Assembly (NCBI GenBank): GCA_038861545.1
Contig: JAWCCZ010000002.1
Location: 192,001-256,000, forward strand
Length of the DNA: 64,000 nucleotides
From: Thermofilaceae archaeon
GTDB lineage: Archaea; Thermoproteota; Thermoprotei; Thermofilales; Thermofilaceae
Reading direction: 5' to 3'
This document shows, one piece after another, positions 1-64,000 of the stretch. The number at the start of each line of letters is the position of its first letter. Position 1 is the first letter of the stretch. The notes below the pieces were generated by a model. The model searched no databases. It was given only the letters and a program-made list of their open reading frames with translations, and was not told the origin of the DNA. The position numbers and the translations under genes are program-made.

Positions 1-275
1 CTTTGAAATCAGAGCCTGTAAGCAAAGCGCTTAGGAATCTCCTCAGCCTAGTAGAGGAGAGCGGGCTGGGGAACACCGATTTCGTAATATTTGGGCACAC
101 CCATGTTCCTGGCTTGCATGAAGTTGAGAAAGGGCGCATAGTTGCTAACACAGGGAGCTGGATAGAGGATGAAGAAGGGTTTTGTTGCACTTTTGTGAAG
201 ATTAAGGATAGGAAAATTACGCTGACGAGATGGAACGGTTCGGCGGGAGAAAATTTGATGGAAATAACGTTATAG
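1..275 (+). CDS. Calcineurin-like metallophosphoesterase, C-terminal part (truncated at window edge)
   Basis: VIFGHTH and NTGSW motifs typical of the C-terminal end of metallophosphoesterases. Confidence 0.75.
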   Translation, partial: LKSEPVSKALRNLLSLVEESGLGNTDFVIFGHTHVPGLHEVEKGRIVANTGSWIEDEEGFCCTFVKIKDRKITLTRWNGSAGENLMEITL

Positions 276-313
276 CTGCGGGAGCCGTATAGAAAGGTAC
301 TGATTGGGCTCAG

Positions 314-658
314 CTAATATGTTGGAGCCGTGGGCGGTGGAGGTGTGGTTTTCGCAAATTCTCTAGCATAGTACTCGGCAGAGTATTTCAAGAAGGAAGC
401 CATGGTTCCCAGAACGACTACTAAGTAGCCTATAACTATAAGCACAAGCCCCAGAATTATACTTCCGAAGTCAAACAACCCTTGCGGAGGGCCATAGGGA
501 GCAGTAGGACCTGCACCCATAGACTGCAATGCTGATATTATGGGTGAGCCAATCGCTGCGGCGCCGGCGATTATAAGGATAAAGCCGATAATCCACCAGA
601 TTAGGCTTAGCAGTAGAATCTTGAAAGCGGTCGCAAAAGCGGAACCCCATGTAGCCAT
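314..658 (-). CDS. Small two-TM membrane protein with Pro-rich loop and tail
   Basis: Two long hydrophobic segments. The ATG at 658 (MATWGS) lies downstream of an AT-rich promoter-like stretch and is preferred to the ORF-track start at 724. Confidence 0.7.
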   Translation of the reverse strand: MATWGSAFATAFKILLLSLIWWIIGFILIIAGAAAIGSPIISALQSMGAGPTAPYGPPQGLFDFGSIILGLVLIVIGYLVVVLGTMASFLKYSAEYYAREFAKTTPPPPTAPTY

Positions 659-787
659 TTTTAACTCCCAGAGTACTATCCTAAAACCTTTATTTATCCT
701 TATCGCCGGATAAGCTAAAAACAATTATAATCAATTGGGTTGAGATATAAAAGCTGTTAAAGGATAACTTCGTGCTGATCGATTTCT

Positions 788-1438
788 CTATTCCTTAAGC
801 AACCGCGGGACATTCACTGAAGTGTAAGAGTTTATCGCCCAAAAGTAGAACGCTGTCAAAGCCGTCATTATGCCATCCCCTAAAACTAAACCGGCTATGG
901 CGCCTATTTCGAATGGTAGAACGTAATGCAGCGAGGAAAAATTGTATACGCTGTGGGCAACAAAGGATAACGGCCATCCGCCGCGCTCAGCTAGCAAACC
1001 CAAGGTAAAACCAAGAAGAAGGTAGTGAGGCACCAGCAGGGCTGAACCCACTAGCGAAGCAGGGTCGCCGAGCCTCATATGGCATAAAGCGAAAACAAAA
1101 GCTTGCATTACATTGCCTAAATCCAGGAGCAATACACCACGGTAGAAAAGCTCCTCTACCAAAGCTGCAGCGATCATGAACACACTTAACATAGCTGAGG
1201 GGGCTGAACGCATAATAAGAGGATGGAAAGGTATCTGCGCCACTAGGGGTGCGATAAGAGCTATCAGCAGGTCCGGTTTCCTAATAGCAGGTGGATCCTG
1301 TTTCTTGCTTACTATAAGAGCTACCGAAAACAAAATCAGGGTTAAGTACGCTATTTCCGAAGAATAGAAGTTGGCTAACGCCGCGAAAACTAGACATGCA
1401 GTCAGCCATGCAACGCCAGTAACTTCTCCTTTATTCAT
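788..1438 (-). CDS. CPBP (CAAX/Abi) family intramembrane metalloprotease
   Basis: EELFYRG, FALCH and HSVYN motifs in a hydrophobic protein. Confidence 0.85.
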   Translation of the reverse strand: MNKGEVTGVAWLTACLVFAALANFYSSEIAYLTLILFSVALIVSKKQDPPAIRKPDLLIALIAPLVAQIPFHPLIMRSAPSAMLSVFMIAAALVEELFYRGVLLLDLGNVMQAFVFALCHMRLGDPASLVGSALLVPHYLLLGFTLGLLAERGGWPLSFVAHSVYNFSSLHYVLPFEIGAIAGLVLGDGIMTALTAFYFWAINSYTSVNVPRLLKE

Positions 1439-1551
1439 CCTTCATTGAAACCCTTTCGGTTAATTAAAGTTACTTAGTCCCCTAAACGGCTATTGACGTG
1501 CATACATCCTTTAAGGCGTAAAGCCTTTGAATAAGCTTTGCAAGCGCGAGC

Positions 1552-2406
1552 ATGCGTGATTTACTAGCAATAGTAAGAGCGGCGGCTAAGGCTGGCGGTT
1601 TAGCCGCCGCTAGGTTGCGAGAAGAGGAGGGAGTAGAGGAGGTTGGCCGAGGCAGCGGCGGCGATGTAGCTCTCAAAGGCGATTTAATCGCCGAAGAGAC
1701 TATTATAGAAACTTTAAAACGGGAAGTGGAATCATTCAAGCTCGTCTCAGAAGAAGCTGGTGAAAAAAATTATGGACAATGTGAGCTTTACTTCATCGTA
1801 GATCCTCTGGATGGAAGCAGAAACTATAAAAGAGGACTGCCCTTCTTTGCAACTTCTGTAGCGGCCGCGAAGGGGCCGAGCCTTAAAGATGTGTTAGCAG
1901 GAGCTATTTATGCACCAATGTTGGGCTTAGAATTTTACGCTGGAAAGGGAAAGGGTGCATACCTTAATGGCCGAAAAGTGCGCATGGCCCAGGACAGTGA
2001 AATGGTGGTGGCTGTGAACACTACTCCGAAAGCTTACTTCCTTCCACATATGCTAACTTTAGCTCTATCGATTAAAGGAGTGGTAATCCGTGCCCTAGGG
2101 GCAGCAAGTTTAGAGATAGCGGGAGTCGCCACAGGTTGGCTTAGCGCTTACATTGATCCCTGGTTCGCCGTACGAGTAGTCGATGTGGCTGCGGCACTCC
2201 TCTTAGCTGCTGAGGCTGGCGCTTACGTCAGTGTTAAAGGTAGCCTAACTAACCCACCTTCACTGTCCTTAAGAGAACGGCTTCATGTGCTGGTTGCTAA
2301 CTCGGAGCACGTCGCTGAACTGTTAAAGGAAATCGCCGTCAATGCTCTGGGTTTCCCGCCAGAGAAGCTGGTACACGGTAGTTTCTTAAATGAGAACGGG
2401 TGTTGA
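1552..2406 (+). CDS. Inositol monophosphatase / FBPase (FIG) family protein
   Basis: LVSEE, DPLDGSRNY, GAASLE and DVAAA motifs. Confidence 0.9.
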   Translation: MRDLLAIVRAAAKAGGLAAARLREEEGVEEVGRGSGGDVALKGDLIAEETIIETLKREVESFKLVSEEAGEKNYGQCELYFIVDPLDGSRNYKRGLPFFATSVAAAKGPSLKDVLAGAIYAPMLGLEFYAGKGKGAYLNGRKVRMAQDSEMVVAVNTTPKAYFLPHMLTLALSIKGVVIRALGAASLEIAGVATGWLSAYIDPWFAVRVVDVAAALLLAAEAGAYVSVKGSLTNPPSLSLRERLHVLVANSEHVAELLKEIAVNALGFPPEKLVHGSFLNENGC

Positions 2407-2411
2407 CTTGC

Positions 2412-3467
2412 ATGCCGTTTAGAAGACGTAAAGTGGCTATCCTGGGGGCCAGAAGCTTGGCAGCCCAATGGCTTGTCAGGCTGCTCGAAAATCACCCCTG
2501 GTTTGAGTTGAGCGCGTTAACGTCAAGCGAGGCTATTGGTAAAAGGTACTTTGAAGCAGTAAAGTGGTTGGCGGGGAGTGAGCCGCCCGAATACGCGGCG
2601 AACCTGGAGCTAGCTGAAAGCGATCCGAAAAAGCTGGACGCGGATATCGTTTTTTCTCTACTTCCAGGAGAAGTTGCCTTAAAACTTGAGCCGGAGTTTG
2701 CGAAAGCCGGCTTTGCTGTGATCAGCAGAGCGGCGCCGTACCGTTATAGCGGAAAAGTTCCTGTAATAGTCCCCGAAGTTAACCCTGAACATTTAGCTCT
2801 GCTTGAGCACCAGCAGGAGTTGTGGAGCGGTGTAGTGGTGGCGGATCCGAACTGCACTACAACTATATTAGCCCTTCCTTTAAAACCCCTGCATGATACG
2901 TTTAAGGTTAAAAAAGTCGTTGCTAGTACGCTGCAGGCGGCCTCTGGAGCCGGTTACCCCGGAGTGCCCTCCCTAGAGTTGATAGACAACGTTGTGCCCT
3001 ATATCCCGGGAGAGGAAGAGAGGACTACTAACGAACTTTTAATGCTTATGGGTAAGGTCTCAAACGGAAGCATAGAGAAAGCTAGCTTCGAAACGAGTTT
3101 AACCTGTACAAGGGTTCCGGTGCTAGAGGGGCACCTGGCTAGTGTGTTCCTGGAAACAGAGTACCCAGCTAAGGCACAAGATGCGATGGAGATTTTAAGG
3201 GAATTCCGGGGTAAACCGCAGGAGCTCGGGCTTCCCACGGCGCCGAGGCAACCGATTATCGTGCTAGAGGATTGCGACCGGCCTCAGCCGCGTTTGGACC
3301 GTTTACGCGGTGATGTAAACGGAATGAGTGTGGTCGTAGGACGAGTTAGGGGAAGAGACACTGATCACTCTATCCTTTTTGTAACTTTAGGTCATAACCT
3401 TGTGCGCGGTGCAGCTGGCTCATCGCTCCTTCTAGCTGAGTTGCTAGTAGCTGAAGGATATGCTTAA
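2412..3467 (+). CDS. asd: Aspartate-semialdehyde dehydrogenase (archaeal type) or close paralog
   Basis: PEVN, PNCTT (catalytic Cys), QAASGAG, TRVPVLEGH and HNLVRGAAG motifs; the Gly-rich loop is divergent; start set at ATG 2412. Confidence 0.8.
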   Translation: MPFRRRKVAILGARSLAAQWLVRLLENHPWFELSALTSSEAIGKRYFEAVKWLAGSEPPEYAANLELAESDPKKLDADIVFSLLPGEVALKLEPEFAKAGFAVISRAAPYRYSGKVPVIVPEVNPEHLALLEHQQELWSGVVVADPNCTTTILALPLKPLHDTFKVKKVVASTLQAASGAGYPGVPSLELIDNVVPYIPGEEERTTNELLMLMGKVSNGSIEKASFETSLTCTRVPVLEGHLASVFLETEYPAKAQDAMEILREFRGKPQELGLPTAPRQPIIVLEDCDRPQPRLDRLRGDVNGMSVVVGRVRGRDTDHSILFVTLGHNLVRGAAGSSLLLAELLVAEGYA

Positions 3468-3487
3468 CGCGAAGCTAATATAAATAG

Positions 3488-4441
3488 GTGATACAGATAG
3501 TGATGATGGAGGAAGTTCCATTCAGAGTTAGGGGAAGGAGACGTATTGAAATCCTAGTGCCGATTGCGGCGTTTCTATCACTACTGGTTATAGCGCTCTT
3601 GGTAATATGTGTTTACTCTGTCGCCTTGGGTGAGGTGGCGATTACCGTTGACCCGATAACGGGGGCGGTTAGCAAACCTGTTCTCGGTCCATCTTTAGCG
3701 TTTAAAGCCCCATGGGCTTACGTTGTCACAGGCTACGTCGGAGTTGAGGCAGTTGACATGTTCTTCGAACCACCGCGCGACTACCCCGCTGTAATAGCGC
3801 TGACGAGAGACGGTGTAATGGCTGAAGTGGATATTACAATCAGGTATAAGTTAATCCCGGAGAGGTTCGATATCCTTGTGAGACAGTATCCTAGGCTTAA
3901 CTATGAAGAAGACTTTCTAGTGGCCACGGCTAGGCAAGTCGTTAGGGAAGTACTTGCAAATTATTCTATGACAGACACTATTGAGAAAAGGGATGTTGTA
4001 GCGCGAGCTATCGAGAGCGAACTCTCTAGACGAATTAAGGCTGATCCCGTTATAGGAGTATGTCTCGAGCTTTTAGGTGTAAACATGAGGAATATTAGGC
4101 TCCCGGATGCAGTGATTAATGCGATTAACGAGAAAGTAGCTGCCCAGCAGAGAGCCCTTAAAGCCGAGTATGACCGGCAAGCCGCCCTCATACAGGCTAA
4201 CGCTAGCGCGCAATCTGCTCTTATACAAGCAGAGGGGCAAGCGAAAGCTTTATTGACTATTTCTCAAGCCCAGGCAGAGTCGGTAAAACTTATCGCTAAC
4301 TTGACAGGCGTTCCCGCTGAGAAAATTCTTAGCTATTACTTCTACCTACAGACGATCAAAGAATTAGCTGCTAGCCAGAAGGCTGTCGTCGTAGTTTCAC
4401 CCAGCGGCGTCGCACCGCTCATCTCCGTCCCGGGCGGTTAA
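3488..4441 (+). CDS. SPFH/band-7 (prohibitin-like) membrane protein
   Basis: N-terminal TM, LTRDG-x-VDITIRY, and an Ala/Gln-rich coiled coil (AEGQAKA). Confidence 0.85.
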   Translation: MIQIVMMEEVPFRVRGRRRIEILVPIAAFLSLLVIALLVICVYSVALGEVAITVDPITGAVSKPVLGPSLAFKAPWAYVVTGYVGVEAVDMFFEPPRDYPAVIALTRDGVMAEVDITIRYKLIPERFDILVRQYPRLNYEEDFLVATARQVVREVLANYSMTDTIEKRDVVARAIESELSRRIKADPVIGVCLELLGVNMRNIRLPDAVINAINEKVAAQQRALKAEYDRQAALIQANASAQSALIQAEGQAKALLTISQAQAESVKLIANLTGVPAEKILSYYFYLQTIKELAASQKAVVVVSPSGVAPLISVPGG

Positions 4442-4450
4442 GGTGATCGC

Positions 4451-6109
4451 GTGGGAGCTGCTCCACGCCACTTCGCTTACAAGGCGGCTGAAGAAGTCCT
4501 ACGTAGATTCCCGAATGAGAAACTGTACACAGTCGAAGCTGGAGTAACCCCTAGCGGTAAAATTCACTTAGGCAACTTCATAGACATTGTGCTAGCGGAC
4601 TCAGTAATGCGTGCGCTCAAAAGTACGGGGGTTGAGGCTGAAGGTTACTTAGCTGTCGATAGCATGGATCCATTTAGGCAATCCCCCACTTTTGCGCCTG
4701 AAGAGTTTCAGAGGGAAGCTGATCAGTACGTAGGTAAACCTTTTGAGAAGATTCCGGATCCGTGGAACTGCCACAAAAGTTACGCTCAGCACTTCGTGGA
4801 GCCGGTTGAGAAAAGTTTTGAAGCTTACGGTGTAGGGTTACAGGTAAAGTGGGCGAGTGGGCTGCATAGGAGTAGAGGCTACGTAAACTACCTACTAGAA
4901 GTATTGAAAAGAGCTGCCCAAGTCGTGGAGGTTTTAAACGAAGTGAAAAAGGAGGCTGGACACGCTAAGCTATACCCTAAAGGTTGGATACCTTACCGCC
5001 CTCTTTGCGCTTCATGCGGGAGGATCGACGAGGCTGTTAAGCCGCTTGAATTAACGGAATGCTTGAAGGTAAAATATAGGTGCTCCCATTGCGGCTATGA
5101 GGGGGAAGCCGATCCTTCGAAAGCAGAGGGAAAACCGCCATGGAGGGTTGACTGGCCGCTCCGTTGGCTTACGCTTAACGTGCATTTCGAGCCGCTCGGT
5201 AAAGATCATATGGCAAGCGGAAGCGGTTATGATACAGGCTGTGCTTTAGCTAAAAAAATCTTTAACCGCGATCCCCCGATACCTATTTTCTACGATTTCG
5301 TCTACTTCATAAAACGAGAAAACTCTGTTAAAATTTACTCAAAATTCAGTAAGAGAAAGGGAGTGGGCTTAGGAATCGATGAATGGCTTCGCTACGCCCC
5401 TCCTGAAGTCCTCCGCTTCCAGTTCCTGAAGAAAGATTCTTCAAATATCTTCGGCGAAGCACTCAGCCACTGGGATTTCGAGTTCGAGCAAATACCGAGT
5501 TATGTAGAGGAGTTTGACAGGTTTGAAGAACATGTATTCAATGATCCGAATCCACTTTTCCAGCAAACTTACAAGTTAGTGATGCCTAACGAAACCCCGG
5601 CTCGCGCCCCAAAACGTGTATCCTACTACCAGCTTGCCCGCGTAGCTGCCTGGATGGAGAACCTTGAAGATGGATTGAAAATGCTTGAAAGGCAGGGTAA
5701 ATTACAAGGGTTAGAGGATTGGGAACTAGTAGATGTTAAGAAAAGGCTTGGAATGGCTTGGGAGTGGCTTAAAATCGTCGGATATGGTGTTGTACTGCAG
5801 GACCCCATTAAAGCACTTGAGACCGTTAAGGCTCTCGAACCAAGGGTTGTTCAAGCATTCGTTAAAGCTGCAAGCGAGATCGTGGAAAACCGTTATACTG
5901 ATGTTAACGAGAGCGTGAGAAAAGCCGCTGAAAAGTTTGGGCTTACTGGTAGGGAGGAAAGACTCTATGTGTACAAGGTTTTCTACCGCTCCTTACTGGG
6001 AGAAGACTCAGGGCCCCCTTTAAGGAGACTGATATCTAGGCCTGAGGTAATTGAGCTTCTAAAAAAAATACTAGAAAAATTAACAATTAACTCCGCTTCC
6101 TCCTCATAA
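4451..6109 (+). CDS. lysS: Lysine--tRNA ligase, class I
   Basis: GVTPSGKIHLGN, CxxC zinc motifs, WRVDWPLRW, EPLGKDH, KFSKRKG and C-terminal GPPL. Confidence 0.95.
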   Translation: MGAAPRHFAYKAAEEVLRRFPNEKLYTVEAGVTPSGKIHLGNFIDIVLADSVMRALKSTGVEAEGYLAVDSMDPFRQSPTFAPEEFQREADQYVGKPFEKIPDPWNCHKSYAQHFVEPVEKSFEAYGVGLQVKWASGLHRSRGYVNYLLEVLKRAAQVVEVLNEVKKEAGHAKLYPKGWIPYRPLCASCGRIDEAVKPLELTECLKVKYRCSHCGYEGEADPSKAEGKPPWRVDWPLRWLTLNVHFEPLGKDHMASGSGYDTGCALAKKIFNRDPPIPIFYDFVYFIKRENSVKIYSKFSKRKGVGLGIDEWLRYAPPEVLRFQFLKKDSSNIFGEALSHWDFEFEQIPSYVEEFDRFEEHVFNDPNPLFQQTYKLVMPNETPARAPKRVSYYQLARVAAWMENLEDGLKMLERQGKLQGLEDWELVDVKKRLGMAWEWLKIVGYGVVLQDPIKALETVKALEPRVVQAFVKAASEIVENRYTDVNESVRKAAEKFGLTGREERLYVYKVFYRSLLGEDSGPPLRRLISRPEVIELLKKILEKLTINSASSS

Positions 6110-8009
6110 GGAGAAATCCAATCATTAAGGCAATTATAACTAATGTGGCTGTAATTATTATCTCAACAGGGATAGGCGCTTGTACTTCTTTTCCTTCAGG
6201 GATTTCTTGTCCCGGTTCCTCCGCAGGAGGCTGCTCTGGAGGTGCTGCTGGCGTTTCCTCCCGTTTTTCAGGTTGAATATAGTTTATCTCCTCGTAAGTT
6301 TGGCCTACATTACCTGCAAGGTCCCATGCTATGGCTTCCACTCGTAGGGTCGTCGCATTAAGCACCGGCAGCTCAACCTGGTAACTGTTCACGCCAATCT
6401 CTCGAGCTTCTAGCTCCCCTGATTCACTGCCTGTTGAGTACTTAACTAGAACTTTCCAAACCCCCCAACCTGAGTCGGATACCCGAAGATATAAGGTTAC
6501 GCGATCTTGCTGTGCAACCGGCCTCCTAGGCGTGTAAAGCGCAAAATTGATAGAGGGGCGTTCGTTATCCGCGTAGCTGGCTACGGTTACAAGGGACGTG
6601 GCAGGCTGGACGCTTAAGGTTAAGTGCGTTAAATGCCATGGAGCGTACGCTTTTGAATTTAACTCTTTAACTAGAGTTTTATTGCCGAACAAGCTGTAAG
6701 AATGCATGGGGATAGACCCGTTAAGGTATAGCGACGCCTCGATCTCTTTAATGGGTAACCCTAGTCTAGGATCCAGCTTAGCGAGTACAGTAGCAGCCTC
6801 GCGGCTTGCATCATATAAGATACGAAATACTGTACCATCCAACGTAAACGAGGAAGGTTCACTTAACGGGTTCTTCCCTGCCTGCCCTATAACTTCGACG
6901 CGGCCTTGCGCGTCAATAGAAACTATTTTGAAGCCCCTCCAATCCGCGCTGCCACCTGTCGTAGTGGTAGTAACGAACCAAGTTTTGTTATTATATACTA
7001 CAAGCCCATCCCCGTGAACGTGTCCGGAGAGCACTAAGCTCACCCCCCGCTCCTCTACAATCCTCAAAAAACGTTGAAGTTCCTCGGTGCGCTCAGCCCA
7101 GCTACTGTAAATGTAGCTGCTCAGTTTATCAGACTCTCTCCACGATCCCTCCACAGATGCGAAAAGGTTATAGCGGAAAATTGGGTGATGCATTAAAACG
7201 ATCTTAACCTTATTTAGATTAGCTGCCATGATTTTATCAAGCCATTCAAGCTGTTGCATGTCAGCATAGCCAGTCATACCAGTATCTAAGCTCGCTATCA
7301 GGAAAGGCCCTATTACCCTGTACCAGTTGGCGGGACCCACATAACGACCGTAGTATTTCTCAGAGAAGCTCTTGGCATCCGTTTGCGAGTGATCATGATT
7401 ACCTGGTATGAAAAACATGGGTTTCCTGATGCGATTAGCCAACTCATACAGGGTTTTAAATGCATTAATATCTGAGCCTATATCTACGCAGTCCCCAGTA
7501 ATAGCTACTAAATCTACTTGAAGAGTATTAACCAAGTTGAAGGCTGACTCAACGTACACTGTGCTTCGAACACCCCCAACTATTACCTCTACATGTAGGT
7601 CAGAGAGATGAGCTATGGAGAGCTTATTTGGTTCCTTCTCCAGTAGCCATATACTTTTAGGCTCCATAACGAGTTCGCCGGATACATTTAAGTAAAGGTC
7701 GTAAAGATTCGGCTCTGCTTGAACAGGAGCTTCGAATATTAAAGTAAAAGTATCACCGGTAGAGCCTGAGCTGATCAGCCTTAAAGTATAATTTACTCCC
7801 GGAGCCTTTATCCACGCTCCAGTGACCCTGCTCGAACTTAAAAGCGTTACATTAAAGTTTTGTCCGGGAAAAACCACAATTGGCATCGAGTACCTTGGGT
7901 CTATTACCCTCACTTCAGGGCTAGCTAAAACATAAGATGTTGTAAGGTATAGAAGAATAACGTAGAAAACCGCGGTAAGCGATTTAACATAAATTTCCCT
8001 ACTCCCCAT
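6087..8009 (-). CDS. Secreted, C-terminally anchored calcineurin-like metallophosphoesterase
   Basis: Signal/TM at N-terminus; DLH, GD, GNHD, HH and GHVH motifs; Pro/Glu-rich linker, TM helix and basic tail (MRRKRS). Confidence 0.85.
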   Translation of the reverse strand: MGSREIYVKSLTAVFYVILLYLTTSYVLASPEVRVIDPRYSMPIVVFPGQNFNVTLLSSSRVTGAWIKAPGVNYTLRLISSGSTGDTFTLIFEAPVQAEPNLYDLYLNVSGELVMEPKSIWLLEKEPNKLSIAHLSDLHVEVIVGGVRSTVYVESAFNLVNTLQVDLVAITGDCVDIGSDINAFKTLYELANRIRKPMFFIPGNHDHSQTDAKSFSEKYYGRYVGPANWYRVIGPFLIASLDTGMTGYADMQQLEWLDKIMAANLNKVKIVLMHHPIFRYNLFASVEGSWRESDKLSSYIYSSWAERTEELQRFLRIVEERGVSLVLSGHVHGDGLVVYNNKTWFVTTTTTGGSADWRGFKIVSIDAQGRVEVIGQAGKNPLSEPSSFTLDGTVFRILYDASREAATVLAKLDPRLGLPIKEIEASLYLNGSIPMHSYSLFGNKTLVKELNSKAYAPWHLTHLTLSVQPATSLVTVASYADNERPSINFALYTPRRPVAQQDRVTLYLRVSDSGWGVWKVLVKYSTGSESGELEAREIGVNSYQVELPVLNATTLRVEAIAWDLAGNVGQTYEEINYIQPEKREETPAAPPEQPPAEEPGQEIPEGKEVQAPIPVEIIITATLVIIALMIGFLLMRRKRS

Positions 8010-8066
8010 TTTTATCAGGTAAAAAATCTCCTAGGATTTAAAACTATTTTATCAGAATAATGTTAA

Positions 8067-9143
8067 CTACTCGAACTCCAGCTCCTCCCAGCCCCGGGCA
8101 GGGTAAACTTTAACGTCTTCACTCCTTATGTATAACTTTATTGGAGCTCCCTCGTCGACTTTCTCCTCTGGATCGATATAAGCTATCACCCGATCCCCAT
8201 TAGCATTAACTCTAAGCTGCTTGTAAGTACCTAAAAACATAACTAACTCGACCCTACCCTCTATTTGATTAGCACCTGAAATAGGGGTCAGGGAGAAATC
8301 TTCCGGCCTGAGGACAGCTATAGCCTCGTCCCCTACCTCTCCAACGGTTATACCCTCCAGTTGCAATCCGTTGCTCGTAACTAGCTTAACCCGATCCAAT
8401 TGTTTACCATCAACCCGGCCTTTTAGTAAACTGCCACGTCCTATGAAAGTAGCTATAAAAAGATTTAATGGTTTAGAGTAAACCTCGATGGGAGTGCCAA
8501 CTTGCAATATGCGGCCTTTATTCATTACAGCTACTCTATCTGAGATGCTCATCGCTTCCTCTTGATCATGAGTCACGTAAATTGTGGTTATCCCCAAACG
8601 CTTTTGGAGTCTTTTAAGCTCCTCCCTCATCCTAAGCCTGAGCTTAGCGTCTAAGTTGCTTAGTGGCTCGTCCATTAATAGAACCTTCGGTTCAACTACC
8701 AGGGCTCTGGCTAAAGCTACACGCTGTTGTTGACCACCGCTAAGCTGCAACGGGTAGCGGTTTTCAAGCCCTTCAAGGCCTACCAGTTTTAAAACTTCAT
8801 TTACCCTTCTTCTGATCTCGCTCGAGGCTGCGCCCCTTACCTTTAAACCATAAGCAACATTTTCGAAAACAGTCATATGCGGCCATAGAGCATAGTTCTG
8901 GAACACCATAGCGCAGCCCCTTTCAGACGGTTTCTTGAAGGTTACATCCTCCCCATCAAAAGTTACGTAGCCACTGTCAGGTAGCTCAAAACCGGCTATA
9001 ATTCTCAGCGTAGTCGTTTTCCCGCAACCCGAAGGCCCAAGCAGAGTAAATAGCTCGCTGTGTTCTATACTCAGCGTCACATTGTCAGCAGCTATTATGT
9101 TCTCAAACTTCTTTGAAACTCCTTTAAGGTCTACTCTCGTCAT
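8067..9143 (-). CDS. ABC transporter ATP-binding subunit (FbpC/PotA type)
   Basis: GPSGCGKT, LSGGQQQR, DEPLSNLD and a C-terminal TOBE-like region. Confidence 0.95.
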   Translation of the reverse strand: MTRVDLKGVSKKFENIIAADNVTLSIEHSELFTLLGPSGCGKTTTLRIIAGFELPDSGYVTFDGEDVTFKKPSERGCAMVFQNYALWPHMTVFENVAYGLKVRGAASSEIRRRVNEVLKLVGLEGLENRYPLQLSGGQQQRVALARALVVEPKVLLMDEPLSNLDAKLRLRMREELKRLQKRLGITTIYVTHDQEEAMSISDRVAVMNKGRILQVGTPIEVYSKPLNLFIATFIGRGSLLKGRVDGKQLDRVKLVTSNGLQLEGITVGEVGDEAIAVLRPEDFSLTPISGANQIEGRVELVMFLGTYKQLRVNANGDRVIAYIDPEEKVDEGAPIKLYIRSEDVKVYPARGWEELEFE

Positions 9144-9145
9144 AC

Positions 9146-10951
9146 CTACACCCCGATGTAAGCATACCGCTGCTTAAACACTACGTTTACCAGAGTAATC
9201 ACAAACAGCTGAGTAGTTATTAGTAACACACCCAGAGAAGCTACAATATAAGGTCCACCAACTCTCTCAAGGTAATCCATCATAATGTAGGTGATTGGAG
9301 CGCTATGCCTCTCCCCCATCCCGCCTAAACCCCCAAGCGTTACACTGGTGCTTGTTTCACTCATACAGTATACAAAGCTTACCATGACGCCGCTTAGCAG
9401 ACTTAAACCGATTAATGGAAGAACTATATTTATTAGAGTCTTAAACCTTCCTGCTCCCAGGTTCAAGGAAGCTTCTTCCAATGCTATGTGGATTTGTTGA
9501 AGACCTGCAAAAACAGCCCTAGCTGTAAATGGCAACCTCCTTATAGCGTAAGCTAAGACTAATAGCGCCGATGGCCCGCTCGAGATAGGATCCAAGATTG
9601 ATCCCCGGAAAAATGAAGAAAAAAAGTAAAAATACCCAACAGCTAGCACCAGACCTGGTATCGCAACCGGAGAAGTTACTAGGAGATCCAGCAGCTCGAG
9701 TCCTCGAAAACGAGCGATAACGTAGGGGGCTGAGACCCCGATGAAAGCTATTAGGAGTAAAGCGAAAAGCGAGTAGGTTAAACTGTTAAGTATAGCTCTA
9801 GACACTAGGGGGTCTGAAACCATAGAACCTAAATGCTCAAGTGTAAATCCTTCAGGTAGAGGGCCTGTCCACCGCTCAGCGAACGCATAGGCGAAGACTG
9901 CTAGCTGTGGGAAAGCAGAGAACACTAGTAGGGGTGTTAATGCTGTATATACTGCCAGTTTACCTTTTAAACCCAGCCTAGTTACCCTTGGCTTCCACCT
10001 ACCACCCCTACTTAGCATAGCGTACTGCTTCAAAGTCACGTACTTCCTGATAATAGTGAATATAACTAAGGCAAGCATTAGTAAAATCACGGCCAGCTGA
10101 GCGGCAGCCGGTGAAAGCTGACCGGTTGTAGCCTCGATAAATCGGTTAAAAACCTGATAGGATATTAGCCTATGCTCGTTAAATACTATTGGCGCAGCTA
10201 CATCCTCTAACGAGAATATGAAAACCAGTGCAGCACCAGCGGCGAGGCCAGGTAAGGATAAGGGTAAGGTTACTGTTCTGAATAGTCTTAAACTCTTAGC
10301 TCCAAGGTTCTCGGCTTGTTCTTCTAAACTCGGATCAATGTTAACCATGCTAGCGTAAACGTTGAGGTAAACTAAGGGATAGAAAGTCATAATTTGCGCT
10401 ACAGCGACTCCTGCTAATTCCGTAATCCCCAATCTAATGGGTAAACCTAACACGTCGCAGATAAGCCATGATACGATGCCGTCCCTCCAGTCAAATAGCT
10501 TCCTTATTACAAATGAGTTTATAAAAGGTGTTTGAAGAAGAGGTACAGTGGCTAAGATTCTCAGTGCTTGCTTACCCTTAAAATCGTACCGCGCGAAGAT
10601 AAATGCAACGATGACACCGATAACACTGGCGGCGAAGGTTACTACCAGGCCGTTTAAAATAGAGTTAACGACTGCACTGAAACTAATGCCTGTAATCTTG
10701 AAAACAGTAACCTGTCGACCTCGGAACACCACACTACTGGCTGTTAAAAGATTGCTTTTCGGTTTAAGGTCGAAGTAAGTTGGATCATTTAGTAGGTAAG
10801 CCGGATTGTAAAGAGAAGCTGCATAAATAACCGACGCTAAAGGGGCTACTAAGAGAAACATAAACATTAAAACTGGTAAAACTATCAGGATGACTAGAAA
10901 AGGATCAAAGTAGAAAAATAATCTATCTGGTTTACGGAACACACTTTGCAC
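9146..10951 (-). CDS. ABC transporter permease (FbpB/AfuB type, duplicated TMD)
   Basis: Two EAA-like motifs (LEEQAENLGA, LEEASLNLGA) and about 12 TMs. Confidence 0.9.
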   Translation of the reverse strand: MQSVFRKPDRLFFYFDPFLVILIVLPVLMFMFLLVAPLASVIYAASLYNPAYLLNDPTYFDLKPKSNLLTASSVVFRGRQVTVFKITGISFSAVVNSILNGLVVTFAASVIGVIVAFIFARYDFKGKQALRILATVPLLQTPFINSFVIRKLFDWRDGIVSWLICDVLGLPIRLGITELAGVAVAQIMTFYPLVYLNVYASMVNIDPSLEEQAENLGAKSLRLFRTVTLPLSLPGLAAGAALVFIFSLEDVAAPIVFNEHRLISYQVFNRFIEATTGQLSPAAAQLAVILLMLALVIFTIIRKYVTLKQYAMLSRGGRWKPRVTRLGLKGKLAVYTALTPLLVFSAFPQLAVFAYAFAERWTGPLPEGFTLEHLGSMVSDPLVSRAILNSLTYSLFALLLIAFIGVSAPYVIARFRGLELLDLLVTSPVAIPGLVLAVGYFYFFSSFFRGSILDPISSGPSALLVLAYAIRRLPFTARAVFAGLQQIHIALEEASLNLGAGRFKTLINIVLPLIGLSLLSGVMVSFVYCMSETSTSVTLGGLGGMGERHSAPITYIMMDYLERVGGPYIVASLGVLLITTQLFVITLVNVVFKQRYAYIGV

Positions 10952-10958
10952 CCAACTT

Positions 10959-12398
10959 TTAGCCGCCTAAGGATTTTAGAACGGTAGAATAGCGGTCAAT
11001 CGCTGCGCGCTTCCACATAGTAATCAATACATCTTTAAAAGCTGCATCGGATTGAAACTTTTCACATATGGATATTGCATAGTCCTGAGTAAATGTAACG
11101 TTTTCAGATGTTAAAGGATCTGTAAAATTGAGTGGAGCAGTAATCGCGTCCACATACTTTTGATACTCACTCTCCGAAAGCTTACCGGAGAAATAATTGG
11201 CAAGTAAGGCTTTCCAAACGGCTCTCAAGTAATCCTTCACCTCCACAAGCGTGGCTCTAAAGTACCACTGCATAACCGGCTCGTAAGACAATGCCAGCGT
11301 ATCGTTAAACTCGATTGAAGGGGTTTCTAAGGCTCTTTCATAAGCTTCTTTCAAGTCAACTCTACTCGAACCTTCAGGAGTCTCAAAAACCCGTGGATTC
11401 GCTGGTAATCTATTTATCTCGGGGTCCAACCATATTTTCTGCCCCTCTGTTAAGACCCATGCAATAAAAGCCTGCGCAGCCTCCGGGTTTTCACTCCCGA
11501 TGACGAGAGCTATCGGGTCACCGTTAACTATACTTTCACCTTCTGGTACTATATATTCACAGTCCGGGTTAATATACTTGGCAGTATAGCCATAGAAATC
11601 GATCGTTATTGCAGCTGCGGCATCACCTTGAATCACCGCGTCTCGAGCATCACCGCTACCAGGGTAAATTTCCGCGTTCGCGGCCATCAGAGTTAAAAGC
11701 CTCCAACCCTCGTTCCACCCATAGCGTTGAAGGATGATTTCATACATTCGAGTATGGCTTGTGCTTTGAGTAGGGTCAGCTATAGCAAGAGCCGGTTCAT
11801 TAAACTCCACAAGAGTTTTACCCAGCGTAGGGGAAGCCAAGTCTGACCAGCTACGTGGAACGGGGAGATTATAATCCCTTAATCTTACATGGTTAACTGT
11901 GAAACCAAAGCTGGAGATAGCGGCTGCTACCCAGTATATTTCACCGTTCTTCATGCGCTTCATAGGTACACCCATAATTTCATCAGGCACTTGAGTAGCC
12001 GCCTCTATAGCAGCTTTAGATGTTAAAGGCGCTAATAATCCTCTCTGAAATAGTGAATCGAAAAGTGTTGGCCCTCCGCCCCATGCTACATCAGCTTTCT
12101 CACCGGTAATGTAACTTTCCCACAAGCCGGGTGGTAATCCAACTGTTTTTAAATCCGTAATATTGTATTTTTTAGCCACGTCACTGGATAGGAACATTCG
12201 ACGTGCCTTCACAAGTATTTCAGTTGGATGCCTACTTATTACAACCAGCTGTACACTTTTTGATAGTTGATCGCCTGGAGGGGTTTCAGTGGGCTGGCTT
12301 GGAGTGGGTGGTTTCTGAAATAACAAAATCATGATAATTAATCCAACTGCTAATACTGCTATTAGTGCAATCGCTATGGTTTTGCTAATACCTTTCAT
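10959..12398 (-). CDS. ABC transporter substrate-binding protein (FbpA/AfuA family), N-terminally anchored
   Basis: N-terminal TM with Pro/Thr linker; DVAWGGG, P-x-SW-x-DL and ADPTQSTS motifs; operon position. Confidence 0.85.
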   Translation of the reverse strand: MKGISKTIAIALIAVLAVGLIIMILLFQKPPTPSQPTETPPGDQLSKSVQLVVISRHPTEILVKARRMFLSSDVAKKYNITDLKTVGLPPGLWESYITGEKADVAWGGGPTLFDSLFQRGLLAPLTSKAAIEAATQVPDEIMGVPMKRMKNGEIYWVAAAISSFGFTVNHVRLRDYNLPVPRSWSDLASPTLGKTLVEFNEPALAIADPTQSTSHTRMYEIILQRYGWNEGWRLLTLMAANAEIYPGSGDARDAVIQGDAAAAITIDFYGYTAKYINPDCEYIVPEGESIVNGDPIALVIGSENPEAAQAFIAWVLTEGQKIWLDPEINRLPANPRVFETPEGSSRVDLKEAYERALETPSIEFNDTLALSYEPVMQWYFRATLVEVKDYLRAVWKALLANYFSGKLSESEYQKYVDAITAPLNFTDPLTSENVTFTQDYAISICEKFQSDAAFKDVLITMWKRAAIDRYSTVLKSLGG

Positions 12399-12483
12399 CG
12401 TGACTAATTACATAAGGGGCAAATAAACCTCACGATTACCAAGAAAACGATAAACTTTTATACTGTGACGCGGTAAACTCTCC

Positions 12484-13692
12484 GTGGGAAACAAAACATT
12501 AGCAATAATTATGATAACGAGCTTCGTGATCGCTTTAACCGCTTCCCCATTATCCCTTTCAGCACCAGTTGGCATTCCAATTTTGATAGACCTGAGCCAT
12601 AAGCAACCCTCGATGGGTGTTGACGTAATTATCAAAATGGTACCTGAAGCACAATGGTATGTTTTAGTTAGCAGTAAAGATGCGGCGGATGCTCTTCCCG
12701 CTACAATTAAAGAAAACTCTGTGGTTCTGGTAGGTGATTTCTCTACTGTCGACCTAGAGAAACTCGGGATAGTAATGGTTATTTTCGGTCAACCTCAGAC
12801 CACTTTAAAGCCAGAAGAAATTACCGCTTTAGCGAAGTGGTTCCTTACAGACTCTGGAAGAACGCTCTGGGTTTCAGCCGATAGCGACTATCCAGCTCAG
12901 GGTGGTGAACAATCTCAGCACGTTGCTAATGCTATCCTAGAAGCTGTAGGCGCTCACCTTAGGATGGATTACACTGCTGCTTACGATTCTCTCAGTAACG
13001 CCGGTGGCGCTACGTACAGGGTTTTAGCCTTTGTCAACGTTAGTGAAATACCCGTTCTCAGGTATGGTTGTGATCGTGTGCTCTTCCACGGCCCAGGTCC
13101 GGTAGCCTGGGTGGATGACGCAGGCAAGTGGCATAAATTATTGCCAACTGAAAAACCTAAGAATACTTTTATAATTGCATCGACAAGCTCTGAGTCTGAG
13201 ATAGTTGAAAATCAAGCGGAGCCTCAAGGAACTACAGCAAAAGTGTACAAGCCAGGGGATAGAGGCTCTTTCGTGCTGATGGCGGCGGAATACATACCGG
13301 TGAAAAACGCTTCTAACATAGTTATTCTTTCAGGAGAAACTCCTTACGGTGGCTACCAGCCGGGAGCTACCTGGAGTTACTATGGAATTAGAATAAGTGG
13401 TCCACGATTTGTTCGAAACGTGATACTCTGGGCAACAGGCTACATGGGCGAATTAAAAGAATATGAAAAGTTGGCTAAGCTACCTGAAGAGATTTTAACA
13501 AGAGTAGAGACACTGAGTAAGGAAATTAGCTCAAGGGTAGAGACTCTAAGCAGAGATCTCACAAATAGGGTTGATTCAGCTATAGCTGGAGTTTCCTCTA
13601 CCCTAAACTTGGCTTTAGGTTTAGCCGCTATTGCTTTGATTCTAGCTATAGTAGCTTTAGCGTTATCATTCAGGAAACCGAAATCAGGTTAA
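12484..13692 (+). CDS. Cell-surface protein with GATase-like/GldG-type ectodomain, coiled-coil stalk and C-terminal TM anchor
   Basis: Signal peptide, ILIDLSH start, EEITALAKW, heptad/hendecad repeats, TM and basic tail. Confidence 0.6.
   Translation: MGNKTLAIIMITSFVIALTASPLSLSAPVGIPILIDLSHKQPSMGVDVIIKMVPEAQWYVLVSSKDAADALPATIKENSVVLVGDFSTVDLEKLGIVMVIFGQPQTTLKPEEITALAKWFLTDSGRTLWVSADSDYPAQGGEQSQHVANAILEAVGAHLRMDYTAAYDSLSNAGGATYRVLAFVNVSEIPVLRYGCDRVLFHGPGPVAWVDDAGKWHKLLPTEKPKNTFIIASTSSESEIVENQAEPQGTTAKVYKPGDRGSFVLMAAEYIPVKNASNIVILSGETPYGGYQPGATWSYYGIRISGPRFVRNVILWATGYMGELKEYEKLAKLPEEILTRVETLSKEISSRVETLSRDLTNRVDSAIAGVSSTLNLALGLAAIALILAIVALALSFRKPKSG
13501..13580 (+). repeat. 33-nt / 11-aa tandem repeat inside the stalk-coding region
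   Basis: RVETLSKEISS-RVETLSRDLTN-RVDSA; DNA units begin agagtagagac / agggtagagac / agggttgat. Confidence 0.75.
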
Positions 13693-13730
13693 TTAAATTG
13701 AAATTTTTATTTTAAAATTTTTCCTCTTAA
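13693..13730. terminator. T/A-rich tract between convergent genes, probable archaeal terminator region
   Basis: ttaaattgaaatttttattttaaaatttttcc directly after the stop codon. Confidence 0.45.
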
Positions 13731-13760
13731 TACAAGTTAAACACTTATACTTTGAATAAA

Positions 13761-13973
13761 TTAGCCTCCCGAAACGACTGGTATAAGCTTTAAATGTGAG
13801 GGATTCTCAATAGCCTTGTCGTCAGGCACGACCCTCCCGTTGAGCACGGCTACGTACTCGGAGGGATTCAGCCCTATACGTTTGACTACGCTTTCAACAG
13901 TTTCCCCCACCTTAATCTTTAAGGACTTCTCACCTAAGCGTATAACCTCAACTTTAACTTCAACCTCCTCCAT
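13761..13973 (-). CDS. MoaD/ThiS family ubiquitin-like protein (SAMP-like)
   Basis: 70 aa beta-grasp-like sequence, VLNG motif, C-terminal PVVSGG. Confidence 0.9.
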   Translation of the reverse strand: MEEVEVKVEVIRLGEKSLKIKVGETVESVVKRIGLNPSEYVAVLNGRVVPDDKAIENPSHLKLIPVVSGG

Positions 13974-14012
13974 ATTCTAGGTGATCGTGAACCCTCGGTA
14001 ATAAAACTTGAG

Positions 14013-14741
14013 TTAATAAATCATAGGTAAAAAGGGACCAAATATCCTAGCAAGCGAAGTGTACTGGGGAACATATACCTTTTCCCTCCCTTTGACAATT
14101 GCATCAAGTATTGCCTTAGCTACTTGCTCGGGTTTTATAGGTTTCACCCAGCTTGGCGGGGGGCTACCAGCCCTTCGGTGGAATTCTGTATCAATTACAC
14201 CCGGGTAAACTGAAACTACTCTAATCCCTTTCGACTTTAACTCTCTACGGAGAACCTCCGTAGCATAGTGTAACGCTATTTTCGTTGCTCCGTAAGCTGG
14301 AAGCTTTAACATGAGAAAGTGTAGCCCAGTGGTTAAAACGTTGACAACAGCCGAGTTATTATGGAGAAGTGGAAGCAGCTTCTTCGTCAGATTAATAGGC
14401 GCAATAAAGTTCACTATCGTCATTGAAATCAACTCCTCATCGCTGTGCTCTAACAACTCTCTGTAAAGACCAAAACCGGCGTTGTTAACCAGTAGATCAA
14501 CCTTACCTAGACTGGCTTGAGCTTTACGGAAAACCATGTTTAAGCTTTCAGGTTTTGAGAGATCTGCAACTATGTAATCGAAGCGCTCTCCAAACATGTT
14601 ACTGAGATCCTTTAGAGGTTCCTCCCTTCTAGCTATACCTAGAACCTTTGGGCTGCTAAAACGACTACAGACCTCGATACACAAGGCTTTACCTATGCCT
14701 GACGACGCTCCCGTGATTACTGCTTTCATAGCATTCCCCAC
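14013..14741 (-). CDS. Short-chain dehydrogenase/reductase
   Basis: TGASSGIG, NNAG and YGATK (YxxxK) motifs. Confidence 0.9.
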   Translation of the reverse strand: MGNAMKAVITGASSGIGKALCIEVCSRFSSPKVLGIARREEPLKDLSNMFGERFDYIVADLSKPESLNMVFRKAQASLGKVDLLVNNAGFGLYRELLEHSDEELISMTIVNFIAPINLTKKLLPLLHNNSAVVNVLTTGLHFLMLKLPAYGATKIALHYATEVLRRELKSKGIRVVSVYPGVIDTEFHRRAGSPPPSWVKPIKPEQVAKAILDAIVKGREKVYVPQYTSLARIFGPFLPMIY

Positions 14742-14781
14742 CGGTTCTTAAAGGCAGAGAAACAATCTTTCTGAAAAATTA

Positions 14782-15429
14782 CTATGAGCTTCTGCTTTTC
14801 CTAAGCTTATAGAGAGCTACCTCGGCCTTAATGGTCTCCGACGGCAGCTTGTTAGGTATTCCAGCAGCTCTAGCTAGCACGTAGACCTGAGCGGCTCTCT
14901 CCACACAAACTAGGATATCAAAAGCTTCCATTATATCCCTACCACAAGTGAGTATACCGTGGTTAGCCATGATCACGGCGCTTCGATCGCCTAATGCTCC
15001 TACCACATTATTGGCAAGCTCTTGAGAACCGAAGATAGCGTAATCTGCAACTTTCACTCCGCCGCCCACATATATTGCAAGCTCCTCTACAACTGGTTCA
15101 AGATCTACACGTAAAACGCCGAGAACAGTTGCATATATTGGATGAGCATGGATGATCGCCCTCACGTCCTGCCTATTCTTGTAAACTGTTACATGTAATG
15201 GCAGCTCGACGGATGGTTGACCAGTCCCCTCTAAAACCTCTCCCTCTTCATTAACTAGCAGCACATCCTCAGGCTTCATGGACGCTTTCCTAGCCCCTGT
15301 AGGCGATATCAGGTACTCGTTTTCAGAAACTCTAACGCTTACGTTTCCACTGTAGCCGTAGTTAAGATTTTTCTCTTCCATAAGCCTGAAAACAGTTACT
15401 ATCCGTTCCCGCTCAGTTAGGTACCTCAC
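14782..15429 (-). CDS. Class II aldolase/adducin family (FucA-like)
   Basis: SGNVS, PSVELPLH, HAH and NHG zinc ligands. Confidence 0.9.
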   Translation of the reverse strand: MRYLTERERIVTVFRLMEEKNLNYGYSGNVSVRVSENEYLISPTGARKASMKPEDVLLVNEEGEVLEGTGQPSVELPLHVTVYKNRQDVRAIIHAHPIYATVLGVLRVDLEPVVEELAIYVGGGVKVADYAIFGSQELANNVVGALGDRSAVIMANHGILTCGRDIMEAFDILVCVERAAQVYVLARAAGIPNKLPSETIKAEVALYKLRKSRSS

Positions 15430-15455
15430 ATGTTAACCCACCTGCAAGATACACT

Positions 15456-16532
15456 TTAATTTTCCTGTGGATGCTCAGATTCCCCAAGAGGTAACTTCAC
15501 TACTTGACCTGTTCTGCCAGATTGATAAACCGCCTTTATCAGCTCCAAACTCCTTCTGCCTTCAATACCGTCTACTCGGGGTTTACCGTCCAACGCTACA
15601 GATTGAGCGAAATCCTTTATGAGCTTTGTATGGTTATCTACTGGAACTGCCTCGGGTCTAGACCATGAGGCCAGCCCAGATTCCCTACGTCTCTCTTCGC
15701 GAGTTTCTTCACCTCTCATGACTAACATTTTTAACTCAGCTCCCTCGATAACCGCTGTACCTTCTGTCCCATGAATTTCAAGTCTAGTTGGTAAGCCAGG
15801 GTAAATGGCTGTTGCTCCCTGCACAACGCCAAAAGCTCCGTTTTTAAACTTCAGTGCAGCTACAGCGAGGTCCTCCACCTCAATGTTATGAGCGAATGTA
15901 CCAGTTAACCCCCAAAGTTCCTCCACGTCTCCCATAAACCAAAGAAGTAGATCGATCGTATGTATAGCTTGGTTGATTAAAGCCCCGCCCCCCTCCGTCG
16001 CCCACCTGCCTCTCCAGTCGCTCCGCTCATAGTATTCTTGAGGTCTAAACCATTCGACAACCGCTTCGCCCATTATTAACCTGCCTAGCTTCTCTTCCTC
16101 GATCAAGCCCTTCAACTTTTCTATAATGGGGTCGAACCGATACTCAAAAATCACGCCTAGCTTCACTCCTTTCTTTTCAGCCCTTCGAATCATCTCATCC
16201 GCTTCCCTAAGGCTAACGGCCATCGGTTTATCGACTAGCACATGGAAACCAGCTTCGATCGCCGCTAAAGCTTGAGGAAAATGCAAGTAATGAGGTGTCG
16301 AAATAGTTACGACATCGAAACCCCCTTCGTTAAGCATTTGTTCGAAGCTTGTGTACCATCGCTTTACTCCATACTTTCTGGCGAACTCCTCAGTTTTTAT
16401 CGCTTTCCTTCCCGCTACGGCTACGAGTTCTGCCGAACCTTCCCTTTTTAACAGTTGTAATGCCTTGGCTACAAAATCCCCTCCAACACCGGTTCCCACT
16501 AAACAAAATCTTATCATCAACCGAGTAAGCAT
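15456..16532 (-). CDS. Gfo/Idh/MocA family oxidoreductase
   Basis: TPHYLH, VDKPMA and GGGALINQAIHTID motifs. Confidence 0.9.
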   Translation of the reverse strand: MLTRLMIRFCLVGTGVGGDFVAKALQLLKREGSAELVAVAGRKAIKTEEFARKYGVKRWYTSFEQMLNEGGFDVVTISTPHYLHFPQALAAIEAGFHVLVDKPMAVSLREADEMIRRAEKKGVKLGVIFEYRFDPIIEKLKGLIEEEKLGRLIMGEAVVEWFRPQEYYERSDWRGRWATEGGGALINQAIHTIDLLLWFMGDVEELWGLTGTFAHNIEVEDLAVAALKFKNGAFGVVQGATAIYPGLPTRLEIHGTEGTAVIEGAELKMLVMRGEETREERRRESGLASWSRPEAVPVDNHTKLIKDFAQSVALDGKPRVDGIEGRRSLELIKAVYQSGRTGQVVKLPLGESEHPQEN

Positions 16533-16660
16533 GCGTAAGATAAAACTCTTACATTTATTTTTGGATGGTTATGCACTGAAGACTATCAAGCGACTATTAA
16601 GTATTGATGAAGCTCGAAAACGGAGCATTGCTTTTTAATATTTAGACATGAATTCAATGT

Positions 16661-16948
16661 ATGCTCAGTTTCGGTCCTGATGTTGAGCGGCTAGCTAGAA
16701 AGCTGGTAGCAGGCTACATGGTCTACTTCTCTTACGATCTGCTTAACTCAGAGGGGAGGAAGATTTTCGAGGAGATGGCTAGGATGCTTATACACGAACA
16801 TCCAGAGTTGAAAAACATAGTCGTGAAAGCTAGGAAGAATCCTACACTCGAAAACGTGATGAAGATTGCTGAAAGGATTCTGGGCCCGGAGGCTCGGATT
16901 TTGCTAAGAAACTCTGTTAACGGCCCATATAGTTACTACGAGCTTTAA
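16661..16948 (+). CDS. Hypothetical protein
   Basis: 95-aa ORF with typical composition, preceded by a TATA-like ttttaata. Confidence 0.65.
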   Translation: MLSFGPDVERLARKLVAGYMVYFSYDLLNSEGRKIFEEMARMLIHEHPELKNIVVKARKNPTLENVMKIAERILGPEARILLRNSVNGPYSYYEL

Positions 16949-17010
16949 TATCAGGAGCCTGGATCCGCTCATAGCTTAGCTCGCTGCTTCCAACCTTCAT
17001 CACAGGCTGA

Positions 17011-19635
17011 CTATTTCCGTTTACTATTAAAGTTGACTACTAGTTTATATGCTTCGATAGACACAAATGGAATTGTTATATACGGGACAATTTCCAGTAG
17101 CTCATTAAAGGTAAGTGGGGTTAATTCAAATACTGTGGATAGCGGCGTGTAAATTGGAATAAGCGACAGTGCAATTCCAGCCAGTATACTTAGAAAAAGC
17201 AGCTTGTTTACAGTCTTCAGTTTAAAGAAGGGAAGTTTTTCACTCCTGAACGCATAAGAGCTTATAGTTTCTCCAAGACAGAAGAAAGCGAAAGCGGCAG
17301 TTCTAGCCTTAATTATCCCTATTGGGAGAAAGACTAAAAGCATAAAAATCGTTAAGCTAGCCGTCAGCGCTCCAATACCGGTGTAAGCCGCGATCCTCCT
17401 AAGAGATATGAGCCGTTCACCTATCCCACGTGGTGGCCGCTCCATTACACCGGGTTCCTCAGGCTCCAAACCCAAAGCTAATGCTGGTAATGAATCTGTA
17501 ACCAGGTTTATCCATAATAGCTGGGAAGCGGACAATGGCACCGGTAGACCTAGAAGCTCGGCGCTCAATACAGCAAACACTTCGCCAAGGTTGCAGGATA
17601 ACAGAAAATCTATTGGCTTCTTCACGTTCTCGTATATAATCCTACCCTGCTTCACAGCCTCAACTATAGTTGAATAATTGTCATCCGCGAGTACCAAGTC
17701 TGCAACCTCTTTCGCTACATCAGTACCCTTAATGCCCATGGCTACACCCACGTCAGCAGCTTTCAATGCTGGAGCATCGTTTACGCCATCCCCAGTCATA
17801 GCGACTACATACCCTTTCCGCTTCAGGGCTCTTACTATACGTAACTTATGGGTTGGAGTTACACGCGCGAATACGCTTACAGTTTCAAGCGCTTTTTCAA
17901 GCTCCTCATCACTCATCCGATCAACCTGGCTTCCCTTCAGAGCAGCACCGGTATCTATGCCGACTTCCTTAGCTATGGCGCTAGCTGTTAACTCGTGATC
18001 ACCCGTAACTATGATTGTTCGTACACCAGCATGCTCAGCTAAATCGACAGCCTCTTTAACGCCTTCGCGGGGTGGATCCCATATCGCGAGCACTGCTAGG
18101 AACACCATATCTTTTTCAATATCATCTACATCAGCATCCACCAGCCATGCATCACCTATCCTGTAAGCCGCGCCTAAAGTCCTGTAACCCTTGGATGCAT
18201 AAGCTTCAATTGCATCTAAAAGGGCTTTTTCAAGCTCTTGTGTTAAAGGTTGCTGCTCCCCATTAACTTCGATCTGCGAACAGCGTTTAAGTAAGAGCTC
18301 TGGGGCGCCGAAGGTTGCTACAAACACTCTACCGTTGGGTAAACTGTGAAGAGTGCTCTTCCGCTTTCTAACTCTATCGAAATGAAGAGTTCTCAGCCTT
18401 GGATACTTATCCGCTATGTCAAACCCCTTCCTTAGGGAAAGATCTTTCAATGCAACCTCTGTGGGTTGACCTCTAAGGATTATTTTACTACCGGATTTTT
18501 CGACGGCGACATCGTTATAAATAGCGCACATGTAGAGGAGCCGCTCGACCCCTTTGCTTTCAGGTAAACTACTGTTCATACTTACCGTAGAGTTTACATC
18601 CAAGTCCTTTAAGTCGATGAAGATCCTTCTAACCTCCATCTCCCCTTTAGTTATAGTACCGGTTTTATCGCTGCAGATCACGTTGCAAGCCCCTAAGGTT
18701 TCAATAGCAGCTAACTTCCTCACTATCGCGTTAACCTTAGCCATTCGAAGCGCCCCAATCGCCAGTATGGCAGTTGCTATTGCTGGCAAGCCCTCGGGAA
18801 CAGCGGCTACGGCAAGTGCTGCAGCTGTTAGCATTGCATCGGCTAATCCCTCTCCTATGGCTAGCTCTAACAGGAAAACAAGGGCGCAAAGAGCCAATAA
18901 GAGACCGCCAATCCATTTCCCGAAACGATCAAGTTCAACTTCTAAAAGAGTCTTCTGAGCCTCGACCTGTTCCAAGCTAGCCGCTATCTTACCTAGCTCA
19001 GTCGACATGCCTGTAGCTACTACGACGCCTTTACCTGCGCCTTTGACGACATAAGTTCCTGTAAAGACTATGTTGGATCGCTCGTAAACTTGGGCATCCT
19101 CCGGCAGCACTTGACTTGGATCCTTTTCTACCGGAATGCTTTCCCCAGTTAAAGGTGATTCATCGACTTCTATGTTCTCAGCTTCTATCAACCTTAAATC
19201 CGCTGGAACTCTATCTCCTTCGCTGAGAATTACGATATCACCGGGTACAATAAATTTAGCTTCAATTAATTTAACTTGACCATCCCTGATAACTTTAGCT
19301 TTGGGTGCAGCCATTTCCTTAAGAGTTTGAACAGCTTTTTCCGCCTTGTACTCTTGCAGGAAACCAGCTACCGCCATTAGGATGATGATGCCCACGATTA
19401 ATACTGAATCTAAAACCTCTCCAAGTGCGAAGGACAGGAGAGTTGCCGCTAATAGGATATACACAAGAAAGCTCTTAAACTGGCTCAGAAACATTAGAAT
19501 AGGGTTAACGCGTTTACCTGCAAGCTCGTTGAAACCATATTTTCGAATTCTTTCCTCTGCCTCTTGCTCGGTAAGCCCCTTTAGCGAAGTACCCAGTTTC
19601 GCAAGCGCTTCATTAACGCTAACTGAGTGCCACAT
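17011..19635 (-). CDS. Cation-transporting P-type ATPase (type IIA, Ca2+-like)
   Basis: TGES, PEGL, DKTGT, TGD, GDGVND and WINLVTD motifs; start set at ATG 19635. Confidence 0.95.
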   Translation of the reverse strand: MWHSVSVNEALAKLGTSLKGLTEQEAEERIRKYGFNELAGKRVNPILMFLSQFKSFLVYILLAATLLSFALGEVLDSVLIVGIIILMAVAGFLQEYKAEKAVQTLKEMAAPKAKVIRDGQVKLIEAKFIVPGDIVILSEGDRVPADLRLIEAENIEVDESPLTGESIPVEKDPSQVLPEDAQVYERSNIVFTGTYVVKGAGKGVVVATGMSTELGKIAASLEQVEAQKTLLEVELDRFGKWIGGLLLALCALVFLLELAIGEGLADAMLTAAALAVAAVPEGLPAIATAILAIGALRMAKVNAIVRKLAAIETLGACNVICSDKTGTITKGEMEVRRIFIDLKDLDVNSTVSMNSSLPESKGVERLLYMCAIYNDVAVEKSGSKIILRGQPTEVALKDLSLRKGFDIADKYPRLRTLHFDRVRKRKSTLHSLPNGRVFVATFGAPELLLKRCSQIEVNGEQQPLTQELEKALLDAIEAYASKGYRTLGAAYRIGDAWLVDADVDDIEKDMVFLAVLAIWDPPREGVKEAVDLAEHAGVRTIIVTGDHELTASAIAKEVGIDTGAALKGSQVDRMSDEELEKALETVSVFARVTPTHKLRIVRALKRKGYVVAMTGDGVNDAPALKAADVGVAMGIKGTDVAKEVADLVLADDNYSTIVEAVKQGRIIYENVKKPIDFLLSCNLGEVFAVLSAELLGLPVPLSASQLLWINLVTDSLPALALGLEPEEPGVMERPPRGIGERLISLRRIAAYTGIGALTASLTIFMLLVFLPIGIIKARTAAFAFFCLGETISSYAFRSEKLPFFKLKTVNKLLFLSILAGIALSLIPIYTPLSTVFELTPLTFNELLEIVPYITIPFVSIEAYKLVVNFNSKRK

Positions 19636-19860
19636 TTCGTGTCGGAGCGAGAGTTCAAAGTAGTAAAAAAACTTCACGCTAATAAGTGCTCGATTAAGAT
19701 GCTAAATCTAAACACAAAGTTTGCTGAAAACTCATTAATACCCATTAGCGTGTGTATCGAAGTAAATTGTTTTTCTGATCAGCCTTAGAGCGAGTTCCAT
19801 AAAAAGTTTCACTTATAAGATTAGTAAAAATATCTCCATGGGTTATACAGAAGGATACCG

Positions 19861-21435
19861 CTAGCTTTGCAACATTATGCGAGGTATAGGTTCCCAGTCA
19901 TCGAAAGGTGGTCTAACCCGCTTGCACTCCTCCGGGTTCAGTGAAAGCAAATGTGCTTTAGGAAGAGCGTCCAGCAAGTCGGTTGCTAGAATGTGGTATC
20001 CTCTCTCCATAGCTACTAAATCTCCGGCAAGTCCGTTAACGAACGCGGCAGCACACGCGGCCCTGAAGGGATCCTTTGTCCACGCGAGAAACGTAGCGGT
20101 AACGCCTGTGAGCACATCCCCTGTGCCTCCAACCGTCATTCCAGGATTACCGGTTTTATTCAATTTCACCCGCTCGCCGTCGCTTACAATGTCAATGTGT
20201 CCCTTCAAGAGTACAGTGCAACCCGTCATAGAGGACAAACGCTTAGCCGCTTCTACCCTTTCCTCAACATTTTCACCGACGCTCCAGCCCGTTATCGCTT
20301 TCAGCTCACCGGCATGGGGGGTTAGTACCACCTTGCCCCCTTTAACTGAATAAATGTCAGTTGCCAATGCTTTAAGCGCGTCTGCGTCGATCACCATTAA
20401 TTTGCTGGAAGAGAACTCGGTCATTAAGCGTAGAGAAGCTTCTAAGGTCTCTTCGGCGAGACCCAAACCCGGGCCTATGGCTACTACATCAAATTTCTCT
20501 GCTACTTTTAAAAGTTCATTCAGAAGCTTCGGCGTTAAACGTTTCCCCTCATAGGGGACTACTATCAAGTTCGGTGAGAAGGCCCTTACTGGGCCTGCTG
20601 CCTGTTCGGGGACCGCGACCGCGACTAAGTCGGCCCCCATTCTTAAGCTGGCCAAAGCCGTAAGAGCTGGAGCGCCCGTGTAGGTTTCCGAGCCGCCGAT
20701 AATCAATACCCTTCCGAAATCACCTTTCTTGCTCCAAGGCCTTCGAGACTTCGTGGCGGCTATCGAGTCCCCGGGGCCACAGATAAGCTCAGCCTCAAGC
20801 GGAACGCCTGCCTGCTCGACGACAAGCTCACCCACGTACCTCTTAGCCTCTTCCCTCAGCAGGCCTGGCTTGGCAGTGTGGAAGGTAACCGTGAGATCCG
20901 CTTCAACAGCGACGCCCAATACCTCCCCAGTGTCCGCGTCCAAGCCCGAGGGGACGTCAACCGCAACCTTGAGCATGGAGCCCGAGTTGTTCACCGCCTC
21001 AATGGCCCTCCTGTAGGGGCCCCGAACCTCGCTTTTAAGCCCTGTACCAAATATCGCGTCGATGATAACGTCGGCCGACTCCAGCAGCGCAGGTGCGCGC
21101 TCGGCACAGGGGTCCACGACTAACTCCACCGTCGATGCCATCGAGCGCAGTGCCTCAAAGTTGGCCCTCGCCTCCCTAGTCCTGATAGCCTCGGCTCGCG
21201 CGAGAAGGGCTACTGTTACACGGGCGAAGGGGGCTAGGTGACGGGCAGCAACCATGCCGTCACCGCCGTTGTTCCCGGGGCCGCAGAGGATTAAAATCTT
21301 CTCCCCCTTCAGCCTCGACTTCACGTGCCTGGCTACGGCAGCGCCTGCGTTCTCCATCAGCTGGAGGCGGCTGACGCCTAAGTACTCGGAGTTATCATCA
21401 AAGATCGATAAATCTAGGCTGGTTAAGACACGCAC
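19861..21435 (-). CDS. nnr: Bifunctional NAD(P)HX epimerase/dehydratase (YjeF)
   Basis: LMENAG, GPGNNGGDG, DVPSG, GPGLG, TPHAGE and GGTGDVLTG motifs. Confidence 0.95.
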   Translation of the reverse strand: MRVLTSLDLSIFDDNSEYLGVSRLQLMENAGAAVARHVKSRLKGEKILILCGPGNNGGDGMVAARHLAPFARVTVALLARAEAIRTREARANFEALRSMASTVELVVDPCAERAPALLESADVIIDAIFGTGLKSEVRGPYRRAIEAVNNSGSMLKVAVDVPSGLDADTGEVLGVAVEADLTVTFHTAKPGLLREEAKRYVGELVVEQAGVPLEAELICGPGDSIAATKSRRPWSKKGDFGRVLIIGGSETYTGAPALTALASLRMGADLVAVAVPEQAAGPVRAFSPNLIVVPYEGKRLTPKLLNELLKVAEKFDVVAIGPGLGLAEETLEASLRLMTEFSSSKLMVIDADALKALATDIYSVKGGKVVLTPHAGELKAITGWSVGENVEERVEAAKRLSSMTGCTVLLKGHIDIVSDGERVKLNKTGNPGMTVGGTGDVLTGVTATFLAWTKDPFRAACAAAFVNGLAGDLVAMERGYHILATDLLDALPKAHLLSLNPEECKRVRPPFDDWEPIPRIMLQS

Positions 21436-21515
21436 AGTAGGACTACATTGCCAGCTAATTAAATTTACTTTAAAAGGAATTAAGAAAGAAAAGGGAAAGG
21501 GACAGGTTAGCCTGC

Positions 21516-21746
21516 TTACCTATAGCCCAGCATCATCTGCCTGCGTTCAAGGAAATCGCGGTGCTCTTTTAACAGGTTGAAAAGCGCAGTCCGAATCGCC
21601 TCACTCCTATTGTTGAATACACCCATATCCACGAGTTGATCGAGCGCGTCCAGAAGAGCCCTCGGTATATGGAAGCTTACGATATAAGTTTTAGAGCCTA
21701 TCACTAAAGGCGGTTTTCTGAGTTCCTCTTTGTTGCTCATCATCAT
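21516..21746 (-). CDS. Ribbon-helix-helix transcriptional regulator (CopG/CdrS-like)
   Basis: IVSFHIP beta-strand followed by LDQLV-x-G-x-F-NNRSEAIR. Confidence 0.85.
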   Translation of the reverse strand: MMMSNKEELRKPPLVIGSKTYIVSFHIPRALLDALDQLVDMGVFNNRSEAIRTALFNLLKEHRDFLERRQMMLGYR

Positions 21747-21891
21747 AATATGTGGTGGGCAGGTATTTTAAGCTGATACTTGCATGATTTATACCCTTGT
21801 ATGATCGAATTAAAATAATAGTACGCGGGTAATACTGTACTTTAGCATGGAGGTCAACAATAAATACGCATGAATCGCCGGTGCTGACAGT

Positions 21892-22608
21892 ATGAGCACT
21901 ATCAACGCTCTAAAAACGAAGATAAGAGAAGAAGTTTGGAACACTCTCGACGTTAACAGAGTAGCTTCGCCTAGACCCAGTAAAGGTAAAATACCTACCT
22001 TCGCTGGTGCTCGAACCGCAGCCCTAAAGTTAGTTAAAAGAGATCTATTCAAAGGAGCTGAAGTGGTTTTCTCCACTCCAGACTCTTCGTTACAGCCAAT
22101 TCGAGAAGAAACGCTAAAAACCGGTAAAACGCTCGTAATGATAACCCCCAACCTTAGTGGATTCGTTATTGTAGATGGGGGCAGTATCCCAAACTATAGG
22201 ATCACGATTGCCGCTACACCGAGAGGGGCTTTAACATTCGGCCAAAGAGTTAAGGTACCTGAAAACGTTAAAGTGGATCTAATACTCGTGGGCAGCGTGG
22301 CTGTGGATAGGCTCGGCGGTCGCCTCGGAAGGGGGGACGGTCAGCAGGATATAGAATACGCTGTTCTGCGGGAGCTAAAGTTGATCAGCGACCAAACTCC
22401 AGTGGTTACAGCTATTCATGACCTCCAAATAGTTTCCAGGGTGCCAATGCTTTACCATGACTTACCAGTCGACTATATAATTACACCTACACTATTCTTA
22501 AAAATTCAAGACGGTTATAAGAAACCCTCAGGCATTATCTGGGATGTCGTGAACGCAGAGACAATAGAAAAACTCCCACTTCTTAAAATATTATATGGTT
22601 CCGTTTAA
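21892..22608 (+). CDS. 5-formyltetrahydrofolate cyclo-ligase family (MTHFSD-like)
   Basis: IPTFAGA, PDS, GSVAVD-x-GGRLGRGDG and HDLPVDYIITP motifs. Confidence 0.85.
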   Translation: MSTINALKTKIREEVWNTLDVNRVASPRPSKGKIPTFAGARTAALKLVKRDLFKGAEVVFSTPDSSLQPIREETLKTGKTLVMITPNLSGFVIVDGGSIPNYRITIAATPRGALTFGQRVKVPENVKVDLILVGSVAVDRLGGRLGRGDGQQDIEYAVLRELKLISDQTPVVTAIHDLQIVSRVPMLYHDLPVDYIITPTLFLKIQDGYKKPSGIIWDVVNAETIEKLPLLKILYGSV

Positions 22609-22720
22609 TGTATTGAAATAGAATGGTTCAAATCTGATTACCTCTAAGGTTTTAAAAGTAATTAACAAGAATTCAGATATAATGCCAGAGAATAAAGTAA
22701 AAATCTCTTAAATAAGAAAA

Positions 22721-24646
22721 TTAGTATGGAGCCAGCCACGTAGACTTTACCATTATGGCAAAAGATATTAACAGCGAAGTTGCTACACCATATCCAACGA
22801 CTGCACCAGCGTACACAGACCATTTAAGCCTCTCTACTGTTTCACGCTTGAAGCGAATTAGAATCCTATAAATTACGTGACCGATAGCTATCGATATCGC
22901 GTACGGAGGTATAGTTGAAGCTCCCACAGTAAATATCACGAGCGAGAATGGGATGCGTAAAACCTTCGTGACAAAGTGTAGAAGAACTCCTAGTATGAAT
23001 GCTGCTTCGAGAATAGGGTAGCTTTGACCCGGGTTTAGCAAAATCGATTGAAAAGCAGTGCCTCTCGTAATCCATAAGCAGCTTTGGATCACGTTTATGG
23101 GCCAGCTAGCTTGAGCCCAAGGATATGCTTGAGATGGAATCGGACCGAACAACCAAATGATACTCGTGTGGATGAAACTCATTATCAGCGAAAGAGGTAT
23201 CGCGATAGCGGCCACTGTGAGCACAACATCCCTAAGTTTTAATCCTATGTAGCGAGCCACGTAGAAGCGTGTACACCAAGTAACTCCATCACCCGGCATG
23301 GGGGCCAGCCAAGCACTGACTCCAAGCTGGCTGTGAACCGGTATATTACCTGAAGTCTGCGTAGTTATCAGAACTATCTCCCTCAGCGGTATTTGAGCCA
23401 CCGAGTAACCGGTTTCTCCGACACCCCTCGCGTTAATTAGAGTAGAGAATAACGGCCAAAACACCGTCAGAATAGTTAAAGGAAGTATTGGAAATGATGG
23501 AAGGAGCAACGCTAAACTCGCCGTCCAAGCAGCAACGCCTAGAAAATAAATCGCTAACAACTTCCAATACGAGAATCCGACTGGTGCATTACCCCTCGCG
23601 CTACCTCCAAGTGTTGAGAAAGCACTTTTAAGGAACCTGCCTATGCGTGTTAGCTCAACAACCATTATCGCGAAAGTTAAGCCCACGAACGCGCTGCTCC
23701 AAACATGTAGGTACGTGAACTGCCAGTTCAGCGTTATATTGAATCCTGGTGTCCACTCAGGAACCAAATCCCTGAAGTAGGATAACAGTAAGGAGTTACC
23801 GATTATCCATATGGTGATAGAGCCGATTAGCATAAGTACAACGTTAAATGTCGGAAGAATCAATCCTGCAAAGAATGTGAATAAGTCTGTAGCGATTCCT
23901 AGCAGAGTGCCGGGTAAGCCCAGCAAAGATTCGGCCCCTACTGATAGGTCAATAAAAGGTACCGGTATTAGCGTTACCACTCTGCCTCCCATCGTAGAGC
24001 CCAGTATATACGGTGTATAAACAAGCAGTGCGTAGACAAAAGCCGCTATAAAACCAAGAACCATAGCTCGCATTTTCTCATGCTCTCTTTCGCCCAGCGT
24101 AACAGCAATCTCTGCATCCACCCTAGCGAAGGGGAAAGGAAGTTTCTCCTCTATTACGTACATTTGATAAGCAAGGTATCCCAAGGGGAGTTCTATCACA
24201 AGCGGTAAAATAACCCCTAAGACAATTGAAACAAGAATTGGAATGAACCACTCCGGGTGAAGGAAAGTTCTGATTACCTGTTGTCTGATCAGAGGGTTAC
24301 TGGGAACCCACCATTCTGGTAGGTATTCAGTTACGCCGAAAGCCATTGCTTCAGGGCTGTTAGCAAAGTAAACCCTGTATATGAACTGGAAAAAGAACAC
24401 ATTATAGGCGGAGAGGCTTATTGCCAGATTCATCAAGTATATCTCCTGTGATGAAAGGAAACGGCCTCCAAAACTCCTGAGCACAAAGTTAAACAATAGA
24501 ATAGTTGTAAATGCAAGTCCTCCCGCGGCTCCCCCTATTAAGTTCATCCATATAGCTACTGGCATCAATGCGAGCGACGCAAAAATAGCAGCCAGTACAA
24601 CGCGGAAGGTTATACCGCTCACCAATTGGGATTCTTGTATGCTCAT
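22721..24646 (-). CDS. OPT-like polytopic membrane protein (putative transporter subunit)
   Basis: About 16 TMs; GITFRVVL, LSSQE and EEKLPFPFARV motifs; the ATG at 24646 overlaps the upstream stop (ATGA) and follows a G-rich SD. Confidence 0.7.
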   Translation of the reverse strand: MSIQESQLVSGITFRVVLAAIFASLALMPVAIWMNLIGGAAGGLAFTTILLFNFVLRSFGGRFLSSQEIYLMNLAISLSAYNVFFFQFIYRVYFANSPEAMAFGVTEYLPEWWVPSNPLIRQQVIRTFLHPEWFIPILVSIVLGVILPLVIELPLGYLAYQMYVIEEKLPFPFARVDAEIAVTLGEREHEKMRAMVLGFIAAFVYALLVYTPYILGSTMGGRVVTLIPVPFIDLSVGAESLLGLPGTLLGIATDLFTFFAGLILPTFNVVLMLIGSITIWIIGNSLLLSYFRDLVPEWTPGFNITLNWQFTYLHVWSSAFVGLTFAIMVVELTRIGRFLKSAFSTLGGSARGNAPVGFSYWKLLAIYFLGVAAWTASLALLLPSFPILPLTILTVFWPLFSTLINARGVGETGYSVAQIPLREIVLITTQTSGNIPVHSQLGVSAWLAPMPGDGVTWCTRFYVARYIGLKLRDVVLTVAAIAIPLSLIMSFIHTSIIWLFGPIPSQAYPWAQASWPINVIQSCLWITRGTAFQSILLNPGQSYPILEAAFILGVLLHFVTKVLRIPFSLVIFTVGASTIPPYAISIAIGHVIYRILIRFKRETVERLKWSVYAGAVVGYGVATSLLISFAIMVKSTWLAPY

Positions 24647-27600
24647 GCAAACCACCCCCCAGCTTTTTCGATATACAGTTTTCTATCTTCTTCTTTTAGA
24701 GAACGCCAAACTAGCAGCCGTTTCCTGACCTCATCTACAAATCTCAGGTGATTAGCAATCCAGAGCTGGCGAGGGCCTGAAAGGTGTTCACTAGTCAGGA
24801 TAAGGCGAAATCTTAGTTCGCGTGGGCCTTTCCTAGCAATTAGCTGAATGCGCTCTTCAACTCCTAACTCGTATGGCCTTAGTCGAACCCTCATATCTGA
24901 TATGTAGGCTGTCTCCCTTCCTGACACGCTCTTAGAGTATGAAAGCCCAGTCACCATAAATGGCTGGGCTTCGCTACCGTAGGCGCGAAGGGATTCTCCA
25001 ATGAAAGCTAGTAATCCTCTCGACTCAGCTTCATTCCTAACGGTGAAAGGTAGCGAAATATCCCATCTACTTCCTCTAGGTCCAGAGGATGGCCTCCACT
25101 TTCGCTCAAGGGAAGGTACAACGATTTTCGATGCCATGTAGGCGGGGTAGACAGATGCTGTAACCACAGCTAAAATCGACACCAAGATACTCGTCACCAC
25201 AGCTAGAGATGCATAGTTAAGTAATGGACCAGCTGCAACAGGTCCTAAAGCAAGACCTAAAGTATACCCTAGCGGTGCACTAAGAAAAGCATATGTGAGA
25301 ACTTCTCCGAAGAAAACACCAGCCGCATCTCTCGGGCTAGCACCCACAGTAGCGTAAACCTGCATGTCCCGCATCCTTTCATATAAAGTTCCTAGAACCA
25401 CTGACACTAACATTAGGAAACTTATCACCATAGGCACAAGTACAAACTGCCATCCTCCACCTAAGTAAGCTACTTCTCTTCGTAGATAAAGGAAACTGGA
25501 GCCTGGAGCTTCTTCCGTAGCTGCATATACATTATGGGAATAGAACCCTATATACTCACTTAATTCATTGGCAACTTGCCTTATTAGATCCTTATCGTTC
25601 GACAGTAAAGCTACAGAAAAGGGATACCCACCTAAGCGCATGGCAAGCTTATATGGTATGTAAACAACCCCCCAATATGCCCGCTCCTTGATTGGCCCCG
25701 TTTTAAGGGGGTCAAAAGGTACGATTGGCTGACCGTCTAAGTCATATATCGTTCTAAGCAGTCTGCTGTCTATAATTCCCATTACAGTAAGCTCCATGCC
25801 GTAAAGGTATACCCTGTCACCTGGCTCTAGATTCAAAGTTCTGGCTATATCATCAGTTACATAGCATTGAAACTCATCATCAAGCGTGAACCATGGACTT
25901 AATGCCTCTATAATTACATTCTGGAGTTCTAAAGCTTCAGCCTCAGCCTTAGATAAGCCGATTATTCCGCTTATTAGCACCGACTGGCCTGCAATGTTAA
26001 ACAAATATATTCTCTGAGCTGGAATCCAAACCCTTGGGACAATTTTCATTTTTTCACCGTAAACCGTTGTCAAGTAATCAAGGAAAATAGGGTTGATTGG
26101 CTGAAAAGCTTCTCTACGTGTAACTAAAACTCCCGTGTAACGTGGGCTCCAAGTTACAGCTGGCTGTCCTGGTGGAGGTAAAGTAACTGTAACCCATGTG
26201 GAAGAGAGAGCGACAAATGATACTGTCGAGAACGTCACTAACGTTACGCCAATAATTGTAAGTACAGTCCTCATATGTCTTCGCCTCAGGTTCTCCACTC
26301 CTATACTGATAGCAGTCATGGTCAACGATAACCTGTCAACGGTAACGAACATAGGTCCCATAAACCTGCTACGTATTTCTCTCACTATATTGCTGAATTC
26401 GTCAAACATTAATATCATCACAGGGATAACTAGTATTAGCGAAGTAGCGCCGAGAGCCGTTAGGAAAGAGTAACTCGCCACTTTAAATCCAGGATGAAGT
26501 AAATACTGAATTACAGTCAGCGTTAACATTATCGAAACCAACGCTATTAACCGTTTCTTTCCCTCATAGTGTAGCACCAATCTTTCGAACATAAAGACGA
26601 ATGGTAAATTAAGCAAGAAAAAGAAAACCATTGCAACTCCCGTATCAATCACCATTGACTTGCTTTTCTCATAAGCATAAAGTGCGTAGTACCAAGCTTG
26701 TACGGTGTAGGCATAGTAATCGCTATAGCGGTATTCCATCAGAGCACTTTCAGCGAGCTCGAGATTTCTAAGAGCTTTTCTATAGAACTCATCTAAATCT
26801 GCTGCTGTGGCCCCCATAAGACCTGCGCCAGTGAGAGCTTCAACCCTTCTTTTCACGACAGCTAGCAGATCTCTTGTGACTCTGAGTATCGTGGGAGCCG
26901 TATCTAAATAGTTAAAGGACACCGGCACTCCTTCCTCGTCGTTTATGAGTAACCCAATCGGATTCCCCCCACTGGTGAGAACCATCTTAATGCAGATATC
27001 CTTTGGAACAAATACCACAGCTTCGTAACCTGAGGTTGGATCAGTTAACGTGAATCTCCCTTCTGGTTTTTCAAAAATGGGTGGCTCTGATACAACATAG
27101 CTGTAACTTGTTAACCCTATACCTGACCTGTCAAGTATTTGTATACCCCCAACTGGAGGGGTCAAGAGGGAACGTGGATCAAAGAACTCATGCAGCGCTA
27201 ATGTCGCCGACCTAAAGACTGCCAAGTTGACTAACTTTCTACCGCTTCCATCAATTAATTCTGTTTCAGAGGTAAAGAAGGTGTAACCGTAGGGCCAAGA
27301 TCTCGTACCGTAAACACCATAATCTGGAGCAAAAACTATATCGCCGGTTAACTTATCAATGATAAAGGGTAAAACCTGGTACTTAGCCACCGGCACTGCC
27401 CATCCGACACTTGGCGTCAATCCTTTCAAAGTAAAAGTCCCGTCCCTATCAGCAAGCTCTACCCATTCATGCCCAAGAAGATCGTTTCTCTCAAGAATCT
27501 TTACGTGTAGGACCATTTGATACCTTTCCTCTCTCAGATAGTCATGCCAGCTGTAGTTGTACCAGCCATGCTTAATATCCCATCTTCCAACCCTACCTTT

Positions 27601-29223
27601 CACAACGGTAAACCCAAGACCTCCTGTTTCAAAGTGCGTATGCGTTGGAATAGCCCTTCCCATAATTGACGCTTTGTCATAACTAATCCAAGATATATCA
27701 TCTATTATCGCCCTAGCTAAGACAAATGAAAGTTCTACCTGAGGCCATAGGTTCTCAAAGTTTAATTTATCTAATGTGTCGAGGGGAGTTCCGTAAAGCG
27801 GCCGTGCAGTTAATGCTGTTGTAAAAGTTATCCCCCAAATACCCACTTGAGCTATAACAGCTGCATCAAAATGTCCTGGAGTTTGCAGATAACGGCGGTC
27901 AAGCTGTAAGCCAAAAGCAGTATACGTAAGGTTCCCAAGGCGTTCTTTGAGTTTTTCCCTAAGCTCGTCGCTACCCAAGTAGTATGTTCCAGAGCTCTCA
28001 TTATACCTGCCATACCTACCCCGTGTGAAAAAGAGTGAGTAAAGGTCGTTATAACCGTACCAAGAATACCATACCTGTACACCGTAAAAAGTGCTTCCCG
28101 CGACAGCGGCAATAGCTCTCGATTCGGTTGAGAAATCAAAGCCAACGGCGAACCATAGTGTGTATGAGGTCAAGGAAGAGGCGTCGTTGCTACCTATGTG
28201 GCTGTAATGCCAAATGAAGCTAGAATTCTGGATATCTCGTCGATGCCAAACAAAATTCCTAGCACCTGCCATAGCTTGAGCGTGGCCTGATAGAGCTACG
28301 AGCCAAACAGACCTCTTAGGTGGATACTCTTTTAGAATCCTCGCAAATTCTAGTAAAGCTGTGATTCCTCCGGCTTCGTTCGCACCTGGAGCCAGTGCCG
28401 GTACTATAGAGTTGGAATCATAGTATGCTACTACGACAACTGCATTTCGCCACTCTGCAGGATCGGTCCCCTTTATAACCGCGACTATGTTTTTAGCGGT
28501 AACTCTTTCCCACGTCATATTGACTACAACACGCGCCTTAACTTTCCCAACGCCGTAGTTTCTGATAAGTTCCCTCAAATAACCGGCATCACCACTGCTT
28601 ATGTAAATTCTTGGGAATTTCACGGGGATATCCAAGCTTTTATGCTCAGCTTCACCTCTTAAGGTAAATACCGGTTCAATGAATACTACAGCTTTAGCAC
28701 CAAGTCTCATAGCGTTAAGCCAATTATCTCTAGAGTTGAACTCCATTAACGCAATGCTACCGTTAATAGGCAATCCATTCAACTCCTCAAGCGACCCCTC
28801 ACCAACGTACACTAGTGGACCTTCAAAAACCCCGCTGCATGTTTGAACGTTATTGGGTAAAAGGGCATAAGCTTTAATCTCCCTGTAAGTGGGGTCAAGA
28901 ATAACGATCTTTGAGCCCCAATCCATTGGTATAGTTACGTTGTATTCTTCTACAAAAGTTTCTAAGCCCAGCGTGCTGTTAAAGTAGTCGAATATGTAGT
29001 TTGCTACCTCAATGCTTCCAGGATAACCGGTGTACCTACTCCGAGAAGCTATATACCTTAAGTGTTCGATAATTTTACTACGATTAATCGTCAGCAGGGT
29101 AGTCTGTATAATGTTATCAGTTTCAGAGAACTCAGCTAGAACTCCTCTAAATAAACCTGCAGGATACGGTAAAGCCGATAAAATTAATACGAGCACCAAA
29201 GCAAACTTCAACCACTTATACAT
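24643..29223 (-). CDS. 1526-aa fusion: signal peptide, PA domain, degenerate M28 peptidase domain, TMs, MacB-type extracytoplasmic domain and FtsX permease domain
   Basis: RYTGYPG; GPLVYVGEG; NIVAVIKG, AYYDS, PGANEAGG and ALLEFAR; ENLRRRHMRTVLTIIG; YERMRD-x-VGASP; YPAYMAS. Confidence 0.8.
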   Translation of the reverse strand: MYKWLKFALVLVLILSALPYPAGLFRGVLAEFSETDNIIQTTLLTINRSKIIEHLRYIASRSRYTGYPGSIEVANYIFDYFNSTLGLETFVEEYNVTIPMDWGSKIVILDPTYREIKAYALLPNNVQTCSGVFEGPLVYVGEGSLEELNGLPINGSIALMEFNSRDNWLNAMRLGAKAVVFIEPVFTLRGEAEHKSLDIPVKFPRIYISSGDAGYLRELIRNYGVGKVKARVVVNMTWERVTAKNIVAVIKGTDPAEWRNAVVVVAYYDSNSIVPALAPGANEAGGITALLEFARILKEYPPKRSVWLVALSGHAQAMAGARNFVWHRRDIQNSSFIWHYSHIGSNDASSLTSYTLWFAVGFDFSTESRAIAAVAGSTFYGVQVWYSWYGYNDLYSLFFTRGRYGRYNESSGTYYLGSDELREKLKERLGNLTYTAFGLQLDRRYLQTPGHFDAAVIAQVGIWGITFTTALTARPLYGTPLDTLDKLNFENLWPQVELSFVLARAIIDDISWISYDKASIMGRAIPTHTHFETGGLGFTVVKGRVGRWDIKHGWYNYSWHDYLREERYQMVLHVKILERNDLLGHEWVELADRDGTFTLKGLTPSVGWAVPVAKYQVLPFIIDKLTGDIVFAPDYGVYGTRSWPYGYTFFTSETELIDGSGRKLVNLAVFRSATLALHEFFDPRSLLTPPVGGIQILDRSGIGLTSYSYVVSEPPIFEKPEGRFTLTDPTSGYEAVVFVPKDICIKMVLTSGGNPIGLLINDEEGVPVSFNYLDTAPTILRVTRDLLAVVKRRVEALTGAGLMGATAADLDEFYRKALRNLELAESALMEYRYSDYYAYTVQAWYYALYAYEKSKSMVIDTGVAMVFFFLLNLPFVFMFERLVLHYEGKKRLIALVSIMLTLTVIQYLLHPGFKVASYSFLTALGATSLILVIPVMILMFDEFSNIVREIRSRFMGPMFVTVDRLSLTMTAISIGVENLRRRHMRTVLTIIGVTLVTFSTVSFVALSSTWVTVTLPPPGQPAVTWSPRYTGVLVTRREAFQPINPIFLDYLTTVYGEKMKIVPRVWIPAQRIYLFNIAGQSVLISGIIGLSKAEAEALELQNVIIEALSPWFTLDDEFQCYVTDDIARTLNLEPGDRVYLYGMELTVMGIIDSRLLRTIYDLDGQPIVPFDPLKTGPIKERAYWGVVYIPYKLAMRLGGYPFSVALLSNDKDLIRQVANELSEYIGFYSHNVYAATEEAPGSSFLYLRREVAYLGGGWQFVLVPMVISFLMLVSVVLGTLYERMRDMQVYATVGASPRDAAGVFFGEVLTYAFLSAPLGYTLGLALGPVAAGPLLNYASLAVVTSILVSILAVVTASVYPAYMASKIVVPSLERKWRPSSGPRGSRWDISLPFTVRNEAESRGLLAFIGESLRAYGSEAQPFMVTGLSYSKSVSGRETAYISDMRVRLRPYELGVEERIQLIARKGPRELRFRLILTSEHLSGPRQLWIANHLRFVDEVRKRLLVWRSLKEEDRKLYIEKAGGWFA

Positions 29224-29272
29224 AGGTAAATCACCATCAAAAGTAAAAAAGATTCTAAGATTTTAAAACATT

Positions 29273-31318
29273 CTACCTGCCTTGTATAGCGAACACTATA
29301 CCCCTAGCTGGCAGGTAACCGATGAAAGCACCTATGAATAGGCCGAGGAACGCTGGAAAAGCTTTCTCTTCATAGAACTTAGATCCAAAGATCTTAAGTA
29401 TTAAGAACTTAATTACGTATGCTACTAAACCATAGAGGAACGCGTAGAAACTCACGGAGAATAGCATTAATCCAACAGGGTTAAGTGGGAACCAGGCGAA
29501 ACGCATCCTAGCAAAACCCATAGCGAGCACTAATAGTACACCGAGTAAAACATTCAAGTAGAAGTACGGAGCTTTATCTCCTCCATAGGGTCCGAAACCT
29601 CCCTTCATTAAACCGTCAACCGTAGCGGGCCATACCAGCTGCTGACCAGCCCACCAATCCGCTACATAGTTTTTCACACCAACGTTCGAGATAACCTGAG
29701 CTAACAGCGTGAAAGTCAAGGGTACAGCAACTAACGTTGCTATTAATTGTGCTATAAAGACTTCTTTAAGGTCGGTTTTCGTGGACTCGGCTATGCTCAT
29801 AGCTTCAATACCAGCAATACCATAGTTCCACTGTGCATACCATTTCTGACCTGGCCCCTCTACGAAATTCCTTGTCACGTAAAGGTGTAATGCTTGTTCA
29901 CCAGTTAACGGAGTATAGAAGCCAGGAGCTGCACCTACAGCTACAGCTAGATGATAGAAACCGTTTGACAAGATATCGCTGCCTCCTGTCCACGGTCCCC
30001 AATTCCCTGCCATAAAACCGGGCCAGACGTCTCCTCTTATTCTAATCTGGGTGAACAACGAGAATGCTAGAACAAAAACTGCATAGAATGCTAACAGGGG
30101 ATGTGCACCAGATACAGACATGAAAGCAAATAACAGCGCAGTTGAACCAATTATCATTACCCATATAGTTCTGTAGGACAGCGGTACATTACCCTTGCCG
30201 CCCCTAGACAAAGCCTTCAACGTTCTAGTTAAGTGGTGTCTCGCCATCCATATGGTTAAAATACCAATGCCTATCCACACACTGTGATCAAGTATAACCT
30301 CAGGCATTATTGGTGGAGTATCCATACCCATAGTGTAGAAGACCGGCCATTCTGATGATCCAAACATCGGCTCTCTAAAGCCTCCAGCAACCGCTATTAT
30401 CGGCCATATTATCCAGAATACAATGAAGGCGACTATACCTGTTAACAGTATGTCAAGTGGGAACAAAAGATAGTAGCTTAAACCTAAGATATCTATACTC
30501 CATGCTATCAGAGCATTAGTGAAAGGAGTTGGTAATTGTCCAACATAAGACACATCGTAACCTATGTATGAGGGTATAGATTGTTGAATAGCAGGTACTA
30601 ATTCGACACCAGGTGGCCCTTGCACATTTATTAAAAGCCCAATTGCGAAGGCGACCCAGAAGAAAATAGATTTCCATAGATTTGGTATCCTACCTCCCTC
30701 CTTTACAGTTGTACTTTGAATTGCAAGCCATTCAGCAACTCTTGCTAGTGGATATTCAAGCCTTTCAACTTCGAGGAACTGCTCCTTGTAAAGTAACGCG
30801 ATACCATATGATAACGCGAAAAGCATTAATTGTATGAAAGTGAAAAGTATAACTGTAGGGAAAAGCGCGCTTATTGGAGCTCCTCCGTCCCAGAGCTGGT
30901 CTTTAAGACCTTTTGGTACCCAGAAACCGGGAACAGCATCCCAGCTTAACACGAAATCAGACTGAAGGATGCCGAAAAGATACGAAAATGTAGCTAATCC
31001 TACACAGAAAGGCACTGGCACCATACTCCAGATAATAGCATAAACTATGGTGTTTTCCTGTGCAGAGAGCCGCTTTCTAAGTATTAATGAACTTAGTAGA
31101 CTCGTGATAACTAAGGTCAAGAGAAAGACGAAGTACTGAGTGCCAAAGAATACCATTACTCTAAGAGTCCGCCTAACCGATAATCGCGGCCACCAGTATA
31201 AAGGTAGAATGAAAAGAATTCCAGCCACCAAACCTATTAGAAGAGCTCTCAATGTTAATCCTTTAGGCCTCACCTCAACTGTGGCTCCAGAGGTGATTTG
31301 AACACCTTCTGTGCTCAT
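29273..31318 (-). CDS. OPT-like (DUF6785/DUF6784-type) polytopic membrane protein
   Basis: About 16 TMs; GLTLRALLIG, LSAQE, ERLEYPLARV, and C-terminal RMRFAWFPLNPVG...KFLILKIFG...Y...PAFLGLFIG; family name from recall. Confidence 0.7.
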   Translation of the reverse strand: MSTEGVQITSGATVEVRPKGLTLRALLIGLVAGILFILPLYWWPRLSVRRTLRVMVFFGTQYFVFLLTLVITSLLSSLILRKRLSAQENTIVYAIIWSMVPVPFCVGLATFSYLFGILQSDFVLSWDAVPGFWVPKGLKDQLWDGGAPISALFPTVILFTFIQLMLFALSYGIALLYKEQFLEVERLEYPLARVAEWLAIQSTTVKEGGRIPNLWKSIFFWVAFAIGLLINVQGPPGVELVPAIQQSIPSYIGYDVSYVGQLPTPFTNALIAWSIDILGLSYYLLFPLDILLTGIVAFIVFWIIWPIIAVAGGFREPMFGSSEWPVFYTMGMDTPPIMPEVILDHSVWIGIGILTIWMARHHLTRTLKALSRGGKGNVPLSYRTIWVMIIGSTALLFAFMSVSGAHPLLAFYAVFVLAFSLFTQIRIRGDVWPGFMAGNWGPWTGGSDILSNGFYHLAVAVGAAPGFYTPLTGEQALHLYVTRNFVEGPGQKWYAQWNYGIAGIEAMSIAESTKTDLKEVFIAQLIATLVAVPLTFTLLAQVISNVGVKNYVADWWAGQQLVWPATVDGLMKGGFGPYGGDKAPYFYLNVLLGVLLVLAMGFARMRFAWFPLNPVGLMLFSVSFYAFLYGLVAYVIKFLILKIFGSKFYEEKAFPAFLGLFIGAFIGYLPARGIVFAIQGR

Positions 31319-31709
31319 CGATTACTAAATAAGAATTATCCGTTTATATAATTTTCCATAATTTTTTTAAATAGATTTAAGTCAGGTTGGTCTAAATATC
31401 TCTATATTTTTTGAAAAAGGTTTGAATAACCTAATTAAGAAAAACTATTACTGATCATTATGCTAAAAATTAACGGATATTTTTATTTAATAATTCCCTA
31501 GCTGTATAATTGCCTACTTAATTAATATTAAACTTAAATTTTTAGCTTATAATATTCATCTTTATGATGATGTTTAATTTCAAATTTATAAAATTATCTA
31601 AACATCTTCTCTCTATTTAAAAGCTTAGAAATAATACTTTAAAAATAAATATTTTAACTAACTATTCTAACCGAAAATCATATTAACTTGAAAGATTAAT
31701 CTTATTGGA
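31319..31709. promoter_or_regulatory. Extremely AT-rich divergent intergenic region with several TATA-like boxes
   Basis: Hand counts give 10-12 G+C per 60-nt line at 31501-31680. Confidence 0.6.
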
Positions 31710-32081
31710 ATGATCTATTTAACAGAGGAAGAATTTCACCAAAGAACCCCCTACACGGTACAATATAATGTAGACCTTGAGGGGCGGTCAGGATTTAACC
31801 ATCGATTTGATGCCTTGATCAGGTATATGGGAAATAGCCTGGGAATAGTTTTCATTGACCCAATAGTGTGGAGGAAAGTTATAATACTTTTAGTGATGGA
31901 GTTTGATTCTCTGGTAAGCTTAGCTGTTATAACACAAAATGTGGATCAAAAAATTAGACACTTCCTAGAAAACCAAGGAATTATAATAGCTAAAAGCATT
32001 GAAGAGGCTGCCGCGATTTTTCGCGATTCCTATTTAATTACATCCCCCAAAACGGCCCAAGATAAGTATCCTAGCATTTAG
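31710..32081 (+). CDS. Small restriction-endonuclease-like (PD-(D/E)xK fold) protein, probably degenerate
   Basis: LEGRSGFNHRFD motif; no downstream (D/E)xK. Confidence 0.5.
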   Translation: MIYLTEEEFHQRTPYTVQYNVDLEGRSGFNHRFDALIRYMGNSLGIVFIDPIVWRKVIILLVMEFDSLVSLAVITQNVDQKIRHFLENQGIIIAKSIEEAAAIFRDSYLITSPKTAQDKYPSI

Positions 32082-32118
32082 TCAAGCATACTTACAAACG
32101 TTTTCAGTACAACTTTAG

Positions 32119-33267
32119 TTACTCGTAACCCTCCTTACATTTAGTTTGGTAAAGCAGGGTTATAATTGTGGGTATAATTAGAATTACGGCATTGGCCAAG
32201 ATCGTAGTTTTTAGTCCAAATCGGTCTGCTATAACGCCGCCTATAAGCGCGCCTAGTATCCAGCCGACATTCATAGCGGTGTTTCTGAGACCGATTAAAG
32301 CTCCTCTAGTTGAGGCAGCGGCTATTCGTGAAACATAAGCTAGAGTTGAAGCTTCGAAAAACGCGTAAGCAATGGCTCTCGTTATTTGCGCTACAATCAA
32401 GTAATTCCAAGAGGAAGTAGCCACGTAGATCATGTATGTTAACATCAAAGTCAGGCTGGAAAATACTACAGTTTCCTTCATCAATCCCCTATCGACGAGC
32501 CTACCGCTTATCACCATAAATGGTACTTCCCCAAAAGCCGCTACAGCCCATAGTACGTAGGCATCCCCCAGGTTATAGCCCAAGCTCGCGACGTAATTAG
32601 GCCATACACTTGTCACAGCCATAAACGAGAAAGACCATAGTACCAATATAACTAAGAAATGCGAAAACCTTTTGACATTTAAGCTTTCGCGTCGAGTGGG
32701 TTGGCTTTCCTTATCTTTGAGAAAAACCGCCAAAGGTAGTGAGAAAACGCTTAACACAGCTGAAAAGGCGAAAACCAGAGTACGCTCTCCCAAAATAGCG
32801 GAGGTAGCAATCGCTGCTACGGCGAAGCCTATCGACCCCATCATTCTAGCGATACCAGTGGCTAAGCCTACGCTTAAGCCCAGCGTTGCTGCTTGACCGC
32901 TGACCGCCGCCGGTATGCTGGTGTAAACAGCGGCTGAAGCTATGCCCTCTAAAGCCCTTAACCCGATAGCGTGAAGGGAGTTCCCCATATAGGGTAGCGC
33001 CAAGAAAAATACTGCCTGCAGAGCGAAACCGATGAACGCTACAGGAGCCCTTCCGATCACATCCGACGCCACACCCCACGCGTACTGGGATACCATTCCC
33101 GCTAGAGTCGAAGCCGCCGACGCTGCGCCAACAGTAGCGTAGGAGCCCGTGATAGCCTCGATGTAAACCGGAAGAAAAGGTATGTATAGGCCTCGAACAG
33201 CGAAGTAGAGCGTGAAAGCCATTAATGGCGGGGTTAACTTTGCGAGCGACGCTCTGCGGCTGGACAT
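32119..33267 (-). CDS. MFS transporter
   Basis: 12 TMs; GVASDVIGR and GRLVDRG loop motifs; start set at ATG 33267. Confidence 0.9.
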   Translation of the reverse strand: MSSRRASLAKLTPPLMAFTLYFAVRGLYIPFLPVYIEAITGSYATVGAASAASTLAGMVSQYAWGVASDVIGRAPVAFIGFALQAVFFLALPYMGNSLHAIGLRALEGIASAAVYTSIPAAVSGQAATLGLSVGLATGIARMMGSIGFAVAAIATSAILGERTLVFAFSAVLSVFSLPLAVFLKDKESQPTRRESLNVKRFSHFLVILVLWSFSFMAVTSVWPNYVASLGYNLGDAYVLWAVAAFGEVPFMVISGRLVDRGLMKETVVFSSLTLMLTYMIYVATSSWNYLIVAQITRAIAYAFFEASTLAYVSRIAAASTRGALIGLRNTAMNVGWILGALIGGVIADRFGLKTTILANAVILIIPTIITLLYQTKCKEGYE

Positions 33268-33305
33268 GCGACTGCCTTGAAAACTCAGGTACAAAAGAGT
33301 ACTTC

Positions 33306-33632
33306 TCATTCCGCCTTGTGCGGCTTAGCGGTTAACCACATCTCCTCTGCTTCTCTTAAAACCTCTTCTTCGCTCCTACTGCTTTCCAGTACTTGATACT
33401 CTGCATAGCTAGGCTTCCCCTCCTTTAGCCTCGACCCGATCAGTTCTACAGCTCGCCTGGTCGGGTGTATAGCCACTGACGCATAGGCCCTCACAATCGC
33501 TGCTGCCGTAGCCTCTTGGAGGATGATTGTTTGATCGTCCAGCTCCAAGATTAACCGCGCATGAACATGTCCTTCGGGTATGAAAACTACGATACGCTTT
33601 ACGTCCTCATTCCTGTAAATTTTTAGGCGCAT
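33306..33632 (-). CDS. Conserved hypothetical protein
   Basis: IPEGHVHAR and QEATAAAIVRAY-x-HP conserved-looking motifs; start set at MRLKIY. Confidence 0.7.
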   Translation of the reverse strand: MRLKIYRNEDVKRIVVFIPEGHVHARLILELDDQTIILQEATAAAIVRAYASVAIHPTRRAVELIGSRLKEGKPSYAEYQVLESSRSEEEVLREAEEMWLTAKPHKAE

Positions 33633-33663
33633 ACAGAGATGTAGCACATTGTTTTAAAACTCT

Positions 33664-34668
33664 CTAGGCTGCTTCCAGTATACCTACGTATGATGGAGAC
33701 TTCATCTGCCTGATCACCCGCCAACCAGCTATGCTGATCCATTCCCTTAGCTGGCTGTATGTAGGGTATATCTCCTGGCCCAGTAGGTACCCTATTAAGC
33801 TAAGCGTCCTAAACATCTTATTGTCTTGGAGAGGTTGGCTGAGTAAAGCCGCCGGAGCGGTATTGCGCATACTTCTGAGCGTGACCACAGGATCCATAAC
33901 CTGCTGAAGAACTCCGAACGCGACGACTAAGTCAGCGCTTGGGACTACTTTATGCAGCTCCTCGGGCCGACCTAGGCGCGTCTCCAGCCTATCTCTAACA
34001 CTGTAAGCTTCAGCCAGTTTCTCAGCTTCCCGCAGGTTTGACAGGAAGGGATCCACGAAGATTACCTTGCAACCCGTAAACCTTAGGAGGATTGTAGCGA
34101 TGAAACCGCGTGCGGAACTGATGTCCACGATTACGGTATTCGATGAAAGGCGGTTAAGACCCGCCCAGGCAACCATTAATTGGTAAATCCACTCCTGCGA
34201 CCTGTTGGCTATGGCTTTCTGGTAAATTTCCATTGATTCCTCCCGCGCCGCTAACTGGGCTAGAGGCCTAACACCCCTTAGCAGGGCTTCCGGGAGCGTT
34301 TCAAGCGTTCGGTCTACAACTTGCTTATACTCTGCAAAAAACATTGTTTCTATCGCGGGCGGTGAGCCGGAGAAGCGAATCCAGCGAAGCCTGCCTTGAA
34401 CCCACTCAGCATAACCCTCGGCCTCCATTATATCACCTACCAGTTTCGCTAAATCTGGGTTAGGGAAATCGAAAAATGGTAGTGAGGCCAGTTCCTTATC
34501 CACGCCGGATTCCTCTAAAACTCGCCTAATCTTCCATGGAACGTATTTTCGCGCTTCCCGCATCGCGGAAATACTTTCTCTAACTTCTCTGTTAAGCAGG
34601 GCACGCATCATATATGATCTAGGAAGGCGGGCATCTCTAAGTACTGAAATAACTGGGGACTGGGACAC
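33664..34668 (-). CDS. Class I SAM-dependent methyltransferase-like protein
   Basis: IVDISSARG (degenerate motif I), VIFVD and DLVVAFGVLQQVMDP. Confidence 0.65.
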   Translation of the reverse strand: MSQSPVISVLRDARLPRSYMMRALLNREVRESISAMREARKYVPWKIRRVLEESGVDKELASLPFFDFPNPDLAKLVGDIMEAEGYAEWVQGRLRWIRFSGSPPAIETMFFAEYKQVVDRTLETLPEALLRGVRPLAQLAAREESMEIYQKAIANRSQEWIYQLMVAWAGLNRLSSNTVIVDISSARGFIATILLRFTGCKVIFVDPFLSNLREAEKLAEAYSVRDRLETRLGRPEELHKVVPSADLVVAFGVLQQVMDPVVTLRSMRNTAPAALLSQPLQDNKMFRTLSLIGYLLGQEIYPTYSQLREWISIAGWRVIRQMKSPSYVGILEAA

Positions 34669-34719
34669 AGGAAACAGAAATAAAAACTGGTATAAATAAA
34701 TTAAAGGGTAAACTTGCAG

Positions 34720-35655
34720 TTAAGCCTGCTTCATTTTTACGCGAGTTTTTACAAACTTGGTATAAGCTAGGTAGCCGAAAACACCGGCTAGCATCAATGG
34801 CGAAAACCCGATGAGGAGTATAATTGTCCCGTAGATTACGGAGTAGAGCAGGCCTAGAGCGGAGGCGAGAGCCGGCATAGGGTCGAAACTTGGGAAGGTT
34901 ACAATAGGTTTAATCTCTTTCGGCGGAGCCTCAATATGAACCCTTATGCTTGAGAACTGGACACTTCTCTCCAAGTTTTTAAGCTGAGCTTCGTACCACT
35001 CGATGTTGGATCTCACCCTTGTAAGGTAATCTTCAACTTTCAGCAACTCCTCCACAGTTTTCGCCTGGGAGAGAAGCTGGAGCAACCTCTCCTCCTGAGC
35101 TCTCAGAGCTTTTAACCTTGCCTCCAGGTCGATGTACTGCTCAGTCACATCCCTTGCCGTTGTCGAAACCTCTATCACGCTCGCCAGCTTTTTCAGCTCC
35201 TCCAGTGTCTTGTTGAACTTCTCCTGCGGCACCTTGAGAAGCACTACGGCGTAATCCTCACCAACATACATTTCACCAACATAGCCTCCAAACGCATCAG
35301 CAAGCCTCGACGCTCTCTCCGCAACGCGGGACACATCCTCAATGCCCCCTACGCGCAACCTCACGTAACCCTCCATTATCACTTTCCTGCCTTCCGGCAG
35401 GCTGTACGACATGCCGCTACCACCTCCGGGCCCTGTAGTTGTAACGCTTGTCGCGGGCCCCGCTTTGCTATAGGTTGACTCCAAACCTGGACTTGAAGCA
35501 AAGCTAGGGATCCCTCCTCTTCCAATGAGTCCAAAGGGGGATCCTGTTAAAGTCTCGTAGATCGGCTGGAAGCTAATCGAAAGGAAAAAGCCGATTATGA
35601 TGCCGGAAAAAAGTAGCGCTGTGCACGCGGCAACTAATTTCACTTGTTTATTCAT
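34720..35655 (-). CDS. DUF4349-type membrane protein with coiled coil
   Basis: N- and C-terminal TMs; GGYV, DVTEQYIDLEARL and coiled-coil motifs. Confidence 0.8.
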   Translation of the reverse strand: MNKQVKLVAACTALLFSGIIIGFFLSISFQPIYETLTGSPFGLIGRGGIPSFASSPGLESTYSKAGPATSVTTTGPGGGSGMSYSLPEGRKVIMEGYVRLRVGGIEDVSRVAERASRLADAFGGYVGEMYVGEDYAVVLLKVPQEKFNKTLEELKKLASVIEVSTTARDVTEQYIDLEARLKALRAQEERLLQLLSQAKTVEELLKVEDYLTRVRSNIEWYEAQLKNLERSVQFSSIRVHIEAPPKEIKPIVTFPSFDPMPALASALGLLYSVIYGTIILLIGFSPLMLAGVFGYLAYTKFVKTRVKMKQA

Positions 35656-35732
35656 CCCTATTCACCAATGCTATACTTTTAGAGGCAATTAGACTTATCC
35701 TTGCGGACACTCCGTCCGTAAAAGCGGACATC

Positions 35733-37001
35733 CTACGGGTAAAAGCTGCTACCGTACGCGGTCTCGAGCATAGCGACTACGTTCCGAGGCGGTGTACGAG
35801 GCTGAATGTTATGTACTTGGCAGAAAACGTACCCCCCACCCCTCTTAAATACCTCGACGCTAGCCTTTACATGTGCAACCACATCGTCAACTTGAGCGAA
35901 AGGAAGCACATGCTGTGTGTCGGCACCGCCTCCCCAAAACGCTAGCTGCTCGCCGAACTCCTTCTTCAACCGTTCTGGTTCCATGTTCCTAGCAGAAATT
36001 TGAACCGGGTTCAATGCATCCACGCCAGCGTCGATAAGGTCCGGTATTAGCTCATACACGGACCCGCATGAGTGAAGGAAAACGAACATTTTTGAATGCT
36101 TCTTCACGTACTGGTACAGCTCTTCGTGGTACGGTTTCAGCATTTCCCTGTAAACTTTCGGCGGGATCTGTGGACCCGCTTGAGTTCCTAAATCGTCGCC
36201 GAACTCGATTACATGGATGAAATCCTTTAAAGCTTCCACGTACTTTTTCACGTTGTGTAGGTTCACCTCAAGCATGTAGTCGAGAATCTTCGAAGCTAGG
36301 CTTTTTCTAAAGGTTAAGTCTACCAGCCACGTACTCCAACCACGCAACCCTTGACCCCACTCGTGGAAACCCGAGTACGTGGAGTACATAAGGGCGTAGT
36401 CGGTGGTCCTGTAAAGGTGCTCAGCCTTCCTCCTCACCCATTCAACTTGGGCATCGCTAACCTTATACATGTCCCAGTTGTAGCTGTCAACCTCCTCAGG
36501 GCTCTTTACCCCAGCTAAAGGATGATCGCTTTGCCAGCTATTGACACCGCCGAAGTAGTAGCTCCCTCTTGGCATCCTTGACACAATTTTGCTACTTGCG
36601 TTTCTGATAACCCAGCCGCCTTCTCCATCCGGCTCCGGGTTAAACCACTCAGGGATTTCGCATGGAGTACCATCAGGTAAAACCCACGGTTTCCATCTCC
36701 GCCCGTCAGGACCGCATGGGTCTAGGCTCCTCGTAACATCCAGCACGTCGACGTGGAAGAGCTCGAGTATACTTTTTTCTGGTTCAGCGAGCTGTTGTCC
36801 TGTATCGTACACACGGATTACACCGCCTTTAAAGTTGAGGTATCTCCTTAACCCCGCGTAGGCTACTGCGTGGATACCGGTTGAAGCCATTGCACCTAAG
36901 TCGATTGGTACTCTATCGGGCTCCTCATGACGTAGTGCAGCAATAACGCGTTCCCTGCGGCTCATCCACTCTTTAGTGGACACGCTTCCTCCACTAGACA
37001 T
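35733..37001 (-). CDS. Uroporphyrinogen decarboxylase / MtaA-CmuA methyltransferase family protein
   Basis: EPDRVP, GDDLGTQ, HSCG, LNPVQ and GGYVFCQVHNIQ motifs. Confidence 0.85.
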   Translation of the reverse strand: MSSGGSVSTKEWMSRRERVIAALRHEEPDRVPIDLGAMASTGIHAVAYAGLRRYLNFKGGVIRVYDTGQQLAEPEKSILELFHVDVLDVTRSLDPCGPDGRRWKPWVLPDGTPCEIPEWFNPEPDGEGGWVIRNASSKIVSRMPRGSYYFGGVNSWQSDHPLAGVKSPEEVDSYNWDMYKVSDAQVEWVRRKAEHLYRTTDYALMYSTYSGFHEWGQGLRGWSTWLVDLTFRKSLASKILDYMLEVNLHNVKKYVEALKDFIHVIEFGDDLGTQAGPQIPPKVYREMLKPYHEELYQYVKKHSKMFVFLHSCGSVYELIPDLIDAGVDALNPVQISARNMEPERLKKEFGEQLAFWGGGADTQHVLPFAQVDDVVAHVKASVEVFKRGGGYVFCQVHNIQPRTPPRNVVAMLETAYGSSFYP

Positions 37002-37093
37002 ACTTAAAATGGTTAACCTTACCCCCGGTTAGGGCTAACTCTTTTAAGTCAAGATGCTCGAAGAAAATTGAATGAAAAGATTATAGAAGACCG

Positions 37094-37921
37094 TTAACCA
37101 AGCAAGCGGTCCGCCACAATATCTAACATTAATGTCCAGATATCATAGAAAGCCCTGGGCACTTCGCCTTCCATCATTCTTTCATCAACAATCTTCCAGT
37201 AGCCGGTACACACATGACACACACTTAGCTTGAAGGGTTTACCTTTACCGGCATCAACTGTTGTAACAAGTTGCGCGTCGTCGTTCCCGCAGAATGGGCA
37301 TTTATCCTGTTGATAGCCCCACTCGGTGCCACAGAACTGGCACTTCAAGTTGAAAGCTCCGTCCCTATCCACGAAACCGAGCCTGGCAAAACTCCCGCAT
37401 ACGGGGCATCGCCCAGCGTGCCAAGCTGACAGGTCAACTTCGCTGACAAGGCGTTCAGAGAGAGCAGTGTAAGCTGGCTGTATGGACCACGCGACTAGCG
37501 TCTTCATAGCCGCCGAGTCTACTCCAGCTTCACCTGCCAAGCTGTCAGCTTCGCTTACCTCGCCAGCCAACATACGCTTAGCAACTTCAGCTAGCCTGAG
37601 CCGCCCATTGTTCCACGCGTCAACTATCATCTGAACATTCGCAGCTTCACTTGGAATCCTGTTAACAACGAGCTCCGCAATAGCCTTTACCGAAGAACCT
37701 ACTTCTTCTTCGCTTAACCACAACCCCACTGCCATGGAAGCCGGAGTACCTGACTCCACCGCTTCTTTAGCGGCTTGCATATCTAACCTATTGAGTGTAT
37801 TAGAATACTCATCTTTCAACCTGTCCTGCATTTCTAAGAGATCAAGGAAAGCTTCAAAGGATTGATCATCGACAGGAACATCGCCTCGTATAGAACTAGT
37901 TTTCTCCCTTAAGTTACTCAT
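37094..37921 (-). CDS. fdhE: Formate dehydrogenase accessory protein FdhE-like
   Basis: W-x-GRCPVCGS, CQFCGTEW, CPFCGN and CHVC-x-YWK Cys pattern. Confidence 0.85.
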   Translation of the reverse strand: MSNLREKTSSIRGDVPVDDQSFEAFLDLLEMQDRLKDEYSNTLNRLDMQAAKEAVESGTPASMAVGLWLSEEEVGSSVKAIAELVVNRIPSEAANVQMIVDAWNNGRLRLAEVAKRMLAGEVSEADSLAGEAGVDSAAMKTLVAWSIQPAYTALSERLVSEVDLSAWHAGRCPVCGSFARLGFVDRDGAFNLKCQFCGTEWGYQQDKCPFCGNDDAQLVTTVDAGKGKPFKLSVCHVCTGYWKIVDERMMEGEVPRAFYDIWTLMLDIVADRLLG

Positions 37922-37939
37922 TTAAACCATCTCTCGAAG

Positions 37940-38707
37940 CTATGGGAATGGGGTAGAATTAAGCCTACCGGTTCCATGCTGCGTAGCCGCCAACCGGCGG
38001 AGAAGCTTGAGGTCTATCCGCTTAAACTCTAGCCCCTCTTTTACGAGGACTGCTTGAACCCCTTTTGCCAGCTTCTCAGCCACGAGAATCCCTCTAACCT
38101 CCCTGCCCAGCTCCCTTCTCAACGTTTCAACATATCTCTTCAATTGAATAGCTGCTTCGACTCCAGCTACCCCACGCTTTACCTCTACTACTACTAAGCG
38201 CCCCTGGGAATCCACGAATAATGCATCAATGAACCCGCTTCCAGTCCTCCGTTCAACTCCAGCTGGCTGTAACCCCTCCTCGATGAACTGGGGGTTCTTT
38301 ATCAAATGATCACGAACCTCTCGCTCAGAGCCGTGCATTTGTAGCTCCTCTTCATCGCGCAGCTTACCATAAGCTAAGAAGAACACTTCATCAAACTCTA
38401 TTAGAAGCTCCTCCCAAGGCTTAAGGCGAACACACCTTAAAAGAAGCTTGCCTCTTACAATCTCGCTCGAGATCATTGAGCCAGCTGGTTGCCAATTTAC
38501 TGGCTCATACCCGGTAGGCCGATGCACGAGAATACTCCCATCCTGTTTTAAAAGTATTATACGCTCTCCGGACCCTAGGATGGAAGATGCACGTCCCCTA
38601 TACTTCACACTACAGCGTGCCACTACAATACATGAGCGACCTTCAGCTATAGCTGTTTTCAGACTTATACAAGCTTCACTCACTGTAGGTTTAGTTAATA
38701 ATTCCAC
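37940..38707 (-). CDS. nucS: Mismatch endonuclease NucS/EndoMS
   Basis: CSVKYRGRA, KQDGSILVH, PVNWQP, ID-x-D-x-VVVEVKR and QLKRY motifs. Confidence 0.95.
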   Translation of the reverse strand: MELLTKPTVSEACISLKTAIAEGRSCIVVARCSVKYRGRASSILGSGERIILLKQDGSILVHRPTGYEPVNWQPAGSMISSEIVRGKLLLRCVRLKPWEELLIEFDEVFFLAYGKLRDEEELQMHGSEREVRDHLIKNPQFIEEGLQPAGVERRTGSGFIDALFVDSQGRLVVVEVKRGVAGVEAAIQLKRYVETLRRELGREVRGILVAEKLAKGVQAVLVKEGLEFKRIDLKLLRRLAATQHGTGRLNSTPFP

Positions 38708-39251
38708 ACTCCATCTGAACCAAGTGGGGCTTTAATACCCAACACTTACCTTTAAAACCTGCGGTAGTTTAACACTATCAGCCTGGATTAGTAGGCTGAC
38801 TTCAAACCTGTTAACAATCAATTTCCTGAACTTCCTGTTTACAAGCTAGAACTATTGACCTTCATTATATAAATTGATTCAGTACTTAGAGTAGAATGAG
38901 TTGATGAACCGGTTAAGGGCACTACTATCCACATTAGAAAAAGCGGCAATGTTTACAACCGGGCTCGCCTACTTTCATGCAGAGTAGGGGTAAATTACAC
39001 GTTAACTAAGGCTTGAGAGACATGATGATACTAACCGAGAAAAAGAGTAGATAATACTAGAGATTCAGTAACAGGCAGCGAAGTCAGCGTATGGATTTAT
39101 GTTGCAGTTTACAGCATAAGGGGTAGCAACTTTACTGGAGGAGTTGAACTCTACTCGAATTCTCTGACGCCGGTCTAGCGAACAACAACAAATTTGAAAA
39201 TAAAGGAGGCGAATAGTTATCCAGAAACGATTTATGCCCTTTAAGTTAGTG

Positions 39252-40169
39252 TCAGTCTATCAACAAGTGGGCGTATCGGAACATTGAATCAGGTGCAAGC
39301 GTTGCTATAACCTTGCTTCCAGTTTCCTCTGCGACTTTAAGAGCGCCTACGACGTTAGCGCCAGTAGATAATCCACCCAGCACTCCTTCTTCTTTAGCTA
39401 ACCTCAGCATCGTTTCGTAAGCCTTTCGGTAATCTACTTCTACCAATAAGTCTATCAGCCCCGAGTATTTTTCGTAAATAAAGGATACTGTACTTGTAGC
39501 GAGCCCCTCAATTGGTTCGCCGAGCGTTGGACAACCAGTAACTATGGGGGACCCTTTAGGCACAACCCCTACGATTTTAGTTCTCATCCCCTTTTCTCTA
39601 AAAAATTGAGCGACACCGGCTATCGTTCCCGCTGTACCGATTCCCATTACGAAGGCATCAGGCTCACCCCCTAGTTGCGAGTAAAGCTCGGCGGCCGTCG
39701 TCTCGTAGTGGGCTTTCACATTAGCTTCGTTTTCAAACTGGTTAAGAAAAACACAACCCCACTCGGCGGCGAGCCTTTTTGCGACTTTTACCGAGTGCTC
39801 TGGGTGATCAAGAGGGACTCTAGGTGCAAAAACTACTTTAGCTCCGAGGGCTTTAATTATTGAAACCTTAGCTGGAGAAATCCCCTCTTCAACTACTATT
39901 ATCGCATTATAGCCCAACTGTGATGCAAGCCAAGCTACTGAGATAGCAGTGTTCCCGCTCGAGGCTTCAACTATTGTACCTCCTTGCTTTAGCAACCCCT
40001 TCCTCTCGGCTTCCCTTATCATATAGAGGGCAATCCTATCTTTATGGCTTCCAGTGGGGTTCATGTACTCTAGCTTCACGTAGATATGTGCCTTTCCAGG
40101 CGGAATCTTTTGTAGCTTTACCAACGGAGTATTACCGATAAGCTCTACCAAGCTACTATAGAACCTCAT
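39252..40169 (-). CDS. Cysteine synthase / cystathionine beta-synthase family PLP enzyme
   Basis: GNTPLV, NPTGSHKDR, SSGNT and GIGTAGT motifs. Confidence 0.9.
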   Translation of the reverse strand: MRFYSSLVELIGNTPLVKLQKIPPGKAHIYVKLEYMNPTGSHKDRIALYMIREAERKGLLKQGGTIVEASSGNTAISVAWLASQLGYNAIIVVEEGISPAKVSIIKALGAKVVFAPRVPLDHPEHSVKVAKRLAAEWGCVFLNQFENEANVKAHYETTAAELYSQLGGEPDAFVMGIGTAGTIAGVAQFFREKGMRTKIVGVVPKGSPIVTGCPTLGEPIEGLATSTVSFIYEKYSGLIDLLVEVDYRKAYETMLRLAKEEGVLGGLSTGANVVGALKVAEETGSKVIATLAPDSMFRYAHLLID

Positions 40170-40387
40170 AAAGTAACTCTCAATAACACACTTATAAAAC
40201 TTATAAAAAGAAAACAGAGTTCATCTGTAAACACTCTAAACTTTTTACAGTTTCTACAAATCATTTGATTACCATAGCTGAAGGAATGAATGATTTTTCC
40301 AATAGATGAAAAAAAGATTGACTTTAAGCATGTGAATGGAACAGTGAACTAAGCGCGGATATTTTAGCTACCGCAGGTGCTACAGCT

Positions 40388-41494
40388 GTGGAAAATCCGG
40401 TTGAAAATCTTGTATTAGACGTTTTCGAGGGGGCAACGGAGGCCATACCCTTCAATATTCGCCACGAGTACTGGTACCATGTTAACAGGGCAGCAAAAAC
40501 TTTACCGTACGAGTATGAGAGGCTCGACCTACCGGACATTTGCAAATTATGGAACGCTACCTGGAGATGCTACAGTGGCTACTATGTTGAAAGTTGCGTG
40601 AAAGTAGGGTACGAAAATATCGTTTTCAAAACCGAGGTAATTGACAACAGGACTATTACCTCCGTCTTAACCCCTTTTGGCGAGCTAAGAAGAGTGCTCG
40701 CATATGATCAGTACGGGTTATCGGCTCAAACCTTAGAATTCCCCGTTAAAAGTGTCAATGATTTTAGAGCACTCGAATACGTGTTAGGGAGCATTAAAGT
40801 TAAGTTTGACCACGCCGCGTATGAGAAGCTTAAACTACGGGCAGGTTCACAGGGCTTTATCACATACTTTTTCCCACACAGCCCTTTACAGGCATTGTTC
40901 CTTGACTGGGCCGGTATTCCAACTACTGTGAGGTTACTTAGGCTGGAAAGAAAAAGAGTCGAAGAGCTTATGGAAGCTATCCACGAGCACAACTGGGTGT
41001 TTTACAGGGAACTAGCCCGGTCACCTATGAAAATCCTCAACTTGGGGGAGAACATTGATGTAAGAATAACCTCCCCCGAGCTTTTTAGAAGGTACTGTTT
41101 ACCCATTTACGCAGAAGTTGCTGATTACTTACATGGTTATAACAAATATGTTCATATCCATGTTGATGGTTATGCCAAGCAGCTGCTTGCGCTGCTGGGA
41201 GAGACCGGGCTTGATGGAGTAGAGGCTTTAACACCAAAACCGGTTGGTGATTTTACTTTAGAGGAAGCTAAAGATCGAATCGGTGATATGGTGGTGCTAG
41301 ATGGAATACCTTACCTTCTGTTCCTACCTCACCTTGACTTGGAACTATTGAAAAAATTCGTATACAGGATTGTAGAATTATTTAGAAGTCAATTAATCTT
41401 AGGTATCTCTGATGAGCTTCCACCTCCAGCCGACCTGGAAAGGGTAAAGCTAGTTTCTAAAATGCTTGAAGAGTTAAATAGCCGTTCTAGCTAA
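40388..41494 (+). CDS. Uroporphyrinogen decarboxylase family protein (divergent)
   Basis: TPFGEL, EFPVK, SPELFRRY, HIHVDG, EALTPKPVGD and ILGISDELPP motifs. Confidence 0.75.
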   Translation: MENPVENLVLDVFEGATEAIPFNIRHEYWYHVNRAAKTLPYEYERLDLPDICKLWNATWRCYSGYYVESCVKVGYENIVFKTEVIDNRTITSVLTPFGELRRVLAYDQYGLSAQTLEFPVKSVNDFRALEYVLGSIKVKFDHAAYEKLKLRAGSQGFITYFFPHSPLQALFLDWAGIPTTVRLLRLERKRVEELMEAIHEHNWVFYRELARSPMKILNLGENIDVRITSPELFRRYCLPIYAEVADYLHGYNKYVHIHVDGYAKQLLALLGETGLDGVEALTPKPVGDFTLEEAKDRIGDMVVLDGIPYLLFLPHLDLELLKKFVYRIVELFRSQLILGISDELPPPADLERVKLVSKMLEELNSRSS

Positions 41495-41626
41495 TACTCT
41501 CTTAACATAACATTTTCTTGCTACACTATCATCATCTTAGAATGTATAATCAGCATTACTCTTAAAGATTCTTAAAAAAATAATAATAAAATATTTAATA
41601 ATACCCACCGGTACAGTAATCTCGTA

Positions 41627-42400
41627 ATGTCAACAACTGCAAGAAATACAGTTGTCGCGTATCTACTTATAGCCATTATGGCGCTGGTTTTTCCAACCAT
41701 ATTACTGTCTCCACAACCAGACAGCTTTACTGTATATGTTAACCTCTACACTACAGTTACTGCTCTCATAGCAGTGTTACACTGCTTCAGAATACTAGAA
41801 ACATTACACCAAAGCTCCTCTAGCTTAATAAGACCCTGGATCTTCATTACAGCTGGCTTAGCTTTATGGACATCCGCTGAACTCACCTTTTCAACTCACC
41901 TTGTTTTACTAGGGGAAGCTCCACTTCTTTCTTTAGCGGATTTCCTTTGGCTTATAGGTTACCCGTTCCTTTTCCATGGAATCTCAGGGATAGCTAGTCC
42001 GATTTCTAGGTTATTAAGACAAGCTGGACTTAAAAATGGGAAACGAGTTAAATTATTTGTCCATATATTGGTAATTGCATTCATATTCATGATCCTAGCT
42101 GTGCGGAGTCCAATCATCTTGGAAAAAGGTGTTTTAGAGATCATCATGACTTTGTACGTTGTCTTAGACCTTGCGCTTTTAACCTTAGCTTTAAGTACAG
42201 TGACGGTATTTTACCCTGGGTATTACGCATTCCCGCTAACGCTCATCTGCGCTAGCTTTGCAATGTTCGCAGTAAGCGATTTCCTTTACATGATGGCTGG
42301 TGCCTATGAATCAACACTGGCTGATTTGATTTATGCTTTTACCTATGTAACTTTAAACATAGGTCTGTACCTTTACTGGAAAAAAGGATTTTACCCCTAA
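41627..42400 (+). CDS. Stand-alone ~7-TM protein resembling membrane sensor domains
   Basis: W-x-GL-x-LW, LADFLWLIGYP, YVVLDL and SDFLY motifs; no cytoplasmic output domain. Confidence 0.55.
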   Translation: MSTTARNTVVAYLLIAIMALVFPTILLSPQPDSFTVYVNLYTTVTALIAVLHCFRILETLHQSSSSLIRPWIFITAGLALWTSAELTFSTHLVLLGEAPLLSLADFLWLIGYPFLFHGISGIASPISRLLRQAGLKNGKRVKLFVHILVIAFIFMILAVRSPIILEKGVLEIIMTLYVVLDLALLTLALSTVTVFYPGYYAFPLTLICASFAMFAVSDFLYMMAGAYESTLADLIYAFTYVTLNIGLYLYWKKGFYP

Positions 42401-42484
42401 CTAGTAACTCATTACATAGTAGCATATCTAGTAGAGCCTCGGCGACGCTGTTAGCTGTTAACCGCCAATCTTATTAAAAACTCT

Positions 42485-43795
42485 ATGTGGAAAGCATGCA
42501 TGCTTAAGATAGGATTGATTTTCTCTGTAATGCCTAAGGCTACTGCTACATGGCCGTATACGGGTTTCGACTATGAGGCAAGGGTCTCCTACCTTTCTAA
42601 TATGATCCGCGAAAGTTTACCTGGCGTGGAATTCGAAGAACAGATTATAAAAAACCCGAGTGAGTTTAAAGATAACCCATCCATTAGCGCTTACGCAGTA
42701 GTGCTTGTAGGGATCTGGAACGGTGTTCCGGCACGCATCGCTCAAACTGGGAAGCCTACATTACTTATTGATGACCTCTACGGTGGTTCAGGTGAGTTTT
42801 TAGAGACGCTCGCTTGGGCTGGAAGGGAAAGGTTAAAAGTAGCTGGTGTAGCTTCCTCGAATCCTCAGGACATTAAAACGGCTTTATGGGCTTTAACAGC
42901 TGTTAGCGAAGTATCTAGATCCAAGTTACTTATCGTAAAATATATGGAGCATGAAGCCTTTGATAAGATTCGCCTGGTTGTCAAGGAGAGAATCGGCGCC
43001 GAACTAATCCTAGTTAAGCCTGAAGAGCTAATGGTCGAGTATGAAAAAACCAATGAACCCGAGGCAGAGCGTTTAGCCGAGCGTTGGATAACCAGGGCGC
43101 TGGCTGTTGTTGAGCCTCAAAAAGCGGAGATTATAAAGTCGGCAAGGATGTATATAGCTATGAAGAGACTTGTAGAGAAGTATAGTGCGCAGGGTATTAC
43201 CATCGATTGCCTCGGTTTATTCTACGCCGGTAAACTGCCGGCTTATCCGTGCTTAGGCTTTGTTGAACTCCTTAATCAAGGTATAGTGGGGGCATGCGAG
43301 GCAGACATCGACTCGGCTCTCACTCAACTGTTGATACAGTTCGCTACTGGGAGACCTGGCTTTATATCCGATCCCGTGATCGACGTGGGAGCAAAACAAA
43401 TAATCTACGCACATTGTCTCGCACCGACTAAAGTTTACGGTGGCTCAGGGCCAGAAGTGCCGTACAAGATACGATCACATGCAGAGGATAGAGCTGGAGC
43501 CGCGGTACAGGTCTACTGGCCTCCTGGAGAGCCGGTCACTACAGTTAAGCTCAACCTAGAAGAGAGAGCTATAGCAATTCACAGCGGCATTATCTGCGGT
43601 AACGTGGAGGAGGAAAAAGCCTGCAGGACTAAAGTTGCTTCCACCGCCAAAGTTGAAAGTATACTGGATAGCTGGAATCGAGATGCACACTTTGGATGGC
43701 ATAGGGTTTCCGTTGTAGGCGATTATAGAAAATTATTCAAAATAGTAGCCCGCCTACTAGGTTTCAAGGTTATTGAAGAGGATGTCTGCTGTTAG
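42485..43795 (+). CDS. L-fucose/L-arabinose isomerase-like protein
   Basis: TIDCLG, PCLG, CEAD, AHC, SH and CRTK motifs. Confidence 0.75.
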   Translation: MWKACMLKIGLIFSVMPKATATWPYTGFDYEARVSYLSNMIRESLPGVEFEEQIIKNPSEFKDNPSISAYAVVLVGIWNGVPARIAQTGKPTLLIDDLYGGSGEFLETLAWAGRERLKVAGVASSNPQDIKTALWALTAVSEVSRSKLLIVKYMEHEAFDKIRLVVKERIGAELILVKPEELMVEYEKTNEPEAERLAERWITRALAVVEPQKAEIIKSARMYIAMKRLVEKYSAQGITIDCLGLFYAGKLPAYPCLGFVELLNQGIVGACEADIDSALTQLLIQFATGRPGFISDPVIDVGAKQIIYAHCLAPTKVYGGSGPEVPYKIRSHAEDRAGAAVQVYWPPGEPVTTVKLNLEERAIAIHSGIICGNVEEEKACRTKVASTAKVESILDSWNRDAHFGWHRVSVVGDYRKLFKIVARLLGFKVIEEDVCC

Positions 43796-43892
43796 GAAGC
43801 TAAGCACTAGCAGCAGTATCAACATGTGTTCTACAACGGTCAATACTTGTGGTAGCGTGTGAAAGCCTATTACTTGAAGAGAGCCTGAAAGC

Positions 43893-44834
43893 TCAAGGGG
43901 AATTGAGGGGTATCAGAGCTTTCAGCACAGGTTCTATCCATCGGTTGTTCGATATATCGTATAGTATAAAATCGCTGTCGAACTGCCAGTAAGCCCAGCT
44001 CCACCCTAGGCTTTCCGCTGACCTAGCTACGAAACTCAGGTAACGAACACGTGAATCCATCGGGGCTTTATCATAAACCCCAAATTCCCCCAGGAAAACC
44101 GGCCTATCACGAGACTTTGCCCATGACTGAGCTTTGCTGAAAGCTTCTACGATCGCGTTCCTCTCTTCTTCGCTTCCCTTCCACTCGATGCCAACTTTAC
44201 CCTCCAGTCCAGCCCATTTAGCGCCTTGATGGGTGAACTGGAAAGGCTCGTAGTAGTGCACGGTTACAATTATTTTCCGGTCTTCTTCGGGCAGCTCAAG
44301 CTTGTCAAGGTAACTAATGCTGTTCCAGAAAGCCGGTCCTATAATCACGCCTCTATCCGGGTTGGTTTTCCTCACCACTTGCAAGGCCTCTTTGAGGAAA
44401 ATATTCCAGAGCTCTGGCGTCAGTTGGTTATTTGGCTCGTTTAAAAGCTCGAATAAAATTTCCTCCGGATAGTCACTATACCTCTCGCTTACCTGCTTCC
44501 AGAAGGACAGGAACCTATCCTTGAGTTCCAATGGGGCCTTACCCATTGCGATGAACTCGTGGAAGTCTAGAACCGCTAACAATCGGTTATCGAGAGCTTG
44601 TTCAATAGCCCAATCCAGCACGCTGAGCCAGTAGCTTGCGAGGTTTCCATTATCGTCCATCCCTTTGTCCCGGAAGGGGTGTAGACATATCCTCACACTG
44701 CTGAAACCGGTTTCTCTTATCAGCGTAAAATGTTCATCTTTCATCCGGGCTTCACTTTTAGATTTCCAAACAGGGTCATAGCCTAGAATGTTTACACCCC
44801 TCCCCAACCTTTTATTCAACTCGAAAATGTCCAT
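43893..44834 (-). CDS. Glycoside hydrolase family 5 endoglucanase (Thermotoga Cel5A-like), no signal peptide
   Basis: LGRGVN, FELLNEP (acid/base), HYYEPFQFTHQGA, LGEFG (nucleophile) and WAYW; start set at MDIFEL. Confidence 0.9.
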   Translation of the reverse strand: MDIFELNKRLGRGVNILGYDPVWKSKSEARMKDEHFTLIRETGFSSVRICLHPFRDKGMDDNGNLASYWLSVLDWAIEQALDNRLLAVLDFHEFIAMGKAPLELKDRFLSFWKQVSERYSDYPEEILFELLNEPNNQLTPELWNIFLKEALQVVRKTNPDRGVIIGPAFWNSISYLDKLELPEEDRKIIVTVHYYEPFQFTHQGAKWAGLEGKVGIEWKGSEEERNAIVEAFSKAQSWAKSRDRPVFLGEFGVYDKAPMDSRVRYLSFVARSAESLGWSWAYWQFDSDFILYDISNNRWIEPVLKALIPLNSP

Positions 44835-44937
44835 TTCACCCGCCCTCCCCTCCAAGTAGGGATACGGTATTTATCTGTGCGTTCACGCAGCTGCTGCATT
44901 GAAGCGAAATTTATTAGCGTGTATTCGCTCTTCGGGC

Positions 44938-45657
44938 GTGCTTGCGGAAGAGCTTTACCTTATTGACCCCTACTCTAGGAAATGTGAAGCTTGCATCATT
45001 GATATAGAGAGAGTAAAAGGTAAGCGCGCTTATATTACATTAGATAGAACCATCTTTCACCCGCTCAGCGGAGGCCAGCCTTCGGATGAAGGGGTAATCT
45101 CCAATAACTCAGGCGTTTTCGAAGTGAAAAAAGTGATAAGATCTGGTTCGACTATCAGGCACTGGGGCTCGTTAACCAGCGGTGCTTTAAGCGTAGGTGA
45201 TAAAGTAATCTGTGAAATCAATTGGGAGAAGAGGTACAAAGTTATGCGCTTACATACGGCTGGGCATATACTTGACTACGCTATGCTCCAACTTTACGGT
45301 GAGCTCGTAGAGACGCTTAATGCATACCATGGTCCACCAGAATCGTATCTTGAGTATAATGTTGAGGTGGAGCCAAACACCAGGGAACTTGAACGGCTGG
45401 CCAATGAGATCGTGTCACGAGCTCTCTACGTCGTGGTGCATATAATCCCTGCGGAGGAACTGGATAAACATGTGTATAACGCTCCTAACCTTTTAAGGCT
45501 ACCTGAGGCTAGTAAGTACAGGATAGTTGAAATCCCTGGCGTTAACGCGATGCCTTGCACAGGGACACACGTTTTGAACACGAAGGAAGTAGGTAAAGTG
45601 CACATCTTAAGAGTTGAAAAATCTAAAGGATATATGGTGTTTTATGATGTAGAGTAA
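44938..45657 (+). CDS. alaX: Alanyl-tRNA editing protein AlaX-M
   Basis: LDRTIFHP-x-GGQPSD, HTAGH and CTGTH zinc motifs; start set at GTG 44938. Confidence 0.9.
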   Translation: MLAEELYLIDPYSRKCEACIIDIERVKGKRAYITLDRTIFHPLSGGQPSDEGVISNNSGVFEVKKVIRSGSTIRHWGSLTSGALSVGDKVICEINWEKRYKVMRLHTAGHILDYAMLQLYGELVETLNAYHGPPESYLEYNVEVEPNTRELERLANEIVSRALYVVVHIIPAEELDKHVYNAPNLLRLPEASKYRIVEIPGVNAMPCTGTHVLNTKEVGKVHILRVEKSKGYMVFYDVE

Positions 45658-45730
45658 AAGCAGCTGTACTGTTACTAGTGTTGCGAGGGCTCTATAACAT
45701 ACCGAGAGAAGAAGTTGGAGTACATCATTT

Positions 45731-46399
45731 TCAGCAACTCTCTCTAATTATCCTAGCCCTCTTCAAGCACGCTTCAGCCAGTTCCTGCAACTCTGGTTCC
45801 TTGGAGAGCCTTTCAAGGAAGGCTATAGAGCCGCTAGTTTCCTCACAGATACTGGATAGGTGTTTTTTCTTTAAAACTTCGTCGACCATTTTCTCACCCT
45901 GAAGCTTTGGCCCGCCTTCCATGAATCCCTCAGGGTAATACCAGTCTTTTAAACGAATGAAACCCATCAGAAAAAGCTCGAATCCTAATCTAGTTAAAGC
46001 TGGGGGGATTCCCAGCCTTAGAGCTCTGGTTGTCTCAAGATCGTATAAGTACTCGATATACAGTAGATCTCCGCTACCCAAGGTTTCGGCTAAGCTCTTC
46101 AGTAGTTCCCGCTCTAGGTTTGAGCCGGCGAAGCGGAATCGATGTCCACACAGCTCCGCATGCTCCATGACAGCGAATACTTCAACCCAGCGTCCGTAGT
46201 GTGGGGGTCTCCCTCGAAAGCATTTGGCGACGAGCAGCCTTACTCGATCATTGCAACGTTGAAGATGCAGCTCAATGTTAACTTCTTCTCTAAACCTACC
46301 AGGTTTTTCGTCGACGATAAGGGAAAAACCCTGGGGCACAGGCAGCAGCTCCAAGGCTTTTCTGAGCATCTCCATAAATGTGTCTATACCCAGCGACAC
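45731..46399 (-). CDS. DUF1122 family protein
   Basis: F-x-GRPPHY-x-WVE, TRLGFEL and KDWYYPEG-x-EGGPKLQGEK motifs. Confidence 0.8.
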   Translation of the reverse strand: MSLGIDTFMEMLRKALELLPVPQGFSLIVDEKPGRFREEVNIELHLQRCNDRVRLLVAKCFRGRPPHYGRWVEVFAVMEHAELCGHRFRFAGSNLERELLKSLAETLGSGDLLYIEYLYDLETTRALRLGIPPALTRLGFELFLMGFIRLKDWYYPEGFMEGGPKLQGEKMVDEVLKKKHLSSICEETSGSIAFLERLSKEPELQELAEACLKRARIIRESC

Positions 46400-46696
46400 T
46401 ATATTTCTTTTTTCATTACCTGGCTCCTCTACATTTATAGATAACTTAGTTCCGATTAGGTGCTTTGTTTACCAAAACGCCTTCATGACCTATACCTCAC
46501 ACGCCGTATCGCGTAACTCTCCTACACTACTTCCACACTGAGCAATTTCCCTCTAGCGAATGTCCCTTGACTTAACATAATAAGTTCCCGATGAAAGTTG
46601 ATTTTTTCCATCCAATTTAGCTTGATTTCTTAACATATTTACTGCATCGGTAGGTTTATATGGTTAGTTTTTAATAAACTATGAAGAGCAACGTGG

Positions 46697-47182
46697 GTGA
46701 AACATACGAGTGAAATACCGGTTATTTTAGGCAGGTTATCTGAAGCTGAAAGCAATTACGCTGAGGAGCTAAGAAAACTTGCGTCTTCGATACGGTACAC
46801 CGCTGCTTTATCAGCCATTTTCACCGCCTTATCAAAGGATTCAGAAAAGCATGCAGAGTTATACGAGTCTTTGCTTAAAATCATGGGCGAAACCGCTCAA
46901 CCGCGACTCTTCGAAGAAGACTTGAAACTCGTAAGCGATGCAATCGACAGGCATATCGAAACCGAAAAGAAGATGATCGAGGAAAGTAGGAAACTTCTCG
47001 ATAAGATTGAGGACTCCCGTATCAGGTTGCTGTTAGCAGCTATATATGAAGATGAAGTAAAACACCATAAGCTCCTCGTAGATGTTAAGGATAAAATAGC
47101 GAAAATTCAAACATTTACCGAGGAAGAGTTCTGGGATGCAGTATGGAGAGACAGCCCTTGGCATGGAACTCCCGGTGGATAG
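46697..47182 (+). CDS. Ferritin-like (rubrerythrin-type) four-helix protein
   Basis: Paired ExxH-like motifs (DSEKH, DEVKH). Confidence 0.8.
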   Translation: MKHTSEIPVILGRLSEAESNYAEELRKLASSIRYTAALSAIFTALSKDSEKHAELYESLLKIMGETAQPRLFEEDLKLVSDAIDRHIETEKKMIEESRKLLDKIEDSRIRLLLAAIYEDEVKHHKLLVDVKDKIAKIQTFTEEEFWDAVWRDSPWHGTPGG

Positions 47183-47298
47183 CTTAAGCTCTTTAAAATT
47201 TAAACTTTTTATAAAAGGTTTAATTTTTTTTAGGACTACAAATATGAATATTTTCCTTTGATGGTTACTTATTTAAGCTACTTGAAGGATTTCCAAAT

Positions 47299-48576
47299 AT
47301 GGAGAGAATCAGGCTGGTGGTTCTGCTGATATTCTTCAGCTTCTTATTGTTCCATAACGCCGATCGATTCATCATATCGGCTGTAGCTCCGCAGGTTATG
47401 GAAGACTTCAAAGTTGGTTACAGCGAGCTTGGGCTCGTATTCTCTCTAACTGGTTTCGTTGCTGCCGCACTTTACCCTGTGTGGGGCTACCTCTACGACC
47501 GCTATTCGAGAAGGCTTCTAGTCAGCTTAGCGGCTGTGATCTGGGGGGTTACCTCCCTTATCAACGCTTTATCTAAAACCTTCAGTGAATTCTTCGCCAC
47601 GAGAATTTCTACAGCAGTGGATGATGCAGCGCCTCCTGGCATGTCCAGCCTCGTACTTGACTACTATGAGCCGGATAAGAGAGCGAGAGCCATAGGTATT
47701 TTAAATACCACAGGCCCCTTGGGAGCTATAGTTGGCTCTGTGTTATCGTTAAGCCTAGTAGCTGCTGGCCACTCTTGGAGGACAGCCTTCTACATTACTG
47801 GCTCCATCGGAGTACTCTCCGGTGTTTTAACCTACCTACTGGTTAGGGATGTGCCTAGAGGAAGCTCTGAGCCTGAGCTTAAAGGGCTGCTCACTCATGA
47901 AGTATATAGAGCAAAACTCTCGGACCTCCCAAAACTATTGAAAAATTTATCTTTAGCTTTTCTATTCCTCCAAGGATTTTGGGGCGTATTTCCATGGGCT
48001 GCAATAAACTACTGGATTATAACTTACATGCAAGTTGAGCGCGGGATTCCTCCTGATACAGTCATGTATATAATGGTCCTTTGGCTCTTAGCAATGAGCA
48101 TAGGTAACGTGGTAGCCGGTTACGCAGGCGACTACATTTACAGAAAAAGTATCAGGGGAAGAGCAGCTTATGGTGCGGTTATAGTGTTCCTCTCAGCTGT
48201 GCTGATATATATGACTATTAGAGCTATGACATTCGAAGAATTCTTCGCCTATGGGTTGCTTACTGCATTTGTGATACCCCAAGCAGGTCCTCAAGTATCT
48301 GCTATGTGGGGTGATATAGTTGAACCAGAGCTCCGATCGAGCGCTGCTGCTTTCCAGGCTTTCTTCGAGAACGCAGGTAGCAGTGCAGCTCCAGCGATAG
48401 TTGGCTTTTTAGCAGAGAAGTGGGGGCTGGGAAGCTCGATAATGTGGATCAGCTTTTGGACATGGATGCTTTGTTTCGTCTTCTTTTCAGTGCTAGCCTT
48501 TGTGATTCCAAGAGACGTGAAAAAGTTAAGGGAAACACTAAAGCAGCGAGCTGAGAAGCTTAAAAAAGCTGGATAA
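47299..48576 (+). CDS. MFS transporter (Spinster-like)
   Basis: HNADR, GYLYDRYSRR and 12 TMs. Confidence 0.9.
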   Translation: MERIRLVVLLIFFSFLLFHNADRFIISAVAPQVMEDFKVGYSELGLVFSLTGFVAAALYPVWGYLYDRYSRRLLVSLAAVIWGVTSLINALSKTFSEFFATRISTAVDDAAPPGMSSLVLDYYEPDKRARAIGILNTTGPLGAIVGSVLSLSLVAAGHSWRTAFYITGSIGVLSGVLTYLLVRDVPRGSSEPELKGLLTHEVYRAKLSDLPKLLKNLSLAFLFLQGFWGVFPWAAINYWIITYMQVERGIPPDTVMYIMVLWLLAMSIGNVVAGYAGDYIYRKSIRGRAAYGAVIVFLSAVLIYMTIRAMTFEEFFAYGLLTAFVIPQAGPQVSAMWGDIVEPELRSSAAAFQAFFENAGSSAAPAIVGFLAEKWGLGSSIMWISFWTWMLCFVFFSVLAFVIPRDVKKLRETLKQRAEKLKKAG

Positions 48577-48589
48577 AACAGTTCTTCTT

Positions 48590-50113
48590 TTACAAGTACT
48601 TCCAGATACCCACTCCTCTGTAATTATATACTATTGTTTTATAAGCGGTGACGTATTCAACCGAGTAACCGATTCCCTCCCTTCCTATACCTGAATCCTT
48701 TCTACCTCCGAACGGATAATAGCCGACTCCATGTCTAGGCATGTCGTTCACGTATATGGCTCCGAACTCAAGGAATCTCGCAAGCTTCCTTATTCGGTTT
48801 ATATCATGCCCGAAAATTGATGCATCAAGACCATACCTTCTACCGTTTGCAAGCTCAATAGCCTCGTTATCGTTCTCAAAAGTTGTCACCACGGCTACTG
48901 GAGCGAAGATTTCCTCCCTGTATAGTTTAAGTTCTTTTAAAGCGCCCTTGTCAAGCACTTCAACTAAAGTGGGTTCAACATAAGTTGCTCCAAGCCGCTT
49001 CCCACCATAGAGGACTTTGCCTCCATGCTTTACAGCTTCCTCCACAGCTGATAGCATCTCATCTACAGTGGTAGAATCTATCACCGGCCCCATCGCGGTG
49101 TGAGCGTCGCGGGGATCGCCCACTTTGACCTTCGAAAGCTCATCCACGAGTCTTTTGGCGAACTCCTCGTAGATGAAGCTCTCCACGAGGATCAGCTTAA
49201 TGGCGTCACACCGCTGACCAGCGTAACTGTAGACGCCAGCTGCAACCCTCTCTGCTGCAAAGTCGATGTCAGAATCTGCTAGCACTAAGGCGGGGTCTCC
49301 GCCACCTAGCTCCATAACGAATTGCTTGATACCAGCTGTGGCTAGCACCTTCCTGCCAGTCGAGCTGCTGCCTGTAAGGCTAATGACGCTTATCCTCTCA
49401 TCCTCTATTAATCGCTCACTTTCCCTTCCCGGGATGGTAAGCACAGCGAAAGCCTCACCTGGGAAACCGGCTTCCTCCACAAGCTTGGCGAACATGAGTA
49501 CTGGTAGAGGATCCATGGAAGGCGGTTTCACTACAACCGCGTTGCCAGGCACGATGCTATATGCGAACTTGGATACGGTATCGAATAGCGGGTAATTAAA
49601 GGGGATTATCGCTAGGACCAGCCCGTAGGGTTCCCTTCGGATAATGGCTTCTGTTTCCGCTGTCGTGGGATCCCAGTCGCCGGGTGCATATTCCCCGAAA
49701 ACCTTTCTAGCGTCTAAATCCGCTCTCCTTAGCCTGTCGATACTCGCGTTCACCTCACCCACTGCTTGGCTCTTAGTCTTCCCACTGTTCACTATAAGCG
49801 AATCCACGAATGTGTTTTTGTGCTCCTCTATAAGGTCTGCAATCCTATCCAGTACCTCCAGCCTCCTGTGGCCCGGCGTGTCTCTGATCCTCCAGCGGCC
49901 AACCTTGTATACGGTTTCTAGAACTTTATCGACTTCCCGCCAGCTTAACCTCGGAACCTTAGCGATTACGCTCAAGTCAATCGGGCTTTTAACTTCTGTA
50001 AACGCTTCACCTTCAAGCCACTCGCCGGCTGCGTACGTTTTGAACTTGTAAACTCCATCTTCCTCCGTGAAAATACCTTTAAACAGCTTGTCATGTAGAC
50101 TCAACAATCCCAT
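48590..50113 (-). CDS. gapN: Non-phosphorylating NADP-dependent glyceraldehyde-3-phosphate dehydrogenase
   Basis: PFNYP, MELGGGDP, AGQRCDA, EEIFAP and PRHGVGYYPFGGRKDSG...REGIGYS, typical of archaeal GAPN. Confidence 0.9.
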   Translation of the reverse strand: MGLLSLHDKLFKGIFTEEDGVYKFKTYAAGEWLEGEAFTEVKSPIDLSVIAKVPRLSWREVDKVLETVYKVGRWRIRDTPGHRRLEVLDRIADLIEEHKNTFVDSLIVNSGKTKSQAVGEVNASIDRLRRADLDARKVFGEYAPGDWDPTTAETEAIIRREPYGLVLAIIPFNYPLFDTVSKFAYSIVPGNAVVVKPPSMDPLPVLMFAKLVEEAGFPGEAFAVLTIPGRESERLIEDERISVISLTGSSSTGRKVLATAGIKQFVMELGGGDPALVLADSDIDFAAERVAAGVYSYAGQRCDAIKLILVESFIYEEFAKRLVDELSKVKVGDPRDAHTAMGPVIDSTTVDEMLSAVEEAVKHGGKVLYGGKRLGATYVEPTLVEVLDKGALKELKLYREEIFAPVAVVTTFENDNEAIELANGRRYGLDASIFGHDINRIRKLARFLEFGAIYVNDMPRHGVGYYPFGGRKDSGIGREGIGYSVEYVTAYKTIVYNYRGVGIWKYL

Positions 50114-50213
50114 ACCTACCGAAAATTTCTCGACAGTGTCATACTAAAACTTTTCGATCCAGAGATGGGATACACTTAAGACTCCCTCAGAGCGTTACAG
50201 TTAGGTGGCTTAG

Positions 50214-51311
50214 TTGAGCGCTGCGGAAAGATTCAACGAACACGTCATAAGAAGGTACTTGAGGGCAGGTTACATGCTCGTGGGAAAGCATTCAGCTGTA
50301 GAGGTGTGTAGGTGGACAAAAAGCGCCTTAAAGGGCGAGCGCATGTGTTATAAGCGCTGGTACGGCATTAATAGCCACCGTTGCATTCAGATGACACCTG
50401 CGCTGAATTTCTGCAACTTCGCCTGTATCTTCTGCTGGAGACCCCACCTTGAAGGCCGTTTCACAATACCCGAGGGGTGGTACTGGGATGAGCCCCGGGA
50501 AATAGTGAATGGTGTGATTCATGCCCAGAGAAAGCTGCTTGTCGGCTACAAGGGTAACCCAAAAACCGTTAGGGAACGCTTCCTTGAAGCGATGTTCCCC
50601 CGTCATGTGGCGATAAGCCTAGATGGAGAGCCTATCCTCTATCCTAAGCTGGCGGATTTAATCAATGAGGTAAAGACAAGAGGGATGACTGCGTTTCTAG
50701 TTACTAACGCATCCTTGCCTCATAGGCTTGAAGAACTGCTCAGGAGAAAAGCCGAGCCGACAAACCTCTACTTCAGCATTTATGGACCCAACGTTGAAGT
50801 TTTCGCTAAGACCGCTAAACCGCTCATGTCTAAGGTTTGGGAGCTTGTAATGGAGAGCCTCGATCTAGTACCAAAGTTCAGTTGTAGGACTGTAATGAGG
50901 TTAACTATGGTTAAAGGGGTTAACATGGTGGACCCCGAGGGCTATTCAAAACTAATCGAGCGATCACAGCCACGTTTCGTCGAATTGAAGGGTTACACTT
51001 GGGTGGGAGAAAGCCAGAAACGACTCCCCATTGCAGCGATGCCCACCATTCAAGAACTGGAGGAGTTTGCGAAAAAAATCGCCGACTCGGCTGACTACCA
51101 GCTGAAGCTCACTGACGAGAAAAGCCGCGTAGTCATGCTAGTAAGGGACGAGGAAACATGGGAGTGGAACTTGAAGCTGATCGAGAAGCAGAAAAGAGTT
51201 GAGGAGGAGTTTGACATTGAATGGAGAGGGAAAATCAGGGATTTCAAGCTGAGGACTTACGTGCCGCCACATGCGCGGAAACCGGGTCCTGTACCCCTTA
51301 AACCAGGGTGA
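50214..51311 (+). CDS. taw1: tRNA 4-demethylwyosine synthase (radical SAM)
   Basis: HSAVEVC-x-W, CYK-x-YGI-x-SHRCIQMTP, CNFACIFCWR and SLDGEP motifs. Confidence 0.95.
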   Translation: MSAAERFNEHVIRRYLRAGYMLVGKHSAVEVCRWTKSALKGERMCYKRWYGINSHRCIQMTPALNFCNFACIFCWRPHLEGRFTIPEGWYWDEPREIVNGVIHAQRKLLVGYKGNPKTVRERFLEAMFPRHVAISLDGEPILYPKLADLINEVKTRGMTAFLVTNASLPHRLEELLRRKAEPTNLYFSIYGPNVEVFAKTAKPLMSKVWELVMESLDLVPKFSCRTVMRLTMVKGVNMVDPEGYSKLIERSQPRFVELKGYTWVGESQKRLPIAAMPTIQELEEFAKKIADSADYQLKLTDEKSRVVMLVRDEETWEWNLKLIEKQKRVEEEFDIEWRGKIRDFKLRTYVPPHARKPGPVPLKPG

Positions 51312-51527
51312 GCTACTAATTGAGCATTTCACTTTAAACTCTTCTTCATATTCCAATTCTTTATTGAATTCCTAACTACGTGTGTAAATTTACACTGTTC
51401 GGCACAGCTACTCGTATTCAAGGGACATGAACCTCACGCTACGTCAAAGCACCTGACAGCAAGCTCATTGAATAGCCTTAAAGAGGAATAGAGTTCCAGC
51501 TTATAAAGCCCCTATTGAGTAGGGGTT

Positions 51528-52760
51528 GTGCTTCAGTGGAAAAAAAGGCTCAGTGGAAACGCTAAGTGGTTAATTGCAACTGAACCTGGATGGTCGATAC
51601 CGATGCCCTGGGTCTTCTACTATATGCCGCTATACCTAGTGATGGTGGGGGTTGGCGAAATCGAATATGGAGCTCTCTCAAGCTTGTCCAGGGGTTTATC
51701 GATTGCAGCCCCGTTGTTCGCTATGCCGGTCGCAGCGAAACTGGGTCTTAAGCGCGCTTTCCTGGTCCTCGACACAATAAGCAACGTGGGCATGCTTCTT
51801 CCACTCGCAGTTGGAAAAAGGGAGCCCGTCGCCTTAGCTTTTATTTTCTCTGGGTTAGCACCTTCCTCCGCAATACTCTGGGAGGTACTTCTAGTTGAAG
51901 GAACAGGCTCGGAAGCTCTCGTGGCGGCGTATTCAGTGCCTGGGATCATTTACCTAATAGGAAACTTGCTAACACCTTTAGCAGGAATAGTGTTGAATAA
52001 ATTCAGCCTAGTCGAGGGCTACAAGTTGGTGGTTCTAACAGCTCTTTCATCATTCCTAGCTAAAACAGCGATCCTAGTTGTAACTCTTAAAGAGCCTGGG
52101 TCCAAGCTCGAGAGAGAAAGGGAGAAAGATGGGCTTCGCGAGGCTATTAAGCTTATAATCTCAGACGGTAGGATGCGCGCCCTTCTGCTTTTCTCGGTTT
52201 TCTCTTCCGTGATATACGCGGTATTCGGGTACCAGTCGTTGTACCTCTGTGACGATAGAGGACCAAGGATGACTGTTGAGAATGCCAGTCTTATACCCAG
52301 CTTCTCCTCTACCGTCTCGCTAGCCACTCTCACGTTCGTGACAGCAATGTCCCATTTAAACAGAGTCAGCTACCTGACTACAGCTGCTGCGGCCGGCGTG
52401 ACAGCTTACATCCTGTACGCTCTTTCGTCCACAAGGCCTGCTCTAGCCTTCGCAGCCGCCTTAGCCTCAGGTTTAAGAGGAGCTGAGTTCTCTGTATCGA
52501 GAGCTTATTTCGTGGATCTCTTGAAGGGATCCGACGCCGTAGCTAAGGGGCACGCAATATCCTTGCTGTATACGCTCAGCAGCATTGTAACGGTTCCGGC
52601 TCCCATGCTTGTGGGGCTACTCTACAGTATCCACCCGGTAAGCATCTGGCTACTCGCTTTATCGGCCTCCTTCGGGCAACTAATTGTGCTAACTTGGTTG
52701 ACGAAACATAAACAGGGTTTGTCAAGCGTTAGTGGGTGCTTCTCCTTAAATAAGGCTTAA
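51528..52760 (+). CDS. MFS transporter
   Basis: About 12 TMs with 6+6 organisation. Confidence 0.8.
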   Translation: MLQWKKRLSGNAKWLIATEPGWSIPMPWVFYYMPLYLVMVGVGEIEYGALSSLSRGLSIAAPLFAMPVAAKLGLKRAFLVLDTISNVGMLLPLAVGKREPVALAFIFSGLAPSSAILWEVLLVEGTGSEALVAAYSVPGIIYLIGNLLTPLAGIVLNKFSLVEGYKLVVLTALSSFLAKTAILVVTLKEPGSKLEREREKDGLREAIKLIISDGRMRALLLFSVFSSVIYAVFGYQSLYLCDDRGPRMTVENASLIPSFSSTVSLATLTFVTAMSHLNRVSYLTTAAAAGVTAYILYALSSTRPALAFAAALASGLRGAEFSVSRAYFVDLLKGSDAVAKGHAISLLYTLSSIVTVPAPMLVGLLYSIHPVSIWLLALSASFGQLIVLTWLTKHKQGLSSVSGCFSLNKA

Positions 52761-52820
52761 ATACATAATTGCTAGGCGGCAATGCGTAAAAGACTTTAGA
52801 CCAACTTGTGCGCTAAAACT

Positions 52821-54377
52821 TCATTTCGTTCTAGATCTCACCAATCCGATTATAGTCCCTTCGAGCTGCAGGATCGGTTTAATTATCGAGCGCAGGGGAA
52901 CACGGTCAAGCATAACTCCCAAAGCATCCAAGTCACTGTGGTCGAGACAGCCCAGAATAGGCGTTAGTACTCCGTAGGCTAGTAAGTACACAGGTACTGA
53001 GCTAGCAAGCCGTATGAGGTAGTGCACTCCAGTTAACATGATTAGCGCTGCCGGCACAGCTGCTAAAAGCGCTGCAACGCTTAAGCGAACCGCGGTCCTC
53101 CAATCCACATCGGCACCCCGCTCGATGGCTTCTCTTAAGCTGTAAAGGCTTGATGCGAGACTGGATACGAGTGTTGCAGCGATCACACCGTGAATGCTGG
53201 CAAAGGGCGCTAGTGCAGTTGACAAGGGAAAGAAAATAAAGGCATAAAATACCATAGCTTTAAAGTTTACACGGGTTTCACCGATCCCTTGAAAGAAGCT
53301 GCCAAGCGCGACTGTTCCAAGGCCAGTCCATAGGAAGCTTACAGCTTGAAGGGACAGGTAAATTGGAGCTAAACGGTAAGCTTCTCCGTACACTAACCGA
53401 ACTAGATCCCAAGACCCAATGAGAACGTAAGCACCCAGGGGTGCGAGCATAAGGGCTGAGTACTTAGCCGCGTAGCGGAAGGCTCTTTTAGCGTCGGTTT
53501 TCTCTAGCTTAGAGAAAGTCGGGAAAAGGGTAGTAGCGATGGGGGCGGAGAAAAGCTGGAGAAGAGCGAGAAAATTCGCGGCTACTTTAAGGTTCCCTAC
53601 TTCCTCGTCTGTCGCAAACCATGCAATAATTGAGTTCTGGTACACACTAAGAGCCGTGCCGAGAGCAGTTGACCCATAAATGGGTAACCCATACTCAAGA
53701 AATACCCGCAGCTTCCCCCATTCGGCTGGTCCAAAAGCCTCAATCCTTCTTCGAAGTAGCAACAAGCCGACGATAGCTGCAAGAGCATGGCCAGTTACGA
53801 AGCCCAGTACTGCACCGCTACACCCCCAGTAAAGGGATAACGTTAGAGAAGCGATGCTGCGAAAAGTATCTCGTACAATTGGGAGTAAACCGAGAGCTTT
53901 GGCATCGCCTAAACCCAGTAAAGCTGAGTGAGATAAATTCAACAAAGAGTTAAAAACTACTAGTGGCAACGCGATACGCGCAACTGGCGCTAACTCAGGC
54001 CTGTTTAAGAGTATTGCAGATAACTCCTCGGAGAACATGAAACCGAGAACCATAGAACATAGGGATGTGGATAAAACGAATCTGAGAGCAAGGCCAGCGA
54101 GCGGGGAGGCTGAACTTAAATCCCCCTTAGCCGATAACCTGGACATTTCTCTAGCTAGAGCTGCTGATAACCCGAAATCCGTGGTCAACATGAGAAAACC
54201 GGGTATCGTTATCGAAAGCGAGTACTTCCCGTACTCCTCTGGGCCGAGAATCCTAGCTAAAAATATCGAGGAAAAACCAGCTACCAGTGTAGCTAGAACT
54301 TGCCCTCCGAATAGCGAGAAAACGCTGACCACGCTTCCCGAGGCAGCGTCAGCTAGCGTACTCTGATCTTCCATCAA
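52821..54377 (-). CDS. Wzx/MOP-family oligosaccharide flippase
   Basis: LARILGPEEYG, DFGLSAAL and LFPTFS motifs; about 14 TMs. Confidence 0.9.
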   Translation of the reverse strand: MMEDQSTLADAASGSVVSVFSLFGGQVLATLVAGFSSIFLARILGPEEYGKYSLSITIPGFLMLTTDFGLSAALAREMSRLSAKGDLSSASPLAGLALRFVLSTSLCSMVLGFMFSEELSAILLNRPELAPVARIALPLVVFNSLLNLSHSALLGLGDAKALGLLPIVRDTFRSIASLTLSLYWGCSGAVLGFVTGHALAAIVGLLLLRRRIEAFGPAEWGKLRVFLEYGLPIYGSTALGTALSVYQNSIIAWFATDEEVGNLKVAANFLALLQLFSAPIATTLFPTFSKLEKTDAKRAFRYAAKYSALMLAPLGAYVLIGSWDLVRLVYGEAYRLAPIYLSLQAVSFLWTGLGTVALGSFFQGIGETRVNFKAMVFYAFIFFPLSTALAPFASIHGVIAATLVSSLASSLYSLREAIERGADVDWRTAVRLSVAALLAAVPAALIMLTGVHYLIRLASSVPVYLLAYGVLTPILGCLDHSDLDALGVMLDRVPLRSIIKPILQLEGTIIGLVRSRTK

Positions 54378-54777
54378 ACTGCCGATAACCTAAGATTAAT
54401 AATAATTATTGTTGGTTTATATTAAAACCGAACTGCCCAGTCCATGCCTCATGCTTCGCATACAACGTGTGGATTGGGTCATCCTATCCTTAGCACCCGC
54501 CCCCGGTTCTATCTTTTCCAATCCTGATGGTTTAAGCTAAGTGCTTACTAGACCCGGCGGTGTGGAGACGCTGACGGCACATCTGAACCTCCCGAAGCTC
54601 TTGGTAAGATCGCGAAATACCCGCTGTGTAAACTTAGAGAAAAAGCTCGTTATAACAAATGAAAAACTTAGTGTTGCTTTTCTAAGACCCGTAGATAGCG
54701 AAAAGCCTTAGGTATGCTGTGCTGGTTTGGATATGCTTATATACTTGTATATTATGCAAGTATAGCAGGTCGACGCT

Positions 54778-54987
54778 ATGAGTGAAGCTACGACCGTCAG
54801 GGTTTCAAAGGGGACGCTTAGGATGCTTGAGAACATGCGTAGAAGGCTGAATGCTTCCACGCTCGATGAGACTATACGGCTGCTCATCGTTCAGCAACGT
54901 AAAAGGAGACTTGAGGAGGTTTTCGGCGTGGATAAGGGGAGGGTGAAACCCTTTTCAGAGGAGGATCGCGGTGAGGATCGTAGTTGA
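54778..54987 (+). CDS. vapB: VapB-type antitoxin
   Basis: TTVRVS DNA-binding start and LEEVFG tail; overlaps a PIN gene. Confidence 0.8.
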   Translation: MSEATTVRVSKGTLRMLENMRRRLNASTLDETIRLLIVQQRKRRLEEVFGVDKGRVKPFSEEDRGEDRS

Positions 54988-55381
54988 CACCTACGCGTGG
55001 ATTGAGGTATTTATTGGAGGTAGAAACAGTGAAAAAGTGAAGGAGATTATCGAGGGATCCGAAGAAGTGTACACGCCGGACGTAGTGTTAGCTGAAATAG
55101 CCCGTAAATACTTGAAGGAGGGAGTGGAGGGGTGGGAAATTATCGAGCGCTTAAAAGTGATAGAGGAAACTTCCGAGATCGTCCCCATAGATAGGTGTAT
55201 AGCCCTTGAAGCTGCAAAATGTTACGCGGAGCTCGTGGAAAAAGCTAGGCGGGAGAAATTAAAGGCCCCAAGCCTCTTCGACGCCATAATACTGGCTACC
55301 GCAAGAACACGCGACGCAGAACTGATTACTGGAGACGAGCACTTCAAGGGAGTAGATAAAGTGGTATGGATAGGATTTTGA
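54971..55381 (+). CDS. vapC: VapC PIN-domain ribonuclease toxin
   Basis: VVDTYAWIE, VLAE, SLFDAIILA and LITGDEHF acidic catalytic set. Confidence 0.9.
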   Translation: MRIVVDTYAWIEVFIGGRNSEKVKEIIEGSEEVYTPDVVLAEIARKYLKEGVEGWEIIERLKVIEETSEIVPIDRCIALEAAKCYAELVEKARREKLKAPSLFDAIILATARTRDAELITGDEHFKGVDKVVWIGF

Positions 55382-55539
55382 GCTTTACTGGCTAAGCTGA
55401 TGGCATTGACAGCAAATCATTCAGCTGTGAAGGATGCCGATGGGATTACTATCAGCATTGCACGGTTGAATCGGTTGCGACAAAGTTTTCTTCTGAGAGA
55501 AGGCTTTACGCTTAAACTGCGAGTCTAAATTAAGGGACT

Positions 55540-55920
55540 GGCACGTTCTTACTGACCAATTCTCTCCTACACCCCAATTTTTCCTTAAGAACTTCGTGAA
55601 CCGGGCTTCTACCGCCCGCTCGGGCTCCACAGGTTGGTTAACGTTTACATAGTACTCGTGATAACTTTCCCAAGCTCGCTGGAAAAACCTTCCAGGGTAG
55701 TGCGTTGAACGGCCCGGGAGCCTCTCTAGCGTGCACCCCTATCTGTGTCCGCACATCAGCTCAATTATTTTCCATAGTTATTGAGAACCTTCCACAAGTC
55801 CGGCAAGTCTAACTGGTGCCAACGTTTCCATTGGAGTGGGGAAACACCTGGCTACGGCGCTTCCTGTGCGCTGCCTCGTACCATTTTAAAGAAGACAATG
55901 TGAGGGGCCGGATGATAGTT
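55540..55920 (-). pseudogene. Possible remnant of an alkaline-phosphatase-superfamily (type I phosphodiesterase) gene
   Basis: Ordered fragments across frames: TIIRPLT...W...TG, PDLWKVLNNYGK* (55803-55765) and EYYVNV (55657-55640). Confidence 0.4.
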
Positions 55921-55929
55921 GGGGGAACG

Positions 55930-57198
55930 TTAATCTCCTACCCCTATTAGTAGGATATCGCTATTCAGCTCAGGCATTCGAATCAGTGTGCAGTCCCCCG
56001 ACTCCTCGACCACGGGCTTTATGAAGCTACGGGTCTCAAGCGCGAAACCCTCCCACTCATACGATGCTGAGTCAACCCTCAGCTTAACATCCCAGTTATA
56101 CGGGGCGTAAACCACCAGCTTACCCTTCCCTTGCGCCACTCTGATATCCTGGTTCATAGGGGACAGAACCTCGTTAGCCGGCTTTATATCGAATAAATCA
56201 TGCTTTTCGAACAGCCATTTCGCAAAAGCTACGTCGAAAGCGCCTTTAAACCCTAAAGCAGACCTCCAATCGTAAGATGGACCCGAGTACCCTTCGCCGT
56301 AGAAAACCCTTTCCAGCTTATGCCAGTTCCAGATACCGAGCGCGCCGTAAGCTACACCGGCCTTCGCGCCGGATAGAAGGCTCCACCAAACGGCTCGCCT
56401 AACGTCAGCCCTGGTGAACCTGTTGTACTTACCGCCGGCTATCCCCTCGTAGCAAGGTTCCCCGTTGACGACCGGCCTCTTCACCGGCATCCTATAGAAT
56501 TTCTCAGCCAGCTCGTAGGCCAGCCGCTGGCTATCCCTATCGTGGCCCGACTGGTACATGTAGAAATCGTAGTACGGAGATTTCCATACAGCTTCAGGTA
56601 GCTCCCAAAGCCCGCCCATTAAGTGCATCGTTGTAAGGCAGGAGTAACCCCTACTCTTAACCACCTTTAAGGCGGTAGTGTAGTACTCCACCGCCTCCTC
56701 GTTCTCGAAGTTCGTATCCCCGCTGATCACGAACACTGGATCGTACTTCCCAAATTTCTCAGCCACGTACTCCACGTAGGATTCAAGGTTCTCCCTCGGG
56801 ATAACTCTAGTCGGTTTAATAAGCCTCGACCCCCAAGTGCCGGGCACGTAATTGCACCAGAGAACCACGAGCGCCAGCGTGAAACCAGCCTCAACAGCCA
56901 TTCCAACCATTTTCTCGGCACGGTCAAAGTACTCTTCGTTAACCTTGCTGAAGTCCCACACTCCGCTAGAGGCCTGTTTAAATGGTTCAGGGAAAGCGTT
57001 CAGCTCGCTTCTATCGTGCTGGGGTAGCACGTTGATCTGGAGAGCGTTAAACCCCTGCATTCTCCTATATTCAAGGTAGTACTTCCAATCGTCCAGCGAG
57101 GCATTCGTAAAAGCGCTCCAGCAGGTATCAGCTAAGTAAAAGAACTTTTTCCCACCCCTTAGAAAATGATCCCCAGATTCGGAAATCGTTACCTTCAT
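55930..57198 (-). CDS. DUF4038 / GH140 (apiosidase-like) glycoside hydrolase
   Basis: FFYLADTCW, QGFN, YQSGH, PVVNGEPCYEG and GVAYGA-x-GIW motifs. Confidence 0.8.
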   Translation of the reverse strand: MKVTISESGDHFLRGGKKFFYLADTCWSAFTNASLDDWKYYLEYRRMQGFNALQINVLPQHDRSELNAFPEPFKQASSGVWDFSKVNEEYFDRAEKMVGMAVEAGFTLALVVLWCNYVPGTWGSRLIKPTRVIPRENLESYVEYVAEKFGKYDPVFVISGDTNFENEEAVEYYTTALKVVKSRGYSCLTTMHLMGGLWELPEAVWKSPYYDFYMYQSGHDRDSQRLAYELAEKFYRMPVKRPVVNGEPCYEGIAGGKYNRFTRADVRRAVWWSLLSGAKAGVAYGALGIWNWHKLERVFYGEGYSGPSYDWRSALGFKGAFDVAFAKWLFEKHDLFDIKPANEVLSPMNQDIRVAQGKGKLVVYAPYNWDVKLRVDSASYEWEGFALETRSFIKPVVEESGDCTLIRMPELNSDILLIGVGD

Positions 57199-57542
57199 TG
57201 TCCTTTACCGCCTTAGAATTAGTTTATATATGTGTGCTTCCATCCACGTGCGAGCAGGAGAAGCATACTGGAGCTGTAAATAATCCGGGTGCGCACCTTT
57301 AACCCGTGTTTTTCGGCTACTTGATCCTCTTCGCAGAGCCTGTTGTAAACCCCCTTGGGGTAGGTGGTGGTTGCTTCGACTTCCATACTTCAGACTAGCT
57401 ATAAGCGCGCGTTTCCCTTAAAACAATATATAGTTAACTGGTAAACTTCTGAACAGGTACACTCAACTGAAAACGCTGACAGCTATGTTTTTACTTTCTG
57501 CTATCCGAAAGAGTCATATAATTTGGTAGAGTATTATGATCT

Positions 57543-58178
57543 GTGAGTTTGTCAGAAAGAGAGGTCGAAGAGCTAACCAAGAGAGCTCTACGTGATGCCT
57601 ACTTTTCAGAGCGCGAAGTAGTTAAGAGCGCGCCTACAAACGTGGTGTACCCAACCGAGCTGAACCAGTGCTTGCGTAAAAGCTGGTATGAGCGGACAGT
57701 CGCTGAACCGCCACCCCCTGAGCGGTTAGTTCTCTTCCTACTCGGCGAAAAGCTACACGATGTAGCTGGAGAGTACTTCCCGATCGGGACCGGAGAGAAG
57801 ACCTTTGAGAAAACTGTGGAGGGGGTTATAATAAGAGGACGATTAGACCGTGAACTCCCCTCATGCCTTGTAGAGTTTAAGAGCACCACCACTATACCTG
57901 AGAGTCCCAGACCATACCATGTGGATCAAGCCCAACTTTATATGTGGTTAACAGGAAAAGATCATGCTTTCATCGTCTATGTTTCAAAGAATACTGGTGA
58001 AGTAAAAGCATTCCGAGTGCAACGGGACGAAAAGCGTATCGAAGAACTGCTGAAAAGGGCTGTTGAGTACAGTAGCCACCTCCAAGCGAGTGCCCCGCCG
58101 CAACCGGAGCCCGGGTTCCTCTGCAAGTACTGTGACTACATTCAGCTATGCCCAGCGAATATGGGATCCCAAGCTTAG
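57543..58178 (+). CDS. cas4: Stand-alone Cas4-family PD-(D/E)xK nuclease with 4Fe-4S ligands
   Basis: QCLRK, G-x-x-LH, GRLD, VEFKS, QAQLY and CKYCDYIQLC motifs. Confidence 0.85.
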   Translation: MSLSEREVEELTKRALRDAYFSEREVVKSAPTNVVYPTELNQCLRKSWYERTVAEPPPPERLVLFLLGEKLHDVAGEYFPIGTGEKTFEKTVEGVIIRGRLDRELPSCLVEFKSTTTIPESPRPYHVDQAQLYMWLTGKDHAFIVYVSKNTGEVKAFRVQRDEKRIEELLKRAVEYSSHLQASAPPQPEPGFLCKYCDYIQLCPANMGSQA

Positions 58179-58179
58179 T

Positions 58180-58540
58180 TTTAGAAAGTTAACTCGCATC
58201 ACTAAGCCTTCTGCTCTACGGTACTTCTGCATTGATTTTCGAAATGATATACTGATGCATCGTTGAAGTTGACGCCTTCCATAGCAGCTAGTACAGCGCT
58301 CTCGAGTATGTATAGTCATCCACCCCTTCAACGCTCAGGTTTTCCTTTGAGAAAAGGTCTCTATAAAGCGATGAAGGGTTGCCCATCTGTATCCTTCAAC
58401 TCGTTCACTATTTCGATAATATACACCGCTACCTGCTTAGCTCACTTTTTCGCGTTAGCTCCTGTAGGTATTTCTTCACTTCCTCTGTTTGAAATTAATT
58501 ATAGAAGAGAACATTAGCATCGATTATTTTGAGCTGATTT
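58180..58540 (-). pseudogene. Decayed VapC/PIN-domain gene
   Basis: IIDANVLFYN* from about 58527, then IIEIVNELKD, RDLFSKENLSVEGVDDYTY and LESAVLAAMEGVNFNDASVY in shifting frames. Confidence 0.65.
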
Positions 58541-58614
58541 AGAAAGGCGTTTTCAAATAAGCCTCTCTGGTAACGGTAGCGGCGGATTGAAAAAGCCGTG
58601 TTATAGAGGGGGGT

Positions 58615-59613
58615 GTGCATCTTGAGCCGCCATCAGGTGTTCACCGCTTATCTTTGAATGAAAATCTCTTCCTCCCCAAGGAGTTAATCCTATCCATTAC
58701 CCGAAGAGCACTCGAGTTGATCGATCCAAGGCTTTACGCCGACGTTTACGGCGAGGGATTAGCGGAGAAGCTTGCAGAGTTTCATGACGTAGATATGAGA
58801 GAAATTATTGTTGGCCCTGGAGCCGACTATATAATTTACCTTTTAGCCTCGCTAGGGAGAGAGGGGGTCGTAATAGTTGAACCGACCTTTGAGGAGTACG
58901 AGCGGGCAGCGTGCCTCTTCGGAGCGCCAGTAACTAAAATCCTATTAGGCGAAGACTTCAGTTTAATCCCTAGTCGGATTAGACAAGCTTCAGGTCGGAT
59001 AGTGTACATGGCTTCGCCTAACAACCCTACTGGGAACCAATATGATAAAGCTGCTGTAGAAGAGGTTGCCGACTCAGTGGAGAGTATAATCGTAGTGGAC
59101 GAGGCGTATGCAGAGTATGGACGATACACATTAATCCATGAGGCTCCAAGCTTGAATAACCTTGTCGTGGTTAGGACATTTAGTAAAGCGTGGGGGCTTG
59201 CCGGTTTGCGAGTAGGTTACGCTGTTACGAATGCAGAGCTCGCGAAGAAACTTAAGGAAAAGGGGAGAGTTTTCGCAACTTCAATCCTTTCACTGAAGGC
59301 CGCAGAGCTTATGCTGGATCACTGGCATGAGGTAAGCAAAGCTGTAGAGGAGGCCAAGCTAGTAAGAGATTGGTTGATCGGGGAGATAGCTCACATCGCT
59401 AAACCATACCACTCTGATGCAAACTTCGTAATGATTCGGCTTCCCTTCCGCAGTGATAAAATAAGAGAAGAACTGTTGAAACGGGGATTCGCTATCAAGG
59501 ACATTAGTATGAAACCTTTATGCGAGAATTGTATACGTGTTACTGTCGCGCCTAAACAGATAAGTGAAAAATTCCTTCAAGCATTCCGTGAAGTGATCCA
59601 AAGTTTAGCTTAA
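58615..59613 (+). CDS. hisC: Histidinol-phosphate aminotransferase family PLP enzyme
   Basis: LSLNEN, SPNNPTG, DEAY and RTFSKAWGLAGLRVGY motifs. Confidence 0.8.
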   Translation: MHLEPPSGVHRLSLNENLFLPKELILSITRRALELIDPRLYADVYGEGLAEKLAEFHDVDMREIIVGPGADYIIYLLASLGREGVVIVEPTFEEYERAACLFGAPVTKILLGEDFSLIPSRIRQASGRIVYMASPNNPTGNQYDKAAVEEVADSVESIIVVDEAYAEYGRYTLIHEAPSLNNLVVVRTFSKAWGLAGLRVGYAVTNAELAKKLKEKGRVFATSILSLKAAELMLDHWHEVSKAVEEAKLVRDWLIGEIAHIAKPYHSDANFVMIRLPFRSDKIREELLKRGFAIKDISMKPLCENCIRVTVAPKQISEKFLQAFREVIQSLA

Positions 59614-59700
59614 TCTATATGCTTACATTTGAGCTAGTGTGGAGTAGGTTACTTGATAAAGGACTAAAGAAAAAAAATACGTTTAATACTTTGGGGTAAG

Positions 59701-60822
59701 CTAACCAGTCAGTACCGCTTTTTTGACGGCGTTTAGGACTTCGAACTGGTCACCTTTACTGCGAGCTTCCTCTAATTCCTCCTTTTTAGCATATATTAAG
59801 AGGGCTTTTTTCATAAGGTTACCGAAGATTTCTCTGCTAAGCGCCATCGCCTTCGTGGGGTCCATTCTGTATGTGAATTGGTCTTCGCCAAACCAACCCT
59901 CATAGCCAGTGTCGATAGCTGCGTACAAGTAATCCACGAAGCGCCATACATCTCCTGTTCCAAATACCCGGTCCTCATCGTTGCTATGAAGTTTAGCAGT
60001 ATTAACGTGGAAGTTCGCTATGGGTACACCCATTTTATGCAAAACGTAAACAGTGAAAGCAGGTTCAACTGCATACATTTGCTCGTGACCGTAATCGATT
60101 GTTACGCCCATGTACTTACCTCCCAGTTCTCGGTTGATAGTATAAGCTATCCAGCCCGCTAAGTGTGTAGTCGGGATGGTCATATTGCCCTCTTTGGGCT
60201 CTTTCAGCTTCGCTTCAACCCCGAACCTTAAACCCAGTTCCTTAGCCCTTTTAGCCGCTTGATGACACGCTTCAATAAACCATTCAAAGTGCTTACCGTA
60301 ATTAACTTCGAAGTTGTAGTCCCATCCGTCCTGACCCGGCCAGAAGCTGAAAGCCTCGCATCCCACGGCTTTGGCGATGTCGGCTGCTTGCAGAAGCACC
60401 TCGAGCGCTTTTTCTCGAACCTCCTTCTTCGGGTGAGTTACACTGCCGAGCTTCCACCTAGGATCAGTGAACATGTTCACGTTCATCGTTGTAGCCTTTA
60501 GACCCAGTTTTTCGAGAAGCCCTTTAACTTCGGTGATTCTATCCTCCACAACCTTCAGCTTCCCATCGAGGAATAGAACATCGTGGAACTCGATTCCCTT
60601 TATACCGGCTTTCGCCACCCTCTCCATCTGGGCTTTTATACTGCTGTCGAGTTCCGGCCAATAACCTTGCGTAGCGAACCTATCCAGGAAATCGCCGGCA
60701 GCCCAGTGGCCCGCCGCGAACTTAATGTTGAATTCCTCGAAGAACCTGTTAAGCCTTTCGCCTTCAAGGTACCCTGCGTACTCACTTTCCAGCTTGGATA
60801 GTATGTTTTTGTCTACTTTCAC
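59701..60822 (-). CDS. Xylose/rhamnose isomerase-like TIM-barrel sugar isomerase
   Basis: FHD, WPGQDG, EAK-x-KEP, D-x-GHEQM and DEDRVFG align with XylA metal-binding motifs. Confidence 0.8.
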   Translation of the reverse strand: MKVDKNILSKLESEYAGYLEGERLNRFFEEFNIKFAAGHWAAGDFLDRFATQGYWPELDSSIKAQMERVAKAGIKGIEFHDVLFLDGKLKVVEDRITEVKGLLEKLGLKATTMNVNMFTDPRWKLGSVTHPKKEVREKALEVLLQAADIAKAVGCEAFSFWPGQDGWDYNFEVNYGKHFEWFIEACHQAAKRAKELGLRFGVEAKLKEPKEGNMTIPTTHLAGWIAYTINRELGGKYMGVTIDYGHEQMYAVEPAFTVYVLHKMGVPIANFHVNTAKLHSNDEDRVFGTGDVWRFVDYLYAAIDTGYEGWFGEDQFTYRMDPTKAMALSREIFGNLMKKALLIYAKKEELEEARSKGDQFEVLNAVKKAVLTG

Positions 60823-60916
60823 GGTTTAACCTACCGTGCGCAAGTAAAAATGGGTTACGCAGCAAGCCGTGGATGCATGGCCGTTAATTCTTTAAATTCA
60901 GGCTGCTGGAACCTGC

Positions 60917-61447
60917 ATGGATGCTAAAGCCCCTGCCCTATCGGCGTTGATCGCTGCCATGTACGCTGTGCTTGTGGCTGCGCTTCCAATGGTCTCGTTC
61001 CTCATGTGGCAGGTCAGGTTGGCTGACTCGTTACTTATGCTGAGCACGGTTTTAGGCTGGCCCGCCATAATCGGAGTTACCGTCGGCTGTTTCATAGGTA
61101 ACTTATCCGCGCCGTGGGGATCCATCGGGTTAATACTGCTTGACGCGGCGCTGGGCAGCTTAGCTAACTTCCTGGCTAGCTATGCTGGTTACATGCTGGC
61201 CTACGGACGCGGGCTAAGTGAGAAGCTGGCAGCAGCTGTAGCGGAGATAGTGATCGTCTCCTTCATCGTGGGTACTTACATCAAGTACCTCATGCTATGG
61301 GCTTTTGGGATAAATATACCCTTAGCGATTAGTATTTTGGGCGTTGTACCCGGTTCCGTTGTGGCGATCGGCGTACTCGGTACGGCCCTAGCCGTAGCCT
61401 TGGAGAAAAGAGTTCGGATCGGCGATTGGCGCCCTTCAAGTCCATAA
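60917..61447 (+). CDS. queT: QueT family ECF S-component
   Basis: ALIAAMY, QVRLAD, GVTVGCFIGN and D-x-x-LGSLA motifs. Confidence 0.8.
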   Translation: MDAKAPALSALIAAMYAVLVAALPMVSFLMWQVRLADSLLMLSTVLGWPAIIGVTVGCFIGNLSAPWGSIGLILLDAALGSLANFLASYAGYMLAYGRGLSEKLAAAVAEIVIVSFIVGTYIKYLMLWAFGINIPLAISILGVVPGSVVAIGVLGTALAVALEKRVRIGDWRPSSP

Positions 61448-61551
61448 CAACTTTCCCGAGCTCTTCTTGGAAAAGGATTAAACTAACGGATAGTTTAGCC
61501 GGGTTAGTGAACTCCGCGATGTTTCACTTAAAGCCCGCTCCGGACAATGGA

Positions 61552-63156
61552 TTGGGTGATGCCCTTGCTGCTATTGAGGTGAAGAACCTATCCTTCAGAT
61601 ACTTGGGGAAAAGCGAGCCGGCTTTAAAGAACATAACCCTCGAAGTCAAGCGGGGCGAAGTGGTTTTACTCGCGGGGAGGAGCGGAAGCGGTAAATCCAC
61701 ACTAATTAAATGTGTAAACGGGTTGATCCCGCATCGTTACGAGGGAGTGTATGAGGGCGAGGTTAAGGTAGACGGGTTATCCGTACCGGAAGCTAAGCTC
61801 TCCCAAATATCTAAGGTCGTCGGGACAATTATGCAGGAGGTGGGCAAGCAGCTTGTGCTACCGACGGTGATAGACGACGTCGCCTTCGGTTTATGCAATT
61901 TATGCCTGGATCGCGAAACTATAGAAAATAAAGTAGAAGAAGCCCTTTCCCGGCTTGGTATCGCTCATCTGAGAAACAGAGACGTAAACGAGCTGAGCGG
62001 GGGAGAAAAGCAGAGGGTAGCCATAGCGGGTGTCTTAGCGATGAACCCCTCTATTGTACTGATGGACGAACCCCTGGCCAACCTTGATAGTGAAGGCGTG
62101 AGGCTAACTCAACAGTTGATAAGGGAGCTAAAAGCGGAAAAGAGAACCTTGCTCGTCGCAGAGCATAGAGTTGAGGAGGTGCTTGACGCTGGTGTTGATA
62201 GAGTATTTATCATGGAGCAGGGGATGCTAGTTAAAGAGGTAGAGGACGCGCAGGAGCTAGCCGAGTTCGCAGGCACGCTCAAACTTCCAGCGAGCATATT
62301 TGCTAGGAGTGGGAAAACCGTAGCAGTTAAAGAGTTAGCTGGGCAAACAGCAGGTAAAGTCGCCGTGGAGTTTAGAAACGTCAGCTTTAGCTACGATGAT
62401 AGACCAGTGCTCCGTAACATCAACCTGGTGATAAGAGAGGGGGAGCGTGTTGCTCTGCTAGGCAACAACGGGGCGGGGAAAAGCACGATAGCTAAGCTTA
62501 TAATCGGAATTCTAAAGCCGACCAGTGGAGAAGTACGTGTTTACGGAATGGATACGAGAAGAAAAGATGTGTATGACCTCGCCCCCATAGTCGGCCTAGT
62601 TTTCCAAGACCCTTTTAACATGCTGTTCGCGCGAACCGTTAGAGAAGAGCTTTCATTTGGTCCGCTTAACTTGAGAGTCCCTGCAGACGAGATCCCGGCT
62701 CGAGTTAAACAGGCAGCTGCTAGCTGCAGGATCGAACCCCTGCTAGAGTATTCGCCTTTCGCCTCAAGCCACGGCGAAAAAAAGAGAATATGTGTGGGCT
62801 CGATACTTGCGATGAAGCCGAAAATACTTATATTGGACGAGCCCACGGCGGGGCAGGACTATGCCAGCTGTACTTCCTTTATGGAATTCATCAATAGGTT
62901 GATTAGCGACGGTATAGTGAGGACCCTTATCCTAATAACCCATGATACAGACCTGGCTGTAGAGTATACTGATAGGACAGTAGTACTCGCTAATGGAGAA
63001 ATCGTGGCAGAAGGCCCTACACGCAGGCTCCTAGCTGATTCAAACGTGCTTCTTCGTGGAAAGATCCGTGAAACAAGCCTTATTAGAGTTAGCAGAGAGC
63101 TGACGGGTGGAGCGGAAGTACTTAGACTAGGCGAGCTGCTCTCCGGCAACTTGTGA
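61552..63156 (+). CDS. ecfA: ECF transporter tandem ATPase (fused A-A')
   Basis: Two Walker A motifs (GRSGSGKS, GNNGAGKS), LSGGEKQR and SHGEKKR; start probably TTG 61552 rather than 61426. Confidence 0.9.
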   Translation: MGDALAAIEVKNLSFRYLGKSEPALKNITLEVKRGEVVLLAGRSGSGKSTLIKCVNGLIPHRYEGVYEGEVKVDGLSVPEAKLSQISKVVGTIMQEVGKQLVLPTVIDDVAFGLCNLCLDRETIENKVEEALSRLGIAHLRNRDVNELSGGEKQRVAIAGVLAMNPSIVLMDEPLANLDSEGVRLTQQLIRELKAEKRTLLVAEHRVEEVLDAGVDRVFIMEQGMLVKEVEDAQELAEFAGTLKLPASIFARSGKTVAVKELAGQTAGKVAVEFRNVSFSYDDRPVLRNINLVIREGERVALLGNNGAGKSTIAKLIIGILKPTSGEVRVYGMDTRRKDVYDLAPIVGLVFQDPFNMLFARTVREELSFGPLNLRVPADEIPARVKQAAASCRIEPLLEYSPFASSHGEKKRICVGSILAMKPKILILDEPTAGQDYASCTSFMEFINRLISDGIVRTLILITHDTDLAVEYTDRTVVLANGEIVAEGPTRRLLADSNVLLRGKIRETSLIRVSRELTGGAEVLRLGELLSGNL

Positions 63157-63201
63157 CCACGCTACCGTTAAGGATTTAACTATTCGCATGATAGCTTCCC
63201 C

Positions 63202-63777
63202 GTGGGCCAAGGACAGTCCGCTAAAAGGCCCGTGATATCAACCACAGGTATCGTCGCCATGGGTGTGGGGACAGCGCTCTATGCCGCGTTTAATGTTTTC
63301 TTCAACGTGCTTCAGCTACCCGGCGCTCAGCTAGTTGCGCTTAGGCCGAGCGTCAGTATACCGATGTTCTTCGGCTATGTTTTCGGCCCTATCGTGGGGT
63401 TCGTTTCCGGTTTCCTAGGCAACGTGATTAGCGACGCGATAAGCTGGGGTGGCTTCTGGTGGAACTGGGATGTCGGCAACGGCCTACTCGGGCTGATACC
63501 CGGATTCGCAGCTTATTTTCTTTCGAAAGAGGATGTATACAAGCAGAAGGGGTTAATCGTCTGCGCAATATTGGCAATAGTGGCCTCGGTTATAGGGATG
63601 GGTTTCGCGGCATTCACTGACTACTTGTTCGGCTATGGGATATCAACAATTGAGGAAGCTATTTACGCGCTGTTTTTACCTGCTGCGGTGACCGACGCGG
63701 TTAACGGTGCTATCCTAACGCCGATACTGGTTTCAGCGTACGCTTCAGCAGTGAGGGGCAGGGCAAGGAGAGTTTGA
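63202..63777 (+). CDS. ECF transporter S component (UPF0397/MtsT-like)
   Basis: IVAMGVGTALYA, LRP, FGPIVGF-x-GN-x-SD and WWNW motifs. Confidence 0.85.
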   Translation: MGQGQSAKRPVISTTGIVAMGVGTALYAAFNVFFNVLQLPGAQLVALRPSVSIPMFFGYVFGPIVGFVSGFLGNVISDAISWGGFWWNWDVGNGLLGLIPGFAAYFLSKEDVYKQKGLIVCAILAIVASVIGMGFAAFTDYLFGYGISTIEEAIYALFLPAAVTDAVNGAILTPILVSAYASAVRGRARRV

Positions 63778-63778
63778 A

Positions 63779-64000
63779 ATGGCTAGCAAGGTCATCAGGT
63801 ACGTTGAAGGTAAAAGCGCGGTACACAAGCTAGACCCGAGGTCGAAACTAACACTAGTTTTTTCTGTTGCTGTGTGCGCAACGCTAGCGTACAACCTCGC
63901 TCTAGCTCTTCCTATTCTCGCATTCTCCTTAACAGTTTACTCACTAGCCAGGTTGCCGTGGAGTAAAACTAAAAATACTTGGAGATTTATACTTTTTATC
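63779..64000 (+). CDS. ecfT: ECF transporter T component, 5' part (runs off window)
   Basis: MASKVIRYVEGKSAVHKLDPRSKL followed by hydrophobic segments; missing from the ORF track. Confidence 0.85.
   Translation, partial: MASKVIRYVEGKSAVHKLDPRSKLTLVFSVAVCATLAYNLALALPILAFSLTVYSLARLPWSKTKNTWRFILFI

Follow-up and report, generated by a model that had tools for sequence, protein, structure and literature searches.

Three co-oriented genes, here called A, B and C, lie on the minus strand of the window, the stretch of 64,000 nucleotides of Thermofilaceae DNA that was analysed. Listed from upstream of gene A to downstream of gene C, the genes and their accompanying signals are as follows.

31343..31350, minus strand: TATA-like box TATATAAA, 25-32 nt ahead of the gene A start codon (ATG)
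29273..31318, minus strand: gene A, an ORF of 681 aa encoding a polytopic membrane protein of the DUF6785/DUF6784 family
29224..29272, minus strand: A-B spacer of 49 nt, holding a T6 tract
24643..29223, minus strand: gene B, an ORF of 1526 aa with its stop codon at 24643-24645
22721..24646, minus strand: gene C, an ORF of 641 aa counted from its ATG, a predicted divergent OPT-family permease
22680..22720, minus strand: T-rich tracts immediately 3' of the stop codon of gene C

The open reading frames agree with an earlier note on this DNA, which described three co-oriented genes with a 49-nt gap and a stop/start overlap. The overlap between the B stop and the C start reads ATGA and is predicted to couple the translation of the two genes. 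An alternative start for gene C, a GTG at 24655, lies further upstream and would yield 644 aa. Within the A-B spacer, the sequence GGTGA at about 29231-29235, 8-12 nt ahead of the B start, may be read as a Shine-Dalgarno-like motif. At the head of the locus, TATATAAA is a candidate promoter for a predicted leaderless A-B-C transcript; a spacing of 25-32 nt to the ATG suits an archaeal TATA box. At its end, the T-rich tracts form a candidate archaeal terminator. Only three short metatranscriptome contigs map to the locus, and they carry no strand information.

The product of gene B can be divided into the following parts, with approximate boundaries.

27664..29136, minus strand: residues about 30-520, predicted extracellular PA plus M28-fold domain in which the canonical di-zinc catalytic site is lost
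26644..27621, minus strand: residues about 535-860, beta-rich domain and helical stalk (AlphaFold model m25d9a7c55357)
26269..26643, minus strand: residues about 861-985, three additional TM helices, with an elbow helix in the cytoplasm, before the MacB core
25069..26268, minus strand: residues about 986-1385, MacB/FtsX-type core comprising TM1, a periplasmic-core-like domain and TM2-4
24646..25068, minus strand: residues about 1386-1526, conserved cytoplasmic alpha/beta C-terminal domain (model)

Both Pfam and fold searches uphold the earlier description of B as a PA/M28 pseudo-peptidase joined to a MacB/FtsX module. In the ectodomain, Peptidase_M28 (PF04389) is detected at residues 245-352 with 42.3 bits against a cut-off of 21.3. 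The ectodomain matches 2ek8 by phmmer (E 4.5e-13) and was also aligned to YwaD (6hc6). Foldseek matches to 2ek8 (E 2e-26), PaAP, TfR1 and GCPII span E values from 1e-21 to 2e-26. The canonical catalytic residues are replaced throughout: a His by Y267, the bridging Asp by E283, the catalytic Glu by H314, a Glu ligand by A315, an Asp ligand by Ser and the second His by G478. Across the family, the position of the catalytic Glu is occupied by His in 61 of 72 members and never by Glu. Since the co-catalytic zinc ligands and the catalytic Glu are missing, B is not classed as an active M28 peptidase. The old active-site pocket retains an invariant D269 along with H314, and given these two residues it may have been remodelled into a binding or catalytic site. 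The PA-inserted M28 fold of the ectodomain is shared with active relatives, namely GCPII, 2ek8, YwaD and PaAP. It is also shared with transferrin receptor 1, which resembles B in having lost the catalytic site while retaining the scaffold. Unlike all of these proteins, the B ectodomain is fused to an ABC-type membrane module.

Turning to the remainder of B, the beta-rich domain and stalk vary more between the six paralogues of this genome than any other part of the protein, with about 20-24% identity by region. The extra TM helices rest on model m5d2e7a8a9cdc together with the hydropathy profile. The same model presents the core topology of TM1, an extracytoplasmic Porter/Sabre-type domain and TM2-4. 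Within this core, Pfam places FtsX (PF02687) at residues 1260-1367 with 37.4 bits against a cut-off of 25.5, while MacB_PCD at residues 986-1222 reaches 16.2 bits and stays under its cut-off of 27. Foldseek matches the core to MacB (5gko, E 2.7e-11), LolC/E, HrtB, YbbP and YtrF, with a probability of 1.0 for MacB, LolC/E, HrtB and YbbP. Isolated periplasmic domains are matched as well, with TM-scores by target length of 0.61 for the MacB PCD (3ftj) and 0.53 for LolE (5udf). Identity by region shows that the paralogues diverge most in the beta domain, the PCD and the stalk, and that TM2-4 are the most conserved. The C-terminal tail holds residues that are invariant across the family, for example W1488, R1500, K1501 and W1506.

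The OPT-like nature that the earlier note had given to the flanking proteins holds for both, by way of their families. Gene C of the window has no Pfam match, and no PF03169 match at E up to 0.1. Among 46 members of its family, 26 match PF03169 (best 4.9e-18), and a C paralogue of the same genome, at C1:473776-474567, exceeds the cut-off of 25.8 bits with a score of 39.1. The assignment of gene C to the OPT family thus holds at the level of the superfamily, through its relatives and not through a direct match. The C family comprises 415 representatives clustered at 50% identity, and its profile finds no solved structure in the PDB at E up to 1. Gene A matches DUF6785 (PF20581) with 55.9 bits against a cut-off of 25 and DUF6784 (PF20580) with 37 bits against 26.4; the Pfam search gives it no direct PF03169 match. 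A C-family HMM matches gene A from end to end at E 2e-8, and an A-family HMM matches C-family members at E 1e-38 to 1e-25. In hhalign, the A family (A6) and the C family (A1) align over 589 columns with a probability of 100 and E 7.4e-40. On these profile comparisons gene A is assigned as a full-length distant paralogue of C, linked to the OPT superfamily through the C family.

In this 1.63-Mb genome there are six deeply diverged B-C modules, four of which include A. All six B paralogues adjoin a C. The six cassettes of 6.5-8.5 kb occupy about 3% of the genome, and paralogues are mutually only 24-36% identical. The trio of the window is therefore not a unique machine but one of six paralogous modules; the arrangement itself stands. 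Species-representative genomes contain no fewer than 80 full-length B loci, plus 458 candidate relatives, and the system extends over archaea (Bathyarchaeia, Brockarchaeota, Thermofilaceae) and bacteria (Armatimonadota, Fervidibacterota). A check of conservation across both domains, as the earlier note had proposed, finds C adjoining B in 31 of the 32 archaeal B genes that have 2.2 kb of flank or more on each side, and within 4 kb of B in 18 of 21 bacterial cases. At one further bacterial locus, in an Armatimonadaceae MAG (L063:9212-16678), B and C are fused into a single frame of 2488 aa comprising B, an acidic linker of ~65 aa and C. Recurrence of the arrangement in dozens of genomes, archaeal as well as bacterial, means that it is not due to chance. 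Adjacency of B and C persists at ~25% identity despite permuted gene order. Distance matrices of B and C over 72 pairs correlate at r = 0.957, and the six pairs within this genome at r = 0.86, a value reached by 6 of 720 permutations. Each B is therefore proposed, from sequence, to pair with its own cognate C, while gene order and co-divergence would also be expected of genes that are merely inherited together. Gene A lies within 7 kb at none of 17 bacterial loci. The B-C pair is the core and A an archaeal addition. The OPT-like heterodimer of the earlier note, although its two proteins are kin, thus cannot be an obligate core common to the whole system.

One question left by the trio is the ATPase. 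The six loci of this genome all lack an adjoining ABC ATPase, as do the 15 archaeal loci that have 7 kb of flank or more. In Armatimonadota, B and C share an operon with a PqqD-like protein (PF05402, E 9e-14), a bare 4-TM FtsX and an ATPase of the LolD/MJ0796 type. Of 17 bacterial loci that have 7 kb of flank or more, 14 have the small FtsX downstream of B-C, and 14 have small FtsX and ATPase in the same operon as B-C. Where the order was mapped (L085, L045, L044, L004), it runs B, C, X, sometimes Y, PqqD-like protein, small FtsX and ATPase, closely spaced on one strand, Y being a soluble cytoplasmic protein. In RiPP pathways, the PqqD fold is a known peptide binder.

Homologues of these components are scattered over the genome of the window. 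The small FtsX has a single best homologue of 107 bits (next best 26), a bare 4-TM protein at C3:19994-20710. Adjoining it, the best ATPase homologue (341 bits, C3:20764-21492) falls in the MJ0796/MacB/LolD group. The best homologues of the PqqD-like protein and of Y score 63 bits (C4:224641-225048) and 33.5 bits (C5:2653-3618, a soluble protein of 321 aa). A second orphan ATPase at C5:60848-61594 is nearly as similar (329 bits), and the candidate ATPase assignment is thus not unique. Likewise, a shared motor could just as well serve five further large FtsX proteins that lack an ATPase. Among 150 Thermoproteota genomes, 38 contain B. A full-length small-FtsX orthologue occurs in 36 of the 38 genomes with B and in 5 of the 112 without it, and Y in 33 of 38 and 2 of 112; these counts come from one sample of related genomes from roughly eight families and overstate independence, and the search for B scored three candidates per genome only. 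The three complete genomes of the sister genus have neither B, small FtsX nor Y, and Y adjoins B in two genomes (G097 and G134). The missing motor is thus probably a shared gene pair encoded in trans. No ATPase is adjacent to the trio, but a system without one is improbable, given a motor found in cis in Armatimonadota and tracking B in archaea.

Collectively these results suggest that A-B-C is one of six cassettes of a conserved multi-component membrane system in which a receptor and permease work with a shared motor, a reading to which we give a probability of about 0.55. B would be a surface receptor and mechanotransducer, with a peptidase-like ectodomain and a variable beta domain on a MacB/FtsX-type module. 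C, together with its paralogue A in archaea, would form the translocation pathway. B would probably borrow the single-copy motor made of the small FtsX (C3:19994-20710) and the LolD/MJ0796-type ATPase (C3:20764-21492), and probably also use the soluble 321-aa protein and the PqqD-like protein. The ectodomain may bind an extracellular ligand such as a peptide, a glycopeptide or another oligomer. ATP-driven movement of the FtsX pair would hand the ligand to the OPT-like permease, or free it there, and the permease would then carry it inward. Here we infer the physical contacts, the pairing of B with the small FtsX, the transport direction and the substrate. Replacement of the catalytic Glu throughout the family, together with ectodomain divergence, would favor a receptor. 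Neighboring genes give no consistent substrate signal and lean weakly catabolic (GFO/IDH/MocA, GH38, GH53, GH129, Asparaginase_2).

The A-B-C system is provisionally classed as a variant of the type VII ABC systems (MacB, LolCDE, FtsEX, HrtBA, BceAB, YbbAP, YtrEF). The C-terminal half of B shares their TM1, periplasmic core and TM2-4, and the candidate partner ATPase is likewise of the MJ0796/MacB/LolD type. If the giant B pairs with a bare small FtsX, the result would look like the LolC/LolE heterodimer with its two LolD subunits. In contrast to these systems, B adds an ectodomain of ~830 residues, three extra TM helices and a cytoplasmic tail of 140 residues, archaeal B has no co-encoded ATPase, and the ATPase appears to be common to many paralogues. 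Its obligate neighbor is also an OPT-fold secondary permease, a partner that we know of for no type VII system. FtsEX offers a second comparison, as its FtsX module is coupled to the extracellular hydrolase partners EnvC, PcsB, RipC and CwlO. In B too, an FtsX-type module is joined to a peptidase-like domain whose state is perhaps set by cytoplasmic ATP hydrolysis. The B domain differs in being fused instead of recruited and in its absent canonical catalytic residues, and the B-C system is unlinked to cell division genes and present in six copies. On the transporter side, the OPT/Yellow-Stripe-like family (TC 2.A.67, PF03169) is matched by the C family, and A and C share a size of about 640-680 aa and a polytopic nature, although the A and C of the window miss the Pfam OPT model directly. 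Characterised OPTs are solo proton-coupled carriers, whereas A and C appear locked to a MacB-type protein. A bolder classification, held tentatively and with the odds somewhat against it, is a hybrid class in which a primary-active type VII mechanotransducer (giant receptor, bare FtsX and two LolD-type ATPases) is physically docked to an OPT-fold secondary permease and controls it, one motor of the cell serving many interchangeable receptor-permease cassettes that differ in specificity.

Alternatively, the system may be an export or envelope-assembly machine, which we consider unlikely. The ATPase/FtsX pair and B would then act outward like LolCDE, FtsEX and MacB: they would extract, present or activate material at the cell surface, the OPT-like proteins would export or flip the cargo or a precursor, and the cytoplasmic PqqD-like protein would hold peptide cargo before export. 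To our knowledge, all characterised type VII ABC systems (MacB, LolCDE, FtsEX, HrtBA, BceAB) act outward or on the envelope, and such systems are the closest folds to the B core. The PqqD-family protein and soluble cytoplasmic Y of the bacterial operons would suit an export role too. Yet the loci showed no precursor-peptide or biosynthesis genes, the neighbors lean weakly catabolic, and small genomes hold six to eight deeply diverged cassettes each, which differ most in the ectodomain and look like a set of uptake specificities. Characterised OPT-family members are, in addition, importers (PMC3061005).

It is less probable still that B is a MacB-type exporter subunit and that A and C are independent importers, all co-regulated within one pathway. 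A B-C interface is so far a prediction, and unrelated transporters frequently cluster in bacteria and archaea. Against this stand the adjacency kept to ~25% identity in two domains under permuted gene order, the B/C distance correlation of 0.96, the ATGA overlap predicted to couple translation, and the one in-frame fusion. In the least probable alternative, B is no longer tied to any ATPase and acts only as a passive extracellular binding and docking partner of an A-C heterodimer powered by the proton gradient, as the archaeal loci without an adjoining ATPase and the extra TM helices and tail domain not seen in MacB would allow, but ATPase and small FtsX share the operon with B-C in bacteria and track B across archaeal genomes, B is best conserved in TM2-4, where MacB-type systems contact their ATPase, and A is missing from the bacterial loci.

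If the B-C pairing of the receptor-permease system is physical, it would be the first MacB/FtsX-type mechanotransducer to work with a secondary carrier, and it would account for the many "orphan" FtsX giants without an ATPase. It would also give prokaryotic OPT-like proteins, which were biochemically uncharacterised as of a 2011 family review (PMC3061005), their first functional context. Should the hybrid class be real, Thermoproteota and Armatimonadota would possess a modular uptake system with a role like that of SusCD or of binding-protein-dependent ABC importers. No published description of the B-C system was found in a literature search, in line with the earlier statement that no characterised transporter is known with this architecture. 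In the cultured bacterium Chthonomonas calidirosea the whole system lies in a single operon (L085), which brings it within reach of experiments.

The locus in the window consists of three genes on the minus strand:

Gene A, 29273..31318, minus strand, an ORF of 681 aa encoding a DUF6785/DUF6784 membrane protein
Gene B, 24643..29223, minus strand, an ORF of 1526 aa encoding a giant PA/M28 ectodomain joined to a MacB/FtsX module
Gene C, 22721..24646, minus strand, an ORF of 641 aa from ATG (644 aa from a GTG start at 24655) encoding a divergent OPT-like permease

This layout had been described in the earlier note and is borne out by the ORFs, by the spacer of 49 nt between A and B, and by the ATGA overlap that joins the B stop to the C start. 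The sequence TATATAAA precedes the A start by 25-32 nt, GGTGA lies 8-12 nt ahead of the B start, and T-rich tracts follow the C stop, all of which are compatible with a single transcription unit. Among four metatranscriptomes, the first (X1) contains three short contigs matching the locus with at least 99% identity at 25524-25739, 27205-27380 and 29484-29813, although these say nothing on strand, start or co-transcription and may reflect DNA carry-over. One read from X4 mapped to the locus and none from X2 or X3. The window has a G+C content of ~45% and archaeal markers such as NucS, and the nearest named homologues are from Thermofilaceae MAGs.

Homologues of B of ~1500 aa are present in archaea (Thermofilaceae, Bathyarchaeia, Brockarchaeota and Micrarchaeia) and in bacteria (Armatimonadota, Fervidibacterota and Ratteibacteria). 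To survey their neighborhoods, ORFs were called in 86 fetched loci and sorted by HMMs. Counts of C adjacency were restricted to B genes with at least 2.2 kb of flank on both sides, and the count of A within 7 kb to B genes with at least 7 kb of flank.

Table. Genes in the neighborhood of B.
C adjoining B: archaea 31/32; bacteria 14/21
C at most 4 kb from B: archaea 31/32; bacteria 18/21, plus one fused
A at most 7 kb from B: archaea 13/15; bacteria 0/17
Small FtsX (a bare 4-TM FtsX) within the locus: archaea 0/15; bacteria 14/17

The linkage of B and C recurs in both domains, while the complete triad proposed by the earlier note is conserved only in part, as A is near B in most archaeal loci but in none of the bacterial ones. 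Distance matrices for B and C correlate with r = 0.957 over 72 B-C pairs and with r = 0.86 over the six pairs of the source genome, a value reached by 6/720 permutations. Each B has stayed with its particular C from the time these subfamilies diverged. An HMM scan of ORFs also detected B and C in one frame of 2488 aa with an acidic linker of ~65 residues (L063:9212-16678), in a single Armatimonadaceae MAG where an assembly error is possible. As weak evidence on the same point, a homologue search for longer proteins with a C-family alignment returned no fused form. Complex prediction with the TM pieces of B (840-1008 and 1252-1385) and C gave a score of 0.06 against a mark of 0.32, which speaks neither for nor against binding.

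The family of C comprises 415 representatives at 50% identity. While C itself has no Pfam match, PF03169 (OPT) was matched by 26 of 46 sampled family members, with a best value of 4.9e-18, and one C paralogue in the source genome lies above the PF03169 cut-off at 39.1 bits. Turning to A, which matches DUF6785 and DUF6784 in Pfam, the C-family HMM matches it end to end (E 2e-8), and an A-family HMM built without C members matches C proteins at 1e-38 to 1e-25. Alignment of the two families by hhalign gave a probability of 100 and E 7.4e-40 over 589 columns. By these profiles, A is a full-length paralogue of C; their kinship is visible only at this level, as direct BLASTP of A against C was not significant (E 0.34). 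The description of both as OPT-like permeases is therefore correct at the level of the superfamily. A sequence-profile search of the PDB with the C family gave no match, and NCBIfam held nothing useful on A, B or C.

In protein B, Pfam recognizes Peptidase_M28 at residues 245-352, FtsX at 1260-1367 and a weak MacB_PCD at 986-1222. An AlphaFold model of residues 26-845 (pLDDT 81, pTM 0.85) resembles PA-containing M28 aminopeptidases, namely 2ek8 (E 2e-26), PaAP and B. subtilis YwaD, and also matches the transferrin receptor and GCPII/III; after the PA/M28 part come a domain rich in beta structure and then a helical stalk. In a second model (residues 840-1526, pLDDT 80), three extra TM helices precede an elbow helix, TM1, a periplasmic-core-like domain, TM2-4 and a closing alpha/beta cytoplasmic domain of 140 residues, and the structural matches are MacB, LolC/E, HrtB, YbbP, YtrF and BceB. 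When aligned with solved M28 enzymes, B has non-ligand residues in place of both zinc-binding His (first and second), of the Glu and Asp ligands and of the catalytic Glu, and the bridging Asp has become Glu. Of 72 family members aligned with hmmalign, 61 have His at the catalytic position and none has Glu, and D269 is invariant. The ectodomain is therefore a conserved pseudo-peptidase, or at least one with a remodelled site, similar to the transferrin receptor with its inactive M28/PA fold.

The source genome (G000; 1.63 Mb in 12 contigs, 92% complete) contains six full-length B genes of 1480-1540 aa, each adjoining a full-length C. With contigs designated C1, C2 and so forth, the modules are:

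C2:214721-223318, the window module, in the order A B C
C1:240885-249563, B followed by divergent C and A
C1:395894-404476, A divergent from B C
C1:469279-475716, in the order C B
C6:34932-43685, in the order A B C
C7:18248-24650, in the order C B

A is thus near four of the six. In the C1:240885 module, A comes in two pieces of 173 and 490 aa (C1:247455-247976 and C1:248091-249563) with a TGA within the match; it is a pseudogene or else was misassembled. At the end of contig C8, a 150-aa A-family fragment (C8:21896-22348) runs off the contig, and an assembly gap may conceal an A gene or another module. The paralogues share just 24-36% identity, and for most of them the nearer kin are in other lineages; they are old subfamilies and not recent copies. 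By region, identity among the six B paralogues is 20% in the beta domain, 24% in both the periplasmic core domain and the stalk, and 39% in TM2-4, a pattern that fits a variable specificity placed atop a constant motor interface.

In Armatimonadota, among them the cultured Chthonomonas calidirosea (L085), a closely spaced operon includes an ATPase in cis: B and C are followed by X (~280-325 aa, variable), Y (~350 aa, soluble, in some loci only), a PqqD-like protein (~140 aa; PF05402), a small FtsX (~210 aa, 4 TM without an extracellular domain) and an ABC ATPase (246 aa). After the ATPase, several bacterial operons (L057, L063 and L080, all Armatimonadota) have a further gene partly similar to B. 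In the source genome, single best homologues of four operon genes are dispersed over the genome:

C3:19994-20710, small FtsX, 107 bits (next best 26 bits)
C3:20764-21492, ATPase of the MJ0796/MacB/LolD group adjoining the small FtsX, 341 bits
C4:224641-225048, PqqD-like protein
C5:2653-3618, Y-like protein

A second, similar orphan ATPase is found at C5:60848. In one sample of 150 Thermoproteota genomes, whose relatedness deprives the counts of independence, small FtsX at full length (at least 100 bits) occurs in 36 of 38 genomes with B and 5 of 112 without it, and Y in 33/38 and 2/112, respectively. In two genomes, G097 and G134, Y adjoins B. With these queries, B, small FtsX and Y were not found in the three complete genomes of the sister genus in the same family (G082, G090 and G149); either the source lineage acquired the entire system or the sister genus lost it. 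A LolD-type ATPase accompanies the module in Armatimonadota but adjoins none of 15 archaeal loci with at least 7 kb of flank, and the simplest reading of these gene distributions is that a shared motor in trans would serve all six B cassettes. Five more large proteins of the source genome (714-1090 aa) combine an FtsX domain with ectodomains of other kinds, at C1:134902-138156, C1:255369-257513, C1:389820-393092, C1:412737-415562 and C4:120563-123589. None of the five has an adjoining ABC ATPase, and the same motor may serve them as well.

Fold and sequence place B in the MacB/FtsX superfamily and A and C in the OPT superfamily. The proposal that A, B and C form one complex, in which an FtsX-like module gates or energises an OPT-like heterodimer, is partly supported: A and C are OPT-like, and the system probably does have an ATPase, for which the source genome offers a candidate in trans. 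In the best-supported mechanism, the B ectodomain would bind a ligand while the B FtsX module, by analogy with LolC/LolE/LolD2, would have the bare small FtsX as its partner, together with two LolD-type ATPases. Through ATP-driven movement, the cognate OPT-like permease would then receive the ligand and take it up. A role in export or envelope assembly is also possible, given that known type VII systems all act outward and that the operon includes the cytoplasmic PqqD-like and Y proteins. On genomic grounds, the system may be classed as a type VII ABC system with a new kind of partner; to our knowledge, an OPT-fold permease coupled to a type VII ABC module has not been described before. Literature searches on DUF6785/DUF6784, on archaeal FtsX/M28/OPT proteins and on combinations of FtsX, M28 peptidase and permease found no paper, and prokaryotic OPTs were uncharacterised as of a 2011 review of the OPT family (PMC3061005).

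Neighboring genes lean only weakly towards sugars, carbohydrates or glycoconjugates. Among 117 archaeal flanking genes, GFO/IDH/MocA was counted eight times, URO-D five, Asparaginase_2 and AP_endonuc_2 four each, and GH38, GH53, GH129 and GHL10 two each; the other five modules of the source genome have unrelated, heterogeneous neighbors. URO-D-fold genes recur near modules, both in the window (35733-37001 and 40388-41494) and beside the C1:395894 module (C1:393180-394271). Directly beside the C1:469279 module are a form-III-like RuBisCO large subunit and an MTTB-family methyltransferase (C1:466193-469135), with a TldD/PmbA peptidase pair on its opposite side. Unrelated to A-B-C, a conventional binding-protein-dependent ABC importer occupies 6087-12398 of the window, comprising a solute-binding protein, an ATPase with TOBE_2 and a 601-aa permease with two stretches matched by one family, BPD_transp_1; a calcineurin-like phosphoesterase of 640 aa is encoded next to the importer.

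Follow-up and report, generated by a model that had tools for sequence, protein, structure and literature searches.

A remodeled M28-fold head on a MacB/FtsX-type membrane protein encoded between OPT-like genes in a Thermofilaceae archaeon

Gene organization and domain layout

The window analyzed here is a stretch of 64,000 nucleotides from a Thermofilaceae archaeon, and coordinates without a contig name refer to it. On its minus strand, a giant membrane protein is encoded between two polytopic membrane proteins:

24643..29223, minus strand: giant membrane protein P0001, 1526 aa (ORF; Pfam M28 and FtsX)
29273..31318, minus strand: upstream partner, 681-aa polytopic membrane protein with DUF6785 and DUF6784 (Pfam)
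22721..24655, minus strand: downstream partner X644, 644-aa polytopic OPT-superfamily-like protein

The gene of the DUF6785 partner ends 49 nt before the giant gene, and the start of X644 overlaps the end of the giant gene by 13 nt, the latter being translationally coupled to X644. NCBIfam holds no family for the giant or for either neighbor, and the public labels on members of the giant's family read "M28 family peptidase" or "FtsX-like permease". This family comprises 563 clusters (50% identity; E ≤ 1e-30) with both archaea and bacteria represented, including more than 160 full-length relatives of approximately 1500 aa each; LysM domains occur in some of the bacterial members. From the N-terminus onward, the giant consists of an anchor, a protease-associated (PA) + M28-fold head, a beta-rich domain, a helical stalk, a block of 3 transmembrane (TM) helices, a MacB/FtsX unit, and a cytoplasmic tail:

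29137..29214, minus strand: N-terminal hydrophobic segment, residues 4-29 (hydropathy)
28924..29127, minus strand: M28 fold, first part, residues 33-100 (aligned to 2ek8 residues 20 onward)
28519..28923, minus strand: PA insert, residues 101-235 (alignment to the PA region of 2ek8)
28240..28518, minus strand: M28 core with remodeled pocket, residues 236-328 (Pfam residues 245-352; alignments)
28168..28239, minus strand: clade-specific loop, residues 329-352, containing WHYSHIG (pLDDT <50 for 329-342)
27679..28167, minus strand: M28 fold, second half, residues 353-515, with Asp363 and Gly478 (alignment; strand assignment)
26899..27618, minus strand: beta-rich ectodomain, residues 536-775 (secondary structure at high pLDDT)
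26647..26892, minus strand: stalk of three long helices running into the membrane, residues 778-859 (predicted model)
26374..26658, minus strand: three-helix TM block, residues 856-950 (hydropathy; helices in model 2)
25123..26346, minus strand: MacB/FtsX-type unit, residues 960-1367 (Pfam FtsX)
24646..25098, minus strand: conserved cytoplasmic alpha+beta tail of ~150 aa, residues 1376-1526

Residues 4-29 probably act as a signal anchor or signal peptide; in the predicted model, a helix (2-17) is followed by a low-pLDDT linker (19-29). The beta-rich ectodomain (536-775) lies outside all rows of the fold search. Within the MacB/FtsX unit, a cytoplasmic lead-in helix (ENLRRRHMRTVLT) precedes TM1, an extracytoplasmic domain (1010-1250), and TM2-4, and both the topology and the lead-in helix required of MacB/FtsX type VII ABC permeases are present. 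A tandem FtsX repeat, with the TM block 856-950 as a cryptic FtsX, was considered and ruled out by hhalign against the FtsX block (probability 1.3%). The connectivity of this block alone is analogous to that of FtsX.

The head has a PA + M28 aminopeptidase fold

The head of the giant is a genuine PA + M28 aminopeptidase fold. It matches Pfam M28 (PF04389) with 42.3 bits against a cut-off of 21.3 (E 8.6e-11), the match spanning only profile positions 1-104 of 193, and it has the alpha/beta aminopeptidase fold expected of an M28 member: in the fold search, range 33..514 of the predicted model aligns to 1amp, and the best matches in both sequence and structure are bacterial PA-aminopeptidases. 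The PA insert (~101-235) also aligns with the PA regions of BSAP, GCPII, and the transferrin receptor (TfR). It contains the LGAKA motif and 15 columns at ≥90% conservation, with Gly175, Lys195, and Arg205 being invariant in the family. PF02225 is recorded for several homologs, and the giant itself has no PF02225 match at E ≤ 0.01. The loop 329-352 corresponds to a gap in 97 of 120 relatives.

A preliminary description of this region had listed a set of M28-like motifs, every one of which was found on the minus strand where reported: GPLVYVGEG (residues 135-143, 28795-28821), NIVAVIKG (245-252, 28468-28491), AYYDS (266-270, 28414-28428), GANEAGG (280-286, 28366-28386), ALLEFAR (289-295, 28339-28359), and SGHAQ (312-316, 28276-28290). 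The alignments place the following residues at the metal-ligand and general-base positions, together with the conserved Asp269:

28423-28425, minus strand: Tyr267, His ligand position, in AYYDS (residue-by-residue alignment)
28417-28419, minus strand: Asp269, in AYYDS (alignment)
28375-28377, minus strand: Glu283, bridging-Asp position, in GANEAGG (alignment)
28282-28284, minus strand: His314, general-base Glu position, in SGHAQ (alignment)
28279-28281, minus strand: Ala315, Glu ligand position (alignment)
28135-28137, minus strand: Asp363, retained Asp ligand, in VGFDFS at the end of strand 355-363 (alignment)
27790-27792, minus strand: Gly478, C-terminal His ligand position, where YHTPxD reads YGTPLD (alignment)

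The five ligand positions thus read Tyr267, Glu283, Ala315, Asp363, and Gly478, with three replacements, one conservative exchange, and one residue unchanged. The Glu/His half-site is gone (Glu to Ala315, His to Gly478), and the other half-site is partly kept (Tyr267, Glu283, Asp363). As an internal control, a standalone M28 protein of the same genome (C1:367921-369165) carries the full canonical set. The equivalence of Asp363 is based on a MAFFT E-INS-i alignment including this control and on strand position: the NLDVHG strand of the control aligns to VGFDFS with Asp363 and not to Ser341. The family profile against the PDB left the Asp363 region unaligned. Ser341, suggested as the Asp-ligand equivalent by pairwise phmmer, was ruled out, as it lies in the clade-specific, low-confidence insertion 329-352. 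It should be noted that Tyr is also able to ligate metals.

Judging from these residues, a canonical co-catalytic dizinc center cannot assemble in the head of the giant, because Ala315 and Gly478 stand in for the Glu/His half-site and His314 for the base Glu. The loss of the general base, which the preliminary description had proposed, was confirmed by residue-by-residue alignment as Glu to His314. Its claim that the zinc ligands were lost holds for His to Tyr267, Glu to Ala315, and His to Gly478, and has to be narrowed for Glu283, which is conservative, and for Asp363, which is retained. The latter falls just outside the interval originally described (28140-28830).

The family conserves a remodeled pocket

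Among 260 relatives, none has the canonical M28 site or a complete Glu/His half-site. Asp269 is invariant (260/260), His314 is found in 222 (85%) and Asp363 in 216 (83%), and Glu never occurs at the general-base position. The full His/acid/Asp triad is present in 86 relatives (33%), among them the nearest ones (56-59% identity) with a complete His/Glu/Asp half-site; His314 accompanies it in 27 of 35 triad-bearing members of the first sample. In large bacterial clades, position 283 is Ser, Asn, Met, or Gln, which leaves Asp363 and His314 alone. On a 240-member tree, His and Tyr at position 267 interchange at least 27 times, an uncommon pattern for an essential Zn ligand, and the acid at 283 changes 5 times.

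The genome of 1.6 Mb encodes six paralogs of the giant, the family occupying approximately 1.7% of it, and up to about ten copies are found in some related Thermoproteota genomes of ~2 Mb. Identity among the six paralogs is 42% in the M28 core, 38% in the PA domain, and 23-30% in most other parts. The head is under purifying selection, and the M28 core is the best-conserved part of the protein among paralogs. From the aligned residues, it is the remodeled pocket, and not the canonical one, that is conserved across the whole family. The term pseudoenzyme, used in the preliminary description, is apt insofar as a canonical dizinc center is impossible family-wide, and misleading if it implies a plain dead relic, as the pocket (Asp269, His314, Asp363) is conserved.

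OPT-like partners and the question of an ATPase

X644 and the DUF6785 partner are homologous, distant paralogs of each other (hhalign 99.95%). Although neither neighbor (22721-24655, 29273-31318) matches Pfam OPT at E ≤ 0.01, a paralog of X644 at C1:473728-475716 exceeds the Pfam OPT (PF03169) cut-off with 39.1 bits, and the atlas neighbors of X644 are OPT-like, with a TM score of 0.79 to a DUF6784/6785 cluster. Both neighbors may thus be assigned to OPT-like proteins through the Pfam match of the paralog, language-model neighbors, and predicted-structure similarity. A homolog of X644 adjoins all six paralogs of the giant in this genome, a DUF6785 neighbor being present at four of the six. Across the family, an OPT-like partner is adjacent at 19 of 20 archaeal and 22 of 24 bacterial loci, and a DUF6785 protein at 13 of the 20 archaeal ones. 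Moreover, one fused form (P0107) joins the giant and DUF6785 in a single chain. From this synteny and the one fusion, we infer that the giant and its partners may be in physical contact. Three short, near-identical contigs (216, 176, and 349 nt) in metatranscriptome X8, for which DNA carry-over is possible, give a weak hint of expression.

None of the six paralog loci in this genome has an ABC ATPase gene (PF00005) within 13 kb, and 0 of 11 archaeal loci have one near the giant. At 20 of 21 bacterial loci, the next 7 kb downstream contain an ABC ATPase gene in the same orientation, beside a mini-FtsX; these loci stem mostly from one phylum (Armatimonadota) and are not independent. This ATPase may serve the adjacent mini-FtsX instead of the giant. 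Its best homologs in the present genome are unlinked, the candidates being C3:20764-21492 and C5:60848-61594.

Relation to known systems

The PA-domain M28 aminopeptidases of Bacillales (Aneurinibacillus AM-1, 2ek8; Bacillus subtilis BSAP/YwaD, 6hc6) are secreted as soluble dizinc enzymes and carry a complete H-D-E-E-D-H set. The giant, by contrast, has substitutions at three ligands and at the base as well as an inserted loop of 24 residues, and the domain takes up the first third, at the N-terminus, of a membrane-protein chain of 1526 aa. TfR1 and GCPII (M28B), nicastrin, and nicalin are eukaryotic single-pass proteins, whereas the head of the giant is joined covalently to a MacB-type permease and, unlike TfR, nicastrin, and nicalin, keeps a family-specific conserved pocket (Asp269, His314, Asp363). 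Precedents for a non-enzymatic M28-fold ectodomain are provided by TfR (PMC10794815) and nicastrin (PMC2647162). The likeness to these receptors put forward in the preliminary description stands as an analogy, i.e., a membrane-anchored M28 fold without a competent catalytic center, and does not extend to orthology; there is no sign of orthology to TfR, nicastrin, or nicalin, given matches to bacterial aminopeptidases that are no worse.

Compared to the type VII ABC systems MacB, LolCDE, FtsEX, HrtBA, and YbbAP, which act by mechanotransmission, the giant has 950 additional N-terminal residues, comprising the head, the beta-rich domain, the stalk, and the 3-TM block, and a cytoplasmic tail of 150 aa, and in archaea it lacks an adjacent ATPase gene. 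Like members of the OPT/YSL superfamily (PF03169), both neighbors have about 16 TM helices and 640-680 aa. A conserved partnership with OPT-like secondary-transporter folds is not known for any described MacB-type permease, and no described OPT transporter is known to work with an FtsX partner or with a receptor outside the cytoplasm. Our literature searches found no paper describing this module or a prokaryotic non-enzymatic M28-fold counterpart, nothing on DUF6785 or on MacB, FtsX, PA domain, and OPT combined, and nothing related on FtsX with M28 and archaea.

Interpretation and alternatives

We favor, with a probability of about one half, the reading that the head binds a ligand or acts as a gate, without hydrolysis, in an as yet undescribed transport module; its embedding in a transporter-like module fits a binding role. 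It would no longer hydrolyze peptides by the M28 mechanism, and the acidic and histidine residues that survive from the former active site, beneath the PA lid, would bind a ligand, with the free N-terminus of a peptide as the most plausible candidate in view of M28-substrate complexes. As an extracytoplasmic capture or gating element, the head would pass substrate to the OPT-like partner(s), with the MacB-type body relaying conformational changes to it. These changes would probably be driven by an ABC ATPase, encoded within the cluster in Armatimonadota and elsewhere in the genome in this archaeon, and six paralogous modules per genome could provide six specificities. As a counterpoint, the 33% of relatives that keep the His/acid/Asp half-site plus His314, the closest ones included, could hold one metal. 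More tentatively, and at clearly less than even odds, the three-gene module might represent a new class of composite transporter, in which a MacB-type mechanotransducer with a catalytically disabled aminopeptidase receptor head feeds one or two OPT-superfamily secondary transporters.

The public annotation and the Pfam match above the cut-off would make the giant an ordinary, active aminopeptidase of family M28. This is extremely improbable, given that the general base and three of the five metal-binding residues are replaced, and that the canonical set is absent from all 260 members yet present in the standalone M28 protein of the same genome. A noncanonical hydrolase is a stronger alternative, which we nevertheless consider rather doubtful. 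Such an enzyme would use a single metal at His/Tyr267, Glu283, and Asp363, or none, with His314 as general base, and would trim or process extracellular peptides before their uptake by the OPT-like partners. In its favor, conservation falls precisely on residues of the former active site (Asp269, His314, and Asp363), no region of the protein is better conserved than the M28 core, and a third of the relatives have the full triad, most with His314. Glutaminyl cyclases, in which the M28 fold is able to work with one zinc, offer a precedent. However, the half-site that suffices for most of the activity of the Aeromonas enzyme, formed by the C-terminal His and the Glu that follows the base, and that is kept in glutaminyl cyclase, is the very one destroyed here; residue 267 is Tyr and not His in this protein, with free swapping in the family, and the acid at 283 is missing from large bacterial clades. 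An exchange of Glu for His at the base position is compatible with activity in Aeromonas aminopeptidase, whose Glu151His mutant was described as functional (PDB 2anp; PMID 16142900, as cited in PMC4320195), but that mutant had an intact dizinc site.

Alternatively, the head might bind no small ligand and act as a structural lid or scaffold, i.e., a steric gate, an assembly platform, or a contact to the envelope or S-layer. Nicastrin in gamma-secretase (a proposed role) and nicalin in an ER membrane-protein complex would be models, and the family profile matches both nicalin (E 1.2e-11) and TfR (E 1.8e-14). The predicted model shows a large, rigid ectodomain on a stalk, the LysM domains of bacterial members suggest wall contact, and headless related FtsX proteins exist (L024:8162-11557). 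A scaffold would not be expected to keep Asp269, His314, and Asp363, nor Lys195 and Arg205 of the PA domain, and six to about ten diverged copies in a small genome are easier to reconcile with varied specificities than with a single structural role; we therefore regard this explanation as unlikely.

M28-fold ectodomains without enzymatic function occur in membrane machines of eukaryotes (TfR, nicastrin, nicalin), and for the family described here, the label "M28 family peptidase" implies an activity of which the canonical site is incapable. The half-retained metal site, with His or Tyr at 267 and Glu, Ser, or Asn at 283, forms a natural series for the change from a dizinc peptidase to a binding module. 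Furthermore, the steady partnership of OPT-like and MacB-type proteins points to an undescribed coupling of capture and transport in organisms living on external peptides. If true, the composite module would amount to an OPT system that depends on a receptor and is possibly gated by ATP.

Architecture and fold of the giant protein

The giant membrane protein combines an N-terminal head with a MacB-type body and is arranged as follows.

Features of the giant protein (genes in window coordinates, domains in residues)
24643-29223, minus strand: giant open reading frame, 1526 aa
536-775: beta-rich domain, C-terminal of the head
778-859: three stalk helices
856-950: three TM helices
between this three-TM block and the MacB-type unit: cytoplasmic lead-in helix
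complete MacB-type unit: TM1, extracytoplasmic domain (1010-1250), TM2-4
C-terminal part: conserved cytoplasmic tail, about 150 aa

The interval 28140-28830, to which the preliminary description had assigned an M28 domain, corresponds to residues 132-362. Pfam Peptidase_M28 matched residues 245-352 with 42.3 bits (cut-off 21.3; profile positions 1-104 of 193 only) and Pfam FtsX matched residues 1260-1367 with 37.4 bits (cut-off 25.5); an NCBIfam search of the protein gave no match. An AlphaFold2 model of residues 1-860, for which 75 relatives served as input, reached a mean pLDDT of 89.2 and a pTM of 0.90, and Foldseek ranked the PA-containing aminopeptidase 2ek8 first (E 3.2e-25), ahead of BSAP, PaAP, GCPII/III, and the transferrin receptor (TfR). 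This model quality and ranking make the PA + M28 assignment secure, in agreement with the M28 fold proposed initially. A clade-specific loop (residues 329-352, window 28168-28239; pLDDT <50), missing in 97 of 120 relatives and from most of the family, contains the His-rich motif WHYSHIG; its counterpart in the Brockarchaeota-type sister clade is WHYDHIG.

Active-site residues

Residues were mapped by pairwise alignment to 2ek8, by comparison with a standalone M28 protein of the same genome (control M28; 414 aa, G000 C1:367921-369165), and in an E-INS-i alignment of this control with 15 family members. The control (motifs AHLDS, GATDNAAG, SGEELG, NLDVHG, and IHTVQD) has the full canonical ligand set and the Glu-Glu pair, and is presumably an active enzyme beside six remodelled ones in the genome.

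Canonical M28 residues and their equivalents in the giant
His ligand: Tyr267
second-shell Asp: Asp269, kept
bridging Asp: Glu283
general-base Glu: His314
Glu ligand: Ala315
strand Asp ligand: Asp363, kept
C-terminal His ligand: Gly478

Asp363 lies at the end of beta-strand 355-363, matching the position of the Asp in the control. Pairwise phmmer had pointed to Ser341 as its equivalent, an artefact, as this residue falls within the clade-specific loop. All motifs quoted in the preliminary description are present where it had placed them. Its statement that the domain lost its zinc ligands is correct for three of five positions (Tyr267, Ala315, Gly478) and incorrect for those of Glu283 and Asp363, while the loss of the general base is upheld by the alignments to 2ek8 and the control. 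In Aeromonas aminopeptidase numbering, Zn1 is bound by Asp117, Glu152, and His256, and Zn2 by His97, Asp117, and Asp179; on this scheme, the Zn1 half-site of the giant is abolished and the Zn2 half-site retains two of three ligands. The head thus has the fold and the Pfam match of an M28 family member, but neither its metal ligand set nor its general base, and cannot build a dizinc centre.

Conservation across the family

A word-indexed search revealed over 160 relatives, each about 1500 aa long and with M28 and FtsX, often together with MacB_PCD, in Thermofilaceae, other Thermoproteota, Brockarchaeota, Bathyarchaeia, Micrarchaeia, Nitrososphaerota, Armatimonadota, and Gemmatimonadota. When residues 1-520 were searched exhaustively with phmmer in 1.84 billion representatives, 563 clusters reached E<=1e-30, the best 150 of which are nearly all 1400-1600 aa long. 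None of 260 family members has the canonical ligand set or a complete Glu/His half-site. Asp269 is invariant, His314 and Asp363 are present in 222 and 216 members, respectively, and at position 315 aromatic or small residues occur, but Glu never does. The regions best conserved in the entire protein among the six paralogues of this genome are the M28 core (mean identity 42%) and the PA domain (38%), the latter with family-invariant Lys195 and Arg205. The head therefore contains a conserved replacement pocket which, judged from these conservation patterns, is remodelled and under selection rather than in decay.

Bacterial members P0098, P0102, and P0103 (2357-2560 aa) as well as P0095 carry very large ectodomain insertions and LysM domains (PF01476), suggestive of peptidoglycan contact. 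Other relatives, 940-1130 aa long and "headless", share the stalk/TM/FtsX part without the PA + M28 head.

Giant paralogues and headless relatives
Giant paralogues: window 24643-29223; G000 C1:240885-245393, C6:37167-41789, C1:397986-402521, C7:20178-24650, C1:469279-473721
Headless relatives: L024:8162-11557 (directly after a full module); G000 C1:389820-393092, C4:120563-123589, C1:412737-415562

The six diverged paralogues (1480-1540 aa), window copy included, each have their own OPT-like partner of about 640 aa and jointly account for about 1.7% of the 1.63-Mb genome. Genomes of relatives in the same family and order contain as many as about 10-12 matches each; in the genus with closed genomes, the standalone M28 protein of about 420 aa is the only one. 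Hot-spring DNA runs from two studies contain the whole stretch. Three short near-identical contigs of a sediment metatranscriptome (X8; window 25524-25739, 27205-27380, and 29484-29813) hint weakly that the giant and DUF6785 genes, which they cover in part, are transcribed.

OPT-like partners and ABC ATPases

The gene for a DUF6785/DUF6784 membrane protein (681 aa) lies 49 nt upstream of the giant gene, which overlaps the start of the gene for X644, a 644-aa polytopic protein, by 13 nt. Pfam gave no match for X644; it has OPT-like atlas neighbours, its predicted structure resembles a DUF6784/6785 cluster (TM 0.79), and one paralogue exceeds the Pfam OPT cut-off (39.1 bits). Profile comparison shows X644 to be a homologue of the DUF6785 protein over 579 columns (hhalign 99.95%, E 1.8e-38). 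The giant is an obligate genomic neighbour of proteins of the predicted OPT-like class. Across 80 loci from named genomes, an adjacent partner was found at 19 of 20 evaluable archaeal loci (both at 13) and an adjacent X644 at 22 of 24 bacterial loci; in P0107, giant and DUF6785 protein are fused in one chain. All six paralogues lie next to an X644 homologue, and four of them next to a DUF6785 protein as well. The flanks (window 17011-22608 and 32119-38707) look unrelated to the module, with a P-type cation ATPase, a bifunctional NAD(P)HX epimerase/dehydratase, and 5-formyl-THF cyclo-ligase on one side, and an MFS transporter, a methyltransferase, DUF4349, a URO-D-like protein, an FdhE-like zinc-ribbon protein, and NucS on the other.

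No ABC ATPase was found within 13 kb of the six giant loci of this genome, nor near any of 11 archaeal loci; in Armatimonadota, mini-FtsX and an ABC ATPase follow downstream on the same strand at 20 of 21 loci. In this genome, the closest homologues of this cluster ATPase are an unlinked pair of mini-FtsX and ATPase (C3:19994-21492, E 5e-109; mini-FtsX of 238 aa) and an orphan ATPase without membrane neighbour (C5:60848-61594, E 8e-103), and both are therefore candidate trans-acting motors. At some Armatimonadota loci (L064:19848-21719, L073:19314-20810, and similar ones), the cluster ATPase is followed by one more protein, of 500-620 aa, in which an M28-like segment matches giant profile positions 236-334.

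Proposed function of the head

With a probability of about one half, the head binds a ligand instead of cleaving it and would capture substrate for the OPT-like partners or gate them, with the MacB-type body passing on the conformational drive. M28 enzymes contact the amine of their substrate through the strand Asp and the base position, two positions retained here; the ligand would thus most plausibly be the free amino terminus of a peptide.

The main rival, a non-canonical hydrolase with a single metal or none, is rather doubtful. The conserved His314, Asp363, and Asp269 speak for it, as does the full His/acid/Asp triad in 86 of 260 members (one third, the nearest relatives with 56-59% identity among them), and the published record of the Aeromonas Glu151His mutant terms it "functional" (PDB 2anp; PMID 16142900). 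However, the giant itself has Tyr267, a FastTree of 240 members, with site columns left out, shows that His and Tyr exchange freely at this position (at least 27 interchanges), and large clades lack the acid at 283. On the same tree, position 283 changed 5 times between acid and non-acid. A purely structural lid or scaffold is unlikely, and an ordinary active M28 peptidase highly improbable.

TfR and nicastrin (PMC10794815; PMC2647162) as well as nicalin are non-enzymatic M28-fold ectodomains in membrane machines. By analogy, the giant head may work as TfR, nicastrin, and nicalin do, although without orthology to them, and the body is of the same type as MacB/FtsX-type permeases, but lacks the adjacent ATPase in archaea. 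Literature searches found no paper on DUF6785, on the M28-FtsX fusion, or on the MacB-OPT partnership. We tentatively suggest that the three-gene module may represent a new class of composite transporter.
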